IMG/VR virus record: IMGVR_UViG_3300021185_003351
Span: 96,001-160,000 of that record
DNA from: a virus
Strand: one strand, 5' to 3'
Length of the DNA: 64,000 nt
How positions within the stretch are numbered: position 1 is the stretch's first letter; each line of letters starts with the position of its first letter. Below, in pieces: positions 1 through 64,000 of this stretch. Under the pieces are notes generated by a model. That model was not told the origin of the DNA. It made no database searches and saw nothing but the letters and a program-made list of their open reading frames with translations. A program made the position numbers and the translations under genes.

Positions 1-1
1 T

Positions 2-901
2 CCATTTCGAAAATTTTATAATGTTATACCTGGAGGTGCTGCCTCCGGAATGGGAAGAGGAGAAATGATGGCACTATTAGCAGTAAAAGATTCTGCACCA
101 GGCGGTACTGAACGTCATGATATTGTTATGTCAAATGGCGAATGGGAAGTTAAAGAATTAGAAAAGAAAGCATTTAGACCAGCAAAAAAAGGAATGGCAT
201 TTGCTTTTGATTTTGCTCCAAAAATTATAAAATTTTATAATGATATCATTGTTCCATTTTCAAGAATAGGCGATCCTGGAGATGAATTAATACCAATGGT
301 AGATGATAGATCAAAACCATTAGTAAAAAAATTAATTGACATATTAGAATCTAGATTTGAATCTCTTGCTGATATGAATAAAATTAAAAGTGCTAATGAA
401 TGGAAACTAATGTTATTTCATAATTGGTATGAAGGATTTAAAGAATTAAATCAATTATTTTATCAAACAAAATTTGATAGTGATGTAAAAGATACAAGAT
501 TAGTTGTTAAAACCGGAGGCAAAGAAAAAGCATATTGGATATCAGATACAGACGCTGATAATATTGAACTAAAATCAGGAGAAGATGAACCAGCAAATAT
601 TAATATTGGCGATGCTATTGATAATGTAAATCAAAATATACAAATTTGGTTCAAACGAATTGAATTTAATGAATTTATTAAGAATCCACGAATTTTTATA
701 GAAGAATTAAATACTGTTAAAAATACATTTTTTAAAGGAGTATTAGGAGTTGTATATTATTTAAAAGAAGCTAAAGATCAAAAACCATATTTATCTAGTC
801 CTTCTGATTTTCTAATATATCAAATTTCACAAGGTCAATATCGTTTTAGATTAACAAATCATAGTGCTAATAATAAACCATATCAATTAGATCAAAATTA
901 G
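2..901 (+). CDS. Hypothetical protein, possible PD-(D/E)XK-like nuclease; open off the left edge
   Basis: Frame is open from base 2 (PFRKFYNVIPGGAASG-MGRGE...). The GRGE...DIV...WEVK spacing resembles a restriction-like nuclease core. Confidence 0.4.
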   Translation, partial: PFRKFYNVIPGGAASGMGRGEMMALLAVKDSAPGGTERHDIVMSNGEWEVKELEKKAFRPAKKGMAFAFDFAPKIIKFYNDIIVPFSRIGDPGDELIPMVDDRSKPLVKKLIDILESRFESLADMNKIKSANEWKLMLFHNWYEGFKELNQLFYQTKFDSDVKDTRLVVKTGGKEKAYWISDTDADNIELKSGEDEPANINIGDAIDNVNQNIQIWFKRIEFNEFIKNPRIFIEELNTVKNTFFKGVLGVVYYLKEAKDQKPYLSSPSDFLIYQISQGQYRFRLTNHSANNKPYQLDQN

Positions 902-909
902 GATAACGA

Positions 910-1293
910 GTGAGGACACAACTATTGTGCACATTTGCACATAAAACAAATTTAGACATAGTTACAGAATATATCAAGCAAAACTTCGAAATTCCAGAAA
1001 ACCGAATATTTGTATTTGCAAACTATGAAAACAGAAATGATTTATATTGCACATTCAATGCTGCAGATAACGGATATCGTGGAAAAAATACAATATCAAT
1101 TCACAGAAAAAAAGAAACTAACACATTATATACGGTTAATGCTTTAAATGAAGTTATCAAAGATTTAAACAATGGTATACTAGATAAAACAATGATTTTA
1201 CCATGGGAAGCATTTGAAAATTCTTTTTTATTAACTGATGATAATGGTTATCGCAGGATAGACTTAGTATTTTTTAAAAGAATTAATTTTTAA
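910..1293 (+). CDS. Hypothetical phage protein
   Basis: 127 aa ORF, GTG start, no recognisable catalytic motif. Confidence 0.6.
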   Translation: MRTQLLCTFAHKTNLDIVTEYIKQNFEIPENRIFVFANYENRNDLYCTFNAADNGYRGKNTISIHRKKETNTLYTVNALNEVIKDLNNGILDKTMILPWEAFENSFLLTDDNGYRRIDLVFFKRINF

Positions 1294-1295
1294 CT

Positions 1296-1304
1296 ATATT
1301 TATA
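1296..1304 (+). promoter_or_regulatory. ATATTTATA putative late-promoter motif
   Basis: Intergenic; the same 9-mer recurs upstream of several virion/lysis/glycan genes. Confidence 0.5.
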
Positions 1305-1327
1305 TATGTAATAAAGAAAATACTATC

Positions 1328-2023
1328 ATGATTAAATTAAAAAATTTACTAAAAGAAGGATTTGCATGGGAAAGAAATGCAGATGGATCATTACCCACAT
1401 TAGCAGACGCTACTAGAAATCATCAAAAAAATCTTCAAGAACAATCTTTCAATAGATTACAACCATTAATTGATATGGGATTTGAACTTAAAAAATTAGA
1501 AAATGGTCAAACTGTAGCTACAATCGGTGATAAATCTAATAATGTTGCATTAATAATAGGAACAAATGCTGTATTTAAAGGATTGTATAAAATTAACGGA
1601 CAACAAGGAATGTTAGCTGGAACAATTCCTGCAGGCCCTGGAGACGATGATAAATACATACAACTGATTAAGTCTAAAATTGCAAAAATGGGTATAACAG
1701 AAGTCTTAAAAGACAAAGACGGAAATGTACGAACAGATTTAAAATATAAAGACAATCAAAACTATCAGCCAAGAATTGAATTGAAAAATACAAAAATGGG
1801 TAGTGGTACAAATCTTACAATAACAGTTAGTATAGATGGAAGTTCACCATTTGATATAGAATTTGATGATTATGAAGAAACAGATGATCATGGATATGAA
1901 AAAGCAATCTACTTAATGGGAGCTGACGATGGCGGTAATGAATGGGGTATGGAAGGATCAATGGCATTTCATGGAGAATTGGAAGATTTTAATATTGACA
2001 CATTAGAAAAAATGGAAAAATAA
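1328..2023 (+). CDS. Hypothetical protein with MIKLKNLLKE leader (putative head-internal protein)
   Basis: N-terminal KLKxLLxE leader shared with ORFs at 50797, 51807, 52420. Confidence 0.5.
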   Translation: MIKLKNLLKEGFAWERNADGSLPTLADATRNHQKNLQEQSFNRLQPLIDMGFELKKLENGQTVATIGDKSNNVALIIGTNAVFKGLYKINGQQGMLAGTIPAGPGDDDKYIQLIKSKIAKMGITEVLKDKDGNVRTDLKYKDNQNYQPRIELKNTKMGSGTNLTITVSIDGSSPFDIEFDDYEETDDHGYEKAIYLMGADDGGNEWGMEGSMAFHGELEDFNIDTLEKMEK

Positions 2024-2343
2024 TGAATTTAAAAGAATCAATGAAAAGATTTGGTACAAAAAATCTTAAAGAATCTAATTTAATAACTGAAGCTGCAGCA
2101 AATCAACAAAATTGGCTTAAAGGATATTTCAAGAAAAAAGAAGGCGATACAGGCGAATGGAAAATTGGCCAAAACGGAGACTTGGAAATTTATGTTGATG
2201 GAAAATTGGCAGGAGAATTTTTAGCAGACGATAAGTTATACATTCCAAACTCATTAATGGGAGATCTTCGAAAAGGTAATTATGATAAATCATATCAAAA
2301 ACCTAGAAATACGTTTGATGATGATTTTGAACTTGAACGATAA
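2023..2343 (+). CDS. Hypothetical protein with MKRFGTKNLKE leader
   Basis: Leader nearly identical to that of the next ORF. Confidence 0.5.
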   Translation: MNLKESMKRFGTKNLKESNLITEAAANQQNWLKGYFKKKEGDTGEWKIGQNGDLEIYVDGKLAGEFLADDKLYIPNSLMGDLRKGNYDKSYQKPRNTFDDDFELER

Positions 2344-2348
2344 AACTA

Positions 2349-2978
2349 ATGAATTTTAAAAAGTTAATGAAAAGAATTGGTACTAAAAATCTTCAGGAAC
2401 AAGAAGATCTTTCAATACCATCATTAGGTTTTGATATAGCAGATAAAATTCAAGATGCAGTAGGAGTTTTAAATGACAAAGAAGATGTCATGCAAGAAGA
2501 AATAGCAAGAATTACTGATACCAAAATACTAAAAGAAGTTGAAAAAAATTTAGGAAAGTCTTTAGTCAGTTGGTTAATGGATAATTATTCAAATCCTTCC
2601 TTACTAAATATATCGCTAGCATCATTAACAACTATTACAGATGTAGCGTGGATAACAAAGTCAGTAGAAGATTATACTGCAGATAATGTTGGAGACGGAA
2701 AGATACCTAGTATATTTACATCATTAAAAAAACTAGGGATATTAAATCAAAGATCTTTGGGTAAAGAAATATTAGTATCTATGAAACAATTGAGGTTTAC
2801 ACGAAGTCCGTATAATTCTAAAGGAGGATATTACTATTATGCTCCTCCATCTGAAACATATGCTACTAGGAATAAAGATATAGAAACAACATGGAATAGT
2901 GACATACTTCCAAAAATTGATATGGATGCAGATAAACCGACACTTCAACGTGGTGATATCAAACATACAAATTTATAA
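2349..2978 (+). CDS. Hypothetical protein with MKRIGTKNLQE leader
   Basis: Leader nearly identical to that of the previous ORF; body unrelated. Confidence 0.5.
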   Translation: MNFKKLMKRIGTKNLQEQEDLSIPSLGFDIADKIQDAVGVLNDKEDVMQEEIARITDTKILKEVEKNLGKSLVSWLMDNYSNPSLLNISLASLTTITDVAWITKSVEDYTADNVGDGKIPSIFTSLKKLGILNQRSLGKEILVSMKQLRFTRSPYNSKGGYYYYAPPSETYATRNKDIETTWNSDILPKIDMDADKPTLQRGDIKHTNL

Positions 2979-2996
2979 ACAATTACACAATTAACT

Positions 2997-3024
2997 TTGA
3001 ATTAACGAATTAATTACTTATAAT
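2997..3024 (+). promoter_or_regulatory. Variant -35/-10 promoter (TTGAAT-N16-TATAAT) for the SSB operon
   Basis: Intergenic; variant of the recurrent TTGGAT-N17-TATAAT motif. Confidence 0.45.
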
Positions 3025-3075
3025 ATAATTAATAAATAAACAAATAATAACAATTAAACAATTAAAGGATACAAT

Positions 3076-3849
3076 ATGAGTTTAGACTTAAACGCCATAA
3101 AGGCGAAACTTAACCAATTAACAACAACTAACGACAGAAGAAATAACTATTTCAAGCCAGAACCTGGCAAACAAAGAGTAAGAATTGTCCCTTACGTTCA
3201 CAGAAAAGAAAACCCTTTCCTAGAAATGTATTTCCATTATGATATTGCAAAGAGAAGTATGCTCTCTCCAATAACATTTGGTAATGCTGATCCAGTAGTA
3301 GAATTTGCTGAAAAGCTTAAGAAAACTGGTGATAAAGATGACTGGTTAATGGGTAGAAAAATTGAACCAAAAATGAGAACGTACGTTCCTGTTATAGTAA
3401 GAGGTAAAGAATCTGAAGGTGTTAAATTTTGGGGATTCGGAAAAACAATTTATTCTGAATTATTATCTATTATAGCAGACCCTGATTATGGTGATATTAC
3501 CGACTTAATGAATGGAAGAGACATTGACGTTGAATTTACTCCATCAGAAGGTCCTGGTCAATATCCAAAAACAGCTATTAGAGTTAAACCTAATACATCA
3601 GCAGCTACTGAAGATAAAGCAATTGCAAAATCAATAATGGATCAACCTAAAATAACAGATCTATTTCCAGAGCCAACATATGAAGAATTAGAAAAAGCAT
3701 TAAATGATTGGATGAATCCAGAAAGTGCTGACTCTGATACGTCAACTCCAAAAGCTGCAGCAACTCCTGCAACTGAAACAAAATCGAATGATACTGTTAC
3801 TAAAAAAACAGACGTAGCAGAAGCATTTGACGATTTATTCAATAATTAA
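3076..3849 (+). CDS. Single-stranded DNA-binding protein (T4 gp32-like)
   Basis: RVRIVP, KFWGFGKTIY, YGDITD...GRD motifs; acidic C-terminal tail AFDDLFNN; directly upstream of the recombinase. Confidence 0.85.
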   Translation: MSLDLNAIKAKLNQLTTTNDRRNNYFKPEPGKQRVRIVPYVHRKENPFLEMYFHYDIAKRSMLSPITFGNADPVVEFAEKLKKTGDKDDWLMGRKIEPKMRTYVPVIVRGKESEGVKFWGFGKTIYSELLSIIADPDYGDITDLMNGRDIDVEFTPSEGPGQYPKTAIRVKPNTSAATEDKAIAKSIMDQPKITDLFPEPTYEELEKALNDWMNPESADSDTSTPKAAATPATETKSNDTVTKKTDVAEAFDDLFNN

Positions 3850-3860
3850 GAAAGTTATAT

Positions 3861-5018
3861 ATGGGAAAGAAAAAGAGCGAACTGGAAGATTCGTTAGCAT
3901 CAGCGCTAGCAGATAGCATTAATAAACAATTTAAAGGACAAAATTACAAGTCAGCATTTTTTCTAGATGGTGATGATGATGCTCCTACAAATGTTAATGA
4001 ATGGATATCTACCGGATGCTCAATGTTAGATTTAGCCATTTCAAATCGTCCTAATGGAGGTTTTCCTGTTGGTAGAATTACCGAAATAACAGGACTTGAA
4101 GCTTCTGGTAAATCATTACTAGCAGCTCATACCTTAGCAGAGACGCAAAAGAAAAATGGATTAGCAGTATATATTGATACAGAATCAGCTAGTAGTGCAG
4201 AATTCTTAACAGCAATTGGCGTAGATTTAAAAACTATGTTATATGTTCCATTAGAAACAATTGAAGAAATATTTGAAACTATTGAAACAATTGTTGAAAA
4301 TGTTAGAAAGTCTGACAAAGATAGGTTAGTAACTATAGTAGTAGACTCAGTAATGGGAGCATCTACTAAAATAGAAATGGCAATGGAATATGATAAAGAT
4401 GGATATGCAACATCCAAATCTATTATATTAAGTAAAGCTATGAGAAAAGTTACTAATTGGATAGCTAGAGAAAGAATATGTTTAATCTTCACTAATCAGT
4501 TAAGAACTAAATTAGGCGTATCTTTTGGAGATCCATGGACAACTGCAGGTGGTAAAGCTTTACCATTTCATTCATCGGTTAGACTTCGTTTAAAAAATAC
4601 TGGTATGATAAAGGCCAGAGTAAACGGAACAGATCAAGTAGTTGGAAATAAAACTAATGTACATGTTGTAAAAAACAGAATGGGGCCTCCTAACAGAAAA
4701 ATTGATTATGAAATATATTATGATAGTGGAATTGACAACTATGGCGGTTGGTTAAATATCATGAAGAATTTCAAATTAGTTTCTCAATCAGGAGCTTGGT
4801 ATTCATTAGATGATGTTGATCCAGATACTGGCGAAGTTCTAGAAACTATCAAATTTCAAAGTAAAGATTTCATAGAAAAGGTAATACAAAATTCCGAAAT
4901 GAAAGATAGACTGTATAATAGAATTTGTGAAGCATATATATTTAAATACAGAGCCGGAATAGATGGTGGTATTGACGATGTAGTAGTTGATGAAGAAGTT
5001 ATAAATGAAGAAGGATAA
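3861..5018 (+). CDS. uvsX: RecA/UvsX recombinase
   Basis: Walker A GLEASGKS, YIDTE, VVDSV, IFTNQLR, GGKALPFHSSVR, KNR. Confidence 0.95.
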   Translation: MGKKKSELEDSLASALADSINKQFKGQNYKSAFFLDGDDDAPTNVNEWISTGCSMLDLAISNRPNGGFPVGRITEITGLEASGKSLLAAHTLAETQKKNGLAVYIDTESASSAEFLTAIGVDLKTMLYVPLETIEEIFETIETIVENVRKSDKDRLVTIVVDSVMGASTKIEMAMEYDKDGYATSKSIILSKAMRKVTNWIARERICLIFTNQLRTKLGVSFGDPWTTAGGKALPFHSSVRLRLKNTGMIKARVNGTDQVVGNKTNVHVVKNRMGPPNRKIDYEIYYDSGIDNYGGWLNIMKNFKLVSQSGAWYSLDDVDPDTGEVLETIKFQSKDFIEKVIQNSEMKDRLYNRICEAYIFKYRAGIDGGIDDVVVDEEVINEEG

Positions 5019-6067
5019 TGAATAAATATCAAGAATTATTTAAGCAACTTCAAAAAGAAAAAGAAAGTATTAATCAGAGTCCTGATGATCATATTATGAT
5101 TTTTGATGGACTCAATACTTTTATTAGATCATTTTCAGCAACTCCTTCAACTAACGAAGATGGAGAACATATAGGAGGGATTACAGGATTTTTATATAGC
5201 ATTGGAAAATGTGTTAGAGATTTTAAGCCTTCTAGATGTATCATTGTATTTGATGGGGTTGGTGGATCTAAACGAAGAAAAAAGATTTATAAAGATTATA
5301 AAGGTAATCGTGTTAATAAAACAAGATTGCGAAGACATGATCATCATATGCCTAGTATAGAACATGAGCAAGAAGCTATGAGACATCAATTCAGCAGATT
5401 AGTTTCATATTTAGATGCATTACCAGTTACATTTTTATCAATGGATGGAATTGAAGCAGATGACACAATTGCATATATTACTGAAATGTATGAAGCTAAA
5501 AGTAAAAAAATGACAATTGTATCAACTGATAGAGATTTTTATCAATTAATTAATGATAAAATTCAAATTTGGTCTCCTATTAAAAAGAAATTATATGATA
5601 CAGAAAAATTATTAGATGAGTTTCAGGTACATCCTAAAAACTATGTATTATATAGAGCATTTACAGGTGATAAGTCAGATAATATTCCTGGAGTAATGGG
5701 AATTGGTCCAAAAACTTTATTAAAACATGTTCCTAACTTGGATAAAGAACAAGAATATGAATTAGATGATTTATGGGAAACATGTTATAATAATGTAACA
5801 GAATCAAAAACATATAATAAAATAATAGATAACAAAAATATTATTTCAGATAATTGGAAACTAATGAATCTAAAACTATTAGATATTCCAGCACAAACAA
5901 AAAGTAATATTAGAAAAATTATGGAATCATCAGTATCAGAATTAAATAAGATTGAATTTAGAAGATTATTTATGGAAGACAAAATGTGGTCTGTAATGAA
6001 AAATATGCCAGACTGGTTAAATAACACCTGGTTATCATTGAGTGCATTTGCACAAAAAACAAAATAA
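5018..6067 (+). CDS. 5'-3' exonuclease / flap endonuclease (T4 RNase H-like)
   Basis: FDGLN, VFDG, YKGNR, EADD, STDRD, GDKSDNIPGVMGIGPKT (H3TH). Confidence 0.93.
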   Translation: MNKYQELFKQLQKEKESINQSPDDHIMIFDGLNTFIRSFSATPSTNEDGEHIGGITGFLYSIGKCVRDFKPSRCIIVFDGVGGSKRRKKIYKDYKGNRVNKTRLRRHDHHMPSIEHEQEAMRHQFSRLVSYLDALPVTFLSMDGIEADDTIAYITEMYEAKSKKMTIVSTDRDFYQLINDKIQIWSPIKKKLYDTEKLLDEFQVHPKNYVLYRAFTGDKSDNIPGVMGIGPKTLLKHVPNLDKEQEYELDDLWETCYNNVTESKTYNKIIDNKNIISDNWKLMNLKLLDIPAQTKSNIRKIMESSVSELNKIEFRRLFMEDKMWSVMKNMPDWLNNTWLSLSAFAQKTK

Positions 6068-6068
6068 A

Positions 6069-6097
6069 TTGGATTTATTATTTATTTTTTATATAAT
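6069..6097 (+). promoter_or_regulatory. TTGGAT-N17-TATAAT promoter
   Basis: Exact hexamers with 17-nt spacer, upstream of the helicase. Confidence 0.65.
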
Positions 6098-6102
6098 AAT
6101 TT

Positions 6103-7458
6103 ATGACAGATAAGTTAAGTGAGTATGGATGGTCGTTTCAAATTAAAGTTTTGGCAGCTATGTTTGTGGATAGAACATTTTTACAACAAATTGCTGATAT
6201 TATACAGTCAGAGTATTTCGAATCTGATGCTAATAGTTGGTTATTAGATATATTACTAGAACATTTCCGTGAGTATAAAACTCCACCTTCAAAAGATGTA
6301 TTAAAAGTTAAAGTAACAGAAATAGATAATGATGTTCTTAAAACTGCAATATTAGAACAATTAAAAGAAGTATTTCGATTTATGGAGTCAGATGATTTAG
6401 ACTTTGTTAAAAATGAAATACTTAAGTTTTGTAAGAATCAAGAAATTAAGCGAGCAATAATGGATTCGGTTAATTTGCTCAAAATGGGTAGTTATGATGA
6501 AATTAAAAGTAAAATAGATTCAGCAATGAAAGCTGGTGCTGACACTGACATCGGTCATGAATATAAAAAAGATGTTATTGCTAGATATACTGAATCAGCT
6601 AGAAACACTATTAGCACCGGATGGGATGTAATAGATGATTTAATGGATGGTGGATTAGCTGCCGGCGAATTAGGAGTAGTTATGGCTCCAGCTGGTATTG
6701 GGAAATCATGGATGCTTATTAATATAGGAGCAAATGCTGTTAAAAAAGGTAAAACAGTTATACACTATACGTTAGAGTTAAATGATAATTATGTAGGTCA
6801 ACGTTATGATTCTGTAGTTACTGGTATTGCTGCTCAGAATTTAAAAAATTACACTGATGATATACAAGAAAAATTAGAGACATTATCTGGAGAATTAATT
6901 ATAAAATATTATCCAACTAAGTCTACTGGTGTTATGGGAATAAAAGCACATATTGAAAAAACAATTATGCTAGGAAATACTCCAGATTTAATTGTAATAG
7001 ATTATGGTGATTTATTAAAAGTAAATACTAAAAAAGATAAGCATGAAGCTTTAGAAGAGTTATATGAAGAAATGCGAGGTATGGCCGGGGAATATAATGT
7101 TCCAGTTTGGACAGCATCTCAAGCAGGTAGATCTGCATTAGAAGATGATGTTATTGAAGCAGATAAAATTGCATCATCATATGGTAAAGTAATGGTTGCA
7201 GATTTCTTAATGTCATTATCAAGAAAAGTTGAAGATAAATTATCTGGTACTGGTAGAGGCCATGTTATTAAAAATAGATTTGGCCCAGATGGTATTACAT
7301 TACCAAGTAAAATTAACACAAATAACGGGCAGTTTGATTTCTTTGAGCCACAAACATCTCAAGGAAGACAGACTACCCAAACAATGAAAACAGGAGAAAC
7401 ATTGGTAAAGAAAAATTTAGCACAAAAATTTAAAGATTTAGGCGGAAGTTTAGGATAA
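6103..7458 (+). CDS. Replicative DnaB-family helicase (gp41-like)
   Basis: Walker A APAGIGKS, YTLEL, VIDYGDLL, WTASQ, KNRFG. Confidence 0.93.
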   Translation: MTDKLSEYGWSFQIKVLAAMFVDRTFLQQIADIIQSEYFESDANSWLLDILLEHFREYKTPPSKDVLKVKVTEIDNDVLKTAILEQLKEVFRFMESDDLDFVKNEILKFCKNQEIKRAIMDSVNLLKMGSYDEIKSKIDSAMKAGADTDIGHEYKKDVIARYTESARNTISTGWDVIDDLMDGGLAAGELGVVMAPAGIGKSWMLINIGANAVKKGKTVIHYTLELNDNYVGQRYDSVVTGIAAQNLKNYTDDIQEKLETLSGELIIKYYPTKSTGVMGIKAHIEKTIMLGNTPDLIVIDYGDLLKVNTKKDKHEALEELYEEMRGMAGEYNVPVWTASQAGRSALEDDVIEADKIASSYGKVMVADFLMSLSRKVEDKLSGTGRGHVIKNRFGPDGITLPSKINTNNGQFDFFEPQTSQGRQTTQTMKTGETLVKKNLAQKFKDLGGSLG

Positions 7459-7463
7459 CATTT

Positions 7464-7472
7464 ATATTTATA
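7464..7472 (+). promoter_or_regulatory. ATATTTATA motif
   Basis: Intergenic copy of the recurrent 9-mer. Confidence 0.4.
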
Positions 7473-7484
7473 TTAAATTAATCT

Positions 7485-7510
7485 TAGACCTCTATAAGGG
7501 GTCTATTTTT
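7485..7510 (+). terminator. Intrinsic terminator-like hairpin
   Basis: TAGACCTC-TATAA-GGGGTCTA stem (one G.U pair) followed by TTTTT. Confidence 0.55.
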
Positions 7511-7537
7511 GTCTAAAATAAAAAAAGTAGGAGTCAT

Positions 7538-9397
7538 ATGAACATATCAAATAAAATTTTATCAGATATAACAGTATACATGAAGTATGCAAAATTTATA
7601 CCAGAATTAAACAGAAGAGAAACTTGGGAAGAGTTAGTTACACGTAATAAGAATATGCATATTAAAAGATATCCTGCTTTAACAGATGAAATTGAAGATG
7701 TTTATAAATTAGTATATTCTAAAAAAATACTTCCTTCGATGAGATCGTTACAATTTGGTGGTAAACCAATTGAAATATCTCCTAATAGAGTTTATAATTG
7801 TGCTTACCTACCTATAGATCATATTGATGCATTTAGCGAAACAATGTTTTTATTATTAGGCGGAACTGGAGTAGGATATTCAGTTCAACGACACCATGTA
7901 ACAAATTTACCTCCAGTAAATAAACCATATCAAAAAAGAAAAAGAAGATTTTTAATTGGCGATAGTATTGAAGGCTGGGCAGATGCAATTAAAGTGTTAA
8001 TGAAGTCATATTTAAATGGTAAAAGTTCAAGAATAGAATTTGATTATTCTGATATTAGAGCCAAAGGCGCCCAACTAGTTACATCTGGTGGCAAAGCACC
8101 GGGACCGCAACCATTAAAAGAATGCATTCTTAAGATAACAGGTATATTAGAATCAAAAGAAGATGGTGATAAATTATCAACATTAGAAACTCATGACATA
8201 GTTTGTCATATAGCAGACGCAGTTTTAGCAGGAGGTATTAGAAGAGCAGCTTTGATTAGTTTGTTTTCTGCAGATGATGATGCTATGATAGGATGTAAAG
8301 CAGGACATTGGTGGGAAGAAGCTCCGCAAAGAGGTAGAGCTAATAACTCAGCTGTGTTAATGAGACACAAAGTAACTAAAGAGTTCTTTATGGAGTTATG
8401 GAAAAGAGTTGAATTATCAGGAGCAGGAGAGCCTGGCATATATTTAAACAACGACAAAGATTGGGGAACTAATCCATGTTGTGAAATAGCATTAAGACCT
8501 TTTCAATTCTGCAATTTATGTGAAGTAAATGCTTCAGATATTGAATCGCAGGATGATTTAAATAAACGAGTAAAAGCTGCTTCGTTTATAGGAACATTAC
8601 AAGCAGGTTACACTGACTTTCATTATTTAAGGGACATATGGAGAGAAACAACAGAAAAAGATGCTCTGATAGGAGTATCTATGACGGGAATCGGTTCTGG
8701 CACCGTTCTAGGTTACGACTTGAAGAAAGCCGCTCAATTAGTAAAACGAGAAAACGTAAGAGTCGCCAAACTAATTGGTATAAATCCTGCAGCTAGATGT
8801 ACGACAGTTAAACCAGCTGGAACAACATCTCTAGCATTAGGAACTTCATCTGGCATTCATGCATGGCACAATGATTATTATATCAGAAGAGTTAGGGTTG
8901 GAAAAAATGAGTCAATGTATAAGCACTTAAGTGTACATCATCCAGAATTAATTGAAGATGAATATTTTAGACCACATGATACAGCTGTGATTAGTATACC
9001 ACAAAAAGCACCAGATGGAGCAATAATGCGAACAGAGTCTCCATTTCAATTGTTAGAAAGAATTAAAAAAATAGCAATGGAATGGGTAGTTCCAGGACAT
9101 AGAAATGGATCTAATACTCATAATGTTTCAGCAACTGTTAGTTTGAAAGCAGAAGAATGGGAAACAGCAGGAGATTGGATGTGGGATAATAGAAAACATT
9201 ATAATGGTCTATCTGTATTACCGTATGACGGAGGAACATATACCCAAGCGCCTTTCGAAGATATAACAGAAGACAAATATAACGAATTAATGGAAACGTT
9301 GAAAGATGTAGATTTAACTCAAATTATTGAAACTGAAGATGAAACAGATTTAGCAGGAGAGTTAGCTTGTGCTGGTGGAGCGTGTGAGATACAATAA
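7538..9397 (+). CDS. nrdJ: Class II (adenosylcobalamin-dependent) ribonucleotide reductase
   Basis: PSMRSLQ, NCAY, GGIRRAA, TNPCCEI, TVKPAGT, C-terminal CAGGAC; no small subunit adjacent. Confidence 0.9.
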   Translation: MNISNKILSDITVYMKYAKFIPELNRRETWEELVTRNKNMHIKRYPALTDEIEDVYKLVYSKKILPSMRSLQFGGKPIEISPNRVYNCAYLPIDHIDAFSETMFLLLGGTGVGYSVQRHHVTNLPPVNKPYQKRKRRFLIGDSIEGWADAIKVLMKSYLNGKSSRIEFDYSDIRAKGAQLVTSGGKAPGPQPLKECILKITGILESKEDGDKLSTLETHDIVCHIADAVLAGGIRRAALISLFSADDDAMIGCKAGHWWEEAPQRGRANNSAVLMRHKVTKEFFMELWKRVELSGAGEPGIYLNNDKDWGTNPCCEIALRPFQFCNLCEVNASDIESQDDLNKRVKAASFIGTLQAGYTDFHYLRDIWRETTEKDALIGVSMTGIGSGTVLGYDLKKAAQLVKRENVRVAKLIGINPAARCTTVKPAGTTSLALGTSSGIHAWHNDYYIRRVRVGKNESMYKHLSVHHPELIEDEYFRPHDTAVISIPQKAPDGAIMRTESPFQLLERIKKIAMEWVVPGHRNGSNTHNVSATVSLKAEEWETAGDWMWDNRKHYNGLSVLPYDGGTYTQAPFEDITEDKYNELMETLKDVDLTQIIETEDETDLAGELACAGGACEIQ

Positions 9398-9555
9398 TGA
9401 GAGCAGACGACTGGATATCAGAACTAGATCTCAAAGAAAAAATTAATTCGTTACAGGATTTCTATTGGGAAGGTGGAATGATGATAATGACAAAACAATA
9501 TCATTTGAAACGAGGATATTGTTGCACAAATGGCTGCTATCATTGTCCATATTAA
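9397..9555 (+). CDS. Small Cys-rich protein (DUF5522-like); not in ORF track
   Basis: Translated by hand, 52 aa, ending HLKRGYCCTNGCYHCPY; start overlaps the nrdJ stop (TAATG). Confidence 0.75.
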   Translation: MRADDWISELDLKEKINSLQDFYWEGGMMIMTKQYHLKRGYCCTNGCYHCPY

Positions 9556-9556
9556 T

Positions 9557-9585
9557 TTGGATAATTAATATAATTTTATTATAAT
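9557..9585 (+). promoter_or_regulatory. TTGGAT-N17-TATAAT promoter
   Basis: Exact match upstream of the folE-queD-queE operon. Confidence 0.65.
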
Positions 9586-9597
9586 AAAATAAAAAGA

Positions 9598-9909
9598 ATG
9601 AGTTTTAATTTCTTAAATCCATCTGATGTAGATAGAAGCATGTTTTTTCGATGTGTAAAAATACTTTCAAAAAAAGATGGTATTGATCTTCATATATTAA
9701 ATGATGCGGTTATGAAAGAATATAACAGAACTATCAATGAATTTTTATCATATTTAATTTCAGTTGGAGAACAACTAGAAGAATATGAAAAATGTAGTGA
9801 GTTAATATTACAGCAAAAAAAATATAAAAAGTGGTTAACAGTTAATTTAGAAACAGTTAAATCGATTTCAAACTTATTAAAAGACTTAAAACATAAATAT
9901 GACAACTAA
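9598..9909 (+). CDS. Hypothetical protein with UVR-like EEYEKC helix
   Basis: EQLEEYEKCSELI; similar motif in ORF 52992. Confidence 0.5.
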   Translation: MSFNFLNPSDVDRSMFFRCVKILSKKDGIDLHILNDAVMKEYNRTINEFLSYLISVGEQLEEYEKCSELILQQKKYKKWLTVNLETVKSISNLLKDLKHKYDN

Positions 9910-10558
9910 AAAAAGTATTGAATTAGTAAAAGAAGGATTTGCAAATGGTGTAGCATCCGGAGGCCCATTAGATGATTATCAAAAAAATGATATGATTCAA
10001 AAAGCTGCAAAAGCGTATGGTGAGTTTTTAGATGCTTTAAAATGCGATTGGAGAAATGATCCTAATTCAAATGATACTCCTAGAAGAGTAGCAAAAGCAT
10101 ATGTAAATGATTTATGGGCTGGAAGATATAATGGAGCTCCTAATATTACAGCATTTCCATCTGATGGATATGATGGTATGGTATTTGAAGGTGGTATTCC
10201 ATTAACATCAATGTGTTCTCACCATCATCAAACTATTATGGGTAAAGTTCATGTAGCTTATATTCCAGGTAAAGACAGTAAAGTTATTGGATTATCAAAA
10301 TTAAATAGATTAGTAGAACATTTTGGTAGAAGAGGAGCAATACAAGAACAATTAACAGTTGCAATTCATAATTCAATTAATACTATTATTAATGATAATA
10401 ATGGTGTTGCTGTTATGATAGATGCAACTCATAATTGTGTTTCATGTAGAGGAGTTAAACATGGCGGAGCATCAATGAAAACAAGTAAGCTTACAGGCGC
10501 ATTTAAAAATGATCCTGCAACTAGAAATGAGTTTTATGAATTTATAAGAAGTTATTAA
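9899..10558 (+). CDS. folE: GTP cyclohydrolase I
   Basis: TPRRVAK, SMCSHH, GLSKLNR, IQEQLT, HNCVSCRG. Confidence 0.95.
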   Translation: MTTKKSIELVKEGFANGVASGGPLDDYQKNDMIQKAAKAYGEFLDALKCDWRNDPNSNDTPRRVAKAYVNDLWAGRYNGAPNITAFPSDGYDGMVFEGGIPLTSMCSHHHQTIMGKVHVAYIPGKDSKVIGLSKLNRLVEHFGRRGAIQEQLTVAIHNSINTIINDNNGVAVMIDATHNCVSCRGVKHGGASMKTSKLTGAFKNDPATRNEFYEFIRSY

Positions 10559-10713
10559 TGAATCAACCAAATGCAAAAAAACATCAAACAATAAGTTTTA
10601 TTAAAAGTTGTATTAGAATAATAGGTTATTTTTTTATACCATTTAGTTTAATAACAGCAACAATAATATTAGTAATAAGTGAAATTATAGGAATAATAGA
10701 AGAATTAGTATAA
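10558..10713 (+). CDS. Small membrane protein; not in ORF track
   Basis: 51 aa (MNQPNAKKHQTISFIKSCIRIIGYFFIPF...IIEELV), coupled by TAATG at both ends. Confidence 0.6.
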   Translation: MNQPNAKKHQTISFIKSCIRIIGYFFIPFSLITATIILVISEIIGIIEELV

Positions 10714-11180
10714 TGAGTAAATTTAAATCAACAAAAATATTTGACGGATTTAGTACAGTATTTCGTCAATTTGGAGCTATTGAAACACACTGCAGATTTT
10801 TACATGGATATGCAATTGAATTTAAAGTAACATTTGAAGGAGAATTAGATCACAGAAATTGGGTATGGGATTTCGGAGGAATGAAAAGGTCTAAAACAAA
10901 AATTGATGGAATGTCTGCAAAAGAATGGATGGATTATATGTTTGATCATACTACAATAATAGCAGAAGATGATCCATACCTAGAAACATTTTTAAAAATG
11001 CAAGATGATGGACTTATTCAATTAAGAGTTATGGAAGGACCGACTGGAGCAGAAAAGTTTGCAGAATACATATTTAATAAATTAAATGATTTTGTAAAAG
11101 AAGAAACTACAGATAGAGTAAAAATAGCTCGAGTAGAATTTTTTGAAAATAAAAAAAATACAGCTATATATGGAGAATAA
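10713..11180 (+). CDS. queD: 6-carboxy-5,6,7,8-tetrahydropterin synthase
   Basis: HCRFLHGY, WDFG, FDHT, C-terminal E...N; sits between folE and queE. Confidence 0.9.
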   Translation: MSKFKSTKIFDGFSTVFRQFGAIETHCRFLHGYAIEFKVTFEGELDHRNWVWDFGGMKRSKTKIDGMSAKEWMDYMFDHTTIIAEDDPYLETFLKMQDDGLIQLRVMEGPTGAEKFAEYIFNKLNDFVKEETTDRVKIARVEFFENKKNTAIYGE

Positions 11181-12033
11181 CCTAATATATGAATCTCCTA
11201 ATGGAGGCAAAACAGTATATCAACGAGAAATTGGATCTTCTAAAAGAAAGATACAAAGTAGATTAAAAAGAATAGAAGATTATAATAAAGTATTACCAGT
11301 TTTAGAAGTATATAGATGTGTACAATCAGAAGGTTCTAGATTTGGTAGACCAACTATTGCAGTTAGAACTACAGGCTGTACCCATAGATGTTATTTTGGA
11401 GAAGGCGGTTGGTGTGATTCTTGGTATACAAGCATTCACCCAGAAAAAGGTACATTTACTTTTAATGATATTATTAAGATATATGATGATAATCCCCATG
11501 TAAAGGAAATGATGTTAACAGGTGGTTCACCTACAATGCATCCTGCTTTAGTAAATGAAATAACACATTTTGCAAATGAAAGAAACATTTTGGTTACAAT
11601 TGAAACAGAAGGCTCTCACTTTCTTGAAACAGACTATCCTTTGGATCTTATTAGTCTTAGTCCTAAATTTAGTAACAGTGTGCCTGTACTTGGTGCTGTT
11701 ACACCTAACGGGGCTATCGCCGATGAGCGAATGATTAAAGTTCACAATAGACTTAGATTAAATAAGGAAGCTATTAGTAAAACAATTGCATATCATAAAG
11801 ATTATCATTTCAAGCCAGTATGGGATGGCACAAATGAAAATCTAGAAGAAATTGAGACATTTAGAGTTGAAATGGATATTCCAAAAAATAAAACATTTAT
11901 AATGCCAGCTGGTGATACTAGAGAAACATTAGTAAAAATGTATCCATTAGTATTTGAATTATGTGCTGAAAAAGGATATAATATGACAGGTAGAGACCAC
12001 ATTATAGCATATGACACAGAAAGAGGAGTGTAA
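11170..12033 (+). CDS. queE: 7-carboxy-7-deazaguanine synthase (radical SAM)
   Basis: VQSEG...G.PTIAVRTTGC, CxxxC(x7)C-D-S, LTGGSP, IETEG, SLSPK; ATG at 11170 preferred over TTG at 11143. Confidence 0.9.
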   Translation: MENNLIYESPNGGKTVYQREIGSSKRKIQSRLKRIEDYNKVLPVLEVYRCVQSEGSRFGRPTIAVRTTGCTHRCYFGEGGWCDSWYTSIHPEKGTFTFNDIIKIYDDNPHVKEMMLTGGSPTMHPALVNEITHFANERNILVTIETEGSHFLETDYPLDLISLSPKFSNSVPVLGAVTPNGAIADERMIKVHNRLRLNKEAISKTIAYHKDYHFKPVWDGTNENLEEIETFRVEMDIPKNKTFIMPAGDTRETLVKMYPLVFELCAEKGYNMTGRDHIIAYDTERGV

Positions 12034-12164
12034 TGGATGAAGCATTATTACTACTGGATGAAATAGAAGAAAATGTTAATATTTGTTGTGCAATAACAAT
12101 GGATCCTGATGAAGTTCAGGAAATGATAGATAAATTACGAAGTATATTAGAAAACATAAAATAA
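12033..12164 (+). CDS. Small acidic hypothetical protein; not in ORF track
   Basis: 43 aa MDEALLLLDEIEENVNICCAITMDPDEVQEMIDKLRSILENIK; TAATG coupling. Confidence 0.5.
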   Translation: MDEALLLLDEIEENVNICCAITMDPDEVQEMIDKLRSILENIK

Positions 12165-12174
12165 AGGAAAAGTT

Positions 12175-12471
12175 ATGAAAATGAAACCAATTGGAGATCA
12201 AGTTTTAATAAAAGAACAAGAAAAAGCTGATAAAACAGAAAGTGGAATAATATTAGTAGATGGTATAGACGGAGAATTTATATATGCAGATGTTATATCT
12301 GTAGGTAATGGATTATTTACTCAAACTGGAAATAGAATACCAATGTCAGTCTCTCCGGGAGATACTGTTTTAATACATAAAAATAATACTGGTGCACAAA
12401 AGAAAGTAAAAATTGATGGTACGGAATATATATTAGTAAGAGAAATGGAAATATCCATGGTTTCAAACTAA
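12175..12471 (+). CDS. groES: Co-chaperonin GroES
   Basis: KPIGDQVLI, KTESGIIL, V.SVG.G, V.PGD.V. Confidence 0.92.
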   Translation: MKMKPIGDQVLIKEQEKADKTESGIILVDGIDGEFIYADVISVGNGLFTQTGNRIPMSVSPGDTVLIHKNNTGAQKKVKIDGTEYILVREMEISMVSN

Positions 12472-12472
12472 T

Positions 12473-13111
12473 ATGTTAAAAATAAAAAAAGATAAAAATG
12501 TTATAAAGTCTAAAATGCCAAAGGGGCAAGCAACTGTTGTAGCATTTATTTATTACATCCTAATAATGTCTTTATATTTTTTATTTACGTCATGTAAAAA
12601 AATAGACGAAAATGGATTTAAAACATATATTATCGATCAAGGAAGTCATTATTCAAATGGTAAACTAGATAAATTATATGGCAATGATAATAAAGAAAAT
12701 TCATGGCAATGGCAAGTTATTTTTGATAGCTCAGCTATATACGAAACGCAGAATCCATTAAATCAATTAGATGTTAATAAATTAATAGGATTTTCAGATT
12801 GCGGAAATCATCATTCAACATCATCTCATCGAATTGGATGGAGATATAATAACGGATTAGAATTATTATCATATAATCGCAATGATGGCAATTTTTTGTT
12901 TCAATCAATTAGTACGATTACTATTAATGACATTATAAATATTGAGATGTCATTCTCAAATGAAACCTATATAGTATGTATAGATGGAATTTGTGACACA
13001 ATGCCAAGATATTGTTCAAATTGGTCCGGTCGTAAGTTTGCACTTTGGCCATATTTTGGAGGAGACGAACCAGCTCCTCATGATATAACGATTAAAATAA
13101 AAAATATATAA
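12473..13111 (+). CDS. Putative lipoprotein with concanavalin-like beta-sandwich
   Basis: Hydrophobic stretch ending FTSC (lipobox); C-terminal LWPYFGG..PAPH. Confidence 0.45.
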   Translation: MLKIKKDKNVIKSKMPKGQATVVAFIYYILIMSLYFLFTSCKKIDENGFKTYIIDQGSHYSNGKLDKLYGNDNKENSWQWQVIFDSSAIYETQNPLNQLDVNKLIGFSDCGNHHSTSSHRIGWRYNNGLELLSYNRNDGNFLFQSISTITINDIINIEMSFSNETYIVCIDGICDTMPRYCSNWSGRKFALWPYFGGDEPAPHDITIKIKNI

Positions 13112-13773
13112 TGCCAGATAATAAAGACAAAAATCCTCCGAAAGGAAACATAAAATTTAATATTACATTATCAGATGAACAAAAATTAGCTAAAGCTGAG
13201 ATATTACACCATCCTTACAATTTTATTATAGGTAAGGCTGGAAGTGGAAAAACCTTATTAGCAGTACAGGTTGCATTGGATATGTTTTTTAAAAGAAGTG
13301 TTAATCAAATTATTATTACTAGACCAACTGTATCAAATGAAGATAATGGTTATTTACCTGGATCATTAAATGAAAAAATGGAACCTTGGTTAGTACCAAT
13401 TCGTTCTAATATGAGAAAAGTTTATAATAAACCAGCTATACTTGAAAAAATGGAAAATGATGAAAATATTGAGTTAGTATCGTTATCCCATTTTAGAGGC
13501 AGGACATTTGAAAATGCTTGTGTGATTATAGACGAGTTTCAAAATTTAACTAAACAACAACTAGGGATGGTATTAGGTAGATTAGGTAAAAACTCAACTA
13601 TGATATTAACAGGCGACCCACAACAAATAGATTTAAAATTTGGTAATGACTCAGCTATACATGATGTTCCTAAAGTAAAAGATTCAAAATTTGTTCATGC
13701 TGTTACTTTAAAGGATAATCATCGACATTCAGCACTAAACGAAGTATTGAGATTATTACAATCATATTCATAA
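13111..13773 (+). CDS. phoH: PhoH-family ATPase
   Basis: GKAGSGKT, ITRP, GYLPG, RGRTF, IDEFQN, GDPQQID. Confidence 0.93.
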   Translation: MPDNKDKNPPKGNIKFNITLSDEQKLAKAEILHHPYNFIIGKAGSGKTLLAVQVALDMFFKRSVNQIIITRPTVSNEDNGYLPGSLNEKMEPWLVPIRSNMRKVYNKPAILEKMENDENIELVSLSHFRGRTFENACVIIDEFQNLTKQQLGMVLGRLGKNSTMILTGDPQQIDLKFGNDSAIHDVPKVKDSKFVHAVTLKDNHRHSALNEVLRLLQSYS

Positions 13774-13775
13774 AC

Positions 13776-13804
13776 TTGGATATTACATAATTATTTCTTA
13801 TTAT
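13776..13804 (+). promoter_or_regulatory. TTGGAT-N17-TATTAT promoter
   Basis: Intergenic, 17-nt spacer. Confidence 0.6.
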
Positions 13805-13815
13805 ATAATAAAAAT

Positions 13816-14850
13816 ATGATTAGATATGGTTATGCATGTGTCAATCAGACACTAACAAGTAGACCCAAGAATGAAGGTGGTAGAGTTACTACTTCAAGGA
13901 CTGCACGTAAAGCTTCTTGGTATCCCGATAATTTACAGCTTATTTCAGATAAAGCATTAGACAATGCTAAAGATTTACTTACTTATCTGAAATGGAATGA
14001 CGACCATGGTATTACTTTATTTCGTGTAGGCTCCGAATTATTTCCATGGCATGATCAATATGAATTACATGATTTACCTGACTTTGAAGAAATTGCTTAT
14101 CACTTGCATGCAGCTGGAGAATTTGCTAGAGACAATGGACATAGACTAACTACTCATCCTGGACCGTTCCATGTATTAGGTTCTCCTAGGCAAGATGTTG
14201 TAGAAAAAAGTATTATTGGTCTAGAACGACACTCTGAAATGTTTGATATTATGGGTTATGAGCCGTCCTTTGAGAATAAGATTAATATACATGTTGCTGG
14301 CGCATATGGTGATCGTGAAGCTACTGCTAAGCGGTGGATCAAGACCTGGAGACGATTATCTGAGTCTTGTAGATCTAGATTAGTACTAGAGAATGATGAT
14401 AAGGCATCTATGTATAGTGTAAGGCATCTATACGAGCTTATACACCAAGAAATTGGTATTCCCATTACATTTGACTATTGGCATCATACCTTTTGTACAG
14501 GCGATTTATCTGAACGTGAGGCATTCTTTATGGCAAGATCTACTTGGGAGAAGTATGGTGTAACTCAATGTACTCATTATTCTGAGTCTAGACGAAACGA
14601 AAAAAAAGCTTTCTTGAATGAAGTATGTAGCAAGCATGGTATTTCGTGGGATGAAATTGATAGCTGGCCTACCTTTGCAAAGTTCAAGAAAGAATTCTCA
14701 AAGATAAAAGAGCCTGCCCATGCAGATTATATTGTGAATACTCCTAATACTTATAATGTTGATAATCTAGACATAGTAGTTGAAGCTAAGGCAAAAGAGT
14801 TAGCTATTTTACCGGTATTGGAAAAACAAAAAGAATTACTTATATTATAA
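13816..14850 (+). CDS. uvsE: UV-damage endonuclease
   Basis: GYAC, LFRVGS, THPG, INIH, LENDD, FDYWHH, HYSES, AHAD, EAKAKE. Confidence 0.93.
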   Translation: MIRYGYACVNQTLTSRPKNEGGRVTTSRTARKASWYPDNLQLISDKALDNAKDLLTYLKWNDDHGITLFRVGSELFPWHDQYELHDLPDFEEIAYHLHAAGEFARDNGHRLTTHPGPFHVLGSPRQDVVEKSIIGLERHSEMFDIMGYEPSFENKINIHVAGAYGDREATAKRWIKTWRRLSESCRSRLVLENDDKASMYSVRHLYELIHQEIGIPITFDYWHHTFCTGDLSEREAFFMARSTWEKYGVTQCTHYSESRRNEKKAFLNEVCSKHGISWDEIDSWPTFAKFKKEFSKIKEPAHADYIVNTPNTYNVDNLDIVVEAKAKELAILPVLEKQKELLIL

Positions 14851-14852
14851 TT

Positions 14853-15080
14853 ATGATAGACTTATTAGGATGGATTAGTACTGGATTAGTATTATTAGGG
14901 TATGTTTATAATGCTCGCCAATTAACTATATATGCAATGATTGCATGGATTATAGGAGATACAGGATGGATAATATATGATTTCTTTATCGATAATTTTA
15001 GTCATCTAGTACTAAGTTTTGTTATTATATCAATTAATATATACGGAATGTATAACATAAAAAAAGCAGAAAAACAATAA
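14853..15080 (+). CDS. Small 3-TM membrane protein (PnuC/PQ-loop-like)
   Basis: Three hydrophobic helices, GW...NIYG pattern. Confidence 0.5.
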   Translation: MIDLLGWISTGLVLLGYVYNARQLTIYAMIAWIIGDTGWIIYDFFIDNFSHLVLSFVIISINIYGMYNIKKAEKQ

Positions 15081-17600
15081 ATGTATCAAAATATAGCATA
15101 TCATAAGAAAACTGGCACAATGCATGTATGGGATGACGAATTAGGTCATAAAACTTTTAAGTTTACTCCATATGGATATATTCCAGATACAAATGGAGAA
15201 TATGTATCACTAAATGGCACTAAATTATCAAAGACTCCAGGCAATCATAGAGATAATTCAGATGCATATGAATCTGATTTAAATGAAGAGGTTAGAACAT
15301 TAATAGACTTATATTATGAGTCTGATTTAGTATCCACTGGTCATTCCGACTTCTTTTTTGATATTGAAACAGCAAAAGATGCAGATGGATATTCTACTCC
15401 AGAAGATGTTAGAACCGAAATAACATCAATAGCATATTATGACAAAGTTGGCAAAGATAGGAGAGTATTAGTATTGGATAAAGCAAACAGATTATCTGAT
15501 GACATTATATACGGTGATAACTATACTGTTGAGGTATTTGATAATGAAGCAAATTTGCTAATTAAATTTATTAACTATTTTTCAGAAATACAACCTACTG
15601 TTATAACTGGCTGGAATACTGATGGGTATGATATTCCATATCTTATTAATAGAATTAAAAAAGTATTAGGTCCTAAGTCTGCCAATAAATTATCTCCAGC
15701 TGGAATTGTAGAATGGAATAAACATCGTGAAAGATATAAAATATTTGGAGTTTCTAGTTTAGATTATATTAAATTATATAAAAACTTCACATATACAGAA
15801 CTTCCTAATTATAGATTAGATACAGTAGGTAAAACAGAGTTAGGTAAAGGTAAAATTGAATATGATGGTGACTTAGATGATTTATTTGTTTCAGACATTA
15901 ACAAGTTCATAGAATATAATATGACTGATGTTGATCTTGTATATGAGTTGGATGAAAAATTACAATTAATCAACTTAGCAAGAACTATATGCCATAAAGG
16001 ACATGTTCCATATGAAGATGTTTATTACGCATCTAAATATCTTGATGGTGCAGCTATTGTAGATTTAAAAAGAAACGGATTAGTAGCTCCAAATAAACAA
16101 TTTAGATTTGTTGAAGATGAAGAGCAGAATAAATTAGCCGGTGCATATGTTATGCCTCCTATACCAGGCCTATATAAATGGATATACGATTTAGATTTAA
16201 CATCTCTATATCCATCCATCATAATGAGCCTTAATATATCTCCAGAAACTAAAATAGGTGTTATTCCAAATTGGAAACAAGAATCATTGCTAAGTAAAGA
16301 GCCTGTTAGTGTAGTATGTAACGGCCAGACTATTCCAGATATTAAACAATGGCTAATTGATAATAAATTTACTGTTGCAAGTAATGGAGTAGTATATGAT
16401 ACTAGAAGTAAAGGATTCTTACCAAAGATATTAGAAAAATGGTTTGATGAACGTGTTAAATTTAAAAATGAACGAGATAATCATGAAGTAGGAAGTGATA
16501 AGTATAAATTTTATGATGCAATGCAATTAACACAAAAAGTATTGTTAAATTCATTTTATGGAGTATTAGGATTAAAGACATTTAGATTTCATGATTTAGA
16601 TAACGCAGGAGCTATCACAGCAACTGGCCAAAGTGTTATTAAATTTTCTGCAAAAGTTATTAATGGGTACTATAAGAAAGAAGTTGGTAAAGATTATTTT
16701 ATTAATGCTAATGGCAATAAAGCAGAATTTTCATTCTATACAGATACAGATTCAACATTTGTATCTAGTTTACCTTTAATAGAAAAAAGATATCCTGGAT
16801 TTGATGAATCTGATGAAAAGTTTATGATTGAAAAAACAAATGAAATAGCATCTGAAATACAATCGCATGTAAATAAAATGTATGATCAATATGCAGTTCA
16901 TTTTCATAATACATTTGATCATAGATGGCAAATTAAACAAGAATATGTTGCTAAGTCTGGTCTGTGGATAGCAAAAAAGAGATATGCTCAGTGGGTAATA
17001 TTTAAAGAAGGTAAACCTACGGATAAAATGGATATAAAAGGATTAGACGTAGTCAGATCATCTTTCCCTACTGAATTTAAAACTATAATGAAAGAAACAT
17101 TATGGTATATACTCAAAGAAAAGTCAAAGAATGCCACAACTAACTTAATAATGGATTTCAAAGACAAAATACAAGATTCTCCAATATTGGATGTCATGAA
17201 GAATACAGGTGTTAAAAATATCACAAAGTATACTAAAGGAAGAAAAACATTATCTGGATATCCATTAGGAACCCCAGTACATGTTAAATCTTCAATAAAT
17301 TACAATGATATGCTTAAACATTTAGGTATAAATAAAAATGCAAAAAACTTTGCAGATATACAAAATGGAGATAAGATTAAATGGGCGTATCTTAAAACAA
17401 ATCAAATGGGGTTTGATACCATTGCACTTAGAGGTTATGAAGATCCAACCCAAATAACAGAATTTGTTGAAAAATTTATTGATAGAAATAAAATATTTGA
17501 CAGAGAGATACGTGGAAAGTTAGATGACTTTTACGCATCAATGAATTGGGATAAACTTCCTGAAAATAATAATATGAATAAGTTCTTTTCATTTGGATAA
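15081..17600 (+). CDS. Family B DNA polymerase
   Basis: Exonuclease FDIET, GWN...YDIPY, YNMTDV; polymerase DLTSLYPS, KVLLNSFYG, YTDTDS, KKRY, KGLD. Confidence 0.96.
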   Translation: MYQNIAYHKKTGTMHVWDDELGHKTFKFTPYGYIPDTNGEYVSLNGTKLSKTPGNHRDNSDAYESDLNEEVRTLIDLYYESDLVSTGHSDFFFDIETAKDADGYSTPEDVRTEITSIAYYDKVGKDRRVLVLDKANRLSDDIIYGDNYTVEVFDNEANLLIKFINYFSEIQPTVITGWNTDGYDIPYLINRIKKVLGPKSANKLSPAGIVEWNKHRERYKIFGVSSLDYIKLYKNFTYTELPNYRLDTVGKTELGKGKIEYDGDLDDLFVSDINKFIEYNMTDVDLVYELDEKLQLINLARTICHKGHVPYEDVYYASKYLDGAAIVDLKRNGLVAPNKQFRFVEDEEQNKLAGAYVMPPIPGLYKWIYDLDLTSLYPSIIMSLNISPETKIGVIPNWKQESLLSKEPVSVVCNGQTIPDIKQWLIDNKFTVASNGVVYDTRSKGFLPKILEKWFDERVKFKNERDNHEVGSDKYKFYDAMQLTQKVLLNSFYGVLGLKTFRFHDLDNAGAITATGQSVIKFSAKVINGYYKKEVGKDYFINANGNKAEFSFYTDTDSTFVSSLPLIEKRYPGFDESDEKFMIEKTNEIASEIQSHVNKMYDQYAVHFHNTFDHRWQIKQEYVAKSGLWIAKKRYAQWVIFKEGKPTDKMDIKGLDVVRSSFPTEFKTIMKETLWYILKEKSKNATTNLIMDFKDKIQDSPILDVMKNTGVKNITKYTKGRKTLSGYPLGTPVHVKSSINYNDMLKHLGINKNAKNFADIQNGDKIKWAYLKTNQMGFDTIALRGYEDPTQITEFVEKFIDRNKIFDREIRGKLDDFYASMNWDKLPENNNMNKFFSFG

Positions 17601-17621
17601 TTCAATAAAATTAATTATAAT
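17593..17621 (+). promoter_or_regulatory. TTGGAT-N17-TATAAT promoter
   Basis: Exact match at the head of the DNA-modification cassette. Confidence 0.65.
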
Positions 17622-17632
17622 AAAGAAAAAAT

Positions 17633-18085
17633 ATGTACGGTAAGCATCAATGGAAAGGTAGAGAAGTAGAAGGTCGTTATTCAGATCTTATGACTTTCTT
17701 CGTAAGAGACTTAAATCATAATATTAAAAAAACTTATGGTTTAGAAGTAGAAAATTTTAATGAATATCCTCATTATTATTTTACAATTGAATTCATGAAA
17801 AAGTCTATGAAAGACGAAAAATATTTGGAAAGTATTAGACGTATATTAGATGAATCAAATTGTGCTGTAACTATAGAAGCTACTAAAGACACTTTAGACA
17901 CAATTAAACCAGACTTATTTAATAGATGTCATATTATATATAGAATTTCAGATCCTTATTTAGAAATGCTTAAAGACACTGACACATTATCAATCGATGC
18001 AGGTTGGTATAGAGTTCATCAAGTAACTAAATGTAATATGATGGAAATTCAACCAGATAACTATAAATTTGACGAAGAAATATGA
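17633..18085 (+). CDS. Hypothetical protein, first gene of the deazaguanine cassette
   Basis: 150 aa; G.EVEG...TFFV and HYYF motifs; overlaps next gene (ATGA). Confidence 0.6.
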   Translation: MYGKHQWKGREVEGRYSDLMTFFVRDLNHNIKKTYGLEVENFNEYPHYYFTIEFMKKSMKDEKYLESIRRILDESNCAVTIEATKDTLDTIKPDLFNRCHIIYRISDPYLEMLKDTDTLSIDAGWYRVHQVTKCNMMEIQPDNYKFDEEI

Positions 18086-18429
18086 AATATTCAGTAGTTG
18101 TATCATTTAGCGTAGAAGGATTTCATTGTTGGCCAGAAGCTAAAGAAATTTTCCCGGAAGTTGGATTTTTATCTGACAGACATAGGCATATGTTTGGATT
18201 CCGTTGCTATGCAAAAGTAACACATACAGATAGAGATGAAGAATTTATTTTAATGCAAAGAAAATTAAAAAAACAACTAAGAACTAATTTTGGTGGTAAT
18301 ATATTAGAATTTGGTAGAATGAGTTGTGAAGATATAGGCGCTTGGATTTTAGAACAAAATAATAATTTGTATAAAGTAGAAGTTTGGGAAGATTGGGAAA
18401 ACGGAGCAATAGTAGAATTAGGTTATTAA
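18082..18429 (+). CDS. dpdL: QueD-paralogous T-fold protein, DpdL-like (candidate CDG decarboxylase)
   Basis: EGFHCW, LSDRHRHMF (LxxxHRHxF in place of QueD CxxxHGH), RD.EFI, SCE, EDxENGA. Confidence 0.65.
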   Translation: MKYSVVVSFSVEGFHCWPEAKEIFPEVGFLSDRHRHMFGFRCYAKVTHTDRDEEFILMQRKLKKQLRTNFGGNILEFGRMSCEDIGAWILEQNNNLYKVEVWEDWENGAIVELGY

Positions 18430-18430
18430 T

Positions 18431-19618
18431 ATGAAAAAAGTATTTTATTTTGGTTTAGAGCCTTTAAAGGCTAGATATACATATCAGTTATCTAAAGAAT
18501 GGATGCCGGCAACATTCCAGCCATATGTTGATGCAGGTAAAATTGAATATATTGATGTAGAAGGAGAATTTGATCCAGATCAACAAATTAAAATTGGAGC
18601 TGTATTAGATGCAGTAGGTAGAGGTAAGTTTGCTATGAGTCAATGTAGCAACTTTTTAGATATGATGAATCGAGATGAGGTTAGAGACGGAGATGTTATA
18701 TTTTTACAAGACTATTGGCATCCAGGTATCGGATCTATTTTGTATGCAGCTGATTTATATGGTATTAAATTGGAAATATATGCAATGTTACATGCTCAAA
18801 GTGTAGATGAATATGATTTTACATATCCTATGAGAACATGGATGCGAGGTTTTGAATTAGGTTTAGACAAAAGAATGACAGGTATATTTGTAGGATCTAG
18901 TATTCATAAAGAACAACTACGAGTAGCTGGATTTGAATCTCCAATACATGTTGTTTCATTACCAATTCATAAACAAGCTACATTAGACAAATTGCCTAGT
19001 TATAACTCCGGTGCAGAAAGAAAACCATTTGTTGTATACTCTAGCAGATTAGACAAAGAGAAAAATCCATTTTTCATGATGGAAGTAGCAACAGAATTTC
19101 TACAAGAATATACAGATTGGGAATGGCACATAACTACCTCAGGCAAAGAGTTTAGATCAATGTTACCAGGCGTTATTGATAAATTAAGATCATTAGCAAA
19201 ACAAGAGCCTAGATTTAAATTATTAGAAGGATTAACAAAAGAAGAATATTATACAGAGTTATCTACTTGCAGTATACAGTTTAATTCAGCTTTACAAGAT
19301 TATGTATCATGGACTGTAATTGAAGCTACTGCTTTTGGAGCAGATATTGTATATCCTAATTTTAGATCATTTCCAGAATTTATTGACAGTAAAAGAATGT
19401 ATAAACCATTTAATGTACAATCTGCATTAGATACATTTAGTGATGTAATGCTGTTTCCTAATAGACACAATGAAATAGTAGATATATCTGATCTAGGTAG
19501 ACAAATGGAAGGATACATTGTAGCAAATGGTATTAATCAAGAAATTAATGTTTGGCATGAAGCCGAATATTGTAAAATTTTATTAAATAAAAAAGAGGAA
19601 AAACATGAAAATAGATAA
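18431..19618 (+). CDS. GT-B fold glycosyltransferase (putative DNA-base glycosyltransferase)
   Basis: SSRLDKEKNP, L.KEEYY, QDYVSWTVIEA..FG...YP...SFPE; embedded between the dpdL-like and dpdA-like genes. Confidence 0.75.
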   Translation: MKKVFYFGLEPLKARYTYQLSKEWMPATFQPYVDAGKIEYIDVEGEFDPDQQIKIGAVLDAVGRGKFAMSQCSNFLDMMNRDEVRDGDVIFLQDYWHPGIGSILYAADLYGIKLEIYAMLHAQSVDEYDFTYPMRTWMRGFELGLDKRMTGIFVGSSIHKEQLRVAGFESPIHVVSLPIHKQATLDKLPSYNSGAERKPFVVYSSRLDKEKNPFFMMEVATEFLQEYTDWEWHITTSGKEFRSMLPGVIDKLRSLAKQEPRFKLLEGLTKEEYYTELSTCSIQFNSALQDYVSWTVIEATAFGADIVYPNFRSFPEFIDSKRMYKPFNVQSALDTFSDVMLFPNRHNEIVDISDLGRQMEGYIVANGINQEINVWHEAEYCKILLNKKEEKHENR

Positions 19619-19784
19619 ACAAGGTTTAGAAGAAATTAGAAGTACTATTGAAACTCCCTTTAAAGCTTTAGCAGAACAGCTAAGTGATAAAGGATGTTTA
19701 GATAAACAATCTGCAGAAATAGTAACATTTATATTTTCGAAAATTGAAACTCTCGGAGATTCATCATGGGAAGTAATTGATTAA
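19605..19784 (+). CDS. Small hypothetical protein; not in ORF track
   Basis: 59 aa (MKIDKQGLEEIRSTIETPFKALAEQL...WEVID); overlaps the GT end and is TAATG-coupled to dpdA. Confidence 0.55.
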   Translation: MKIDKQGLEEIRSTIETPFKALAEQLSDKGCLDKQSAEIVTFIFSKIETLGDSSWEVID

Positions 19785-21034
19785 TGGATAAAAATTTTAT
19801 ATATTATCCATCGTTATCAGCTGGTAGTATGGTGTCTGCATTCAAAAAGAATACAAAATTTGAGGATGGAACTACAACAAGATTCTTTTCAAAAGAGTAT
19901 CCTGCAGAATGGAGACATCCATATTTCTTAATCACTGCTGGACATCATTTCAAAAAGATGGATTTTCGTGATCAGTTAGGTTTAGATGATGAGGTATTAG
20001 TATTCGGAGATTCAGGCGGATTCCAAATAGCAACAGGAGCTTTAAAGTGGGACGGTACTATTCGTGAAAGAATATTTGAATGGTTAGAACATAATTCAGA
20101 TGTAGCAGCAAATTTAGATATTCCACCAAGAGCAAAATATGAAAATAGATTTGCCGAATCCATGGATATTAGTTTTGATAATTTTAAATATTTTGAATCT
20201 AAACAAACTGGAAAAACTGATTTCTTAAATGTTATACAAGGAACATATACAGAAGAATATGAAGAATGGTATCATAAGTTTAAGGATTTTGCATTTAATG
20301 GTTGGTGTATCGGAGGCCCTAAGAAATTAGTAGATTTCATGTATGTTATTGCTTTAATGTTAAAGGAACGAGAATTTGAAAAGAATCATGTAAAGTATAT
20401 ACATTTACTAGGAATATCAAAAATATCAGACTTTTTTATATTAGCAACATTACAAAAGTTAATTAACAAATTAACTGATAACAGAGTATTATTCTCAACA
20501 GATTCTAGTTCACCAGGACAATATCCAGTATTTGGAACATATTTACATTCTGGGAATTATAAAACTCAAACATTTACAGAATTATACTTTCCAAAAAATA
20601 ATGAATATAGAAGAAAATCTCATGCTAATAGATCTAATAAAACAGTAGCCATTGACACTACTAAACACGTGCCATGTAGTTTAGGCTGCCCTGCTTGTAA
20701 TGATTTTACATATGATTATTTAGGAGGCCAGACAGCAACTGGGTTAGATAGATATAGCCAAGAAGGTATGCCTAGAATGGTTATACATAATACTCATTTA
20801 TATGTCGACATTGCAAAAGATGTAAGCAAACTAGTAAATAATCATGTTGAATTGTTAGAAACAGCAATTCCAAAACCATTATACGATGTTATATTATCAT
20901 TACACGATATGTTTGCCGATCCAGACAATGCAATGAGAGTATATGCGACTTATAAAAAAACATACAAAAAGTTTGGTGGTGATAGTATATCAACTACTGA
21001 CGCAAATCAATTCAATAAATTCTTTAAATTTTAA
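19784..21034 (+). CDS. dpdA: TGT-fold 7-deazaguanine transglycosylase (DpdA-like)
   Basis: DSGGFQ, LDIPP, VIQG, IGG, HLLG, TDSSS, Zn site CSLGCPAC...HN. Confidence 0.85.
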   Translation: MDKNFIYYPSLSAGSMVSAFKKNTKFEDGTTTRFFSKEYPAEWRHPYFLITAGHHFKKMDFRDQLGLDDEVLVFGDSGGFQIATGALKWDGTIRERIFEWLEHNSDVAANLDIPPRAKYENRFAESMDISFDNFKYFESKQTGKTDFLNVIQGTYTEEYEEWYHKFKDFAFNGWCIGGPKKLVDFMYVIALMLKEREFEKNHVKYIHLLGISKISDFFILATLQKLINKLTDNRVLFSTDSSSPGQYPVFGTYLHSGNYKTQTFTELYFPKNNEYRRKSHANRSNKTVAIDTTKHVPCSLGCPACNDFTYDYLGGQTATGLDRYSQEGMPRMVIHNTHLYVDIAKDVSKLVNNHVELLETAIPKPLYDVILSLHDMFADPDNAMRVYATYKKTYKKFGGDSISTTDANQFNKFFKF

Positions 21035-21046
21035 AAATAAAAGCAA

Positions 21047-21754
21047 ATGGAAAAAAGTAAATTACAATCGTTTATTAACAGATATTATCTAGCAGGAAAT
21101 TGCGAAGCTGTAACTGTTAAAGCAAATGGTCAGTCTGTTAATTGTGAATTAATAGATGTTGATCAAACAGTAGTCGGAAAAATAAAATGGAAAACAGATC
21201 CATTTATGTCTGGCGAATTAGGTATTAATCATACAGGTGGATTAACAAAAATGTTATCCGCAGTAGGTGAAAATATCGATATCAATGTACAAGAGTCTGC
21301 AGGTAAGAATTATGCTATGAAGATCAAAGAAGGAAGTACCACAATGACTTTCATGTTAGCTGATACTTCTGTTATACCAGCAGTTCCTGCAATTAACGCA
21401 GAACCAGAATATAATGTTACAATTGATATTGATGAATTATTTGTTAATAAATTTATAAAAGCAAAAAATGCATTACCAGACGCAAAGAATTTTGCAGTAC
21501 AAGTACAAAACGGTAAAATAAAGTTTATTATTAATTATACAACTATTAATTCAGACAATGTTACATTTGAAATAGATGGTGGTACAGAAGCAATGGAACC
21601 AATTTGTTTCTCTGCAGATAAACTAAAAGAAGTATTAACTGCAAATAAAGGAGATAAAGGTACAATGCATTTTTCATCTAAAGGATTAGCTAGAATAGAT
21701 TTTACAGGTCCTGACTTTGATTCAAATTATTGGTTAGTTCAATTACAAAATTAA
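21047..21754 (+). CDS. DNA polymerase sliding clamp (gp45-like)
   Basis: 235 aa two-domain beta-rich protein ending YWLVQLQN; upstream of clamp-loader genes. Confidence 0.7.
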   Translation: MEKSKLQSFINRYYLAGNCEAVTVKANGQSVNCELIDVDQTVVGKIKWKTDPFMSGELGINHTGGLTKMLSAVGENIDINVQESAGKNYAMKIKEGSTTMTFMLADTSVIPAVPAINAEPEYNVTIDIDELFVNKFIKAKNALPDAKNFAVQVQNGKIKFIINYTTINSDNVTFEIDGGTEAMEPICFSADKLKEVLTANKGDKGTMHFSSKGLARIDFTGPDFDSNYWLVQLQN

Positions 21755-21755
21755 T

Positions 21756-22184
21756 ATGGAAGTACGAGTAATAAATAAATCAGACAACGATCTTCCTGGC
21801 TATGAAACTATAGGTAGTGCCGGATGTGATGTTAGATCAACTCATGGAGCAATAATAGGACCTGGATTGAGTACTTTAATTAAAACTGGGTTATATGTAG
21901 AAATACCAGTAGGTTATGAAATACAAGTGAGGCCAAGAAGTGGATTAGCATATAAAAAACAAATAACGGTTTTAAATAGTCCTGGCACTATAGACGCAGA
22001 TTATAGAGGAGAAATTGGAGTAATTATAATTAATCACGGATTATCAAAAGTTACTTTAGAAAAAGGCGAACGAATAGGACAATTAGTATTAAATAAAGTT
22101 GAACAAATAAAATGGAATCCTGTATTAGCATTAGCCGACACTACGAGAGGTTCTGGAGGATTTGGATCAACAGGAAAACAATAA
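21756..22184 (+). CDS. dut: Trimeric dUTPase
   Basis: SAGCD, RPRSGLA, GTIDADYRGE, RIGQLV, RGSGGFGSTG. Confidence 0.96.
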   Translation: MEVRVINKSDNDLPGYETIGSAGCDVRSTHGAIIGPGLSTLIKTGLYVEIPVGYEIQVRPRSGLAYKKQITVLNSPGTIDADYRGEIGVIIINHGLSKVTLEKGERIGQLVLNKVEQIKWNPVLALADTTRGSGGFGSTGKQ

Positions 22185-22187
22185 ATT

Positions 22188-23114
22188 ATGTTTGGAGTAA
22201 CAGAAAATACACTTTGGGTAGAAGCATTTAGACCTGATACATTAGATGGATATATTGGTAATGAGCATATCATTGATAAAGTTAAAATATTCATTGAAAA
22301 TGGAGATGTTCCACATTTGCTATTTTATGGAGGAGCAGGCACAGGTAAGACTACATTAGCAAAAATTATTGCAAATAATGTAGATGCAGATTTAATGTAC
22401 ATTAATGCATCTGATGAAAACTCAGTAGACGCAGTAAGAGATAAAATAAAAAGATATGCATCTACAGTAGGATTTAAAAGATGGAAAATTGTTATATTAG
22501 ATGAAGCTGATTATCTTACCCCAAATGCACAAGCAGCATTGAGAAATATAATGGAAACATATAGTAAAACTACTAGATTTATTCTAACATGTAACTATGT
22601 TGAAAAAATTATAGATCCAATTCAAAGTAGATGTCAAACATTTGGTATTGCACCTCCTAGCAAAAAAGATGTAGCTCAACGATTAGTTACAGTATTAGAA
22701 GAAAAACAAGTTGAATATGACATTAAAGATGTTGCAGCTATTATTAATTCTTCATATCCTGATATACGTAGAGCAATTAATGCAGCACAAAGCCATGTAG
22801 TTAAAGGTAAGTTAACATTAGACAAAAATAGCGTTGTACAAGCTAATTATATGACTAAATTACTAGAGTTATTAAAGAATGTAACAGATAAAAAAGAAAC
22901 ATTTAAAAGTATCCGACAAATTATAGCAGATAGCAAAGTTAAAGATTTTACACCGCTATATACTTATTTGTATGAAAATTTAGATGAATTTGCAACTGGA
23001 TCTATTGCTTCTTGTATATTAATTATAGCAGAATCTCAGTATACTGATTCTCATGTAGTAGATAAAGAAATAAATATAATGGCAATGTTTGTTAAATTAA
23101 TGAATGAATTATGA
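22188..23114 (+). CDS. Clamp loader AAA+ subunit (RFC/gp44-like)
   Basis: WVEAFRP, GGAGTGKT, NASD, LDEAD, SRC. Confidence 0.93.
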   Translation: MFGVTENTLWVEAFRPDTLDGYIGNEHIIDKVKIFIENGDVPHLLFYGGAGTGKTTLAKIIANNVDADLMYINASDENSVDAVRDKIKRYASTVGFKRWKIVILDEADYLTPNAQAALRNIMETYSKTTRFILTCNYVEKIIDPIQSRCQTFGIAPPSKKDVAQRLVTVLEEKQVEYDIKDVAAIINSSYPDIRRAINAAQSHVVKGKLTLDKNSVVQANYMTKLLELLKNVTDKKETFKSIRQIIADSKVKDFTPLYTYLYENLDEFATGSIASCILIIAESQYTDSHVVDKEINIMAMFVKLMNEL

Positions 23115-23332
23115 TGAATCCAAATCAACCAAATATCAATCCTGCAGATTTAAAACCAATGATCTGTACAGAATGCGGAGGAATGTATTTTAGACAAGTA
23201 ATGAGTATTAACAAAGTATCTAGATTTGTAACTGGTGCAGACAAAGACACAGTAGTCCCAATACCAGTATTTAGATGTGACGATTGTGGACATGTTCCAG
23301 AAGAGTTTAGACCAGTAATACCTAGTAAGTAA
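23111..23332 (+). CDS. Zinc-ribbon hypothetical protein
   Basis: CTECGG...CDDCGH. Confidence 0.65.
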   Translation: MMNPNQPNINPADLKPMICTECGGMYFRQVMSINKVSRFVTGADKDTVVPIPVFRCDDCGHVPEEFRPVIPSK

Positions 23333-23544
23333 TGGGAGCTCCATATCCAAAAGAACCAGTAGTCTTAGTTTTCAAAACATCAAATAGGTCAAATGCTCGA
23401 ACTAAAATGAAAGTTTATAAAAATAAAAATGTTGATTATGTAAACGAAAAGAAACTTCCAGGAGTGCCAGAAAATTCAATATTTTTGGAATTAGCTATTG
23501 GAGAACATTATATTGAAAAATACAAACAAAAATATAAATTATGA
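23332..23544 (+). CDS. Hypothetical protein
   Basis: 70 aa, translationally coupled. Confidence 0.55.
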   Translation: MGAPYPKEPVVLVFKTSNRSNARTKMKVYKNKNVDYVNEKKLPGVPENSIFLELAIGEHYIEKYKQKYKL

Positions 23545-23984
23545 CAAAGAAACCTGCAACTATTTTCGATTTCATTGATGGGATGACTCATAAGAAGAAA
23601 GCTTGGTCTGAATATACAGAAATAGACCATAAAAAGTTTTCTCCTTTTCTAATTAATAGATGGTTATCAATGAGAATAGAACTAATTGAAGTTATCAATC
23701 AGTTACAGAAATACACAATAGGGTTACTATCCCATGAGAATACTTATCGTCTCTATCACGGCCTCTTACCAGCCCAGAGAACCTTTGCTAAGTACGTAAA
23801 AGGAAAAAAGGAAGATAAGTATGACAAACAGTTAGTTTCACACATTGCAGACCACTACCTAATAAGTAAAGCAGAGGCCATTGATTATATCGAGTTAATG
23901 CCAAAAGATAGTTGCAGTTCTTTGTTATCATTATATGGATATACAGAAAAAGAAATTAAAAAAATGCTAAAAGGTAAAAAATGA
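23541..23984 (+). CDS. Clamp loader small subunit (gp62-like)
   Basis: IFDFID...FSPFLINRWLS, K...KY.K, I..Y..S..EA.DY pattern; near the gp44-like gene. Confidence 0.7.
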   Translation: MTKKPATIFDFIDGMTHKKKAWSEYTEIDHKKFSPFLINRWLSMRIELIEVINQLQKYTIGLLSHENTYRLYHGLLPAQRTFAKYVKGKKEDKYDKQLVSHIADHYLISKAEAIDYIELMPKDSCSSLLSLYGYTEKEIKKMLKGKK

Positions 23985-24208
23985 CATTTGAATCAGATAA
24001 CACAGAATCAATAAATACACAATATCATTATGTTGGTAAATCTAGTTTATACAAATTTTCAGAAGAATGGGAGTTAAACTCATATGAATTTGATATTATT
24101 AAAAGAATTGTCAGGTGTAGGAAAAAAGGTCAATTTGAAGAAGACTTAAAAAAATCAAAGGATTTAATAGATATATATCTTACTGAACATTTGGATCAAT
24201 CCGAATAA
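23981..24208 (+). CDS. DUF3310-like small protein
   Basis: HY...IIKRI.R...KG..EEDLKK...I pattern. Confidence 0.55.
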   Translation: MTFESDNTESINTQYHYVGKSSLYKFSEEWELNSYEFDIIKRIVRCRKKGQFEEDLKKSKDLIDIYLTEHLDQSE

Positions 24209-24219
24209 TTTCTTATAAT
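24191..24219 (+). promoter_or_regulatory. TTGGAT-N17-TATAAT promoter
   Basis: Exact match. Confidence 0.65.
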
Positions 24220-24234
24220 ATAATAAAAAAGAAT

Positions 24235-24819
24235 ATGGCAAATAACGTATATACAGTTGTGAGTATAGAAGCTTCTAAAGAAGTTCTTAAGAATTTTGTA
24301 GACAAAATATTTACTCCAGAAGTAGAAGAAGCCAATTGGCAGAAAAAAAGTGATTTATTAGCTGACAATTTATATGGACTATTATATAAAGATTATCCAA
24401 AAGACAATTTAACTAGAGATTGGATGACTGAAAATGTAGGAGCAAAATGGTGTTTTGTACACGATTGGCAAATAGATGATGATATAATTGATTTGACATT
24501 TAATTCAGCATGGTATCCACCTGAAGAGTTGTTTCATGAAATTGCAGATTGGTTTATAAAGCGAGGAGAATTTGAAATGGAAGCTAGAAGTGAAGATGAG
24601 GCGTATTTACATGTTTCAGGAGGATATGCTAATCAAAACGGATCTGAATTTATAATGGAAGATGACAATTTGCCAGAATATCCGGATGAAGATGACTTTG
24701 AGGATAACGAAGATGAATATGCATATGATGAAGCTGTTGATAAGTTTTATGATAAAATTTCTGAAATAAAAGACGACCTTATATTAGAATGTAAACAAGA
24801 TCTTATAGTATACCCATAA
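24235..24819 (+). CDS. YubB/ferredoxin-like-fold phage protein with acidic tail
   Basis: W..EN.GAKW and F.SAW.PP motifs. Confidence 0.55.
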   Translation: MANNVYTVVSIEASKEVLKNFVDKIFTPEVEEANWQKKSDLLADNLYGLLYKDYPKDNLTRDWMTENVGAKWCFVHDWQIDDDIIDLTFNSAWYPPEELFHEIADWFIKRGEFEMEARSEDEAYLHVSGGYANQNGSEFIMEDDNLPEYPDEDDFEDNEDEYAYDEAVDKFYDKISEIKDDLILECKQDLIVYP

Positions 24820-24820
24820 T

Positions 24821-25774
24821 ATGAAAAGCGGTTACATAAATCCAGTATACAAACTATCATTAAATGATGTATCTAAAGTTCCTGCAAAGATATCTTATTC
24901 ACAATGGTCTATGTTTGAAAAGTGTCCTAGACAATGGAAGCTTTCTTATATTGACAAATTAGCTCCATTTACTCATAGTATAGCAACATGTTTTGGAACA
25001 GCATTTCATGAAACATTGCAAGAATATTTAACTGTGATGTATACTGACTCGGTTAAAGCAGCAAATGAAATTGACTTTCGTGATATGTTGCTAACATGTT
25101 TAAAGATGGAATATCAAAAAGGCGTCAAGGCAAATAATGGCGAACATTTTTCTACTCCAACTGAGTTAGCAGAACATTTAGAAGATGGTGTACAAATACT
25201 AGAATGGTTTACTAAAAGAAGAGCTCAATATTTTTCAACAAAGAATCAAGAGCTTGTTGGAATAGAAGTAGAATTAGGAGTCCCTGCTTCTCCTAGCAAT
25301 AAAAATGTATACTGGTACGGATTTATAGATATAGTAGTTAGAGATACCGTTCAGAATAAAATAAAGATACTAGATATTAAAACTAGTAGAATGGGTTGGA
25401 ATAAATGGCAAAAAGCAGACAAGTTAAAAGCTGCTCAATTGGTTGCATATAAAAAGTACTTTTCAGACCAATTTGGCACTCCAATTGATAATATTGATAT
25501 TGAGTTTTTCATAGTTAAACGAAAACTATTAGAAGAGTCAATGTTTCCTCAAAAAAGGATACAATTACTTAATCCAGCGTCTGGCTCTGTTACTAGAAAA
25601 AAAATACAACGAAGTATTGACACATTTATTGAGTATTGTTTTGATAAAGATGGTAACAAGCAAACAGATAAAAATTATTTAGCTATAGCTGGTAAAGGTG
25701 CAAAACATTGCAAATGGTGTCCTTTTAAAACAGACTATGATAATTGTCCTAAAGAAAATAGGATTCGTGAATAA
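24821..25774 (+). CDS. PD-(D/E)XK exonuclease (Cas4/RecB-like)
   Basis: SYSQ...CP, GTAFHE, GFID, DIKT, QL..Y, C-terminal CKWC...C. Confidence 0.85.
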   Translation: MKSGYINPVYKLSLNDVSKVPAKISYSQWSMFEKCPRQWKLSYIDKLAPFTHSIATCFGTAFHETLQEYLTVMYTDSVKAANEIDFRDMLLTCLKMEYQKGVKANNGEHFSTPTELAEHLEDGVQILEWFTKRRAQYFSTKNQELVGIEVELGVPASPSNKNVYWYGFIDIVVRDTVQNKIKILDIKTSRMGWNKWQKADKLKAAQLVAYKKYFSDQFGTPIDNIDIEFFIVKRKLLEESMFPQKRIQLLNPASGSVTRKKIQRSIDTFIEYCFDKDGNKQTDKNYLAIAGKGAKHCKWCPFKTDYDNCPKENRIRE

Positions 25775-25787
25775 TTTTTATTATAAT
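25759..25787 (+). promoter_or_regulatory. TAGGAT-N17-TATAAT promoter
   Basis: One-mismatch variant, 17-nt spacer. Confidence 0.55.
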
Positions 25788-25826
25788 AATAATAAGTAGT
25801 TTAACAAATAAAAAAGAAACAAATAT

Positions 25827-26180
25827 ATGAAAAAATCAATAATTACAATAGGCTTGTTTTTAATAGCAATTTCATTTTCTGCACAAGAAAAAGGACACAA
25901 AAACACTACCCCTATCAAAGATACTAAGGTTGTAGTTAACCCAATTAAACCAAATGTATTTAATCAAAAAAATAATATGGTTGTAGTCCCAGTTGCTAAT
26001 GTAAAATATCAAACATCAACTACAAGAGCAACATCATCAACTAACAGACCAGAACAGGTTAAAGGTGAAAGAAAAGACAATGTAAAAGTTGTAAATAACA
26101 GATCCAAAAATGCTCCAAAGCCAACTGGTTTAAATCCTGAAAAAGTTAAAGAAGTAACTAAAGAAAGAAACGATAAATAA
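25827..26180 (+). CDS. Secreted basic low-complexity protein
   Basis: Signal peptide MKKSIITIGLFLIAISFSA|Q; K/N/T/P-rich mature part. Confidence 0.6.
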   Translation: MKKSIITIGLFLIAISFSAQEKGHKNTTPIKDTKVVVNPIKPNVFNQKNNMVVVPVANVKYQTSTTRATSSTNRPEQVKGERKDNVKVVNNRSKNAPKPTGLNPEKVKEVTKERNDK

Positions 26181-26181
26181 T

Positions 26182-26427
26182 ATGAATGGGTTATTATTAG
26201 ACGCGTTATATGCAAAATATCATGCAGATAAAGCTGATGCAGTTGCTAGATTAGATATTTACCTAAACAATTCTGTTGGTATTGGAGAACATCCGCAACA
26301 TACAGAAGAAATGGATAATATAGTAGCACAATTTGCAGACGCACAAGACAAATTAGAATCTTTAAAAATGATGCTTTCTCATATAAGCAACGGAAATATG
26401 TCACAAAAAGAACTTTTAAATGACTAA
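26182..26427 (+). CDS. Hypothetical phage protein
   Basis: YL.N.VGIGEHP motif, helical. Confidence 0.6.
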   Translation: MNGLLLDALYAKYHADKADAVARLDIYLNNSVGIGEHPQHTEEMDNIVAQFADAQDKLESLKMMLSHISNGNMSQKELLND

Positions 26428-26824
26428 AATTGCAGTTGTTGGAAATAAAGAATGGCAAAATAAAAGAAAAATACAAAAAGTACTGTTAGAACTAAGACAA
26501 AAATTTAAAGAAGAATTAATATTAATTGGAGCTGGCGGGTCTGAAGGAGCAAATTATATGATTAGAAAATTTGCATTAGAATTTGGAATTAAATATCAAG
26601 AATATAATGCATCATATACTGGATATAATTTGTATTCAGCATTACCAGAATCATATTATGGAAAGAATTATCACTTTTCTCAGTTATTACATCGAATGAA
26701 AATTTTAGCTGAAAATTGTGATTATTTAATGATTTTAAATAACCAAATAGATTTGAACCCACAACTGCAAACAGCATATAATAAAGTTACAAAGTTAAAT
26801 AAGCCTGTTGTTGTATTAGGTTGA
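26420..26824 (+). CDS. SLOG/YspA-like (DUF2493-type) protein
   Basis: KIAVVG, IGAGGSEGAN...A, K.V.V C-terminus. Confidence 0.55.
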   Translation: MTKIAVVGNKEWQNKRKIQKVLLELRQKFKEELILIGAGGSEGANYMIRKFALEFGIKYQEYNASYTGYNLYSALPESYYGKNYHFSQLLHRMKILAENCDYLMILNNQIDLNPQLQTAYNKVTKLNKPVVVLG

Positions 26825-26832
26825 TATTTATA
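26824..26832 (+). promoter_or_regulatory. ATATTTATA putative late promoter of the glycan locus
   Basis: Recurrent 9-mer at the head of the locus. Confidence 0.5.
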
Positions 26833-26859
26833 TTAAATAAGTTATAAATAAGGACATAA

Positions 26860-28350
26860 ATGGAGTTACCAAAGTTAAAAAAAATAGACTCAAACAAACA
26901 AAAAAAGAAAAAGATATTATTACTAGCTGATGATTTAAGATTACCATCAGGCATAGGAACAATATCAAAAGAAATTGTGTTGAACACAGTACGCCAATAT
27001 GATTGGGTACAAATTGGAGCAGCAATGAATCATCCAGATGCTGGTAAAATGTTCGACGTTTCAAAAGACGTAGCAAAAGAATCTGGAATAGAAGATGCAG
27101 TTGTTAAAATTATTCCATCAAATGGATATGGTGATAGAAACTTATTATTTGCTGTATTACATCAAGAGAAACCAGATGCTATATTTCATTTCACAGATCC
27201 TAGATATTGGGAATGGTTATATGCTATTGAACATGAAATAAAAACAACATTTAATATTCCAATCATATATTATTCAATTTGGGACGATCTACCATATCCA
27301 ATGTGGAATGCGCCCTTTTATGCGAGCTGTGACCTAATAATGGGAATTTCTAAGCAATCTGATAATATACATCGAGAAGTGTTGTTACAGAACGATTATG
27401 GGGTGTATGACTTTGATGCAGAAGAAAATAAAGAAGATCCTGAATTAGAGTGGGATGAAGTTGTAACAGGATATGTTCCACACGGATTAAATCACAACGC
27501 TTACAAGACATTATTAGAGTCTGATGAGTTATATGAAAGATTCTATACTGATATAAAAGTGAAAAATGATGTCGACTTTGTTGTATTTTGGAATAATAGG
27601 AATATTAGAAGAAAACAGCCAGGCGATGTTGTACTAGCTTTCCAGCATTTCAGAAACATGTTACCAAAAGATAAAAAAGATCGAGTAGCTTTATTAATGC
27701 ATACTCAACCGTCTGATTCAAACGGTACAGATATAAGAGCTGTTTGGAAAAACATAGCACCAGAATGTAAAGTTATATTTTCTGAAAAGAAATTAACATT
27801 ACAAGAATTAAATGCAATGTATAATATTTCAGATGTTGTATTAAATATTGCTTCAAACGAAGGATGGGGGTTAAGTAGCACAGAAGCATTATTATCAGGT
27901 ACTCCAATTGTTAATAATGTAACTGGAGGGTTACAAGATCAATGTAGATTTGAAGATGAAAATGGAGAATGGATTACATTTGACGGTACATTCTCGACAA
28001 ATCATAAAGGAAGATATAAAAAACATGGAAAGTGGGTAAGACCAGTATTTCCTTCAAATAGATCATGCCAAGGATCGCCAGTCACTCCTTATATATTTGA
28101 CGATCGTGCACAATTCGAGGATGTAGGAGATGCATTATTATATTGGTGGAATATGCCAAAAGAACAACGAGAAGAATGTGGAGAAGCTGGAAGAGAGTTT
28201 TGTTTAAATCATGGATTAACAGCAAAACAAATGGGTGACAAAATGATAGAAATAATGGATTTCTTATTTAAATATCCAAAAAAATCTAGGCCTAAATATA
28301 CATTAAGAAAAGTAACAAATAAACAATATAAAGAAATGGGAATAGTATGA
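26860..28350 (+). CDS. GT-B (GT4-like) glycosyltransferase
   Basis: SGIGT, VPHG, NRNIRRKQ, EGWGLSSTEA...GTP. Confidence 0.85.
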   Translation: MELPKLKKIDSNKQKKKKILLLADDLRLPSGIGTISKEIVLNTVRQYDWVQIGAAMNHPDAGKMFDVSKDVAKESGIEDAVVKIIPSNGYGDRNLLFAVLHQEKPDAIFHFTDPRYWEWLYAIEHEIKTTFNIPIIYYSIWDDLPYPMWNAPFYASCDLIMGISKQSDNIHREVLLQNDYGVYDFDAEENKEDPELEWDEVVTGYVPHGLNHNAYKTLLESDELYERFYTDIKVKNDVDFVVFWNNRNIRRKQPGDVVLAFQHFRNMLPKDKKDRVALLMHTQPSDSNGTDIRAVWKNIAPECKVIFSEKKLTLQELNAMYNISDVVLNIASNEGWGLSSTEALLSGTPIVNNVTGGLQDQCRFEDENGEWITFDGTFSTNHKGRYKKHGKWVRPVFPSNRSCQGSPVTPYIFDDRAQFEDVGDALLYWWNMPKEQREECGEAGREFCLNHGLTAKQMGDKMIEIMDFLFKYPKKSRPKYTLRKVTNKQYKEMGIV

Positions 28351-29636
28351 GAAAATGTGTAATATCAAGTCCATTAGCAACACAATCGGGATATGGACAC
28401 CATGCAAGAGAAGTTATAGAAAATATAATTGAACAACGAGGAAAAGAATGGAATATTAAATTGTTATCAATGCCATGGGGCAATACACCATTAACATTTC
28501 CAATATCAAACGAAATGCGAACTAGAGTAGTTCCATTACCATTAACAGAACAACCAGATATATGGATACAAATAACAATCCCAAATGAATTTCAACCGGT
28601 TGGAAAATTTAATATCGGAGTAACTGCAGTAACCGAAGGCGATATATGTTCAAAAGAATGGATTGATTCTATTAATAAAATGCAAGTTATCATAGTTCCA
28701 TCTGAATTTACTAAATCAGTATTAACAAAAACTGCAGAAAAACATAATATTGCAATTTCGACAGAAATACATGTTATATCAGAATATTTTAATAAAGATA
28801 TATACAATAAAAATAATAGAGCTGAATCAATTGATTTGAGTGAAGTACATGAATCATTTTGTTATTTGTTTGTAGGACATTGGCTTCAGGGATCATTAGG
28901 AGAAGATAGAAAAAATATAACTGGATTACTTCACAATTTTTTAGAAACATTTAAAAACAAAGAAAAAACTCCAGGATTAATATTAAAAACTAGTTCTGCA
29001 ACATACTCTGTTACTGACAGAAGTAAAATGGAACAATATATTAATTCAATTCGTGACTTATTTCCTAAAACTGCTAAACTTCCAAATATATATTTATTAC
29101 ATGGAGATTTATCTGACAATGAAATGAATTCATTATATAATCATTCCAAAGTTAAAGCAATGGTTTCATATACTAAAGGAGAAGGATTTGGAAGACCTTT
29201 ATTAGAATTTGCATCTACAGGAAAACCTATTATAGCACCACACTATTCAGGCCAAGCAGATTTCTTAAAGAAAGAGCATATAGTTGCATTAGCAGGAGGA
29301 TTAACAGAAGTACATCCATCGGCTAGAAATCAATGGATTATTGAAGGATCTAAATGGTTTACTCCCGATTATGCATATTCAAAAAAAGCATTAAAAGAAG
29401 TACATAAACATTACAGCAAATTTATTCCTGGAGCTAGAGAGCAAAAGAAATTTGTTACAGAAAATTTTACGAAAATTGCAATTGCTCCTAGTTATACAAA
29501 GTTAATAGAATTAATTGAAAGTAGAGTAGTAGAAGGTCCTAGTATGCAGCAATTAAAATTGCCACAGCTTAATAAACCAAATCTTAAAACAGTTGAACTT
29601 CCTAAGTTAAAATTACCTAAACTAAATAAAGTATGA
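28347..29636 (+). CDS. GT-B (GT4-like) glycosyltransferase
   Basis: SGYG, RKN, GEGFGRPLLE...GKP; LPKL-repeat tail. Confidence 0.85.
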   Translation: MRKCVISSPLATQSGYGHHAREVIENIIEQRGKEWNIKLLSMPWGNTPLTFPISNEMRTRVVPLPLTEQPDIWIQITIPNEFQPVGKFNIGVTAVTEGDICSKEWIDSINKMQVIIVPSEFTKSVLTKTAEKHNIAISTEIHVISEYFNKDIYNKNNRAESIDLSEVHESFCYLFVGHWLQGSLGEDRKNITGLLHNFLETFKNKEKTPGLILKTSSATYSVTDRSKMEQYINSIRDLFPKTAKLPNIYLLHGDLSDNEMNSLYNHSKVKAMVSYTKGEGFGRPLLEFASTGKPIIAPHYSGQADFLKKEHIVALAGGLTEVHPSARNQWIIEGSKWFTPDYAYSKKALKEVHKHYSKFIPGAREQKKFVTENFTKIAIAPSYTKLIELIESRVVEGPSMQQLKLPQLNKPNLKTVELPKLKLPKLNKV

Positions 29637-30265
29637 AAATAGGATATTTCATAACAGCCTGTAATGAATATGAAGAGTTAAAAAAACTTTTAATATTGTT
29701 ACGAACTAATATAGACAAAAATGACTGTATTGGTGTTTTATTAGATGAAAAAAACGTGACAGATGAAGTTGATTCATTATGCAATCAATTTTTAGTTCCA
29801 AATAATGAGTCTTTTCGGGTAATATACAGTAACTTAGACAATGACTTTGCATCATTTAAAAACTTAGGATATCATTTATTTGATGATTGTGATTGGATTT
29901 TTAATATAGATGCTGATGAATTACCATCTTCAATTTTAATACAAAATATTAAACAAGTTATAAATTTAAATCCAGAAACAGAATTAATATATGTTCCAAG
30001 AATAAATACAGTTGAAGGATTGACACAAGATCATATTAATAAATGGAGATGGCAAGTAAACGATGAAGGATGGGTGAATTGGCCAGATTACCAAGGCAGA
30101 ATATATAAACGATCGCCTATGATAGAATGGAAAGGTAAAGTGCATGAGCGAATAGAAGGAATGAAAAAATATTCACATCTTCCAGCTAAAGAAGAATTTG
30201 CATTTCACCATCCTAAAACAATTGAACGACAAGAGCGTCAAAATAAATTTTATGAAAGTATATAA
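29633..30265 (+). CDS. GT-A (GT2-like) glycosyltransferase
   Basis: ITACNE, WIFNIDADE, WPDYQ.R, VHE. Confidence 0.8.
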   Translation: MKIGYFITACNEYEELKKLLILLRTNIDKNDCIGVLLDEKNVTDEVDSLCNQFLVPNNESFRVIYSNLDNDFASFKNLGYHLFDDCDWIFNIDADELPSSILIQNIKQVINLNPETELIYVPRINTVEGLTQDHINKWRWQVNDEGWVNWPDYQGRIYKRSPMIEWKGKVHERIEGMKKYSHLPAKEEFAFHHPKTIERQERQNKFYESI

Positions 30266-30268
30266 AAA

Positions 30269-31042
30269 ATGAGTGTTACAGTAATATTAAATGGATATAA
30301 GCGTGGTAATCAATTAAATGAACAGTTAGAAGCATTACATAATCAAACTATACAACCAAATGAAATATTATTATGGTATAACAATCCAGGAGATGATTCA
30401 CTAATTAATTATGATGTTATGAGTTCTATACCTACTGCATTATGTAATTATAATTTTGGAGTATGGGCTAGATTTGCATTTGCATTTAACGCACAATCTA
30501 AATATGTTTGTATATTTGATGATGATACAATTCCTGGAAAAAAATGGTTAGAAAATTGTTTAGACACTATGAAGAAAAATGAGGGATTGTTAGGAACAGT
30601 TGGATTATTATATTTAAATCCATTACCACCAGAACAATCATCATATTATGAACATTATCTAAGATTTGGATGGGTTCCTAATGGCAATAATGAAGAAACA
30701 GTTCAAGTAGATTTAGTGGGGCATAGTTGGTTTTTCAAAAAAGAATGGTTGAGTCATATGTGGAGAGAAATACCAGATCCAAAATATAATACATGCGGAG
30801 AAGATATGCATTTTAGTTATATGTTACAAAAATATGCTAATATACCAACATATGTTCCTCCACACCCAATTAATGATAAAGAATTATGGGGAAGTTTAAA
30901 AGGAGCCGAATATGGAGGAGATCAAAATTCAATGTGGGAAACTAATCAATTAAGCAAAGATGGAATACCATTCAAAAACTTAATGAATGAATATTTCCAT
31001 ATTCAACGAAAAAAAGGATGGAAGTTAGTTAATGAAAAATAA
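30269..31042 (+). CDS. GT-A glycosyltransferase
   Basis: IFDDD, GED motifs. Confidence 0.75.
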   Translation: MSVTVILNGYKRGNQLNEQLEALHNQTIQPNEILLWYNNPGDDSLINYDVMSSIPTALCNYNFGVWARFAFAFNAQSKYVCIFDDDTIPGKKWLENCLDTMKKNEGLLGTVGLLYLNPLPPEQSSYYEHYLRFGWVPNGNNEETVQVDLVGHSWFFKKEWLSHMWREIPDPKYNTCGEDMHFSYMLQKYANIPTYVPPHPINDKELWGSLKGAEYGGDQNSMWETNQLSKDGIPFKNLMNEYFHIQRKKGWKLVNEK

Positions 31043-32018
31043 AATTTTATTATGTTTCGGGACTAGACCAGAATGGCTAAAAATAAAACCATTGATAAAA
31101 GTTTTAGATAATTATGAATTATTATTTACTGGCCAGCATGTAGATTTACTAAAAGATATACAAGTAGATTATAAAATTAAAATGAACGAAAATACCAATC
31201 GGTTAGATCAACTAGTAAGTGATTGTTTAATACAATTTCCAATCGGAAATTTTGATTCAGTATTAGTTCAAGGGGATACTGCATCTGCATTTGCTTGTGC
31301 AATTGCTGCACTACATCGAAAGCTTAAAATCTATTATTTAGAGGCAGGACTTCGAAGTTATAATTTAAATCATCCATACCCAGAAGAAGGATATAGACAA
31401 ATGATATCAAGAATATCAGATGTTAATTTATGTCCTACAGAGTTATCTCTTAATAATCTAGTAAATGAAAAAGTAAATGGAAAACATCATATAGTAGGAA
31501 ATACCGTATTAGATAATTTATTACCATACAAAGATGAATGCGAATATACTAATAAAGTACTAGTAACATTACATAGAAGAGAGAATCATCATTGGATGGA
31601 TAAATGGTTTATTGAAATAAATAATTTAGCAAAAGAAAATCCAGATTTAGAATTTATATTGCCAATACACCCAAATCCAAATGTACAAAAACATAAACAT
31701 TTACTTACAAATATTAACGTTATAGATCCATTAACACATTCTGAATTGCTAGATATTTTAGTAAAATGTAAATTAGTAATTAGTGATAGTGGGGGACTAC
31801 AAGAAGAAGGGAGCTTTTTTAATAAAAAAGTTATTGTTTGTAGAAAAACAACAGAACGACCGGAAGGATTAGATACTGGCCATTTAATTATGTGCGAAAC
31901 ACCTGATCTATTAAATAAACATTTTGGAAATGTAAATAAAAATTATTATATTAGTAATAAATGCCCATATGGGGATGGCTATTCTTCTATTTACATAAAA
32001 GACATATTATCAATATGA
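31032..32018 (+). CDS. wecB: UDP-N-acetylglucosamine 2-epimerase (non-hydrolysing type)
   Basis: GTRPE, TGQH, QGDT, EAGLRS, PEE, TLHRREN, SDSGGLQEE, TERPE, YGDG. Confidence 0.93.
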   Translation: MKNKILLCFGTRPEWLKIKPLIKVLDNYELLFTGQHVDLLKDIQVDYKIKMNENTNRLDQLVSDCLIQFPIGNFDSVLVQGDTASAFACAIAALHRKLKIYYLEAGLRSYNLNHPYPEEGYRQMISRISDVNLCPTELSLNNLVNEKVNGKHHIVGNTVLDNLLPYKDECEYTNKVLVTLHRRENHHWMDKWFIEINNLAKENPDLEFILPIHPNPNVQKHKHLLTNINVIDPLTHSELLDILVKCKLVISDSGGLQEEGSFFNKKVIVCRKTTERPEGLDTGHLIMCETPDLLNKHFGNVNKNYYISNKCPYGDGYSSIYIKDILSI

Positions 32019-32797
32019 GACAAAAAACATTTAAATCTGATTTTTTATTTTTTAAAAATAAAATACAAAACAATGAAAACTTTGCGTTTTCTAGATTTTC
32101 AGATGGAGAAATGTATATTTTACAAAATCGTAGATTAAAGTTAGGAGATAATCAAATACAAATTGATAATACAATACAAAATGGACCTTATCAAAAATTT
32201 GATTTTAAAGATTTTAATCCAGATATTCATTCTTTATATAAAGATAAACTCATTGAATCTTTTAAACATAAACAACAAAATTATTATAAAGGAATTAGTT
32301 GTAGCTGTTGTGTAGGAAAAGAAAATTTTGATTGGCAAATTAACTTACATCAAGGAGATGATGACTCATTAACTTGGGCTAATTTATGGGTAAATTCTAA
32401 TTATCCAGATTTTATTAGTTCAATACTACCTATGTTTTATAATAAAAAATGTATATTTATAGGACACGAATCTGCAGACATAACAAAATTTCCTTTTTTT
32501 ATTAAAGATTTTAGAGTTGGATATAATGCATTTGTAAATGATTATAATGTAATTACAGATATATCTAATTGGATAGAAGAAAATAATATAGAAAATCATA
32601 TGTTTTTATTTTCAGCTTCATCATTTACAAATTTAGCAATATATGAACTTTTTAAAAATCATAATAATAATAGTTATATTGATATTGGAACATGCTTTAC
32701 TCCAATGATGTCGATGCCAACTGAAAGAGATTATCTTCAAGGATTTTGGAATTATAGAAGAACAACTAGCTTAGAATTAAATTGTGTATGGAATTAA
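32015..32797 (+). CDS. Putative GT-D-fold (DUF1792-like) glycosyltransferase
   Basis: SRFSDGE and C-terminal IDIG motifs; ATG at 32015 overlaps the wecB stop. Confidence 0.55.
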   Translation: MRQKTFKSDFLFFKNKIQNNENFAFSRFSDGEMYILQNRRLKLGDNQIQIDNTIQNGPYQKFDFKDFNPDIHSLYKDKLIESFKHKQQNYYKGISCSCCVGKENFDWQINLHQGDDDSLTWANLWVNSNYPDFISSILPMFYNKKCIFIGHESADITKFPFFIKDFRVGYNAFVNDYNVITDISNWIEENNIENHMFLFSASSFTNLAIYELFKNHNNNSYIDIGTCFTPMMSMPTERDYLQGFWNYRRTTSLELNCVWN

Positions 32798-33192
32798 TAG
32801 AATGTAATAAAGAATATTGGGAGTTTGTTAGAACTCTTCGAAATGATGATCAAGTACAAAACGGATTTATAGAGACTATAGAAATAACTTCAGAAATGCA
32901 AAATGCATATATGAATAAGTATAGTGACTGTTATAGAATTGCATTAATAGAAATACATACAGGAGACTCATTACATTTAGTGCCAGCTGGGTTTGTTGGA
33001 GTTATTGATGATGATATACGAGTATGCACCGTTCCAGAATTTCAAGGAATGGGTATTGGAAAGTTTATGATTAACGAATGTATGAAATTATGGCCCAATG
33101 CTTTTGCTAAAGTTAAAATTAATAATGAAGCTTCAAAAAAATTATTTAAAGCATGCGGATTTAAAGAAAAATTTATAATATTTGAACAATGA
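32788..33192 (+). CDS. GNAT N-acetyltransferase
   Basis: FQGMGIG, N.AS.KLF...GF. Confidence 0.8.
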   Translation: MELIECNKEYWEFVRTLRNDDQVQNGFIETIEITSEMQNAYMNKYSDCYRIALIEIHTGDSLHLVPAGFVGVIDDDIRVCTVPEFQGMGIGKFMINECMKLWPNAFAKVKINNEASKKLFKACGFKEKFIIFEQ

Positions 33193-33815
33193 TACATAAT
33201 CCTTATAAAATAGTAAAAATGTTCGAAGAAGAGTTGTCTAATTATACAAATGCTCCATATGTAGTTACAGTAGACAGTTGTACTAATGCATTATTCTTAG
33301 TATGTAAATATCTAAACGTTAAACAAGTAACAATACCATCAAAAACTTATTTATCAGTTCCACAATCAATTATTCATGCCGGTGGAGAAGTTATATTTGA
33401 TAAAAGAATAAAAACTAATCATTGGAGAGGAATATATCAATTAAAACCATATCCTATATATGACGCTGCAAAAAGATTTACATCTAATATGTATATTCCA
33501 AAATCATATATGTGTTTATCTTTTCATATTAAAAAACAATTGCCAATTTGGAAAGGAGGAGCTATATTATGTGATAATAAAGAAGCTTATGAATGGTTTA
33601 AACGAGCTAGATATGAAGGTAGAAGTGAAAAATATTATAAAGATGATGATATCGAATTTTTAGGATGGAATATGTATATGACTCCGCAACAAGCTGCACA
33701 TGGTTTAGCTATGATGCAAAATTATCCAATACATAAAGAAGATTTAGGCGAAATAAGCGGGTATCGAGATTTAACAAAATTTACAGTTTTTAAAAATAAT
33801 AAAGTTATAAAATAA
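33189..33815 (+). CDS. Short DegT/DnrJ/EryC1 sugar aminotransferase
   Basis: DSCTNAL, DAA, SFHIKK.L..KGG; only 208 aa. Confidence 0.75.
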   Translation: MIHNPYKIVKMFEEELSNYTNAPYVVTVDSCTNALFLVCKYLNVKQVTIPSKTYLSVPQSIIHAGGEVIFDKRIKTNHWRGIYQLKPYPIYDAAKRFTSNMYIPKSYMCLSFHIKKQLPIWKGGAILCDNKEAYEWFKRARYEGRSEKYYKDDDIEFLGWNMYMTPQQAAHGLAMMQNYPIHKEDLGEISGYRDLTKFTVFKNNKVIK

Positions 33816-34480
33816 TGAAAATAGCATTATGTTTATCAGGGTATTTTGATTCACTTACTGATTCTTCATCAAAAGGTATAGATGGGTATGATCATCTAGA
33901 GCGTCATGTATTTAGTAAAGGGGATGTAGACGTATATATTCATAGTTGGGATATAGAAAATGAACAACAAATTAAAAAACTATATAATCCCAAACATTCA
34001 GTATTTGAACAACAAATAGATTTTTCTGATATAATAAAAGAAAAAGGATATGATCAAATTCCTAATCCGCCAAGATCACCGCAAACTATTTATTCACACT
34101 TTTATTCTACATCTGAATCTTTTAAACATATTCAAGGTGAATATGATTGGATTATTAAAAGTAGATTTGATATTGGAAGAATTAATCGTAGAACATCTGG
34201 ACCACATAATCCTAATAATCCCTATCCAGTACAATGTATTAATTTTAATCCAACATTAGATCCAAATAAGTTATATATGGCTAATTGGCAATACTTAGAA
34301 AGTGATGGCCCTGCAGATATGTGGTTTTACGGAAGTCAAACTATAATGAAACCATTTGCATTTATATATGATAATATTGATAGATATTTTAAATGTAATG
34401 CAATACATTTATATAAAGAATTTATGATACAAAACAATTTATGGAATAATAAAGTAACATTGGATACAGTATGGGAGTAA
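33815..34480 (+). CDS. Glycan-locus protein (putative glycosyltransferase, KIALCLSG type)
   Basis: KIALCLSG, YIHSW, YD.IIKSRFD, D..FYG. Confidence 0.55.
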   Translation: MKIALCLSGYFDSLTDSSSKGIDGYDHLERHVFSKGDVDVYIHSWDIENEQQIKKLYNPKHSVFEQQIDFSDIIKEKGYDQIPNPPRSPQTIYSHFYSTSESFKHIQGEYDWIIKSRFDIGRINRRTSGPHNPNNPYPVQCINFNPTLDPNKLYMANWQYLESDGPADMWFYGSQTIMKPFAFIYDNIDRYFKCNAIHLYKEFMIQNNLWNNKVTLDTVWE

Positions 34481-35166
34481 AACCAGCAATAGTAATTTAT
34501 ACACATACAGACTATAGTGATATATGGACTCCTTTATTTTCACGTATAAAAAAATATATGAATTCATATAAAGTTAATATATTTGTTAATCAAGAACACG
34601 AATTAATACCAACAGAATATAATATTATAACGTATGATTCTAAATTAATTTATACAGAACGATTGAAATCATGCTTAGAACAATTAAAAGATGAACTTAT
34701 CTTATTTCTTCATGAAGACATGATATTATATGATGTACCATTACATGAAGAAATAAGTAGGTTATCAAAATTATTTGATTCAAATGATTTGAGTAGTATT
34801 AAGTTAATTTATGTAAAAGATGATGATTATCCTAGTTATGTAGATGACAAATTAATATATAATAATTCTTCAAAATTTTCTATACAGCCTACTATTACAA
34901 CAAAATCATATATGTTGGAATTAACTACAAAATATAAATTAAACATATGGGATTTCGAAGCAGCAATTGACAATTCAGGAAACGATTTTATGTATAAAAC
35001 CGGTAATGAAATTTTACGTGGAATGTATCATTGTGATAGTATAATATTTCCGTATATAGCAACCGCTATTGTAAAAGGTAAATGGAATGAAAGTGAATAT
35101 AAAAATGAATTAACTGATATATTTACTGAGTTTAATATTGATAAAACAATTCGTGGAGTAGTATGA
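34471..35166 (+). CDS. Putative GT-A-like protein
   Basis: LHED, QP, WDFE, KGKW. Confidence 0.5.
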   Translation: MGVKPAIVIYTHTDYSDIWTPLFSRIKKYMNSYKVNIFVNQEHELIPTEYNIITYDSKLIYTERLKSCLEQLKDELILFLHEDMILYDVPLHEEISRLSKLFDSNDLSSIKLIYVKDDDYPSYVDDKLIYNNSSKFSIQPTITTKSYMLELTTKYKLNIWDFEAAIDNSGNDFMYKTGNEILRGMYHCDSIIFPYIATAIVKGKWNESEYKNELTDIFTEFNIDKTIRGVV

Positions 35167-36527
35167 TAAAACTAATAATATTTGATTTAGATGGAGTTTT
35201 AGTAGAAGCTAAAAATATACATTATGATGCTTTAAATGAAGCATTAGGTGATAATTATTTTATTAGTTGGAGTGAACATTTATCTATATATGATGGATTA
35301 AAAACCAATCAAAAATTAGAAATATTAAGTGAAAGAAACGGATTACCAGAGACAAAACACACAGAAATATGGAATCATAAACAAAAAATAACATTAGAAA
35401 AATTAAAACAATTAAAACAAAATAATATTCTTATCAAATTAATGTCTAATTTAGTAGATAACGGATATAAAATTGCAGTTTGTTCTAATTCAATTAGAAA
35501 AACAGTATTAACAGTTTTATCGAAATTAGGTATTATGGAATTTATGGACTATATTATATCAAACGAAGATGTTGAAAATAGTAAGCCACACCCTGAAATG
35601 TATTGGAATGCTATTTCTAAAATGAAATGTTTGCCAGAAGAGACTCTCATTGTAGAAGATTCTCCATATGGACTATTGGCAGCTTCTAGATCTAAATCAC
35701 ATATATTACGAGTAAAAAACACAAAAGAGACTAATTTAAAAAATATAAATAATAAACTAAGGCAAATAGAAATGGGAGAACAACAAATTACGCCGGCTTG
35801 GAGAGATGAAACATTAAATGTTTTAATACCAATGGCTGGTGCTGGAAGTAGATTTCAACAAGCAGGATATACATTTCCTAAACCACTTATCGAAGTTAAA
35901 GGAAAGCCTATGATTCAAGTTGTAGTTGAAAATTTAAATATTAAAGCAAATTTTATTTATGTAGTACAAAAAGAACATAGAGAAAAATATAACTTAGACA
36001 CTTTACTTAATCTGATTACACCAAATTGTAAAATTGTTGAGGTAGATGGAATTACGGATGGAGCTGCGTGTACTGCATTATTAGCAAAAGAATACATTAA
36101 TTCTAAAAATCCTTTATTTTTTGCAAACTCTGATCAATTCGTAGAATGGGATTCAAATGAATTTTTATATAAAATGAATGAAACAAATGCAGATGGTGGT
36201 ATTGTATCATTTAAGGCAATACATCCTAAATGGAGTTTTGCAAAAGTAAATGAAATTGGATTAGTAACTGAAGTTGCAGAAAAAAATCCTATTTCAGATA
36301 TTGCTACAGTTGGATATTATTATTGGAAACATGGTTCTGATTTTGTAAAGTATGCAGAAGATATGATTGAGAAAGATATCAGAGTAAACAATGAGTTCTA
36401 TGTTTGTCCTGTTTTTAATCAAGCAATAAAAGATGGAAAAGAAATTCGTACCTTTGATATTCCTAAAATGTGGGGATTGGGTACACCAGAAGATTTAAAA
36501 TTTTATTTAGAAAATTATGGAAAATAA
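35163..36527 (+). CDS. HAD phosphatase fused to nucleotidyltransferase (BcbE-like)
   Basis: N-terminal FDLDGVL, KP.P, VEDS; C-terminal IPMAGAGSRF, PKPLI, NSDQ, LGTPEDL. Confidence 0.85.
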   Translation: MIKLIIFDLDGVLVEAKNIHYDALNEALGDNYFISWSEHLSIYDGLKTNQKLEILSERNGLPETKHTEIWNHKQKITLEKLKQLKQNNILIKLMSNLVDNGYKIAVCSNSIRKTVLTVLSKLGIMEFMDYIISNEDVENSKPHPEMYWNAISKMKCLPEETLIVEDSPYGLLAASRSKSHILRVKNTKETNLKNINNKLRQIEMGEQQITPAWRDETLNVLIPMAGAGSRFQQAGYTFPKPLIEVKGKPMIQVVVENLNIKANFIYVVQKEHREKYNLDTLLNLITPNCKIVEVDGITDGAACTALLAKEYINSKNPLFFANSDQFVEWDSNEFLYKMNETNADGGIVSFKAIHPKWSFAKVNEIGLVTEVAEKNPISDIATVGYYYWKHGSDFVKYAEDMIEKDIRVNNEFYVCPVFNQAIKDGKEIRTFDIPKMWGLGTPEDLKFYLENYGK

Positions 36528-37209
36528 TATATACACACAAATGCAAATAAGGACGTATGCTCCTGGAACCTCTAATCATGATGAACATAATACAAATCCA
36601 GATTATTGGGATATACTTTTATCAGATTTAAAAGATAAAAATTTATGGGAAGATAAAGTAGCTTTAGACTTTGCATGCGGAAAAGGCAGAAATGTAACTA
36701 ATATGTTATCTATATGTGATTGGAAACGTATTGATGGAATTGATATATCGCAATCTAATATTGATTTCTGTAATGATCAATATGATATAAAAATATATCC
36801 TAGCAATTGGTATTGTAATAATGGTACTGATGTGTCTAATTTAAAATCTAACGAATATGATTTTATTATGTCTACAATTGCACTACAACATATTCCTGTA
36901 TACGACATTAGAAAATCATTAATTACAGATTTATTAAGAACATTGAAGCCTGGCGGACTATTTTCATTTCAAATGGGATACGGTGAAGGATTAGATTCTC
37001 CAATTGGCCCTAGAAGTGCATATTATGATAATACATATGACGCCACTAATACTAATTCAGCACATGATGTTAGAGTACACAATGAACAAGATGTTATTGA
37101 AGATTTAAGTACGATAGGATATAATAATATAACAACTATTGTTAGACCTTCATATTCTGATAGTGGACATGAGAAATGGATTTATATAAAAGCATATAAA
37201 CCAATATGA
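36517..37209 (+). CDS. Class I SAM-dependent methyltransferase
   Basis: LDFACGKGR, GIDIS, LQH, LKPGG. Confidence 0.85.
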   Translation: MENNIYTQMQIRTYAPGTSNHDEHNTNPDYWDILLSDLKDKNLWEDKVALDFACGKGRNVTNMLSICDWKRIDGIDISQSNIDFCNDQYDIKIYPSNWYCNNGTDVSNLKSNEYDFIMSTIALQHIPVYDIRKSLITDLLRTLKPGGLFSFQMGYGEGLDSPIGPRSAYYDNTYDATNTNSAHDVRVHNEQDVIEDLSTIGYNNITTIVRPSYSDSGHEKWIYIKAYKPI

Positions 37210-37631
37210 TTTTAATATCACATAGAGGAAATATTTCTGGAAAGATATCAAACAAGGAAAATAGTCCAGAATATATAGTTTCAGCATTAACTAAAGGATA
37301 TAATGTTGAAATAGATGTTTGGTATGATAATGGATATTGGTTAGGTCATGATGAACCTATGTATAATATAGATAAAGATTTTTTACTAAATGATAAATTT
37401 TGGTGTCACGCAAAAAATGGAAAAGCTTTATATCATATGTTACAAGATGATATACATTGTTTTTGGCATCAAGATGATGATTTTACATTAACTTCCAATA
37501 ACTTTATTTGGACTTATCCTAATAAATTATTATATTATAATAGTATATGCGTATTACCAGAATTAGGTATTAATGGAGATATTGATATTTGCTCTGGAAT
37601 ATGTAGTGATTTTATTGAAAGATATTCATGA
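37206..37631 (+). CDS. Glycerophosphodiester phosphodiesterase-like protein
   Basis: ISHRGN, EN, VEIDV, LGHD, HAKN, GICSD. Confidence 0.75.
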   Translation: MILISHRGNISGKISNKENSPEYIVSALTKGYNVEIDVWYDNGYWLGHDEPMYNIDKDFLLNDKFWCHAKNGKALYHMLQDDIHCFWHQDDDFTLTSNNFIWTYPNKLLYYNSICVLPELGINGDIDICSGICSDFIERYS

Positions 37632-37846
37632 AAAATTTAAAATCAACAGTTAATGAGCAAGGCGAAACAGTTACTCAAATTATTCATTTTATTGATGGAG
37701 TTAAGAGAACATATCATGGTATTTTATCTGAAAGTATTAAACAAGGACAATTTACAAAAATGAAATGTAAAGATGGTACTATGCTAATGATAAATGATAA
37801 TAATGTTTTATGTATAGAAGTATTTAAAGAAGATGATAATAGGTAA
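37628..37846 (+). CDS. Hypothetical protein
   Basis: 72 aa, coupled. Confidence 0.55.
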   Translation: MKNLKSTVNEQGETVTQIIHFIDGVKRTYHGILSESIKQGQFTKMKCKDGTMLMINDNNVLCIEVFKEDDNR

Positions 37847-38342
37847 CGGCAGTATAGCGTCAGTTTTAAAAGAAATAGATACTCCAGATTTAATATTTTT
37901 TGCATCTGGTGTTAGTGATAGTTCTTGTACAGACGAATTTGAATATCAAAGAGAACGTAACTTAATGCTAACAGTCCCATATAATAAACATATAGTATAT
38001 TTTTCTAATTTAGGAGTCTACTATAAAAATGATAGATATACTCAACATAAAATAGATACTGAAGAATTTATTAGAAACAATTATAACAGTTATACTATTG
38101 TTCGAATCGAAGTTTGCGAATGGGTTTCAACACCAACTACAATATTAAATGTATTTAAAAATCAATTAAAAAATGATATCGAGCCAGTAATACATGATAC
38201 TACAAGATATGTTCTAAGTGTCAAAGAATTTTTATATTGGATATCATTAATAAAACCAAGCATAAAAAATGAAATGAATGTTTTAGGTAGAAAAATGAAA
38301 ATTTCAGAAATAGTTCAAGAAATAAAAGATAATAAACTATGA
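37833..38342 (+). CDS. Short NAD-dependent epimerase/dehydratase-like protein
   Basis: IIGNG.IA, FASGVS, YFS, Y..HK. Confidence 0.65.
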   Translation: MIIGNGSIASVLKEIDTPDLIFFASGVSDSSCTDEFEYQRERNLMLTVPYNKHIVYFSNLGVYYKNDRYTQHKIDTEEFIRNNYNSYTIVRIEVCEWVSTPTTILNVFKNQLKNDIEPVIHDTTRYVLSVKEFLYWISLIKPSIKNEMNVLGRKMKISEIVQEIKDNKL

Positions 38343-39256
38343 TAAATGTAAAGATACATTATTTAATTATGCCATGGCAAATTGATTATGCACAACAATC
38401 ATATATACAATTTAAAAAATCAAAGTATTATTTATCAGATGATGTTAATATTACAATTGATACTCATTTAAATCTTTCTAGTTTTATAATTGATTGGAAC
38501 AATACCAAAATTCCTAAACAATACTTTATAGATAAATTTAAAAGTTTAGAACCATTATTATCTGATTATACTCATAATTCAATAATATATGATGGACAAG
38601 ATAATTATGGATTGTTTGATATGCAAAAAGCTGCAATTGGTAATTATGATTATTATATACCAGTTTGTCCAGATATATATTTTTCAGAAACATTATTATA
38701 TTATTTAATTGAATCAGCTAGAATAGTCACAAATAAATATTTTGTTATAACGCCAGAAATTCCTAAAATGTGGGATGCATCATGGGATGTATTAACAAGT
38801 AAACAATATATTAATACAGACAGAAGTAGTTGGATAACTTCAGATATATTTGACATACGACATGATACTAAAACATTAAATAACGAAAGAAAATTAGATG
38901 TTGTTAATCAACACAAATGGGCTATATGGTTTGATTTATATAATAAAGAATTTTATGAAAATCTATGTCCATTACATGATGATTGGATAGGATATGGCCC
39001 ATGGGACTGGTATTCAAATATGTTATCGCAACATGCAAAGAATATAGGAGTTGATATGCAACAATTTGTTTTGCGTGGAGAAATAATTAGTGAATATCAA
39101 ACAGGTCCATTGCGGGATATTGGATTTGATGAACATTACAAAAAATATTTTAATATTAAAACTGGCGCTAAGAATCAAAGAGATTTATTTGAAAAAAATA
39201 TGAATTTACATTTAGAACGTGGTATGAATATGTTAAAAGAAAAGAATATTATATGA
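38339..39256 (+). CDS. Putative GT-A-like protein
   Basis: CPD, GYGPWD motifs; within the glycan locus. Confidence 0.5.
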   Translation: MINVKIHYLIMPWQIDYAQQSYIQFKKSKYYLSDDVNITIDTHLNLSSFIIDWNNTKIPKQYFIDKFKSLEPLLSDYTHNSIIYDGQDNYGLFDMQKAAIGNYDYYIPVCPDIYFSETLLYYLIESARIVTNKYFVITPEIPKMWDASWDVLTSKQYINTDRSSWITSDIFDIRHDTKTLNNERKLDVVNQHKWAIWFDLYNKEFYENLCPLHDDWIGYGPWDWYSNMLSQHAKNIGVDMQQFVLRGEIISEYQTGPLRDIGFDEHYKKYFNIKTGAKNQRDLFEKNMNLHLERGMNMLKEKNII

Positions 39257-40233
39257 AAATAGCATTCATAACAGAAATGGGATTTGAAGGTTATATTGAA
39301 CAATCACATCCTAATATGAGAACTGAATTTGCTTGGATGTATGCATTACATTCAAATCATATACCATTGTCTAAATATAATGAAGTATCTGATTATGATC
39401 ATGTATTTATAATATTTCCAAAAGGAAAATTAAATGTTAACGCTGAAGGAAGTGTTATTGGAAATCAATCTAATCCAGCATCTCACTACTTAAAATCTAA
39501 TCTTATTCAAAAATTAAAGTCATGTAATAAAAAAGTATATTATGTTCAAGAAGGACCAACCTGGTGGTTTACCGATTATGAAGTAGAAGATCAAATATTA
39601 TTTTATAACATGTTATCTTCTGTGGATGCTATATATGCTCACAATGAATATGATATGAAATTTTATCGAGGACTTATTCCAGGACAAAATGTTCAATGTA
39701 TTTCTACTTTAATGATTGAAGAATGGATACAAGAGATTGTTCCTCAGACAGAAAACAAAGTTTTAATTGGAGGAAATTTTGCTAGATGGTATAATGGATT
39801 TCAAAGTTATTTGGTTGCATCTGAGTTTGGAGTTCCAATATGGACTCAAGAATCTCATGCAAAAAGAATCAATGAGGATCAAATAGAAAATTTAAATCAT
39901 TTTCCTAGGATGTTGTGGAATCAATGGATGCAAGAAGTTTCTAAATTCAAATATGCAGTTCATTTAATGCCAACTATCGCTGCAGGAACATTTAGTTTAA
40001 ATTGTGCGTATTTTGGAATTCCTTGTATAGGAAATAACAATGTCGACACTCAAAAAATATGTCATCCAGAATTATGCGTCGACGTTGATGATATAGAATC
40101 AGCTAGACAATTAGCAATTCGATTACGAGATGATTCTGAATTTTATAAAAAGTGTAGCATGGAAGCAAATAAAAACTATAAACAATATTATAATATAAAA
40201 GCATGGAAGAAAAAAATATACGACACACTGTAA
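39253..40233 (+). CDS. Putative GT-B glycosyltransferase
   Basis: MKIAF start, AAGTFSLNCAYFGIPCIG. Confidence 0.6.
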   Translation: MKIAFITEMGFEGYIEQSHPNMRTEFAWMYALHSNHIPLSKYNEVSDYDHVFIIFPKGKLNVNAEGSVIGNQSNPASHYLKSNLIQKLKSCNKKVYYVQEGPTWWFTDYEVEDQILFYNMLSSVDAIYAHNEYDMKFYRGLIPGQNVQCISTLMIEEWIQEIVPQTENKVLIGGNFARWYNGFQSYLVASEFGVPIWTQESHAKRINEDQIENLNHFPRMLWNQWMQEVSKFKYAVHLMPTIAAGTFSLNCAYFGIPCIGNNNVDTQKICHPELCVDVDDIESARQLAIRLRDDSEFYKKCSMEANKNYKQYYNIKAWKKKIYDTL

Positions 40234-41258
40234 TAGTACCTAGTTATAATACTCTAGAGCATTTAAAAAATACATATAAAAGTTTACTGTTATATAGTAA
40301 CAATGTAGATATTATTTTAATTGATGATGCATCAAAAGATGGAACTGCAGAATGGTTTAAAACTATCAAAGAATTAAATGTTAAAACTATAGTTTCATCA
40401 ACTAGAAAAGGACATACATATTGGTATGATGAAGGTATGAGATTGTCAAAAACAGATATAGTTTCAATTTTACACTCAGATATGATAATAGGTCCATGTT
40501 ATTTTGAAAATATGTTACGTCATTTAGAACCCGGTCGAGTTGTTTGTTCTACAAGAATTGAACCTCCAATACATCCTGCAGGAAAAGAAAAGATTGTTAA
40601 AGATTTTGGTGATGAAGCTGACACTTTTAATTGGAATGCTTTTGAATCATTTTGTAATGAGGAACGAACATTAAAATTTGGTGAAACTACTAGAGGTATA
40701 TTTGCTCCATGGATGCTTTATAAGGAAGATCATCTATCGATCGGAGGACATGATCAAGGATTTGCACCATATGGGTATGAAGACTCTGATATATTCAATA
40801 GATGGATATTAGCTGGTTATGAAATGATACAAGCTCGTGATTCATTATGTTATCATATGACTTGTAGAGGACATCGATGGAATGCTGGTGTAGGAATAGA
40901 AAACTCAGATTATCAAGAAACTATGAATAATGGTCGTAGACATTTTTTAAAGAAATGGGGGCATTGGATTAAAAATGATGAATATCAATATCCAATTATT
41001 AGTCCCGTTTATAATAAAAAACTAATAATTAATAATATTAATTCAGGATTAGAACAATTAAAAGACTGGTTTAATGACGGAGAAGATATTATAGTTGAAA
41101 TTGACGGAACTACATTTACTCAACAAGATTTTCAATATATATCTAATCTAAATGATATCATAGCAGATAGTGGCGAAATTGGAACATTTGAGCTAGGAAA
41201 TATCAAAGTTACTATTAATAATATTAAAGATTACTCAAAAGACCTAATTTTTTTATAG
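40203..41258 (+). CDS. GT2 glycosyltransferase
   Basis: VPSYN, IDDAS.DGT, HSDM, GGHD, EDSD. Confidence 0.85.
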   Translation: MEEKNIRHTVIVPSYNTLEHLKNTYKSLLLYSNNVDIILIDDASKDGTAEWFKTIKELNVKTIVSSTRKGHTYWYDEGMRLSKTDIVSILHSDMIIGPCYFENMLRHLEPGRVVCSTRIEPPIHPAGKEKIVKDFGDEADTFNWNAFESFCNEERTLKFGETTRGIFAPWMLYKEDHLSIGGHDQGFAPYGYEDSDIFNRWILAGYEMIQARDSLCYHMTCRGHRWNAGVGIENSDYQETMNNGRRHFLKKWGHWIKNDEYQYPIISPVYNKKLIINNINSGLEQLKDWFNDGEDIIVEIDGTTFTQQDFQYISNLNDIIADSGEIGTFELGNIKVTINNIKDYSKDLIFL

Positions 41259-41274
41259 TTATTGTTACTTTAAC

Positions 41275-41283
41275 ATATTTATT
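41275..41283 (+). promoter_or_regulatory. ATATTTATT putative late promoter of the lysis operon
   Basis: One-mismatch copy of the recurrent 9-mer. Confidence 0.45.
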
Positions 41284-41297
41284 TTAAAAGGTAAATA

Positions 41298-42215
41298 ATG
41301 TTATTAAAGAAAGGATCAAAAGGTCCAGAAGTTAAAAAACTACAAGAAGCATTAGGATTATCTGCAGATGGAATATTTGGTGGAGGTACTAAATTAGCTG
41401 TAATAAAATTTCAATCAAATAATGGATTAAATGCAGATGGTATAGTAGGACCTTCAACATGGGAAGTTATTGGTATCGATACAGATCAAACTAGTGCAGC
41501 AGAAGAATCAGAATATACAACTAAAGACGGTTTAGTTATAGATAGAGAATATCTAGATAAAGACGAATATGTAAGAGATTATGGTAAAATAGAACCATTA
41601 GGATTCTTTATTCATCACACTGCAGGATGGGATAATCCTTATAAAACAATACGTGGATGGAACCGAGATACAAGAGGTAGAGTAGCTACACAATATTGTA
41701 TTGGCGGCACTAATGTAAAAGGTAAAGCAGCACCCCATGACGGACAAGTAGTAGAATGTTTTCCAAATAACTATTTAGGATGGCATTTAGGTAAAGTAGG
41801 TGGATTTGATATTTCTAAATTTTCAGGAGGTGTTGAATTAAATAATTTTGGTTATTTAAAAAAGAAAGATGGTAAGTATTATACTTATGTTAACACGGAA
41901 GTAAAACCAGAATATGTTTGTGATTTAGGATATAAATTTAGAGGCCATCAATATTGGCACGCTTATTCCGACAAACAAATAGAAAGTTTAAGACTGCTTA
42001 TTTTACATTTAAAAGATATTTATCCTAAAATGGACTTAGAAAATGGTATTCCTAAAATGTTAAAAGAAGGAGTACACCCAAAAGAAGCATTTGAATTTAA
42101 TGAAGATGCTTATAATGCAAAACAATTTGGGTTATGGTCACACACATCTGTAAGAAAAGACAAGTTTGATTGTTTCCCTCAACCAGAATTAGTAGAAATG
42201 TTAAAAAATATATAA
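41298..42215 (+). CDS. Endolysin: peptidoglycan-binding domain + N-acetylmuramoyl-L-alanine amidase
   Basis: LKKGSKG..V..LQ..L, DGIFG..T, DGIVGP.TW; IHHTAG, WH, GVEL, H...KFD. Confidence 0.88.
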   Translation: MLLKKGSKGPEVKKLQEALGLSADGIFGGGTKLAVIKFQSNNGLNADGIVGPSTWEVIGIDTDQTSAAEESEYTTKDGLVIDREYLDKDEYVRDYGKIEPLGFFIHHTAGWDNPYKTIRGWNRDTRGRVATQYCIGGTNVKGKAAPHDGQVVECFPNNYLGWHLGKVGGFDISKFSGGVELNNFGYLKKKDGKYYTYVNTEVKPEYVCDLGYKFRGHQYWHAYSDKQIESLRLLILHLKDIYPKMDLENGIPKMLKEGVHPKEAFEFNEDAYNAKQFGLWSHTSVRKDKFDCFPQPELVEMLKNI

Positions 42216-42237
42216 AAATAAAAAATAGGTTACTATT

Positions 42238-42525
42238 ATGAATAAGTTACTTCTAAAATTAAGAAGGAAGATTATGGCCTTTAGAGACATGTTTAAAGAC
42301 GATAATGATATTAATGAGAAAAATGTAGTTGGATTTGCTGCATTTGCAGTAATGGTAATATTTGCAATTGCAGATATTGTTACTGGATATATGGGAGAAC
42401 CATTACATGTAAATGAATTCATATATAATTCGTTTTTATGGATTACCTTAGGTAGTTTTGGTATAGCTGAAGCCGGTAAGATATTAGGAAAATCAAACTC
42501 AGATGATGATCATGAAAATATTTAA
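42238..42525 (+). CDS. Putative holin (2 TM)
   Basis: Two hydrophobic helices directly after the endolysin; alternative ATG at 42274. Confidence 0.5.
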   Translation: MNKLLLKLRRKIMAFRDMFKDDNDINEKNVVGFAAFAVMVIFAIADIVTGYMGEPLHVNEFIYNSFLWITLGSFGIAEAGKILGKSNSDDDHENI

Positions 42526-45500
42526 GTATTTATTAATTACTCTATTTAGTCTTATTGTATACAATAGTAATGCCCAAAATTTAACATTCGGTTGCACAGA
42601 TCCAGCTGCAGCTAATTATGATCCAAATGCAGACCAACCATTAGAAGGATTAGTTGAAGCATCATCATGTAATTTTGTTTGGTTCCAAAATTATGTAGGA
42701 ATCAATGAAGCATTTTATAATGATTACAGTAGCGAATTTGCAGTTGGTACTAAAATTACATTTGCTGGACAAGAATATTGGATAGATGCTGTAGCATTTC
42801 ATAGCAATTGTAATGCTGGAGTAGCGTTAGTATATGTTGCTAATTCTCCTGGCCAAGCAGATGGCAATGAATGGACTATAGGTGGAATGCTTAACGGTCC
42901 TATCTTTTCAGGATCTCCATGGAGCATAACAGAATGTTTTTATAATCCTGGCTGTATGGATGATGATTATATAGAATATGATCCAAATGCAGATTGGGAT
43001 GATGGTAGTTGTCAAACTTTAAAAGTATTCGGATGTACAAATCCTAATTCTATTAATTATAATCCTTGGGCTAATACTGATGACGGTTCTTGTATAGCTG
43101 ATTTAAATTGTGGATTTGATTCAATAGAAATTAAAGTAACAATAAAAGTAGATAATTGGCCCGGCGAAACTAGTTGGTATTTACAACATACCAATCCAAC
43201 TCAAAATTTAACAGATACAGTTTTTTATGCTCAAAGAGGAACTTATGGTTGGGGACAACAAGGACAAACAATTGTAACTAAATTTTGCGCTCCAGCTGGT
43301 CCAAATCATTTATTACAATTTGTATTGCAAGATTCATATGGTGATGGTATAAGAGGTTCTCAACCACCAACTAATAGTGGATTTTGTTTAGTTGAAAATA
43401 TGTCTTGTCCGGATACTATATTTTATATGTCTGAAGGAGATGCCGATTTTGGTTATATAACTACTAGTGACCCAAATTATTGGAGTCAAAGAGAACAATA
43501 TTGCGGTGGACCTCTAATAGACGGATGCACAGATCCATCATATCAAGAATATGATTCATTAGCAACAAATAATGATGGCAGTTGTCAAAATCTTCATGTA
43601 TATGGTTGTATGGATACGTCGGCAATTAATTACAATCCTAATCATACTGCGTGGGATAATATTGAAACATGCGAATATAGAATTATATTAGAAGACGATG
43701 GTGGAGATGGTTGGGGAGAAAGCTTTGTTGGAATTAAACAAGGAGATTCTTTATGGGACTTTAGATTAGGTCCTGGTACATATGTAGATACATTTTATTT
43801 ACATTTTATAGTAGAAGATAATCCAAGCCTACAAGAAGAAGTTGAACTGTATTATTTTGAGATAGGTGACGGTCAACAAAATTCTCAACAAATAGATATT
43901 CAAACAATACAGAACTCAGTTAAAATAGAAAATGATTATGGTATTTTAATACATGAAGGAAATTTTCCATGGGCTAATGGCAATAAGCTCAAAAAGTTTA
44001 ATACTGTAGCAGATGTTTATACCGCAATACCATTTTGTGGGTATGTATGTACTCCTAAGATATATGGTTGTATGGACTCAACATCATTAAATTATAATCC
44101 AGACGCCAATGTTGATAATGGTACCTGTATTCCTATTATATATGGATGTACTAATCCATTAGCATTTAATTATGATTCAACTGCAACAATAGATGATGGA
44201 AGTTGTGTTGCCGTAGTAAATGGGTGCATGGATCCAAATGCATGGAACTATAATTCAAATGCTAACACAGATGATGGAAGCTGTATTTATCTAGGATGTA
44301 CAGATGTAACTGCTTGTAACTATGATTCAATAGCAAATGTTGATAATGGTGGTTGTATGTACCCTGCTCAATATTATGATTGCAATTACGTTTGTTTAGA
44401 AGACACAGATGGAGATGGTATTTGCGATTCATTAGAGATACCAGGATGTATGAATCCACTTTCAATAAATTATAATCCTAATGCAACTGATGACGATGGT
44501 TCATGTATACCTTATATATATGGTTGTACCGACTCAACCGCATTTAATTATAATCCATTGGCAAACACAGATGATGGTAGCTGTATTCCTATTGTAACGG
44601 GGTGTACAGACCCTACCATGTTCAATTATGATCCAAATGCTAACACAGATAATGGTAGTTGTATACCTATTGTATACGGTTGCACAGACCCAACATCATT
44701 TAATTATAATCCTAATGCTAACACAGATAATGGATCTTGCGTTCCATATATTTACGGCTGTATGGATTCAACTTCATTGAACTATGATCCAAATGCAAAT
44801 GTTGATAACGGAACTTGTATACCATTTATTTATGGTTGTATGGATAATACAATGTTTAATTATGATTCAACTGCAACTGTTGATAATGGCTCATGTATAC
44901 CATTTATTTATGGTTGTACTGATTCGACAGCATTTAACTATGATCCTTTAGCTAATACCGATAATGGAACTTGTATTCCTGTAATATATGGTTGTACAGA
45001 TCCAAGTGCATTTAATTATAATCCTTTAGCTAATACAGAAGATTTTAGTTGTATACCTGTAATATATGGTTGTACAGATTCATTAGCTGTAAATTATGAT
45101 CCTGCAGCAAATGTAGATAATGGTTCTTGTATAACTGCAGTTCCTGGTTGTACAGATCCAAATGCTTATAATTATAATCCTAATGCAAACGTTCCTGACT
45201 CAGCTTCATGTTTATATGATGCCGGTTGTATTACCGGACCAGGTAATCCATATTGGTTAAATGATGATTGCTATGCTTGGGTCATTAATATAGATCCTTA
45301 TTGTTGTACGGTAGGATGGGATGCGAATTGTCAAAACACATATGACTATTGTGCTGCTAATAGTGGATGGGTTGGTATTGAAGATTTGGTATATGATGGA
45401 GCAGTAGCAATTTATCCAAATCCAACCACCGGAGAAATAAATATAGCAAGTTCAAGATTTAAAAATATTATTGTAACTATATATTCAGTTTCCGGTCAGA

Positions 45501-45619
45501 TAGTTGTTAATGAAACAAATGATAATGTTATTGATATAAGTCACTTAGAAGATGGAGTTTATTTTATGAACGTGAAAGTAGGGGAATTAACTTATATTAG
45601 AAAGGTAATCAAACAATGA
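42512..45619 (+). CDS. Secreted Cys/Asp-rich repeat protein with T9SS type A C-terminal sorting domain
   Basis: Signal peptide ending SNA|Q; ~19 GC(T/M)DxxAxNYxxxAxxDxGSC repeats; C-terminus IYPNPT...IDISHLEDGVYFMNV...RKVIKQ. Confidence 0.85.
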   Translation: MKIFKYLLITLFSLIVYNSNAQNLTFGCTDPAAANYDPNADQPLEGLVEASSCNFVWFQNYVGINEAFYNDYSSEFAVGTKITFAGQEYWIDAVAFHSNCNAGVALVYVANSPGQADGNEWTIGGMLNGPIFSGSPWSITECFYNPGCMDDDYIEYDPNADWDDGSCQTLKVFGCTNPNSINYNPWANTDDGSCIADLNCGFDSIEIKVTIKVDNWPGETSWYLQHTNPTQNLTDTVFYAQRGTYGWGQQGQTIVTKFCAPAGPNHLLQFVLQDSYGDGIRGSQPPTNSGFCLVENMSCPDTIFYMSEGDADFGYITTSDPNYWSQREQYCGGPLIDGCTDPSYQEYDSLATNNDGSCQNLHVYGCMDTSAINYNPNHTAWDNIETCEYRIILEDDGGDGWGESFVGIKQGDSLWDFRLGPGTYVDTFYLHFIVEDNPSLQEEVELYYFEIGDGQQNSQQIDIQTIQNSVKIENDYGILIHEGNFPWANGNKLKKFNTVADVYTAIPFCGYVCTPKIYGCMDSTSLNYNPDANVDNGTCIPIIYGCTNPLAFNYDSTATIDDGSCVAVVNGCMDPNAWNYNSNANTDDGSCIYLGCTDVTACNYDSIANVDNGGCMYPAQYYDCNYVCLEDTDGDGICDSLEIPGCMNPLSINYNPNATDDDGSCIPYIYGCTDSTAFNYNPLANTDDGSCIPIVTGCTDPTMFNYDPNANTDNGSCIPIVYGCTDPTSFNYNPNANTDNGSCVPYIYGCMDSTSLNYDPNANVDNGTCIPFIYGCMDNTMFNYDSTATVDNGSCIPFIYGCTDSTAFNYDPLANTDNGTCIPVIYGCTDPSAFNYNPLANTEDFSCIPVIYGCTDSLAVNYDPAANVDNGSCITAVPGCTDPNAYNYNPNANVPDSASCLYDAGCITGPGNPYWLNDDCYAWVINIDPYCCTVGWDANCQNTYDYCAANSGWVGIEDLVYDGAVAIYPNPTTGEINIASSRFKNIIVTIYSVSGQIVVNETNDNVIDISHLEDGVYFMNVKVGELTYIRKVIKQ
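44066..45211 (+). repeat. Tandem ~78-bp (26-aa) coding repeats, about 14 copies
   Basis: Repeated GC(T/M)D...NY...A..D.G(S/T)C units; degenerate at the DNA level. Confidence 0.85.
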
Positions 45620-46740
45620 TTAGACATTTATTATTAATATTAACTTTAGTACCAACTATTTTATTTAGCCAATTCACAGTAACTACTAGTACTAAATCTT
45701 GGGATAAAGAAAAAGAAAAATGGAAGCCGTTTGAAGACTTTGACAAAAAATTTAAGAAGGCAATTAAATTTGCTACTTTCTATGGCGCATTTAATGGTAA
45801 CAATAGTATTGCAGATGTAGACGTATTTTCAGTTAATACAGGACAATTAATTACTAAAACAAATGAAACTCCATTTGATTATTCCATTGTAGCCGGCGTT
45901 AGAAAAATTGCAAGATTTGGATATGAAAATAGACAATCTGTATTTTATAATGGAACAGAACATTCGTATGCAGATGCAGCTACAATAGGTAAGGTATCTG
46001 GATTTGAATTTTTATTTGAAGTAGATTGGAAGCGAAGATTTGGAAATACCTTTTTAGATCAACAGCATTTTTTAAGATATGTAGCTGATCAATGGATTAT
46101 AAAAGTAGAATATATGCAGCAAGGTTTTGCTGATATAAAATATTTTGAGTCTTCACAAAGATATAGACAAAAAGTTGGAGATAAATTTTCTTGGAATATA
46201 GGTATAGTTCAAAGAATTTCAGAACCATATGGATATAATCCATTAGAAGAATTTATATTACCAAATGGTAGTTTACATTACACTTCATTAGCATTACAAG
46301 AAGGATATAATGTAGATTTTTTACCTGGAGGCGAAATAAATTATTTGAATCCAGAAGGAGAAGTAGTTGCAGATAATAGTATAATTTGGGAAGAAGTAGT
46401 TATACCTCAAGTATTATCTGATTATGTGGAAAGAAAGAAAAATGAAATACCACAACAATGGAATCATTCGTTGGTAATGGGATATGATTTTTATCATTAT
46501 ACTAAAACATTTTGGATACATTCTTGGGCAAGTGTAATGCCATTTCATTTAGAAACAGGTACTTATGCTTATCATAAATTTATAGCACCTAAGCAAACAT
46601 GGATAGACTTTGGTGGAGGATTCATTCTAGGAAATAGGATAAACAAACATTTAGGTATATTTATAGAGGGCAAGTATAACAAGTATTGGAATAGAAGATG
46701 GCATGATTTTAGTGTGGGATTGAATTACATAATTTTTTGA
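45616..46740 (+). CDS. Putative outer-membrane beta-barrel protein
   Basis: Signal peptide ending LFS|Q; aromatic alternating strands; C-terminal FSVGLNYIIF. Confidence 0.6.
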   Translation: MIRHLLLILTLVPTILFSQFTVTTSTKSWDKEKEKWKPFEDFDKKFKKAIKFATFYGAFNGNNSIADVDVFSVNTGQLITKTNETPFDYSIVAGVRKIARFGYENRQSVFYNGTEHSYADAATIGKVSGFEFLFEVDWKRRFGNTFLDQQHFLRYVADQWIIKVEYMQQGFADIKYFESSQRYRQKVGDKFSWNIGIVQRISEPYGYNPLEEFILPNGSLHYTSLALQEGYNVDFLPGGEINYLNPEGEVVADNSIIWEEVVIPQVLSDYVERKKNEIPQQWNHSLVMGYDFYHYTKTFWIHSWASVMPFHLETGTYAYHKFIAPKQTWIDFGGGFILGNRINKHLGIFIEGKYNKYWNRRWHDFSVGLNYIIF

Positions 46741-46748
46741 GAGATAAA

Positions 46749-47045
46749 ATGGCAACAGAATTAAATGAAGACACAGGTTTTAGAATAAGTATAAAAAGCT
46801 TAGTTGGAATAGGTGCCGGAATGGCAACAATTATTAGTATGTGGTTTGTATTACAAGCAGATATAGCAGAAGCAAAAGAGTTACCAGCACCTTTACCACC
46901 AGATGTTACTAGAATGGAATTTGATATGAAGGATCAATTGATTCGTCAAACAATTATGACTACACAAAAAGATGTAGAAGAAGTAAAAGAAGATATGAAA
47001 AGAATTGAGGAAAAGTTAGATAAGTTGATTGAAAAAAGGAGATAA
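46749..47045 (+). CDS. Single-TM protein with C-terminal coiled coil
   Basis: TM LVGIGAGMATIISMWFVL; heptads VEEVKEDMKRIEEKLDKL. Confidence 0.6.
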   Translation: MATELNEDTGFRISIKSLVGIGAGMATIISMWFVLQADIAEAKELPAPLPPDVTRMEFDMKDQLIRQTIMTTQKDVEEVKEDMKRIEEKLDKLIEKRR

Positions 47046-47047
47046 TC

Positions 47048-47374
47048 ATGAAAATGTTTTTAACAATAATAGGGTTATTTGTATCAACACTATGTTTTTC
47101 ACAAATACAAGTTATACAATTTAATGCAAATTGGAATAATGCTAATTCAGTAACTTGGTTAAATAAATTATCAGATTGTAAGACAGGTCAAGTAGACATT
47201 GTAACTGATAAAGCATCACAAGCAAAATATAAAATAATAGTAGTTCCGACCATAATAGTTTTCAACCAAGGCGAAGAAATAAAAAGATATCAAGCAAATA
47301 TCATGATGCAAATAGACGCCAAGTTAGAAGATATTCAAACAGTTGTAGATGAAACGGTAATGGAATCTTTCTAA
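47048..47374 (+). CDS. Secreted thioredoxin-fold protein lacking CxxC
   Basis: Signal peptide CFS|Q; FNANWNNAN in place of FxAxWCxxC; VPTIIVF..GEE..R. Confidence 0.7.
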   Translation: MKMFLTIIGLFVSTLCFSQIQVIQFNANWNNANSVTWLNKLSDCKTGQVDIVTDKASQAKYKIIVVPTIIVFNQGEEIKRYQANIMMQIDAKLEDIQTVVDETVMESF

Positions 47375-47829
47375 TGTATGAATATAAATGCACAGTAAAT
47401 AAAATAGTAGACGGAGATACGGTAGACGTAGATATAGATTTAGGATTTGGGATAGTACTAACTGACGAACGAGTTAGAATTATGGGAATCGATACTCCAG
47501 AATCAAGAACAAGAAATAAAATTGAAAAACTTTTTGGGTTAGCAGCAAAGAAACGATTAAAAGAACTTCTTTCAAAACATTGTGTTCTTAAAACAGAAAT
47601 CAATAAAGACGGCGAAGATATGAAAGGAAAGTTTGGAAGAGTACTAGGAGATTTTGTAGCAGCAGATGGTAGACTAGTAACTGACATAATGATAGAAGAA
47701 GGCCATGCAGTTGCATATCATGGGCAATCCAAAGATGACGTTCAAGTTGCACACTTAGAAAATAGAAAAAAATTATTAGCAGAAGGTATTATACTTCAAT
47801 CGGATATCAATAAAGTTTCAAAAAAATAG
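47374..47829 (+). CDS. Thermonuclease (SNase-like)
   Basis: VDGDTVD, R..GIDTPE, GKFGR.L, EGHA..Y. Confidence 0.88.
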   Translation: MYEYKCTVNKIVDGDTVDVDIDLGFGIVLTDERVRIMGIDTPESRTRNKIEKLFGLAAKKRLKELLSKHCVLKTEINKDGEDMKGKFGRVLGDFVAADGRLVTDIMIEEGHAVAYHGQSKDDVQVAHLENRKKLLAEGIILQSDINKVSKK

Positions 47830-47855
47830 GATATCTGTATATTTTTTCATATAAT
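47827..47855 (+). promoter_or_regulatory. TAGGAT-N17-TATAAT promoter
   Basis: One-mismatch variant, 17-nt spacer. Confidence 0.55.
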
Positions 47856-47862
47856 ATAATAT

Positions 47863-48210
47863 ATGAATTATCGACTAATAACATTTGCAATCATTTTATT
47901 TATAATAGGCCAAGGAATGGTTTGGATACAAGTTAATGGACCTCTAATATGGCCATGGGCTAAAAAATATAAATTATTACTATTATTATTTGGAATTCCA
48001 ATTACTTATTTGTTTATGGAAGCAACAAGATTTGCAGTAACTGGATTTGAAGGAATGTTTTGGCCCGGTAGATTTGTATCATTTGTTTCCGGAATCATGA
48101 TATTTACATTGTTTACATATATGTTTAAAGGAGAAGGCATAACATTGAAAACTGCAGTTTCGTTAACATTGGCATCGTGTATAATATTAATACAGTTATT
48201 TTGGAAATAA
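47863..48210 (+). CDS. 4-TM membrane protein (DMT/SMR-like)
   Basis: Four hydrophobic helices, F.GE..T.K motif. Confidence 0.55.
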   Translation: MNYRLITFAIILFIIGQGMVWIQVNGPLIWPWAKKYKLLLLLFGIPITYLFMEATRFAVTGFEGMFWPGRFVSFVSGIMIFTLFTYMFKGEGITLKTAVSLTLASCIILIQLFWK

Positions 48211-48212
48211 AC

Positions 48213-48221
48213 ATATTTATA
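48213..48221 (+). promoter_or_regulatory. ATATTTATA putative late promoter
   Basis: Recurrent 9-mer. Confidence 0.5.
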
Positions 48222-48244
48222 TATAAAATAGCACTAGGAATTAT

Positions 48245-50788
48245 ATGAGTAATAAATCATATCTAAAAAAATTAGTTTTCGAAGAATATAAAAAACAATC
48301 TAAGAAATTGTATCTAGAAAAGTTAATATTAGAAGAATATCAGAAGATTATACAAGAACAAACAGATACAGAAAAATTATCTCGTAACACTTTAGAGTTA
48401 TGGTGGAATAAGGAAAATTATGGCAAATTCGATCCACCGGTGGATGCTAAAGGAGAACAAGCAGAAGAAGGATATGATATTTTAATGAATGAGTTAAACG
48501 GAGAATGGCCAGCTTATCCAGGATCCCAATGGAAAAAACAACCTGGAATTAGAATTATTCTCGCAAAAGACTTAATTAAATATTTAGGATTGACCCCTAA
48601 AATAAAAAAACAATCAAAAGGATTTGAAGTTACTCCGGGAGAAAAAGATGCTCCTGCATTAAAAATAGAATCAAAAGATATTATATTCTATCCTAATGGT
48701 ATATGTACTTTAGAGTCGACTGTAGAGGATATGACAACCCAAAATGAGGTGCATTGGTATATAAGTCCAGATGAAAATGGAAAGGAAGTAATTACAATAA
48801 ATCTTTCTAGAAATCAAGAAGATAACAAAGTTGTAGGAGCTCTTTATAATCGTAGCGGAAATATTATATTAGAGAAGCCAGAAGAAATTTCATATAAAAA
48901 TTATACATTTGATAAAGTACAATCCGGATTAGATTGGGCAGGAATGGCCCCGGTGATAGGAGCACCTATAGATGTACTTAACACAATAGGATATATTTTT
49001 AGAGGGAAATACTATTCAGCTCTTTTCTCTGCGTTAGGTATAGTACCGTTTATTGGAGATTCTTTTAGTGCTTCAACTAAAGGATTAAAAAAGTTTATAA
49101 AAGCCACCGGATTAAGTAAAGCAAAATATAATAGATTAGCAAAAGATGCATTTTATGGAAATGTTGATTCAATACAAGAATTTTATGAGCTAATATCTAA
49201 AAGTAAAAAGACTCGTGAGGCCATAACTGGTGTTACTGGAATCTCTAGAAGAAAATTTCTACAAACAATTAAAAAATATACGGATCCAGTTGAAATATCA
49301 TTAAAAGAAATAAAAGATTTATTAAAATCAGACAAGTTTTTTGTTCCAGATGCTATAGAAAATTCAGCTAGAAAAGCAGTTGATTTATTTGAAAAATTTC
49401 TTTTTAATAATAAAAAAGCTTTAGAAAATTTAGATGAATTATATGACGCACAATTAAAATTTAAAAAATTTAAAATTCGACCTAGTATAGAATTTCTAGA
49501 CGCTACTAAAAAACTAGCAACAGGAAACATGAAGTATCTGCAGCAGATTATGAAAAAGTTACCAACTGCAGCTCAATTAATAGCTGGAATAAAAACTGGA
49601 GGATTATCTGCAGGTGCAGAAGCTGGTATTAGAGCAGTATTTAAAGGAGTATATAACCCTGAGAAAATAGCTAAATTAAGTAAATTATATAAAAGGGAAG
49701 TTTTTGGAAGACTTGCTAAAAATGATCAAGCAATAGAAGTAATAGGTAAACTATTACCATATGAAGCATTTAAAGGGATATTTCAACCAGAAGAATTAAG
49801 AAACATAGCAACAAAATATTATCAAAAAAATCCAAAAGCTTTACTCTCAGATTTTCCAAATGGTTATAAAGAATTACAAGCAAGTATGAAAATTGAAAAA
49901 AATCTTCAAAAGCTTTTTTCAAGATCTGATTTTTGGAAGAATTCTGATCTAATAGATCAATTGAAAGACACTTTGTCCTCCGGTAAAAGTGGCACTGACA
50001 AATTATTGCAAATGGCTGCTGAAAGTAAGAATCCTGCATTACAGGTATTTTTTAATAATAAACAATGGCAATTTGAAAATATATTTAAAGGAAGTTTGGA
50101 TTTTTTCTTTAATTTTGGTACTGAATATAAAACATTTTTATCAAATTATGTAAAGCTTCGAAAGAATTTCTTTGGTTGGAAAACCTTAGACATATGGTGG
50201 AATGAATTAACAGAATTAGCAGGACGTCTTAATCTAGGACGAGCAGAAACAGCAGATCCAGATTCTATAATTGTTCCTATTTTATTTGGCATGCTAGATA
50301 TTACACAAGGTAAACCGCTCGGGACTACAAAAGATAAAATAGGTAGAAGTAGCAAACTATCTATTCAGATATCTGACATTCTAGATACGTGGTTTGAATT
50401 TTTTACAGGACGATTAAACACCATACCTGGATTTTCACAACTTGGAACATATATTTATGATTTTATATACAAATATGGAATAAAACAACTAGTTGATGAT
50501 CCAGATGGAGGAATTAAATTTAGACAATTTAAAATACCAAAAGAATCATACAACTATTTGTATAATGAAGCAAAAAATGCAAATCCAGGAAAACCTATTA
50601 CAGTCGATGATATGATGAAAATTTTTGATTCTAAACATTGGACTAATATTCCACCTGAAATAAAACCACAATTTGAACCATTTAGAACAACTCTTCAAAA
50701 GGCTTTACAAGATCAACTTATTTATAATCCTCCTCCGGAGGAAGAATATGAAGATCAAAAAGATTCAATGAAAAATTATCAACGATAA
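48245..50788 (+). CDS. Large helical protein with pre-toxin (PT-TG-like) hydrophobic hairpin; putative virion-internal protein
   Basis: N-terminal L.KL(V/I).EE repeated twice; LDWAGMAPVIG..ID..N...Y..RG.Y..A..S..GIVPFIGD. Confidence 0.5.
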   Translation: MSNKSYLKKLVFEEYKKQSKKLYLEKLILEEYQKIIQEQTDTEKLSRNTLELWWNKENYGKFDPPVDAKGEQAEEGYDILMNELNGEWPAYPGSQWKKQPGIRIILAKDLIKYLGLTPKIKKQSKGFEVTPGEKDAPALKIESKDIIFYPNGICTLESTVEDMTTQNEVHWYISPDENGKEVITINLSRNQEDNKVVGALYNRSGNIILEKPEEISYKNYTFDKVQSGLDWAGMAPVIGAPIDVLNTIGYIFRGKYYSALFSALGIVPFIGDSFSASTKGLKKFIKATGLSKAKYNRLAKDAFYGNVDSIQEFYELISKSKKTREAITGVTGISRRKFLQTIKKYTDPVEISLKEIKDLLKSDKFFVPDAIENSARKAVDLFEKFLFNNKKALENLDELYDAQLKFKKFKIRPSIEFLDATKKLATGNMKYLQQIMKKLPTAAQLIAGIKTGGLSAGAEAGIRAVFKGVYNPEKIAKLSKLYKREVFGRLAKNDQAIEVIGKLLPYEAFKGIFQPEELRNIATKYYQKNPKALLSDFPNGYKELQASMKIEKNLQKLFSRSDFWKNSDLIDQLKDTLSSGKSGTDKLLQMAAESKNPALQVFFNNKQWQFENIFKGSLDFFFNFGTEYKTFLSNYVKLRKNFFGWKTLDIWWNELTELAGRLNLGRAETADPDSIIVPILFGMLDITQGKPLGTTKDKIGRSSKLSIQISDILDTWFEFFTGRLNTIPGFSQLGTYIYDFIYKYGIKQLVDDPDGGIKFRQFKIPKESYNYLYNEAKNANPGKPITVDDMMKIFDSKHWTNIPPEIKPQFEPFRTTLQKALQDQLIYNPPPEEEYEDQKDSMKNYQR

Positions 50789-50796
50789 ATCATTTA

Positions 50797-51171
50797 ATGA
50801 TTAAACTAAAAGACATACTAGAACAAGATTTTCCAGGACCATTTGGAAAGGAACATGATTATTCAGATTATGGAGGACCATGGGGTACAGGACATCATCA
50901 TAAGACAGATTTCAAAAAAGGACCTGGTAAGAATCCAACTGATTCAATTAGCTCTGATAGAGGAGAAGAAGAAAAGGAAGATGATGATGAAACCGGATAT
51001 AAAGCAGAAAATTTTGCAGACGGAAAAAATCCAGGCAGAAAAGGATTATCACAAAGAGTTGGAATACCAAAAAATGCTACTATAGCTCAATTAGAAAAAG
51101 CAGCGAAGGCAAAAGGTGAAAAGGGGAGATTAGCTCGATGGCAATTAAACATGAGACGAGGTAAAAAATGA
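50797..51171 (+). CDS. Hypothetical protein with MIKLKDILE leader
   Basis: Leader, acidic linker, basic C-terminal module. Confidence 0.55.
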   Translation: MIKLKDILEQDFPGPFGKEHDYSDYGGPWGTGHHHKTDFKKGPGKNPTDSISSDRGEEEKEDDDETGYKAENFADGKNPGRKGLSQRVGIPKNATIAQLEKAAKAKGEKGRLARWQLNMRRGKK

Positions 51172-51794
51172 TATTATCAAAAAATAAATTAACTTCAACT
51201 GCTACATATACCAATCAAACATATGATATTGATACATTATTAGATAGTGATAGTGTGAATTTATTTGATCAAAATGGATATCATTTAACTAAAGCTGAAC
51301 AAGTATATCTACAACCTAATGGATATAATCCTATAGAACGTAGACATGAAGACTGTTTAAGATATGATTGGTTTATATGGGATAAACGAGACGGAGCTCA
51401 TATCAACCATTCAGATTTATTTGAAAGAAAAGGATTTTCAGAATCCGCATTAGAACAATTACATAAGTATGCAAAACGAAATCCAATGCTATATAAATTA
51501 ATTAAAATGAAACCTAAATGGGGAATTGATATATCAATTGATTATGTGTCTCCCGACGCAGTATTTGAAGTGTTTCATTATGAATGGGATTCATTTGAGT
51601 ATAACGCTATTGAAGATAAAAAATTTCAAATTGAAGAATTTATATTATCAAAAGATTGGGACGATGTTGCAAAAACATTATGGAATAAAAAAGATGAATG
51701 GTATGATTTAGACTTTTTTGAACAAACAAAATGGAGAACAGATTATTTTAATTTGTCGCCAGAAAAATTTAAAAACGTTATTTGGACTAATTGA
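51168..51794 (+). CDS. Hypothetical protein
   Basis: 208 aa, aromatic-rich, coupled. Confidence 0.6.
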   Translation: MILSKNKLTSTATYTNQTYDIDTLLDSDSVNLFDQNGYHLTKAEQVYLQPNGYNPIERRHEDCLRYDWFIWDKRDGAHINHSDLFERKGFSESALEQLHKYAKRNPMLYKLIKMKPKWGIDISIDYVSPDAVFEVFHYEWDSFEYNAIEDKKFQIEEFILSKDWDDVAKTLWNKKDEWYDLDFFEQTKWRTDYFNLSPEKFKNVIWTN

Positions 51795-51802
51795 TATTTA
51801 TA
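51794..51802 (+). promoter_or_regulatory. ATATTTATA putative late promoter
   Basis: Recurrent 9-mer. Confidence 0.5.
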
Positions 51803-51806
51803 TAAA

Positions 51807-52271
51807 ATGAATAAGTTAAAGAACATACTAAAAGATACTATATTAGAATCAAAAGATAGTTATAACACTCCAGCTGCAGTAGCTAAAGAAAAGTCAATTG
51901 GTAGTAAAAAAGTTAAACCAGAAGATGCAATAACAGATTTAGATTTAAATACATTAAATAGAAATCAAACCATTAAAGAATATAGTTATGGACCATTAAA
52001 TCCAGACGACAAAAAAGGATCTGAACCATTTTGGAAAGATAAAGCAGATTTATGGAATACGACTGTTGAAGCTGCAAAGGAGTCTAGATGTTCTAATTGT
52101 GGAGCATTTGATCAAAAAAAATCAACATTAGCTAAAATAGAAAAAGCTATAGGTTCCGATGGTAAAACAATTGTTAAAAATGCCAATATTGGATTCTGTG
52201 AGTTTTTCTGGTTTAAATGTGCAGGAGCAAGAAGTTGTGATGCATGGGTTGGAGGAGGCCCAATAAAATGA
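51807..52271 (+). CDS. Leader-bearing protein with Cys cluster (HiPIP-like spacing)
   Basis: MNKLKNILKDTILE; CSNC...GFCEFFWFKCAGARSCDAW. Confidence 0.55.
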   Translation: MNKLKNILKDTILESKDSYNTPAAVAKEKSIGSKKVKPEDAITDLDLNTLNRNQTIKEYSYGPLNPDDKKGSEPFWKDKADLWNTTVEAAKESRCSNCGAFDQKKSTLAKIEKAIGSDGKTIVKNANIGFCEFFWFKCAGARSCDAWVGGGPIK

Positions 52272-52423
52272 AATCTAGAGGTTTAGGCGACGATATAAAA
52301 AAAATTACATCTGCTACAAGATTAGATAAGTTAGCAGAACGAATTGCAGAACTTACAAATAGTGATTGTGGATGTGATAGAAGACAAGAAAAATTAAATA
52401 AAATATTTCCTTATAAGAAATGA
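52268..52423 (+). CDS. Small protein with DCGC motif; not in ORF track
   Basis: 51 aa MKSRGLGDDIKKIT...DCGCDRRQEKLNKIFPYKK; overlaps both neighbours. Confidence 0.7.
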   Translation: MKSRGLGDDIKKITSATRLDKLAERIAELTNSDCGCDRRQEKLNKIFPYKK

Positions 52424-52956
52424 TATTACTCAAAAACATATTAAACGAACAAGTAACTCCATCAGTACCAAATCCACGTAAACAGAAAATATTAAACACA
52501 AAAGACTCTGTTTCTAAAATAGCAAACAAGATTGATCAATTAGGCTTAGGAGCTCCTATCGCATCATTTTTAATTCGTATTGCATCAGTTGAATCATGTT
52601 ATGGATTAAATAAAAGAGCTGGTAATAATATATGGCAAGTAGATCCTATAGCTTTTAAAGACACACAAAATTTATCATCGCATCCAGGATTAAAATCAAA
52701 ATTTAAAATTTTAAAAGACAATGGAATCGATTGGCCAAAATTAACATATACTCAAATTAAATCAAAGCCATTATTAAATGCTATAGCTGCTAGATTATAT
52801 ATAGGAAATATGCCAGGAGATATTCCAAAAGATTTAAAAGGTCAAGCTAATTATTGGAAGAGTAATTATAACACATCATCTGGTGGCGGATCTACATATG
52901 AGTTTATAAAAAAGAATTCTGGAGATGGTACATCTGGATGTATCGATTACGTATAG
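52420..52956 (+). CDS. Leader-bearing lysozyme/transglycosylase-like protein
   Basis: MILLKNILNE; IASVES, WQVDP, AARLY, QANYWK.NYNT. Confidence 0.5.
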   Translation: MILLKNILNEQVTPSVPNPRKQKILNTKDSVSKIANKIDQLGLGAPIASFLIRIASVESCYGLNKRAGNNIWQVDPIAFKDTQNLSSHPGLKSKFKILKDNGIDWPKLTYTQIKSKPLLNAIAARLYIGNMPGDIPKDLKGQANYWKSNYNTSSGGGSTYEFIKKNSGDGTSGCIDYV

Positions 52957-52957
52957 G

Positions 52958-52986
52958 TTGTATTTTTACCAAAAAATCATTATAAT
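52958..52986 (+). promoter_or_regulatory. TTGTAT-N17-TATAAT promoter
   Basis: One-mismatch variant, 17-nt spacer. Confidence 0.55.
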
Positions 52987-52991
52987 ATATT

Positions 52992-53186
52992 ATGGAAGAA
53001 AATTATTTGGATAAAGTAATACTATCTTCAATAGACTCAATGAGTAAATCAAAATGGAGATGGCCTAGTGAGTGGAGTAAAGATGAGAAATTAGGATTTT
53101 TAGATGAATGCTTAATTTGGCTAGAAAAAAATGAACATTATGAAAAATGTGAAGTTATAGTAAATGAAAAAAAGAAGTTATCGTAA
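52992..53186 (+). CDS. Small protein with UVR-like EHYEKC helix
   Basis: LEKNEHYEKCEVI. Confidence 0.55.
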   Translation: MEENYLDKVILSSIDSMSKSKWRWPSEWSKDEKLGFLDECLIWLEKNEHYEKCEVIVNEKKKLS

Positions 53187-53424
53187 AAAAAATAATTGTG
53201 CACTTATATTATTAGATGATGATATCAATACATTTCAACATGTAACAGATGCATTACAAGAAGTATGTGGACACAATTACTTTCAAGCTGTACAAATAGC
53301 TCATATAGTTGATGGAGTTGGTAAATGTGAAATCTTTAAAGATAAATGTAACCTAGTAGAAGAAGTATATGAAGATTTAAAAGATTTAGGATTGATAGTT
53401 AAACTAATTAGGCAAATTGGATGA
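53164..53424 (+). CDS. clpS: ATP-dependent Clp protease adaptor ClpS
   Basis: LILLDDDINTFQHV...L..VCGH...A.Q.A..V...GKC...L...GL. Confidence 0.8.
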   Translation: MKKRSYRKKNNCALILLDDDINTFQHVTDALQEVCGHNYFQAVQIAHIVDGVGKCEIFKDKCNLVEEVYEDLKDLGLIVKLIRQIG

Positions 53425-53636
53425 AATTATTTAGAAACATACTGATAGGAATATATCATGCAAAATATCATAGAAATATGAAATTGGCAATAACGTCAAA
53501 AGATAAAAAAAATATTAAAAAATTTAAAAAATATGTTTATCGTGCTGAAGATGCATGGAGGCAAGTTGTATTATTAACAAAAAAACCAAAAAGAAATAGT
53601 TATGGCAAAAAAAGCAACAATAGGAGATTCTCCTAA
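53421..53636 (+). CDS. Basic hypothetical protein
   Basis: 71 aa, coupled. Confidence 0.45.
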   Translation: MKLFRNILIGIYHAKYHRNMKLAITSKDKKNIKKFKKYVYRAEDAWRQVVLLTKKPKRNSYGKKSNNRRFS

Positions 53637-53997
53637 AGACAGATCCATGGATATAATGGACAAGTTTATTAAAAGACAAGAACGAAAAAATAAACACAAA
53701 GAATTATTACCAGGCAGAAGAAAAGCAAAAGATGTTCCAATTGATATGTGGCCGTTAAAAGATCAAATTGAATATTGGGAGAACCAATCTGCAGAGCAAA
53801 AATTTGATAGAAAATATTCAAGTTATATCGACTGGTTAGATACTATTAAAGAAATAACAGGTTATCCAGATAGATCATTTATGGATATGATTTCTCCTGT
53901 AAAGCATAGAGAACGAATGAAAGAGGTATATGCCCAAAAGGTGTTGCCAAAACAAGCTTATCAAATGTTGTTAAAAGAAAATATTTTGTGGGTATAG
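53602..53997 (+). CDS. Hypothetical protein
   Basis: 131 aa. Confidence 0.55.
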   Translation: MAKKATIGDSPKDRSMDIMDKFIKRQERKNKHKELLPGRRKAKDVPIDMWPLKDQIEYWENQSAEQKFDRKYSSYIDWLDTIKEITGYPDRSFMDMISPVKHRERMKEVYAQKVLPKQAYQMLLKENILWV

Positions 53998-54539
53998 ACT
54001 ATAAATATGTTTATGGTCGTGGGAGATCAGCTTTAAATTTATCAGAGTCTGAAATTAGGTATGCGATGGAAAATACCAAATCTAATTCAGAAGCTGCTAG
54101 ATTCCTTAAAGTATCATTTTCCACATACAAAAAATATGCAAAACAATACACTGATTCAGAATCAGGAAAAACACTATGGGAACTTCATAAGAATCAAGCC
54201 GGAAAAGGTATAAATAAGGACGTTACAAGAGCTACAGCTGGTCCATATGCCATAGATAGGATATTGGATGGAGATCATCCAAATTACCCGGTTTGGAAGT
54301 TACGTAATAGAATAATAGCATTAGGTATATTACCAGAAAAATGTAACAGCTGCGGTTATGAAGAAAGAAGAATAACAGATGATACTACTCCATTATTACT
54401 AGACCACAAAGATGGCGATGTATGCAATCATCAAATAAATAATTTACAGCTGTTATGTTTGAATTGTTATTACATGCAAACAGGTAATCCTTATAACAAA
54501 GACAAAGATCAATATTGGAATTATAATTTATTAGACTGA
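53988..54539 (+). CDS. HTH + HNH endonuclease
   Basis: S.SEAARFL.VS..TY (HTH); CNSCG...LDHKDGD..N....NL..LC.NC. Confidence 0.8.
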   Translation: MGIDYKYVYGRGRSALNLSESEIRYAMENTKSNSEAARFLKVSFSTYKKYAKQYTDSESGKTLWELHKNQAGKGINKDVTRATAGPYAIDRILDGDHPNYPVWKLRNRIIALGILPEKCNSCGYEERRITDDTTPLLLDHKDGDVCNHQINNLQLLCLNCYYMQTGNPYNKDKDQYWNYNLLD

Positions 54540-54547
54540 TATTTATA
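54539..54547 (+). promoter_or_regulatory. ATATTTATA putative late promoter
   Basis: Recurrent 9-mer upstream of the LamG genes. Confidence 0.5.
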
Positions 54548-54562
54548 TAAAAAGAACAGATT

Positions 54563-55273
54563 ATGGCATTTCATCATTCACCGAGAATAGTATCAGACCA
54601 ACTAGTTTTTGCGTGGGATATTCCTAACAAAAAGTCATATCCTGGTTCTGGTACTTCCATAACAAATTTAATATCTGGTTCTGAAAATCTTATAATAAAT
54701 AATGCTACTATACAATCTGGTTCAGTAAATGGCAATGGATCTGTTGTAATGGATGGTGCTGGAGATTATTTATCTTTTTCTGCAACTACTTTTGCTGATA
54801 TAATAACTATTTCAATATGGCATAAAGCTAGAAGAAGTGATGGGACATCATCCGATCCGTACTCGTATGGATATTTGTTTGCAAATAGTTCAACAGGTCA
54901 AGGATTTGCATTTAGTGAAGGCGGAACATCTGGAAATATAGATCCTGGAATGTATTATTATTATCCTGGTGTTGGCGGAGGCGGAAGTTCAACCGCAATA
55001 TCAACAGCCGTTGGACAAAATAATGTATGGGGTAATGTTACAGCTGTAATTAACACAACAGCTAATCAAGTAAAATTTTATTTTAACGGAGTGTTAAATC
55101 AAACTACGTCGTTAACAATGAATAATACTAATACATATAATCAGTTAGGTAGATATCTAACTAACAATTGGTATATAATAGGAGAGTTAGCAGCATGTTA
55201 TGTTTATAACAAAGAATTATCAGCTGCAGAAGCTTTACAAAACTATAACGCATTAAAAGGGAGGTTCGAGTAA
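54563..55273 (+). CDS. LamG/concanavalin-A-like lectin protein 1
   Basis: IV...L...D....SYPGSGT, DG..DY, Y.NG, YN..LS..E..QNYNA...RF. Confidence 0.75.
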   Translation: MAFHHSPRIVSDQLVFAWDIPNKKSYPGSGTSITNLISGSENLIINNATIQSGSVNGNGSVVMDGAGDYLSFSATTFADIITISIWHKARRSDGTSSDPYSYGYLFANSSTGQGFAFSEGGTSGNIDPGMYYYYPGVGGGGSSTAISTAVGQNNVWGNVTAVINTTANQVKFYFNGVLNQTTSLTMNNTNTYNQLGRYLTNNWYIIGELAACYVYNKELSAAEALQNYNALKGRFE

Positions 55274-55977
55274 TGGCAGTTAATTATTCAACAGCTCCGA
55301 TAGTAACAAATGGATTAGTTTATGTATTGGATGCAGCAAATATTAAAATGTATCCTGGGTCTGGAACTACAGTAACAGATACTATTAGTGATACTTCTGG
55401 TACATTTACTGGTGCTGGATTTTATGATACTTCAACATTCGCAACTCCAGTATTTTCTTTTGATGGAAGTAATGATTATCTAACATATACTGATAGTACT
55501 ATTCCAACACTAGGATCAGCGTTAACATGCGGGTTATGGATCAAATCATCTGATTCGCAAGCTGAATTATTTTGTACATTTGAAACAGCTAATCCGTATA
55601 AAGGATTTTTATTTGGTATTGGATTTTCTGGAAATAATGGGAAATTAGATCTATACTGTTCACCAACAGATGGATCCGGTGGATCAGCAGCTGCTGATAC
55701 AGGTGTAGCTGTCAATGATAATACAATAAAATATGTTGTAGTTACTTATGATGGATCTAATGCAAGATTTTATCATGATGGAGTATTATCATCAACAGTA
55801 AGTTTTACAAAAACAGCAGGCGCTTCAACTCAACCATTTAGAATAGGAGCTTCAAATAATTCCCCTGCTAATAGAATTTATTCAGGATTGATGGGTCCAG
55901 GACATATATACAATAGAACATTGACAGATGCAGAAGTACTTCAAAACTATAACGCAATGGCCGGGAGGTTCTCATAA
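55273..55977 (+). CDS. LamG/concanavalin-A-like lectin protein 2
   Basis: Same N- and C-terminal motifs as its neighbours. Confidence 0.75.
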   Translation: MAVNYSTAPIVTNGLVYVLDAANIKMYPGSGTTVTDTISDTSGTFTGAGFYDTSTFATPVFSFDGSNDYLTYTDSTIPTLGSALTCGLWIKSSDSQAELFCTFETANPYKGFLFGIGFSGNNGKLDLYCSPTDGSGGSAAADTGVAVNDNTIKYVVVTYDGSNARFYHDGVLSSTVSFTKTAGASTQPFRIGASNNSPANRIYSGLMGPGHIYNRTLTDAEVLQNYNAMAGRFS

Positions 55978-56642
55978 TGGGAGTAATAGGCGGAAATGAA
56001 ATAATACGTAACGGATTGATACATTATTATGATCCTGCAAATACAAGATCATATCTTAGTTCCGGTACTACTCTAACTGATTTAGCAGGTAGTGACAATG
56101 GAACAATAAGTGGCGCTACATTTGATGTTAATAACCATGGAAGTCTTTATTTTGATGGAGCAGATGATATTATAACCTTTGGAACAGAATTAAATTTAGG
56201 TATTACACAAACAATATCATTTTGGCTAAAACAAAATAGACCAACAAATGCTGAAAGTATACTAGGAAATTCTCTCGCAAATAATTATTTATTCTATAGA
56301 CAATCAGCTGGAATATATTTTAGATCTGGAACAGGATATTGGGTATTTTCTAATACAGATACATTAAACAATTTTCAGGTTACTGATTGGATTAATGTTT
56401 CTATAGTCAGAATAGCATCAAACCAGACCAGATTTTACATTAACGGAACATTAACTTCAGAAGGAACAAGAAATATAAGTGCAGGGACAAATGGCAATAC
56501 TTTACTTAAATCTATAGGAGCAGAACCAGACCTTACATATGATTTTCAAGGATATATATCAATGTTCCTTATTTATAATCGAATTTTATCAGATGCTGAA
56601 GTATTACAAAATTATAATGATACCAAATATAGATTTGTATAA
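55977..56642 (+). CDS. LamG/concanavalin-A-like lectin protein 3
   Basis: Same N- and C-terminal motifs as its neighbours. Confidence 0.75.
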   Translation: MGVIGGNEIIRNGLIHYYDPANTRSYLSSGTTLTDLAGSDNGTISGATFDVNNHGSLYFDGADDIITFGTELNLGITQTISFWLKQNRPTNAESILGNSLANNYLFYRQSAGIYFRSGTGYWVFSNTDTLNNFQVTDWINVSIVRIASNQTRFYINGTLTSEGTRNISAGTNGNTLLKSIGAEPDLTYDFQGYISMFLIYNRILSDAEVLQNYNDTKYRFV

Positions 56643-56685
56643 TTGAAAATATTTATATATAATAAAAATAAAAGGAAAACAAAAA

Positions 56686-56946
56686 ATGGATTACACAGAT
56701 AGAACATATGCAATTGCAAAATGGGCAGACATAGGATCAGTAGACTTCACACAAGTAATGGAAACATCTGCAGGAACAGTAAGAAAATCATTGGATAGTG
56801 ATTTATTTATATTGAAATGGTATACAGCAAATGAACCAACATTTATCGCAGATGATAGTGTTGAATTAACATGGTCAGGATCTCACTCACAATGTTTGCA
56901 ACAATTGCTAGGACCTAATTGGACTGACACAGGATCAATGCCGTAA
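56686..56946 (+). CDS. Small lectin/fibre-associated protein
   Basis: VDF.QV.ETS..TVRKS.D...ILKW; follows the LamG genes. Confidence 0.5.
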   Translation: MDYTDRTYAIAKWADIGSVDFTQVMETSAGTVRKSLDSDLFILKWYTANEPTFIADDSVELTWSGSHSQCLQQLLGPNWTDTGSMP

Positions 56947-56952
56947 TAGGAT

Positions 56953-57579
56953 TTGCAACCTACTGCAATACATATACCCGGTAAGTATAGAACTATAGTT
57001 ACAAAATTAAGCAATTTAATTTTAGACACTCTAATTGAAGTTCCAACTATATCTACAGAATATAATAATATTTTATTTGTAGAAGTTCGAAACTCAAATA
57101 TTCCATTACATTTTTATTTTGGTTTACAAACTAGATATGGAGAAACATATGTAAATGGAGATGCATACAATCCAACCGAGTCTACTAGCAAACAAATTCC
57201 TTATATTGAAATAACTATTCAAACTGATAATAGGAAACAAGATAGAAGTTTAATAGCTATGAAGTTACGAAATTCAATTCGACATGAGCTAGAACATTTA
57301 ACTCAAAGTGGATTAAACACATTACCAGGCAAGTATTTACCAGACGATCAAACAGCTAGATCATTAGCATCAAGAAAAGATTATTTGTTGTTAGAAAAAG
57401 AAGTTCCGGCAATGTTAAAAGGATTACATTTTCAAGCAACAAAAGAACGAAAACCTTTTAATGAAATAGTTAATAAATATTTAAATGATACATATTTATT
57501 AAAAAAAGAAATTGATGAAGTTAAATCAATTTGGATACAAAAATCTAAGGAGTTAAACCTATGGAAGAATATGACGTAG
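56953..57579 (+). CDS. HEXXH zincin-like protein
   Basis: IRHELEH.TQ, downstream E..A; start codon uncertain (TTG). Confidence 0.55.
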   Translation: MQPTAIHIPGKYRTIVTKLSNLILDTLIEVPTISTEYNNILFVEVRNSNIPLHFYFGLQTRYGETYVNGDAYNPTESTSKQIPYIEITIQTDNRKQDRSLIAMKLRNSIRHELEHLTQSGLNTLPGKYLPDDQTARSLASRKDYLLLEKEVPAMLKGLHFQATKERKPFNEIVNKYLNDTYLLKKEIDEVKSIWIQKSKELNLWKNMT

Positions 57580-57911
57580 AAAATTATCAAGATATAAAAG
57601 AATTTATACAATTCATAAAAGAATATAAAGCAGATGTAAATGAAGCTGAGTATAGAGGTAGAAAAGTTAAACTTGGAAAACCAATGCGTGGAGATGTTAA
57701 AAAGTTTAAAGTTTACGTTAAAAATCCAAAAGGAAACGTTGTTAAAGTTAATTTCGGACATGGCGGAACATCAGCAAAAAAAGCCGGACAGAAAACCATG
57801 AAGATTAGAAAAAATAATCCAGCAGCTCGTAGATCATTTAGAGCAAGGCATCGATGCGAAACACCTGGCCCTAGGCATAAAGCTAGATATTGGTCATGTA
57901 GGAAATGGTAA
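57561..57911 (+). CDS. Basic phage protein (DUF6321-like)
   Basis: KKFKVYV, V.FG, RRSFRARHRC, ARYWSCRKW. Confidence 0.6.
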   Translation: MEEYDVENYQDIKEFIQFIKEYKADVNEAEYRGRKVKLGKPMRGDVKKFKVYVKNPKGNVVKVNFGHGGTSAKKAGQKTMKIRKNNPAARRSFRARHRCETPGPRHKARYWSCRKW

Positions 57912-58148
57912 ATGAAATTAAAAGACTGCTTACCATCCAATAAGCAACCAGCTAAGTATATAGACACGCCAGATGGAAGTGTTAAGATTTGCGAATCTGG
58001 ACCTTTACCAAAAACAGATTTTATAGTAGGACCATACACAGACGCAAAAGCATCTGATAAGATTCCTGGATGGAATAAGGCAAAATATTATAAAGAATAC
58101 ATAACAAGACTGTTACCAGAGTCAATGATAAAGAAAGAGTTACCATGA
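57912..58148 (+). CDS. Hypothetical protein
   Basis: 78 aa. Confidence 0.5.
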   Translation: MKLKDCLPSNKQPAKYIDTPDGSVKICESGPLPKTDFIVGPYTDAKASDKIPGWNKAKYYKEYITRLLPESMIKKELP

Positions 58149-58297
58149 GTAAATTAGAAGACCTACTTTGGAGTGCTGAAGAGTATGGCAAAAGACCCCA
58201 AATGTTCAAAGAAATACATAAAATACGAACTGCAAATCCTGAACTTACGCTAGAACAACAATATGAACAAGCATATCAAAAAGTAATGAAAACATAG
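58145..58297 (+). CDS. Small hypothetical protein; not in ORF track
   Basis: 50 aa MSKLEDLLWSAEEYGKR...YEQAYQKVMKT; ATGA overlap. Confidence 0.55.
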   Translation: MSKLEDLLWSAEEYGKRPQMFKEIHKIRTANPELTLEQQYEQAYQKVMKT

Positions 58298-58306
58298 AAT
58301 ATTTGG

Positions 58307-58335
58307 TTGGATAATATAATTTTATTTCTTATTAT
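58307..58335 (+). promoter_or_regulatory. TTGGAT-N17-TATTAT promoter
   Basis: Intergenic, 17-nt spacer. Confidence 0.6.
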
Positions 58336-58353
58336 ATATAAAAAAATAAAGTT

Positions 58354-59496
58354 ATGAAAGACGAAATATTTGGTTCCGTTACCACAGAAGACGGTGAGTT
58401 TATAAAAGTAGTTAGTATGGATGGCAATGACATCACGCATCTATTCAGAGATGATATGATTAAGATTGCTTATAAAGAAGGCCAAGGCCTCAAATATAAT
58501 TCAACAACAGGTAGAAGTAAAAGAATTGATTTAGACGAAGTGCCAGCACCAGCACCGCCTAAACAAGAAAAAGAAATAGTCAACGACGATCCGGTATTAG
58601 CATTTATTACCAATGCTCCTTCTATTAAGCCTGATCATTTAGAAATTACAGACATTAAATGGAAGTATCTAATTAGATCAGCAGTTAGAGGTAAGAATAT
58701 CATGATGGTAGGTCCTGCAGGATCTGGTAAGACAGAAGCAGCAAAAGCATTGCCTACGGCAACTAATAGACCATTCTTTTATTTTAACTTAGGAGCAACT
58801 CAAGATCCTAGATCAACATTAATTGGTAATACGCATTTTAAGAACAACGAGACACTGTTTGATGAATCAGCATTCATAAAGGCTATTAAGACAGAAAATG
58901 CTGTAATTCTTTTAGATGAGCTGTCTAGAGCACATCCTGAAGCTTGGAATATATTAATGACTGTATTAGATGAAGGCCAAAGATATTTGAGATTAGACGA
59001 AAATATTGATGCACCATTAGTAAATGTAGCTTCAGGAGTGTCTTTTATAGCTACGGCAAATATTGGAACAGAATATACATCTACTAGAGTATTAGATAGA
59101 GCATTATTAGATAGGTTCGAAGTTATTGAAGTAGATATATTATCTAAAGAAAGAGAGCATGTTCTTTTAAGTAAAAGATTTGGCAACAAAGTTGAGGATT
59201 CATTATTAGAATCAGTAGCAGATATTGCAGATGTAACTAGAAAAGAATGGAAGTCTGATGAAGGAAAGCTTAGCACAATGATATCGACACGTATGACAGT
59301 TAGAATATGTGAGTTATTAGCAGATGGATTTACATTAGAAGAAGCTTCTGAAGTAGGTATATTACCATTCTTTGATGCATCTGGCGGAGGAGACTCTGAA
59401 AGATTGTTTGTTAAGCAAGTTATTCAGAAACATTTAGGTACCGCAGAAGAAGATATCTTTAATGTTGGAGAAGAAAAAGTAGAAGCCGAATATTAA
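58354..59496 (+). CDS. MoxR/CbbQ/CobS-type AAA+ ATPase
   Basis: GPAGSGKT, LLDELSRA, ATANIG, DRALLDRF, ISTR. Confidence 0.88.
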   Translation: MKDEIFGSVTTEDGEFIKVVSMDGNDITHLFRDDMIKIAYKEGQGLKYNSTTGRSKRIDLDEVPAPAPPKQEKEIVNDDPVLAFITNAPSIKPDHLEITDIKWKYLIRSAVRGKNIMMVGPAGSGKTEAAKALPTATNRPFFYFNLGATQDPRSTLIGNTHFKNNETLFDESAFIKAIKTENAVILLDELSRAHPEAWNILMTVLDEGQRYLRLDENIDAPLVNVASGVSFIATANIGTEYTSTRVLDRALLDRFEVIEVDILSKEREHVLLSKRFGNKVEDSLLESVADIADVTRKEWKSDEGKLSTMISTRMTVRICELLADGFTLEEASEVGILPFFDASGGGDSERLFVKQVIQKHLGTAEEDIFNVGEEKVEAEY

Positions 59497-59536
59497 AATA
59501 TTGCAGCTATGCATTAAATAGCATCTTTCATATCTT

Positions 59537-59574
59537 AAAGGGAGTTAGACATGCGTAGGCATTAGCTCCCTTTT
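59537..59574 (+). terminator. Stable hairpin (terminator-like) after the AAA gene
   Basis: AAAGGGAGTTA pairs with TAGCTCCCTTT; inner ATGC-GTAG-GCAT; ends in TTTT. Confidence 0.6.
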
Positions 59575-59582
59575 AAAGTATT

Positions 59583-59932
59583 GTTGGGTTCTTTGACATA
59601 AATAAGAAAGGAAGCATATGGAAACAAATATGTTAATAGGAATCCTTATCGGATCCAGTGCTGTAGCTTTATTGGCATTTTTTGCTTATAGGGTAAAGAC
59701 ATCTTTTGATAGGGTGAATAGAAATCACGAAGATCTAAACTCAGATGTATTTAGTAGTTTAGAACAATTGAAAAATCAAGTTGATCAAATGATAGATAAC
59801 ATTGATAGATCATTAAACGATAGAATCGATGATGTACATAGAACAATGGATTCTAGATTTGATAAAACAGAATCAAGAATAATATCACAAGTACAAAAGA
59901 AAAATAAATAAATAATCTTCAAAGAACCCAAC
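59583..59932. repeat. 14-bp perfect inverted repeat bracketing ORF 59618-59911
   Basis: GTTGGGTTCTTTGA (59583-59596) is the reverse complement of TCAAAGAACCCAAC (59919-59932). Confidence 0.85.
59618..59911 (+). CDS. N-terminally anchored membrane protein with coiled coil
   Basis: TM residues ~6-24; repeated ID/MD-R heptads. Confidence 0.65.
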   Translation: METNMLIGILIGSSAVALLAFFAYRVKTSFDRVNRNHEDLNSDVFSSLEQLKNQVDQMIDNIDRSLNDRIDDVHRTMDSRFDKTESRIISQVQKKNK

Positions 59933-59939
59933 TTTTTTC

Positions 59940-59968
59940 TTGGATAAATGAATTAGTTTTCTTATTAT
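59940..59968 (+). promoter_or_regulatory. TTGGAT-N17-TATTAT promoter
   Basis: Intergenic, 17-nt spacer. Confidence 0.6.
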
Positions 59969-59985
59969 ATATAAAAGAGATATTT

Positions 59986-61950
59986 ATGAAAAAGATACGC
60001 ATTAGAAAGGCATTAGCCAATCCAGTTAAGACATATGAAGAGTCGGCATCTAGTTATTGGTTTGATGATATTGATACTGATTTTACTTATGAAGTCAACA
60101 ACAAGAAACAAGTTGATTACACTAAGTTAGCTTCTGCTCAACGAGCCATTGGCAATTTTGTTAGCATTGTTACAGGTAAACAAATTCCAGTTCATTTTCA
60201 AAATAATGATCAAAGTTATACAGATGGTCGATCTGTTACTATAGGATCTAAAATAGAAGATAATAACTTTGATGCAACTGTAGGACTAGCATTACATGAA
60301 GGCTCTCATATAGCATTAACTAATTTCAAATTATTAGATGGATGTTATATTGGAAGTAGCTTTCATAGTTATATTGCTATGAGAGGTGGAGACCCGGATA
60401 TGAATATGGTTGAGTCTGATATAATGCAAGTAAAAGATTTATTTAATTGGATAGAAGACAGAAGAATTGATTATCATGTATATACAAATGCACCAGGATA
60501 TAGAAAATATTATGAGTCAATGTACGAAAAGTATTTTAATTCTGCTATTGTTGATAAAGCATTACAATCAGAAGAAAAGACAGATGAAGATTGGGATTCA
60601 TATATGTTTAGGATTATTAACTTAACTAACCCTAATAGAAAAATAGATGCATTAGAAGTATTGCCAATTGTATGGAAAACAATCGATTTGAAAAATATCA
60701 AGAGACTTAAAACTTCAGAAGATGCATTGAATATAGCAATTGAAGTTTATAAAATAGTTTCTAAACAAGTTAAAGGATCTGCTTCAAAACAGCAACAAGA
60801 TAAATCTAATAAGACGTCAAGCAAACCGCAATCAAAGACCAAGTCTATTGTTAACAGTAAGCTTTCTAATAGACAACAAGAAAGATTAAGAAAACAAATA
60901 CAAAAGCAAAAAGAATTTGTTAATGGTAAGCCTAAAAAAGTTGGGAAACTTTCAAAGAAAGACAATGCAATTGTTAAAAGCTTAAAAGAGTCTGGTACTG
61001 AAAGTAATCCGGTTAATACAGGTAAGTTTGGCTCTCATATGTATAATGTAGATGCAATTGTTATCAAAAAAATGACTCACTCAGTTATGTGTCATATGGA
61101 ATCTATATTTGATTCGAGAGGATTAAAAGAAAATAGAGAACCTAAAAGTTGGTATGGTCCTGGTGACGGAATACAGAAAGGTATTATATTAGGCAAACAA
61201 TTGGGAAAGAAATTGCAATTGAGAAATGAAGAGAAGTCATTGAAGTCTACAAGATTAAATACAGGCAAAATTGATAGAAGATTGATATCCCAATTAGGAT
61301 TCCAAAATGCTAATGTGTTTCATAGAATTGTAACCGATAGATATAAAAATTTCTTTATACATATTTCAATTGATGCCTCCGGGTCAATGGGCGGCAGAAG
61401 ATTTCGAAACGCTATTAAGTCCGCAGTAGCAATTGCTCAAGCAGCATCTATGACAACAGGCATTAGAGTTCAAATATCTTTGAGAGGCACAAGTAATTTA
61501 GAAGGTAATTCAGAAAAAACAGTTACAGTGTATACATATGATAGCGCAGTAGATAAAATGTCTAAGATAAAAAAATATTTTCCATATCTGCAAACATTTG
61601 GATGTACACCAGAAGGGCTATCTTTTAAAAGTATTCTTCCATATATCAAAGCTGATGCTAAAGGAGATGAGTGTATATTTATTAACTATTCAGATGGAGC
61701 TCCTAGTTCAGTAACCGGATGTGCGTATACATATAATGGAATTGACTTTACTAGAAAAGTTATTAATGAAATGAAAGAAATAGGTATTAATGTGTTATCA
61801 TATTTTATTGATGGACGATCGGAAGGTTGGTGTGCAGATGCATTTAGAAGAATGTATGGCAATAATGCAGAATTCATAGATACCAGTAACCTTACTCAAA
61901 TTTCAAAGTCAATTAATAAGAAGTTTTTAGAAATATCAGAAACAATATAA
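59986..61950 (+). CDS. HEXXH + VWA domain protein (CobT-like partner of the AAA ATPase)
   Basis: TDG, LHEGSH, N.IED.RI; MIDAS DASGSM, TPE, SDG.P. Confidence 0.85.
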   Translation: MKKIRIRKALANPVKTYEESASSYWFDDIDTDFTYEVNNKKQVDYTKLASAQRAIGNFVSIVTGKQIPVHFQNNDQSYTDGRSVTIGSKIEDNNFDATVGLALHEGSHIALTNFKLLDGCYIGSSFHSYIAMRGGDPDMNMVESDIMQVKDLFNWIEDRRIDYHVYTNAPGYRKYYESMYEKYFNSAIVDKALQSEEKTDEDWDSYMFRIINLTNPNRKIDALEVLPIVWKTIDLKNIKRLKTSEDALNIAIEVYKIVSKQVKGSASKQQQDKSNKTSSKPQSKTKSIVNSKLSNRQQERLRKQIQKQKEFVNGKPKKVGKLSKKDNAIVKSLKESGTESNPVNTGKFGSHMYNVDAIVIKKMTHSVMCHMESIFDSRGLKENREPKSWYGPGDGIQKGIILGKQLGKKLQLRNEEKSLKSTRLNTGKIDRRLISQLGFQNANVFHRIVTDRYKNFFIHISIDASGSMGGRRFRNAIKSAVAIAQAASMTTGIRVQISLRGTSNLEGNSEKTVTVYTYDSAVDKMSKIKKYFPYLQTFGCTPEGLSFKSILPYIKADAKGDECIFINYSDGAPSSVTGCAYTYNGIDFTRKVINEMKEIGINVLSYFIDGRSEGWCADAFRRMYGNNAEFIDTSNLTQISKSINKKFLEISETI

Positions 61951-61951
61951 A

Positions 61952-62242
61952 ATGATAAAAAAAGAATGGTTTTGGATGTCGACCTATAAAAGACAAAAAG
62001 AAGATCATTGCCATTATTCGGGACTACCATCCCCAATGGCATATAAAAATAAACAAGATAAAATAACAATTATGAAAAAATCAATTTTAAAATGGTACCC
62101 AATTGGTATCGCTTTTATTTGCCTACTATATTCAGTAGGATTAGGATTATATGGTAACACAGCTGAAGCTATGTACTCAGCACATTGGCCAGGAACAATA
62201 TTATTATTTAGCATAGCAATTAATCAAATTAAAAGACAATGA
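61952..62242 (+). CDS. Hypothetical membrane protein
   Basis: Two C-terminal hydrophobic helices; CHYSGLPSP motif. Confidence 0.5.
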   Translation: MIKKEWFWMSTYKRQKEDHCHYSGLPSPMAYKNKQDKITIMKKSILKWYPIGIAFICLLYSVGLGLYGNTAEAMYSAHWPGTILLFSIAINQIKRQ

Positions 62243-62490
62243 GTATAGTGTTTTTCGGAGTTGGTTTTTTATTGTTTTCAGTTTATTTAATATTTCTTAT
62301 TTGGAATATAATACATAATGGAAATAAACAACAAGAAGAAAATTACCCAACATTACAGGATAGTGTAATAGACATGGATGGTATAGGCAATCAAGGGCGT
62401 ATACCTACTCACACAACAATTAGAACTAAAAAAAGAAAAACTAAATCTTATGGTAACAAAGAGAGAACAAAAGGATGGAAGAGTAATTAA
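62239..62490 (+). CDS. Hypothetical single-TM protein
   Basis: N-terminal TM, DMDG.GNQGR. Confidence 0.5.
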   Translation: MSIVFFGVGFLLFSVYLIFLIWNIIHNGNKQQEENYPTLQDSVIDMDGIGNQGRIPTHTTIRTKKRKTKSYGNKERTKGWKSN

Positions 62491-62992
62491 TCTTCCAGTA
62501 TATGTTAGTAATCATATAACAGACGAAATGATTAGATTGTTTCTAGAAACCGGAAAGGCAATGTCGGTAAATGCCGGAAGAATATCAGAGCAAGTAGTAC
62601 TACCGTATTTAGAAACTCATTTTAAATGTAAAGGAGAAGTAGTTGATGCAGATGGATATGATCATTTATTTGTTAATGGTATTAAAAATGAACATAAAAA
62701 ATTAGTTATAACTGGCACTAAGACAACAGCTATGGCAAAGAGATTAGGAAAGAATAAAGAAGGAAAGTGTGACACTATCTCATTTCATCATCCAGCACAG
62801 AATGCTATATATGTTATAAATGCAGAAACGTTTTATAAACATGTATCATTGAATCGTGATAAATATTGTAATACATATGACGTAATGTTTTATCGTGATA
62901 TGCAATTAGAAGGCAAAGGTAAACGAAAAGAAAGTTATACAAGAAATAATACAGAAATGTTATTGAAGTATGCAACTAAATTAGAATTATAA
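62450..62992 (+). CDS. Hypothetical protein, possible PD-(D/E)XK nuclease
   Basis: G.ISE...DGYD...EHK spacing. Confidence 0.4.
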   Translation: MVTKREQKDGRVINLPVYVSNHITDEMIRLFLETGKAMSVNAGRISEQVVLPYLETHFKCKGEVVDADGYDHLFVNGIKNEHKKLVITGTKTTAMAKRLGKNKEGKCDTISFHHPAQNAIYVINAETFYKHVSLNRDKYCNTYDVMFYRDMQLEGKGKRKESYTRNNTEMLLKYATKLEL

Positions 62993-62994
62993 TT

Positions 62995-63156
62995 ATGGAA
63001 GAACCATCACTTTTAGCTTATATATTAGTATTAACATTAGTAGGAATAGTATGCAGCGGAGTATTATTAATAATGTTTCTAATGTCAGAGTATCTTAGTA
63101 AACTTATAAGGAACAGAAAAAAGCGTAAAACGGTTTGGAAATTTCCAAAAGAATAA
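62995..63156 (+). CDS. Small single-TM protein; not in ORF track
   Basis: 53 aa MEEPSLLAYILVLTLVGIVC...RKKRKTVWKFPKE. Confidence 0.45.
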   Translation: MEEPSLLAYILVLTLVGIVCSGVLLIMFLMSEYLSKLIRNRKKRKTVWKFPKE

Positions 63157-63163
63157 TTATAAT
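63135..63163 (+). promoter_or_regulatory. TTGGAA-N17-TATAAT promoter
   Basis: One-mismatch variant, 17-nt spacer. Confidence 0.55.
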
Positions 63164-63171
63164 ATATATAT

Positions 63172-63429
63172 ATGGAAACAGAACAAATAGAAGTTAATGA
63201 ATTGATAGCCAGGAGAGTACCTCCGGGAGATAACTGGATATTAGTAGCAGATGAAACCGATACAGTACATCCAACATTGACTGATACATTAGAAGTTTGG
63301 TTTAGTATGTCCGGTGAAAAAGTAGAATTTAGACTAGCTCCATTAGATAGTAAATTATATGCTATTAGATACGAGCAAAAGCAAATAGAACAACCTAAAC
63401 CTAAAAAGTTTAATTTATATGGGGAATAA
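63172..63429 (+). CDS. Hypothetical protein
   Basis: 85 aa, downstream of the promoter. Confidence 0.55.
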   Translation: METEQIEVNELIARRVPPGDNWILVADETDTVHPTLTDTLEVWFSMSGEKVEFRLAPLDSKLYAIRYEQKQIEQPKPKKFNLYGE

Positions 63430-63613
63430 AATACGTAATAAATTACATCAGTATTTAAGAAAACAACGCCATGAAGCATATATACTAAATAGAATAGTAG
63501 AGTTAAGAAATCAAATATGTCGACAAGCTTGTATGTATGGCACAGTCGACGAAATAACTAGAACAGTGTATTTAAAATATAATAAGCGTTTAAGTGAATT
63601 ACAAAATAAATAA
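63419..63613 (+). CDS. Hypothetical protein
   Basis: 64 aa, overlapping. Confidence 0.4.
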   Translation: MGNKIRNKLHQYLRKQRHEAYILNRIVELRNQICRQACMYGTVDEITRTVYLKYNKRLSELQNK

Positions 63614-63617
63614 TTAT

Positions 63618-63782
63618 ATGAAGAAATTAATAAAGATAGTAGGATTGGCATTAGCCGGATTGATGACATGGTTTTCTCCTGTACAGATGGCTAACTCCGG
63701 GATTTGTTGCGTAGCTTGTGCTATGAAAAAAGAAGAAGAAGTTAAAATTGAATACGTAAAAGAAGAGGATACAAAAGAATGA
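63618..63782 (+). CDS. Small hypothetical protein with CCVAC motif
   Basis: ATG at 63618; hydrophobic N-terminus. Confidence 0.4.
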   Translation: MKKLIKIVGLALAGLMTWFSPVQMANSGICCVACAMKKEEEVKIEYVKEEDTKE

Positions 63783-64000
63783 AACAACTATTAACTGAAA
63801 AAGAAATAGACATACAAAGTAAAATTATAGCAAAACAAATTAATGATAAGCATAGAGACGACAAGACTCCAGTAGTATTTGTTGGATTACTTAATGGATG
63901 TTTTATGTTTTATTCTGATTTTATAAAAAATCTTTCAATTGATATAGAATGTGATTTTATGCGAGTAAAGTCTTATATATCAAAAAAGAAACAAGGAGAT
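63779..64000 (+). CDS. hpt: Hypoxanthine(-guanine) phosphoribosyltransferase, N-terminal part (runs off the right edge); not in ORF track
   Basis: MKQLLTEKEI...IAKQIN...VFVGLLNGCFMFYSDF...ECDFMRVKSY. Confidence 0.8.
   Translation, partial: MKQLLTEKEIDIQSKIIAKQINDKHRDDKTPVVFVGLLNGCFMFYSDFIKNLSIDIECDFMRVKSYISKKKQGD

Follow-up and report, generated by a model that had tools for sequence, protein, structure and literature searches.

Our analysis has shown that a 7-deazaguanine gene cassette in viral DNA, located between a DNA polymerase gene and a clamp-like gene, contains a GT4-type glycosyltransferase (GT), and that this GT is conserved in similar clusters of many unrelated phages. The stretch of DNA analysed (64,000 nt; hereafter the window) comes from a marine T4-like phage that carries 7-deazaguanine genes for guanine replacement in its DNA. 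We document below the identities of the cassette genes, the conservation of their catalytic residues and their conserved linkage, and we give an even chance to the prediction that the GT puts a sugar on a base derived from 7-carboxy-7-deazaguanine (CDG) or 7-deazaguanine (DG).

Gene content of the cassette and of the predicted upstream CDG pathway

The cassette consists of five ORFs, all on the + strand and packed tightly, with overlaps or gaps of 1-14 nt (successive ORFs overlap by 4, 14 or 1 nt, or are separated by a 1 nt gap). Their coordinates and flanking genes agree with the original prediction. PolB (15081-17600; Pfam DNA_pol_B, E 1e-41) forms the 5′ flank and a clamp-like gene (21047-21754; PHROG 223, E 1e-8) the 3′ flank. 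The cassette had also been credited with its own promoter. A sigma-70-like string is indeed present 5′ of the cassette on the + strand (17594..17621; TGGATA-16-TATAAT, 10/12 matches), but it is a doubtful promoter. Since the window holds 21 promoter-like sites versus 26.5 expected in shuffles, which is no enrichment, and since the gaps between the cassette and its flanking genes are only 32 nt and 12 nt, a private promoter is unsupported.

FolE, QueD and QueE are encoded 6 kb upstream, also on the + strand. FolE (GTP cyclohydrolase I, the first step to CDG; 9899..10558; PF01227, E 6.6e-47) and QueD (CPH4 synthase of the PTPS family; 10713..11180; PF01242, E 9e-16) both score above the Pfam cut-off. 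The QueE-like radical SAM enzyme, a putative CDG synthase (11143..12033), gave a weak Pfam Radical_SAM match (E 4.8e-6), and when used as a jackhmmer seed it recovered the annotated QueE genes of ACP17, PA5oct and phiST. QueC is absent from the genome. By homology, all pathway genes up to CDG are present. The genome encodes no ThyA-family hydroxymethylase, thus an hmC or hmU acceptor of the usual kind would not be available.

ORF2 (18082-18429, + strand, 115 aa) is identified by homology and motif, and tentatively by fold, as a homologue of DpdL, a QueD-paralogous T-fold protein and proposed CDG decarboxylase. It shares 38% identity with CGPG_00067 of phiST in a tblastn alignment covering 97% of the query (E 2e-12) and 30% identity with the ACP17 homologue, and it falls in PHROG 17812 (E 4e-21). 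The predicted motif, here LSDRHRHMF, is present in the protein; the pattern LxxxHRHxF, which replaces the CxxxHGH of QueD, has been defined as the DpdL motif (PMC10516641). Across 20 DpdL-family sequences L30, H34 and H36 of this motif are invariant and R35 and F38 nearly so, while H15, H34, H36, E54, C82, E83, E103 and D104 are conserved. The family profile matched the PTPS homologue PH0634 of P. horikoshii (2dj6) over its full length (E 0.014); the single ORF2 sequence did not match Pfam PTPS, and the hhalign match to the window's own QueD was weak. The role and motif ascribed to DpdL in the original prediction agree with the literature, in which the CDG decarboxylase activity is only predicted and reconstitution in E. 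coli failed (PMC10516641). ORF2 is accompanied by FolE, QueD, QueE and a DpdA-like enzyme, without QueC, and the proposal of a 7-deazaguanine cassette, here a QueC-less one, is supported.

The DpdA-like enzyme is ORF5 (19784-21034, + strand, 416 aa), a long and divergent TGT/DpdA-like transglycosylase recognized mainly by its catalytic motifs. It matched Pfam TGT (PF01702) over a partial region only, with 25.0 bits versus a cut-off of 26.3 (E 1.2e-5). When its family profile was compared with the PDB, 41 of the 42 matches were TGT (best E 0.09). The anticipated DSGGFQ, HLLG and DSSS motifs are all present, and the DSGGFQ stretch can be aligned with LTDSGGFQ of human QTRT1. D76 (DSGGFQ), D112 and D240 (DSSS) occur in the TGT order and are invariant in eight sequences, down to 20% identity; both catalytic Asp residues are included, and the family invariants comprise D76, S77, G78, G79, Q81, D112, H207, L209, G210 and D240. 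A Zn site had been proposed as well. ORF5 does contain a CSLGCPAC cluster; however, this is not a family feature, as only the closest relative (82% identity) shares its cysteines, which are lost at 53% identity and below, nor was a CxCxxC...H zinc site found as a family feature among the ORF5 relatives.

Homologues of ORF5 are the DpdA candidates of PA5oct, ACP17 and BUCT-ZZ01. Close homology to the DpdA3 subfamily was looked for and not found, with an hhalign probability of 10% against phiST CGPG_00065 and a length of 416 aa versus 259 aa. A jackhmmer search from phiST DpdA3 found only the D479 homologue among all loci. The DpdL phages that lack the GT (phiST, D479) use the short DpdA3, whereas the named phages that bear it use the long TGT type; exceptions to the latter pairing are three loci (L132, L133 and L144) in which the GT is combined with a 310-aa DpdA of the DSGAFT type.

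Between the GT and ORF5 lies ORF4 (19605-19784, + strand, 59 aa), a lineage-specific ORF matching no Pfam or PHROG family. An ORF is kept at this position in 39 closely related loci and is absent in more distant relatives, where GT and TGT abut. ORF4 had been regarded as a candidate missing step, but because it is confined to close relatives it is a poor one.

The glycosyltransferase and its QueE-like partner

ORF3 (18431-19618, + strand, 395 aa) is assigned by its predicted fold and donor-site residues to the GT-B glycosyltransferases of the GT4 type. Its match to Pfam Glycos_transf_1 lies below the gathering score (19-20 bits versus 26-27), and many of its close relatives carry a precomputed PF00534 match. 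The AF2 model has the two-Rossmann GT-B fold (pLDDT 95.4, pTM 0.93). Of the donor-binding residues, R206 and K211 never vary and E298 rarely does; within the EX7E motif of the family this first Glu is kept, and the second is not conserved. The GT4 donor motifs can also be aligned, SSRLDKEKNP of ORF3 with GRLDHNKNP of PglA/WlaC, and LEA with LEAMA of GlgM. With a confident model and conserved Arg, Lys and Glu residues, the GT looks catalytically competent.

The GT had originally been likened to the T4 enzymes AGT and BGT. Instead, its nearest solved relatives in Foldseek are GT4-type enzymes acting on small molecules, with MshA, BshA, glycogen synthase, SPS, LmbT, SenB and PimA as top matches (E 1e-13 to 1e-10). 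Neither AGT nor BGT was among the best 50 Foldseek PDB rows, all of which were cellular glycosyltransferases, mostly GT4 with small-molecule acceptors, an absence that is compatible with a shared origin. When a viral library was searched with the GT, a cyanophage protein named DNA alpha-GT ranked 45th. The GT is acidic (pI 5.2). A separate glycan locus with further GTs and sugar-nucleotide enzymes lies 6-16 kb downstream in the window.

ORF1 (17633-18085, + strand, 150 aa), the conserved partner of the GT, had been described as an unknown. This holds with regard to Pfam and PHROG, in which no family match was found, but not with regard to fold ranking and profile-profile alignment, both of which point to QueE. 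Comparison of its AF2 model (pLDDT 93) with 48,161 PDB chains placed QueE in the top three positions, with 122-127 of the 150 residues aligned at Z 5.6-6.1, although a Z below 8 can mean a common arrangement and a Z of about 6 lies below the level that would exclude this. A Foldseek search with the same model gave no match. In hhalign, the ORF1 profile matched the QGEG...FIR stretch of QueE locally (E 7.5e-4, probability 25%, 23 columns only), such that GxExEG...FFVR of ORF1 is in register with the substrate-binding motif QGEG...FxR; the most distant members do not keep the Arg. Family invariants are G9, E11, E13, G14, E82, Y144 and D147. The CxxxCxxC motif is absent from ORF1, and an alignment of 18 family sequences shows no conserved Cys that could hold a 4Fe-4S cluster, so that ORF1 is not a radical SAM enzyme. 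ORF1 looks like a QueE-like protein without the iron-sulfur cysteines, and this identification is new in the present analysis. Directly 5′ of the GT, BCSR5, BUDD and divergent contigs likewise carry a homologue of ORF1.

Distribution of the GT and DpdL module

With regard to whether the GT is conserved beside dpdA and dpdL, it was found in such clusters of many unrelated phages. Homologues down to 22-42% identity lie within DpdL-type clusters of PA5oct (TGT-GT-DpdL), ACP17 (TGT-GT-DpdL-QueE), BUCT-ZZ01 (TGT-DpdL-GT), Phosso (DpdL-GT-x-FolE), BUDD/X1 and BCSR5 (143/155-aa protein-GT-TGT in BUDD and BCSR5) and many marine contigs, some with 35-60% GT identity. At least 10 different gene orders and host groups are represented, the hosts including cyanobacteria, Pseudomonas, Xanthomonas, Burkholderia, Acidovorax, Sinorhizobium and marine hosts. 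In the loci seeded with the GT and flanked on each side by 1.5 kb or more, a 7-deazaguanine gene was present in 44 of 44 and DpdL lay within 1.5 kb in 32 of 44, though the counted loci are mostly of one marine lineage and are not independent. Relatives without DpdL at the GT site have it elsewhere in the genome. The adjacency of the GT to DpdL and the QueE-like gene outlasts complete reshuffling of the surrounding genes in unrelated phages. From these gene orders, the placement of the GT is not a local accident. A distant relative in PhiXhv-15 is found beside GlmS and a deacetylase, with no DpdL nearby.

The GT family is large, with 901 clusters at 50% identity and hundreds of viral contigs, many from seawater, and one member carries an intein. 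A scan of prokaryote genomes with the GT family motifs returned only four MAG contigs.

Proposed pathway, alternatives and significance

We propose that 7-deazaguanine modification of the DNA proceeds here without QueC, and that the operon supplies the half of the pathway that tailors and inserts the base. CDG would be produced by FolE, QueD and QueE, and DpdL, a zinc-site QueD paralogue whose role has been proposed in the literature, would decarboxylate it to 7-deazaguanine. The GT would use an NDP-sugar to glycosylate the CDG- or DG-derived base, probably assisted by the QueE-like 150-aa protein, which keeps the N-terminal substrate-binding motif of QueE and not its iron-sulfur cluster. The long TGT/DpdA-like enzyme would swap guanine in phage DNA for the deazapurine, and the end product would be phage DNA with a sugar-bearing 7-deazaguanine rather than plain dDG. 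The chemical steps, their order, the sugar and the atom that accepts it are all our inference.

The closest known system is that of phiST, whose base (dDG) is the only one measured among DpdL phages in the literature searched (Nucleic Acids Res 2023, PMC10516641). Both have FolE, QueD, QueE and a DpdL with LxxxHRHxF, lack QueC, and place a distant TGT paralogue beside replication genes. In contrast, phiST has neither a GT nor the QueE-like 150-aa gene, its 259-aa DpdA3 aligns weakly to the 416-aa enzyme described here, and its product was measured, whereas ours is predicted. Pairs of dpdL and dpdA expressed in E. coli gave no product (PMC10516641). In ACP17 the GT, which was omitted from cloning, lies between the two cloned genes; omission of the GT is not established as the cause of the failure, since the pair from GT-less phiST failed as well.

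The T4 alpha- and beta-glucosyltransferases, which act on 5hmC, are likewise phage GT-B enzymes whose genes accompany those of a base-replacement pathway, and they suggest, by obvious analogy, a sugar on a non-canonical DNA base; the acceptor here, however, would have no hydroxymethyl group, and the genome has no hydroxymethylase. To our knowledge, sugars on DNA bases are so far confined to pyrimidines (glucosyl- and arabinosyl-hmC, base J and related hmU forms). 7-Deazaguanine has no hydroxyl; the sugar would need to be attached to N2, a ring nitrogen, C7 or the CDG carboxylate, and we know of no DNA with a sugar at any of these. Mannosyl- and galactosyl-queuosine of eukaryotic tRNA do carry a sugar on a 7-deazaguanine-derived base, and one of the transferases is a GT-B enzyme. 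There, however, the nucleic acid is RNA, the sugar is attached to the cyclopentenediol of queuosine, which is beyond the reach of the present pathway, and no Pfam match ties the GT to that family. A precedent for glycosylation of a free base is HuiG (huimycin; also dapiramicin), which is described as transferring GlcNAc from UDP-GlcNAc onto a free 7-deazapurine (bioRxiv 10.64898/2026.04.15.718813). It is likened to our GT by description and not by sequence: both are glycosyltransferases in FolE/QueD/QueE-type clusters, and PF13439, which is the N-terminal domain of GT4 enzymes, appears in the annotation of related clusters (bioRxiv 10.64898/2026.04.15.718813). HuiG differs in serving an actinomycete secondary metabolite, starting from preQ0 after O-methylation, with no TGT/DpdA or nucleic-acid step. 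With the HuiG precedent, the small-molecule acceptors of the nearest solved GTs, the low pI and a partner resembling the pterin/deazapurine-binding part of QueE in mind, we slightly favour glycosylation of the free base before insertion over glycosylation of DNA.

Several of these features would fit a GT that acts on a deazapurine intermediate while the sugar stays absent from DNA, the final base being plain dDG as in phiST. The sugar could then serve as a temporary handle for decarboxylation or for transfer to the TGT, or could keep excess free deazapurine sequestered. In favour are the acidity of the GT and its resemblance to small-molecule GT4 enzymes, a partner that suggests free-base binding, and dDG as the one base so far measured in a DpdL system. 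Furthermore, TGT enzymes read the N1/N2 edge of the base, which a sugar on N2 would block. We nevertheless consider this reading unlikely, because phiST and D479 manage without any GT, which is thus not needed to reach dDG, and because an essential-looking, widely conserved GT, once with an intein, is more than a detoxifier would suggest.

Less probable still is a GT target unrelated to deazaguanine, such as another DNA base, a phage or host protein or a cell-envelope glycan, with position in the cluster reflecting co-regulation only. GT4 acceptors are very diverse, and both the downstream glycan locus and the gene neighbourhood in PhiXhv-15 are in keeping with such a target, but the adjacency of GT, DpdL and QueE-like gene survives reshuffling in unrelated phages and the genome has no hmC or hmU pathway. 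It also appears highly improbable that the TGT-like enzyme and the cassette modify tRNA rather than DNA. The TGT superfamily is ancestrally a tRNA enzyme, and the sequence of ORF5 does not place it in a DNA-acting DpdA subfamily; however, the cassette sits among replication genes, tRNA queuosine requires preQ1, which is beyond this gene set, and homologous clusters occur in phages with G-modified DNA, namely phiST (dDG) and PA5oct, whose DNA resists cleavage at G-containing restriction sites (PMC12191111).

Returning to a sugar-bearing base in DNA, we tentatively predict, at somewhat less than an even chance, that a glycosylated 7-deazaguanine is carried in the virion DNA of this phage and of the many others that share its module, among them cultured PA5oct, ACP17, BUCT-ZZ01, BUDD and BCSR5. 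This base would be made on the free deazapurine by the GT4 enzyme with the cluster-less QueE-like base-binding protein, and a long DpdA-type transglycosylase that has adapted to its greater bulk would then place it in the DNA. In the literature searched we found neither a nucleoside analysis of any GT-bearing phage nor a description of a sugar-bearing purine in DNA. The module is present in several phages already in culture, which makes the prediction testable on existing material.

If true, a sugar-bearing purine would be known from DNA for the first time, adding a new chemical class of DNA hypermodification. Given the very large GT family and its many seawater contigs, the modification would be common in the ocean, and it would be relevant to the recognition of such phages by restriction enzymes, DNA-glycosylase defences and END nucleases.

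Cassette layout and precursor supply

The IMG/VR source record is 172,973 bp long and estimated to be complete, and the window (bases 96001-160000) has a G+C content of ~30% and T4-type replication genes. By PolB, the closest cultured relative is Microcystis phage Mel-JY01; since identity to it is just 44.6%, we assign the virus to an uncultured marine myovirus lineage. A nucleotide search with the cassette against GenBank phages gave no match. The five ORFs of the original prediction were called exactly where it had placed them, tightly packed on the + strand: the 150-aa, QueE-like ORF1 (17633-18085), ORF2, encoding DpdL (18082-18429), ORF3, encoding the glycosyltransferase (GT; 18431-19618), the 59-aa ORF4 (19605-19784) and the TGT/DpdA-like ORF5 (19784-21034). 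Successive ORFs overlap by 4, 14 or 1 nt or are separated by a 1-nt gap. PolB (15081-17600) lies upstream, and a clamp-like gene (21047-21754), the dUTPase and the clamp loader lie downstream. The cassette had also been credited with its own promoter, and a promoter-like string is present at 17594-17621. However, such strings were not enriched over shuffles, and the flanking genes are only 32 nt and 12 nt away; a private promoter is therefore not supported. ORF4 is kept in close relatives only and is absent where the GT abuts the TGT.

The window also encodes FolE (9899-10558), QueD (10713-11180) and a QueE-type radical SAM protein (11143-12033). QueC was looked for across the whole genome and not found, so the phage-encoded pathway ends at 7-carboxy-7-deazaguanine (CDG); in principle, this product could still be processed by a host QueC. 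Between the CDG genes and PolB (12175-14850) are genes for a Cpn10 co-chaperonin, PhoH and the UV-damage endonuclease UvdE. Two cultured phages have additional genes among their CDG genes. Synechococcus phage BUCT-ZZ01 has an annotated xanthine-guanine phosphoribosyltransferase (XGPRT) between QueE and QueD (L005:2093-2554), which hints that the deazapurine may also pass through the nucleotide pool in some such phages. The cluster of Xanthomonas phage BUDD contains, adjoining FolE, a gene whose annotation is PAPS reductase family (L222:5380-5874); it could be a remnant of a QueC-like ATP-pyrophosphatase.

DpdL and the transglycosylase

ORF2 shares 38% identity (E 2e-12) with CGPG_00067 of Cellulophaga phage phiST, also matches the ACP17 homologue, and bears LSDRHRHMF, which fits LxxxHRHxF, the defining signature of DpdL (Nucleic Acids Res 2023, PMC10516641). 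An alignment of 20 DpdL sequences from GT-bearing and GT-less phages shows three His, two Glu and an S-C-E triplet to be invariant, and the whole of the family profile aligns with the P. horikoshii PTPS homologue (E 0.014). On this sequence evidence we identify ORF2 as DpdL, as had been proposed from its paralogy to QueD and its HRH motif. The decarboxylase role of DpdL is itself a published prediction, and expression of phiST or ACP17 dpdL and dpdA in E. coli made no dDG (PMC10516641). In the same paper, dDG is a measured base of phiST and two close relatives only, and none of the three has the GT; the string "glycosyl" does not occur in the paper, and no glycosyltransferase is mentioned.

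ORF5 scores slightly below the Pfam TGT cut-off (E 1.2e-5), and the PDB chains matched by a profile of its family (eight members) are almost exclusively TGT, though the matches are weak (best E 0.09). D76 (in DSGGFQ), D112, H207-L-G210 and D240 (in DSSS) do not vary down to 20% identity and follow the same order as the catalytic residues of TGT. The family takes in the DpdA candidates of PA5oct, ACP17 and BUCT-ZZ01, whereas the 259-aa DpdA3 of phiST bears just a remote likeness to it. Judged by its motifs, ORF5 is a divergent TGT/DpdA-like enzyme. The TGT motifs of the original prediction are present, but its Zn site is not supported, the Cys cluster being gone from relatives at 53% identity and below.

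Two near-complete, divergent genomes, those behind contigs L154 (101 kb, with terminal repeats) and L156 (94% complete), encode FolE, QueD, QueE, DpdL and the GT, and no transglycosylase was found in them with PF01702, the profile of the ORF5-type (long) TGT, PF20314 or phiST DpdA3. A weak candidate is present in the related contig L155 (L155:11808-12659), and we treat the undetected enzyme as a case of divergence rather than absence. Pseudomonas phage Peetri encodes a 456-aa long-TGT homologue (L229:6857-8227) with no deazaguanine synthesis gene visible within 7 kb.

The glycosyltransferase and its QueE-like partner

The AF2 model of the GT is very confident (pLDDT 95.4). Its best solved structural neighbours, MshA, BshA, glycogen synthase, sucrose-phosphate synthase, GlgM, LmbT, SenB and PimA, are retaining GT4 enzymes that act on small molecules or make glycans. 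This set does not include the DNA glucosyltransferases AGT and BGT of T4, to which the enzyme had been likened. An alignment of 48 sequences shows conservation of R206, K211 and E298, which line up with the diphosphate-binding motif GRLxxxK in PglA/WlaC and with the LEA in GlgM. The N-terminal (acceptor) domain has a separate set of invariant residues, rich in Asp, Glu and aromatics: D94, D126, D129, F130, W137 and E142. The protein is acidic (pI 5.2). Both model and sequence indicate that ORF3 is a competent-looking GT4-type glycosyltransferase. Its family comprises 901 clusters at 50% identity (E <=1e-3), with relatives encoded in >580 stretches of viral contigs. When prokaryote genomes were scanned with a reduced GT alignment, four short MAG contigs were the only matches, and these are probably phage DNA. 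Longer homologues were examined as possible Rosetta-stone fusions, and no fusion to DpdL, TGT or the QueE-like protein was found: P0246 has an uninformative tail, and P0240 (726 aa) is a family member split by an intein (Pfam Intein_splicing, E 9e-6). Inteins usually sit at conserved sites of important phage genes.

The GT is kept with dpdL and dpdA, as the neighbourhood survey proposed in the original prediction shows: it occurs in the DpdL-type clusters of many phages. Apart from one distant group, every GenBank phage matched by the GT protein also has DpdL, adjacent or <=3 kb away. Gene orders include PolB ... TGT-GT-DpdL ... QueE in the PA5oct group, QueD-FolE-x-TGT-GT-DpdL-QueE in ACP17, QueE-XGPRT-x-QueD-FolE-x-TGT-DpdL-GT in BUCT-ZZ01, PolB-clamp-glycosylase-DpdL-GT-x-FolE ... 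QueE in Phosso, FolE-x-x-143aa-GT-TGT-DpdL-QueE in BUDD and DpdL ... 155aa-GT-TGT-x-QueE in BCSR5. Among IMG/VR loci retrieved with nothing but the GT alignment are members at 35-60% identity, which also show QueD-QueE-FolE-DpdL-GT arrangements. Of these loci, 44 extend >=1.5 kb on each side of the GT, and every one of the 44 contains a 7-deazaguanine gene; within 1.5 kb of the GT, DpdL is found in 32 loci, the long TGT in 31 loci and the QueE-like gene likewise in 31. Because most of the 44 belong to one lineage, the weight rests on the at least 10 distinct gene orders rather than on these counts. Where a cassette is without DpdL (e.g. L139, L142), DpdL is present elsewhere in the genome. About half of the DpdL-bearing GenBank lineages gave no GT match (E <=1e-3): the phiST group, D479, Roos, MA9V-3, Bakedbeans, Ahp1 and RHph_I1_18. 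The transglycosylase of phiST and D479 is the short DpdA3. The association of GT with long TGT is not absolute, as in three loci (L132, L133, L144) the partner of the GT is a 310-aa DpdA of the DSGAFT type. Three related marine contigs (L134, L136, L137) have two GT paralogues per deazaguanine cluster, one between QueE and FolE and the other after DpdL. Xanthomonas phage PhiXhv-15 has a distant GT relative (~25% identity) beside GlmS and a BshB-like deacetylase (L224:5654-8888), with DpdL not nearby; this is probably a different sugar system.

The 150-aa ORF1 had been listed as an unknown, and no match was found in Pfam, PHROGs, tblastn against phages, ESM Atlas, Foldseek against the PDB or a PDB profile search. 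Its structure ranking and motif register nevertheless point to QueE. When its AF2 model (pLDDT 93) was compared exhaustively with 48,161 PDB chains, the top three were QueE of B. subtilis, B. multivorans and E. coli (122-127 of 150 residues, Z 5.6-6.1, a score that alone might mean a common arrangement). Of all these searches, only the exhaustive structural one linked ORF1 to QueE. An invariant N-terminal GxExEG followed by T-x-F-x-R is in register with the QueE QGEG...FIR segment, which contacts the pterin/deazapurine substrate. The same register is obtained with the QueE encoded in the window and with an alignment of QueE sequences (E 7.5e-4). The family has no conserved cysteine, which excludes radical chemistry. 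We consider it slightly more likely than not that ORF1 derives from QueE but lacks the iron-sulfur cluster. A homologue is the immediate upstream neighbour of the GT in each of the divergent contigs L151, L153, L154 and L157, in Burkholderia phage BCSR5 (hhalign probability 95%) and in BUDD (74%), and one adjoins the GT in L145. The ORF1-type gene is thus a conserved partner of the GT. A predicted GT-ORF1 complex scored 0.00 and was counted neither for nor against. The 159-aa gene between dpdL and dpdA3 of phiST, considered as a counterpart, is not homologous. Contig L156 encodes, between DpdL and GT of a divergent QueD-QueE-FolE-DpdL-x-GT cluster, a protein of 313 aa in which CPNQCPFC forms a radical SAM motif (L156:9057-9998); it is not QueE, nor is it homologous to ORF1.

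Possible acceptors of the sugar

In the best-supported reading, to which we give an even chance, the GT would put a sugar on a CDG- or DG-derived base, and the DNA would then bear a sugar-carrying deazapurine; N2, the CDG carboxylate and C7 are candidate acceptor atoms. We lean slightly towards the free base as acceptor because the closest solved GTs have small-molecule character, the protein is acidic, its partner is QueE-like and the distinct long TGT goes with the GT in the named phages. A further reason is the huimycin pathway, where HuiG is described as moving GlcNAc onto a free 7-deazapurine (bioRxiv 10.64898/2026.04.15.718813), the closest biochemical precedent, from natural products, for a GT acting on such a base. 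Against this, the long-TGT link has its exceptions (L132, L133, L144). TGT enzymes also read the N1/N2 edge of the base, and in the T4 precedent glycosylation takes place on DNA. A separate glycan locus (26860-36527), with two Glycos_transf_1-type GTs, a GT2, a UDP-GlcNAc 2-epimerase, a DegT-type aminotransferase fragment and a HAD-nucleotidyltransferase fusion, could be a source of an unusual NDP-sugar.

Alternatively, the sugar could be transient or sequestering, with plain dDG as the final base, but we regard this as unlikely. An acceptor unrelated to deazaguanine is less probable still; a GT serving an hmC/hmU pathway was considered and rejected, since no ThyA-family gene is present in the genome, making such an acceptor unlikely. 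RNA as the target seems very improbable. Literature searches for a glycosylated deazaguanine in DNA gave nothing. PA5oct DNA is resistant to enzymes whose sites contain G, from which the presence of some modified G was inferred (PMC12191111).

Taken together, the genes, motifs and GT linkage of the proposed glycosylated-deazaguanine cassette stand, while the sugar-bearing base remains a prediction. What is new relative to known phage 7-deazaguanine systems is the conserved, undescribed pair of GT and QueE-like protein. A sugar-bearing purine in DNA is what this pair would predict, and cultured phages carry the GT module, allowing a direct test.

What the first reader, a model, noticed from the sequence alone, without database searches (positions are those of the whole stretch)
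42512..45619. Phage-encoded cargo for the host type IX secretion system
Seen: a ~1035-aa protein with a Sec signal peptide, ~19 Cys/Asp-rich repeats, two globular inserts (DNWPGETSW...DSYGDG and EDDGGDGW), a DPYCC...WD..C module and a clear type A T9SS C-terminal domain (YPNP...G.Y...K..K). It lies directly after endolysin-holin, overlapping the holin, with phage genes on both sides. Established: such CTDs route proteins through the Bacteroidota T9SS to the cell surface. Inference: the phage uses the host T9SS to display a long, probably Ca2+/disulfide-stabilised stalked protein on infected cells. Possible roles are superinfection exclusion, aggregation with new hosts or particles, grazer avoidance, or blocking the T9SS/gliding machinery. 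I know of no characterised example in a lytic phage.
Basis: partly seen in the sequence, partly recalled or inferred. Interest (0 to 1): 0.88.

Follow-up and report, generated by a model that had tools for sequence, protein, structure and literature searches.

The report
Phage T9SS cargo with envelope trio
A marine virus of flavobacteria encodes a long, enzyme-less stalk protein carrying the host's own export tag; in related phages it nearly always travels with three other phage envelope proteins, so the phage most likely re-surfaces the cell it infects late in infection.

Summary
Confirmed: a real 1035-1038-aa phage gene with a Sec signal, 19 two-cysteine repeats and a type A T9SS C-terminal domain above both HMM cut-offs. 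It is not a chimera: the identical protein occurs in independent assemblies, codon use is phage-like, and selection is purifying. The host is inferred to be a Flavobacteriales; the phage is an Immutovirus-like myovirus. The conserved partners are the three downstream genes rather than the lysis genes: a predicted 12-stranded outer-membrane barrel (PorV/SprF have 14), an inner-membrane coiled coil and a redox-dead exported thioredoxin. All four occur together in 44/44 full-flank loci across several phage lineages. The trio also occurs without any cargo, beside a holin, in small podoviruses, and complete relatives lack the cassette, so it is accessory. The cargo has host-type stalk modules without the host's enzyme heads, variable tips (CBM-like, MAM) and a conserved phage-specific cysteine module. 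Best reading: a late surface refit that guards or positions the infected cell (0.5). Main rival: a new outer-membrane lysis system (0.22). Phage-borne T9SS cargo was already reported computationally (Cryophage, Bellas 2020), and this scan found the same cassette before on other DNA. New variant of a known kind.

The parts
41275..41282 (+). ATATTTAT late-promoter-like motif heading the operon; the next copy that precedes a gene start is at 48213
   Evidence: 37 of 67 genomic copies lie within 80 bp of gene starts, including portal, sheath and tube genes
41298..42215 (+). Endolysin: PG_binding_1 + Amidase_2, 305 aa
42238..42525 (+). 95-aa (or 83-aa from 42274) membrane protein, holin candidate; the immuto homologue lies beside an endolysin and a separate annotated holin
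42512..45619 (+). T9SS cargo gene, 1035 aa (1038 aa from ATG 42503)
42512..42574 (+). Sec/SPI signal peptide followed by Gln (Bacteroidota Q-rule)
   Evidence: 91/97 homologues show the pattern; rule in PMC10653852
42650..42943 (+). Variable distal domain D0, no family; other tips in homologues include CBM48/AMPK-CBM-like and MAM domains
43115..43501 (+). D1 beta-sandwich (DNWPGETSW..DSYGDG), shared with host T9SS enzymes
43673..44047 (+). D2 beta-sandwich (DDGGDGW), one copy in all 97 complete homologues
44066..45211 (+). Stalk: 14 tandem 24-26-aa two-Cys repeats with a TSP3-like loop; 3-25 repeats per homologue
45209..45373 (+). D3 cysteine module (DPYCC..WD..C), the most conserved part of the cargo; in 401 Flavobacteriales genomes found only on a mis-binned phage contig
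45410..45616 (+). Type A T9SS C-terminal domain
45616..46740 (+). 374-aa Sec-exported, predicted 12-stranded outer-membrane beta-barrel with a large helical insertion (inferred extracellular) and a conserved loop (inferred periplasmic); ATGA-coupled to the cargo
46749..47045 (+). 98-aa single-TM protein with a Pro-rich hinge and a C-terminal coiled coil (type II inner-membrane topology inferred)
47048..47374 (+). 108-aa signal-peptide thioredoxin fold lacking CxxC
47374..48210 (+). SNase-family nuclease and a 115-aa multi-TM protein; loosely associated (23/80 and 14/80 loci)

Best explanation
The gene is the surface arm of an accessory, late-expressed four-gene envelope module of marine Bacteroidota phages. 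Shown from sequence: all four products are envelope-targeted, lie in one operon behind a motif shared with virion genes, and are co-inherited. Established pathway knowledge: a Sec signal plus a type A CTD sends a protein through the SprA translocon to the PorV shuttle, after which the CTD is removed. Inferred: the cargo becomes a disulfide-stapled stalk of adjustable length with swappable binding tips and no catalytic head. Its conserved D3 module sits at the base, next to the cleavage site. The phage's barrel, dead thioredoxin and inner-membrane coiled coil form a trans-envelope complex that the cargo works with. Most likely purpose (inferred): to re-surface the infected cell during virion assembly, so that competing phages are kept out or the cell is held on particles or new hosts until lysis. 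My odds for the steps: T9SS export 0.85; surface retention 0.6; same pathway as the trio 0.75; guarding against superinfection as the main purpose 0.35; adhesion as the main purpose 0.25.
For: CTD above cut-off; its profile matches solved T9SS CTDs (8glk_D E 6e-9, 8glj_D, gingipain CTDs). Purifying selection: dN/dS 0.08-0.30 for the CTD in nine relatives (one near-identical pair, dS 0.02, gave 0.54), 0.04-0.18 for D3, about 0.1 for the trio. The CTD is kept in 96/97 complete cargos, 11-17 aa after D3. Co-inheritance: 44/44 full-flank loci carry all four genes; 70/77 cargo-seeded loci carry the barrel and the other 7 are cut by contig ends; gene order is permuted yet the set stays together. It spans several phage lineages: only 5 of 15 near-complete carriers have a T4-like capsid. 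Host proteins built on the same D1+repeat stalk carry reprolysin, trypsin or lysyl-oxidase heads; the phage cargos scanned carry no enzyme domain but CBM-like or MAM tips. Accessory status: complete relatives G476, G481, G482 and isolated immuto phages lack the barrel, and G481/G482 carry a different, cohesin-type T9SS cargo. Late motif upstream of the operon.
Against: No experiment, expression data or isolate exists. The trio occurs without any cargo in a podovirus group of 130 loci (0 of the 80 examined has a CTD nearby), so the barrel did not evolve as a dedicated cargo anchor. In those podoviruses it lies within 1.5 kb of a GTA-type holin in 60/73 loci, which favours a lysis role. Type A CTDs normally use host PorV and need no cognate barrel (PMC12618676). 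The classic exclusion protein T5 Llp is a small early lipoprotein (PMC9586334), unlike this late module. D1/D2 fold matches are weak (Z <= 5.9).
Confidence: 0.5

Rival explanations
1. The trio is a new outer-membrane disruption system that works like a spanin: the TM coiled coil as inner-membrane arm, the dead thioredoxin as bridge and the barrel in place of the lipoprotein. The cargo is an add-on that tunes lysis timing or site.
For: Same late operon as the amidase and holin candidate. A GTA holin lies within 1.5 kb in 60/73 podovirus loci and the 95-aa gene is present in 44/77 cargo loci: two unrelated holin-like neighbours. A crude TM scan found no other spanin candidate in two complete podovirus genomes. 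91/677 phages lacked identifiable spanins (PMC6139136). 3/38 coiled-coil members hit an Rz-like family weakly (best E 0.014).
Against: No lipoprotein in the trio. This genome and G484 also carry a separate TM-coil / signal-coil-TM gene (pair), of the type found in immuto's lysis cluster. Complete relatives lack the trio. A 1000-aa T9SS cargo has no place in membrane fusion, yet it is present in 44/44 full-flank loci of this group.
Confidence: 0.22
2. The cargo acts on its own as an adhesin or released lectin that sticks infected cells or debris to particles and new hosts; linkage to the trio only reflects shared timing.
For: Swappable tips with CBM48-like and MAM domains; weak similarity of D1 to a Ca-dependent carbohydrate-binding module and to PLAT/C2 folds; unrelated T9SS cargos occur in related phages without the barrel.
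Against: The D3-type cargo is essentially never seen without the trio, and the set survives reordering and transfer between phage lineages. 63/97 cargos have no substantial tip before D1.
Confidence: 0.15
3. The cargo is a decoy substrate that jams the host T9SS or gliding machinery (immobilising the cell or hiding a T9SS-dependent receptor).
For: A true CTD would compete for SprA/PorV (established pathway); a cysteine-rich folded stalk could stall export.
Against: A bare CTD would do. The ectodomains D1 and D2 are under purifying selection (dN/dS 0.06-0.23) and the tips are diversified.
Confidence: 0.08
4. Assembly chimera or a recently captured, neutral host gene.
For: D1 and repeat modules occur in 151/301 Flavobacteriales genomes.
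Against: Independent assemblies, phage-like GC3, 548 and 558 viral loci for barrel and cargo, purifying selection; D3 absent from the host genomes searched; the five full-length GTDB hits of the barrel lie on contigs with the cassette and mostly phage genes, in unrelated bins.
Confidence: 0.01

Closest known systems
Cryophage T9SS type A cargo genes (Bellas et al. 2020, PMC7468147)
   Same: Bacteroidota phage genes ending in a type A T9SS CTD, variable between phage variants; superinfection exclusion or competition was proposed, untested.
   Different: Cryophage cargos are an endoglucanase, a GH39 and a PA14 protein in a 76-kb cryoconite phage. Here the cargo is a non-enzymatic cysteine-repeat stalk, bound to a conserved barrel/coiled-coil/thioredoxin trio in a late operon, in hundreds of marine phage contigs.
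Type B CTD cargo with cognate PorP/SprF barrel (SprB-SprF, PG1035-PorP-PorE; PMC9143113, PMC12618676)
   Same: A repeat-rich T9SS cargo gene directly upstream of an outer-membrane barrel gene, with periplasmic partners.
   Different: The CTD here is type A. The barrel is predicted with 12 strands, whereas PorV and PorP-like proteins are 14-stranded FadL-family barrels. The barrel also exists without cargo.
Two-component spanins (lambda Rz/Rz1; PMC6139136)
   Same: A type II inner-membrane coiled-coil protein plus an outer-membrane partner, late, near holin and endolysin genes.
   Different: No lipoprotein; the outer partner is an integral barrel and there is a third, thioredoxin-fold protein; a separate spanin-like gene pair coexists in this genome.
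Phage T5 Llp / Cor superinfection-exclusion proteins (PMC9586334)
   Same: A lytic phage modifies the outer membrane of the cell it infects.
   Different: Those are single small early lipoproteins that block one receptor from the periplasm; this is a four-protein late module with a secreted stalk.
Host T9SS enzymes of small-genome marine Flavobacteriales with D1 + cysteine repeats
   Same: Same beta-sandwich and repeat modules, with a type A CTD in two of the three scanned.
   Different: Host versions carry catalytic heads; D3 and the trio were not found in the host genomes searched, apart from one lone chromosomal barrel homologue.

Membership tests
T9SS type A cargo | N-terminal Sec signal peptide | tested here: met
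   Hydrophobic N-terminus ending N-A then Gln; same pattern in 91/97 homologues. By hydropathy and pattern, not SignalP.
T9SS type A cargo | About 70-80-aa type A CTD at the extreme C-terminus, above curated cut-off | tested here: met
   TIGR04183 49.5 > 23 bits; PF18962 50.4 > 27 bits; residues 970-1038.
T9SS type A cargo | Conserved motifs (YPNP, GxY, terminal K-x-x-K) under selection | tested here: met
   PNP, G and GxY invariant in 61 sequences; dN/dS mostly 0.08-0.30; matches solved CTDs.
T9SS type A cargo | Host has a T9SS | tested here: inconclusive
   Host not identified; inferred Flavobacteriales from capsid identity to Flavobacterium phage immuto (57%), Q-rule signals and shared modules.
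T9SS type A cargo | SprA/PorV-dependent export with CTD cleavage | not testable with these tools
   Needs expression in wild-type and mutant hosts.
PorV / PorP-SprF shuttle (for the 374-aa barrel) | 14-stranded barrel | tested here: not met
   The AlphaFold2 model (pLDDT 75.5) has 12 long barrel strands; the family has 14 (PMC9143113). Prediction only.
PorV / PorP-SprF shuttle (for the 374-aa barrel) | Sequence or fold kinship to FadL-family shuttles | tested here: inconclusive
   No relevant Pfam/NCBIfam/PDB sequence hit. Best folds are 12-stranded: Tsx Z 14.6 (rmsd 4.0, 199 aligned), EstA beta-domain Z 13.5; a FadL homologue scores Z 8.2.
PorP-SprF shuttle system | Cognate cargo has a type B CTD | tested here: not met
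   Only type A models hit the cargo.
Two-component spanin (trio) | Type II inner-membrane coiled-coil subunit | tested here: met
   98-aa protein with one N-terminal TM and a C-terminal coil; family hits are only weak.
Two-component spanin (trio) | Outer-membrane lipoprotein subunit with a lipobox | tested here: not met
   Barrel and thioredoxin have SPI-type signals followed by Gln; no lipobox flagged in the genome scan.
Two-component spanin (trio) | Linkage to holin/endolysin genes | tested here: inconclusive
   60/73 podovirus loci beside a GTA holin; only 16/44 and 7/44 full-flank cargo-type loci have the 95-aa gene or the amidase.
Two-component spanin (trio) | Required for outer-membrane disruption | not testable with these tools
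   Needs a complementation assay.
Redox-active thioredoxin (108-aa gene) | CxxC active site | tested here: not met
   Fold homology is clear (E 1e-9) but WCxxC is replaced across the family.
Holin (95-aa gene) | Small membrane protein beside an endolysin | tested here: met
   Beside the amidase here and beside an endolysin in immuto, G481 and G482.
Holin (95-aa gene) | Match to a holin family or shown hole formation | tested here: inconclusive
   No hit in Pfam, NCBIfam or PHROGs; immuto has a second gene annotated as the holin.

The most novel reading that the evidence does not exclude
The barrel, dead thioredoxin and coiled coil are an undescribed phage-built trans-envelope machine, shared by unrelated marine myo- and podoviruses. 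In Bacteroidota phages it has recruited a T9SS-exported stalk as its outside arm, and it links an external cue (an arriving phage, a particle or a neighbouring host) to holin-controlled lysis, or disrupts the outer membrane by a route other than spanins.
Probability: 0.25. Interest if true: 0.88.

Novelty: new variant of a known kind. Interest (0 to 1): 0.64.

Why it matters
The cassette shows that use of the host type IX secretion system by phages is not a curiosity of one cryoconite phage. It is a conserved, selected feature of several lineages of marine Bacteroidota phages, and at least two unrelated cargo types are used. I found no paper on the associated 12-stranded barrel family (3,724 clusters at 90% identity; viral in the Atlas). 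If the module guards or positions infected cells, it adds a new mode of phage control over flavobacteria, which are major degraders of marine organic matter. If the trio lyses the outer membrane, it answers how some spanin-less phages escape. Both readings can be tested in Flavobacterium johnsoniae with existing T9SS mutants.

Tried and rejected
No full-length cargo, barrel or coiled-coil homologue in 50,697 GenBank phage records; the CTD alone hit two unannotated metagenomic records. No PDB sequence hit for the barrel. The earlier-note lead that the 26-aa repeat resembles the perforin-2 hinge was not recovered by a single-sequence PDB search; it was not tested structurally. D1/D2 fold searches gave only generic beta-sandwiches (Z <= 5.9; C2/PLAT/CBM-like), and D2 and the repeats were barely tested. 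Sigma-70 promoter and terminator scans were at chance level. No Rz family (PF03245) match over cut-off and no tyrosine integrase in the genome. D1 versus D2 pairwise alignment was not significant. PorV/SprF, by name, did not appear among the top fold matches of the barrel, which does not exclude kinship. I rejected the idea that the barrel is a dedicated cargo shuttle because it occurs without cargo. Virion incorporation was rejected because all four proteins carry membrane-targeting signals. Locus counts are of contigs, many of them near-duplicates, not independent events; loci were seeded by exact peptide patterns and lean towards close relatives.
Full report
1. Observation. The ORF is real: 42503..45619, 1038 aa, or 1035 aa from the likelier ATG at 42512. 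It has a signal peptide followed by Gln, 19 two-cysteine repeats and 57 Cys. A type A CTD at residues 970-1038 passes the TIGR04183 and PF18962 cut-offs, and the family profile matches solved T9SS CTDs. It is the only CTD in the 172,973-bp viral record. The identical protein is found on four contigs, one a 172,929-bp independent assembly with the same neighbours, and GC3 equals the phage mean. A chimera is excluded.

2. The phage. The genome encodes a T4-like terminase, portal, protease, capsid, sheath and tube. The capsid protein is 57% identical to Flavobacterium phage immuto. No tyrosine integrase was found. Exported proteins follow the Bacteroidota Q-rule (PMC10653852). A Flavobacteriales host and a lytic cycle are inferences.

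3. Cargo anatomy. From tip to base: a variable domain D0, two beta-sandwiches D1 and D2 (model pLDDT 84; only generic fold matches), a stalk of 14 tandem repeats, the cysteine module D3 and the CTD. In 97 complete homologues the length is 654-1413 aa, the repeat count 3-25, D2 is single-copy and the CTD lies 11-17 aa after D3 in 96 (D3 was the selection criterion). Tips of 80 aa or more fall into four unrelated clusters; other homologues carry CBM-like or MAM domains. D1 and the repeats occur in 151/301 Flavobacteriales genomes, most richly in 1-2 Mb assemblies, where three examples carry lysyl-oxidase, reprolysin or trypsin heads. The phage cargos scanned have no catalytic domain. D3 was found in none of 400 other Flavobacteriales genomes and is the most constrained segment (dN/dS 0.04-0.18; CTD mostly 0.08-0.30).

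4. The real partners. The next gene encodes a 374-aa exported protein with relatives at 548 viral loci. It is predicted to be a 12-stranded outer-membrane barrel, closest in shape to Tsx and autotransporter beta-domains, with viral-only Atlas neighbours. From strand order I infer that the large helical insertion faces outward and the conserved RKxARFxYE loop faces the periplasm. It is followed by a single-TM coiled-coil protein and an exported thioredoxin fold without CxxC. All four genes are present in 44/44 loci with full flanks; 70/77 cargo-seeded loci have the barrel and the rest are cut by contig ends. Order is permuted, and only 5 of 15 near-complete carriers have a T4-like capsid, so the set is shared by different phage lineages. 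The amidase (7/44) and the 95-aa gene (16/44; 44/77 in cargo-seeded loci) are looser neighbours. The five full-length GTDB hits lie in unrelated bins on contigs that carry the cassette and mostly phage genes. One lone chromosomal barrel homologue was found in 400 Flavobacteriales genomes.

5. The trio stands alone elsewhere. Distant barrels led to a group of roughly 35-70-kb podoviruses (130 loci) in which coiled coil, thioredoxin and barrel occur without any CTD protein: 0/80 loci, and none of the near-complete podovirus records has a match over cut-off. A GTA-type holin follows within 1.5 kb in 60/73. So the trio is an autonomous module and the cargo is an addition in one large group.

6. 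Accessory and late. The motif ATATTTAT precedes portal, sheath and tube genes and also the amidase at 41275; the next gene-proximal copy is at 48213, so amidase, 95-aa gene, cargo, trio, nuclease and a membrane protein probably form one late operon (inference). Complete related myoviruses G476, G481, G482 and the immuto isolates lack the barrel. G481 and G482 instead carry cohesin-domain T9SS cargo in another exported-protein cluster, in G482 just upstream of the lysis genes. Immuto's lysis cluster holds the 95-aa homologue, an endolysin, a separate holin and a TM-coil / signal-coil-TM pair; this genome has a pair of the same architecture upstream of its terminase. The trio is therefore not needed for lysis across the family, although in the two complete podoviruses inspected no other spanin candidate was seen.

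7. Mechanism. Shown: targeting signals, co-inheritance, selection. Established: type A CTDs are recognised by PorV after export (PMC12618676) and can be linked to A-LPS (PMC9143113). Inferred: the cargo is displayed as a stalk and works with a trans-envelope trio to re-surface the infected cell late in infection, most plausibly to exclude competing phage or to hold the cell where progeny will find hosts (0.5). Rivals: new outer-membrane lysis system (0.22), stand-alone adhesin (0.15), T9SS jam (0.08), artefact (0.01).

8. Comparison and novelty. Phage-encoded type A T9SS cargo was reported for Cryophage, with the same speculation about exclusion (PMC7468147); I found that paper by my own search. 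The protein meets the sequence criteria for a type A cargo. The barrel fails the 14-strand and type B criteria for PorP/SprF shuttles, and the trio fails the lipoprotein criterion for spanins, though it may work like either. I found no paper on the four-gene cassette. Earlier notes of this scan describe the same cassette in other genomes; they are unchecked AI notes and are not counted as support. Verdict: new variant of a known kind, interest 0.64.

Noticed in passing
L368:3969-10262 (G482) and L369:3175-8830 (G481): Related complete myoviruses without the barrel carry a different exported-protein cluster that includes cohesin-domain proteins with a type A T9SS CTD; in G482 it lies directly upstream of the 95-aa homologue, endolysin and holin. 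G484 (L371) has both this cluster and the trio.
   Followed up: partly
L272:9379-10593: A lone homologue of the phage barrel sits in a bacterial chromosome context (next to prs-, rplY- and pth-like genes) in one Flavobacteriales assembly, without coiled coil, thioredoxin or cargo.
   Followed up: partly
L095:112-1200: A distant barrel homologue is encoded with TGA read as Trp, which points to a host with a recoded stop codon.
   Followed up: no
L090:9-706 (genome 43508-44205, outside the window): A TM + Lys-rich coil gene and a signal + coil + C-terminal TM gene lie just upstream of the terminase; immuto has a pair of the same architecture in its lysis cluster. Candidate Bacteroidota-type spanin pair with no family hit.
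   Followed up: partly
window 26860-41258: A long run of glycosyltransferase-like and sugar-modifying genes ends right before the amidase and starts behind the same ATATTTAT motif; it could also serve surface or virion glycosylation.
   Followed up: no
window 54563-56642 and genome about 65.4-82.1 kb: Many paralogous 220-246-aa genes with similar C-termini; the two called in L002 hit Laminin_G_3.
   Followed up: no
window 1328-2023, 50797-51171 and genome 103-6148: Numerous unrelated-looking ORFs share an N-terminal MIKLK[DN][IL]L motif.
   Followed up: no
L084-L088: Phage-like contigs carrying the cassette are binned in GTDB genomes of Nitrosopelagicus, Sphingobacteriales, Parvibaculum, Flavobacteriales and Rickettsiales; these could produce false claims of T9SS cargo in non-Bacteroidota.
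   Followed up: yes
P0124, P0128, P0140, P0142, P0146, P0174, P0254: Seven of 17 distant barrels have an EF-hand-like DxDxDG-type motif, mostly in the large insertion, suggesting calcium binding on the outer face.
   Followed up: partly
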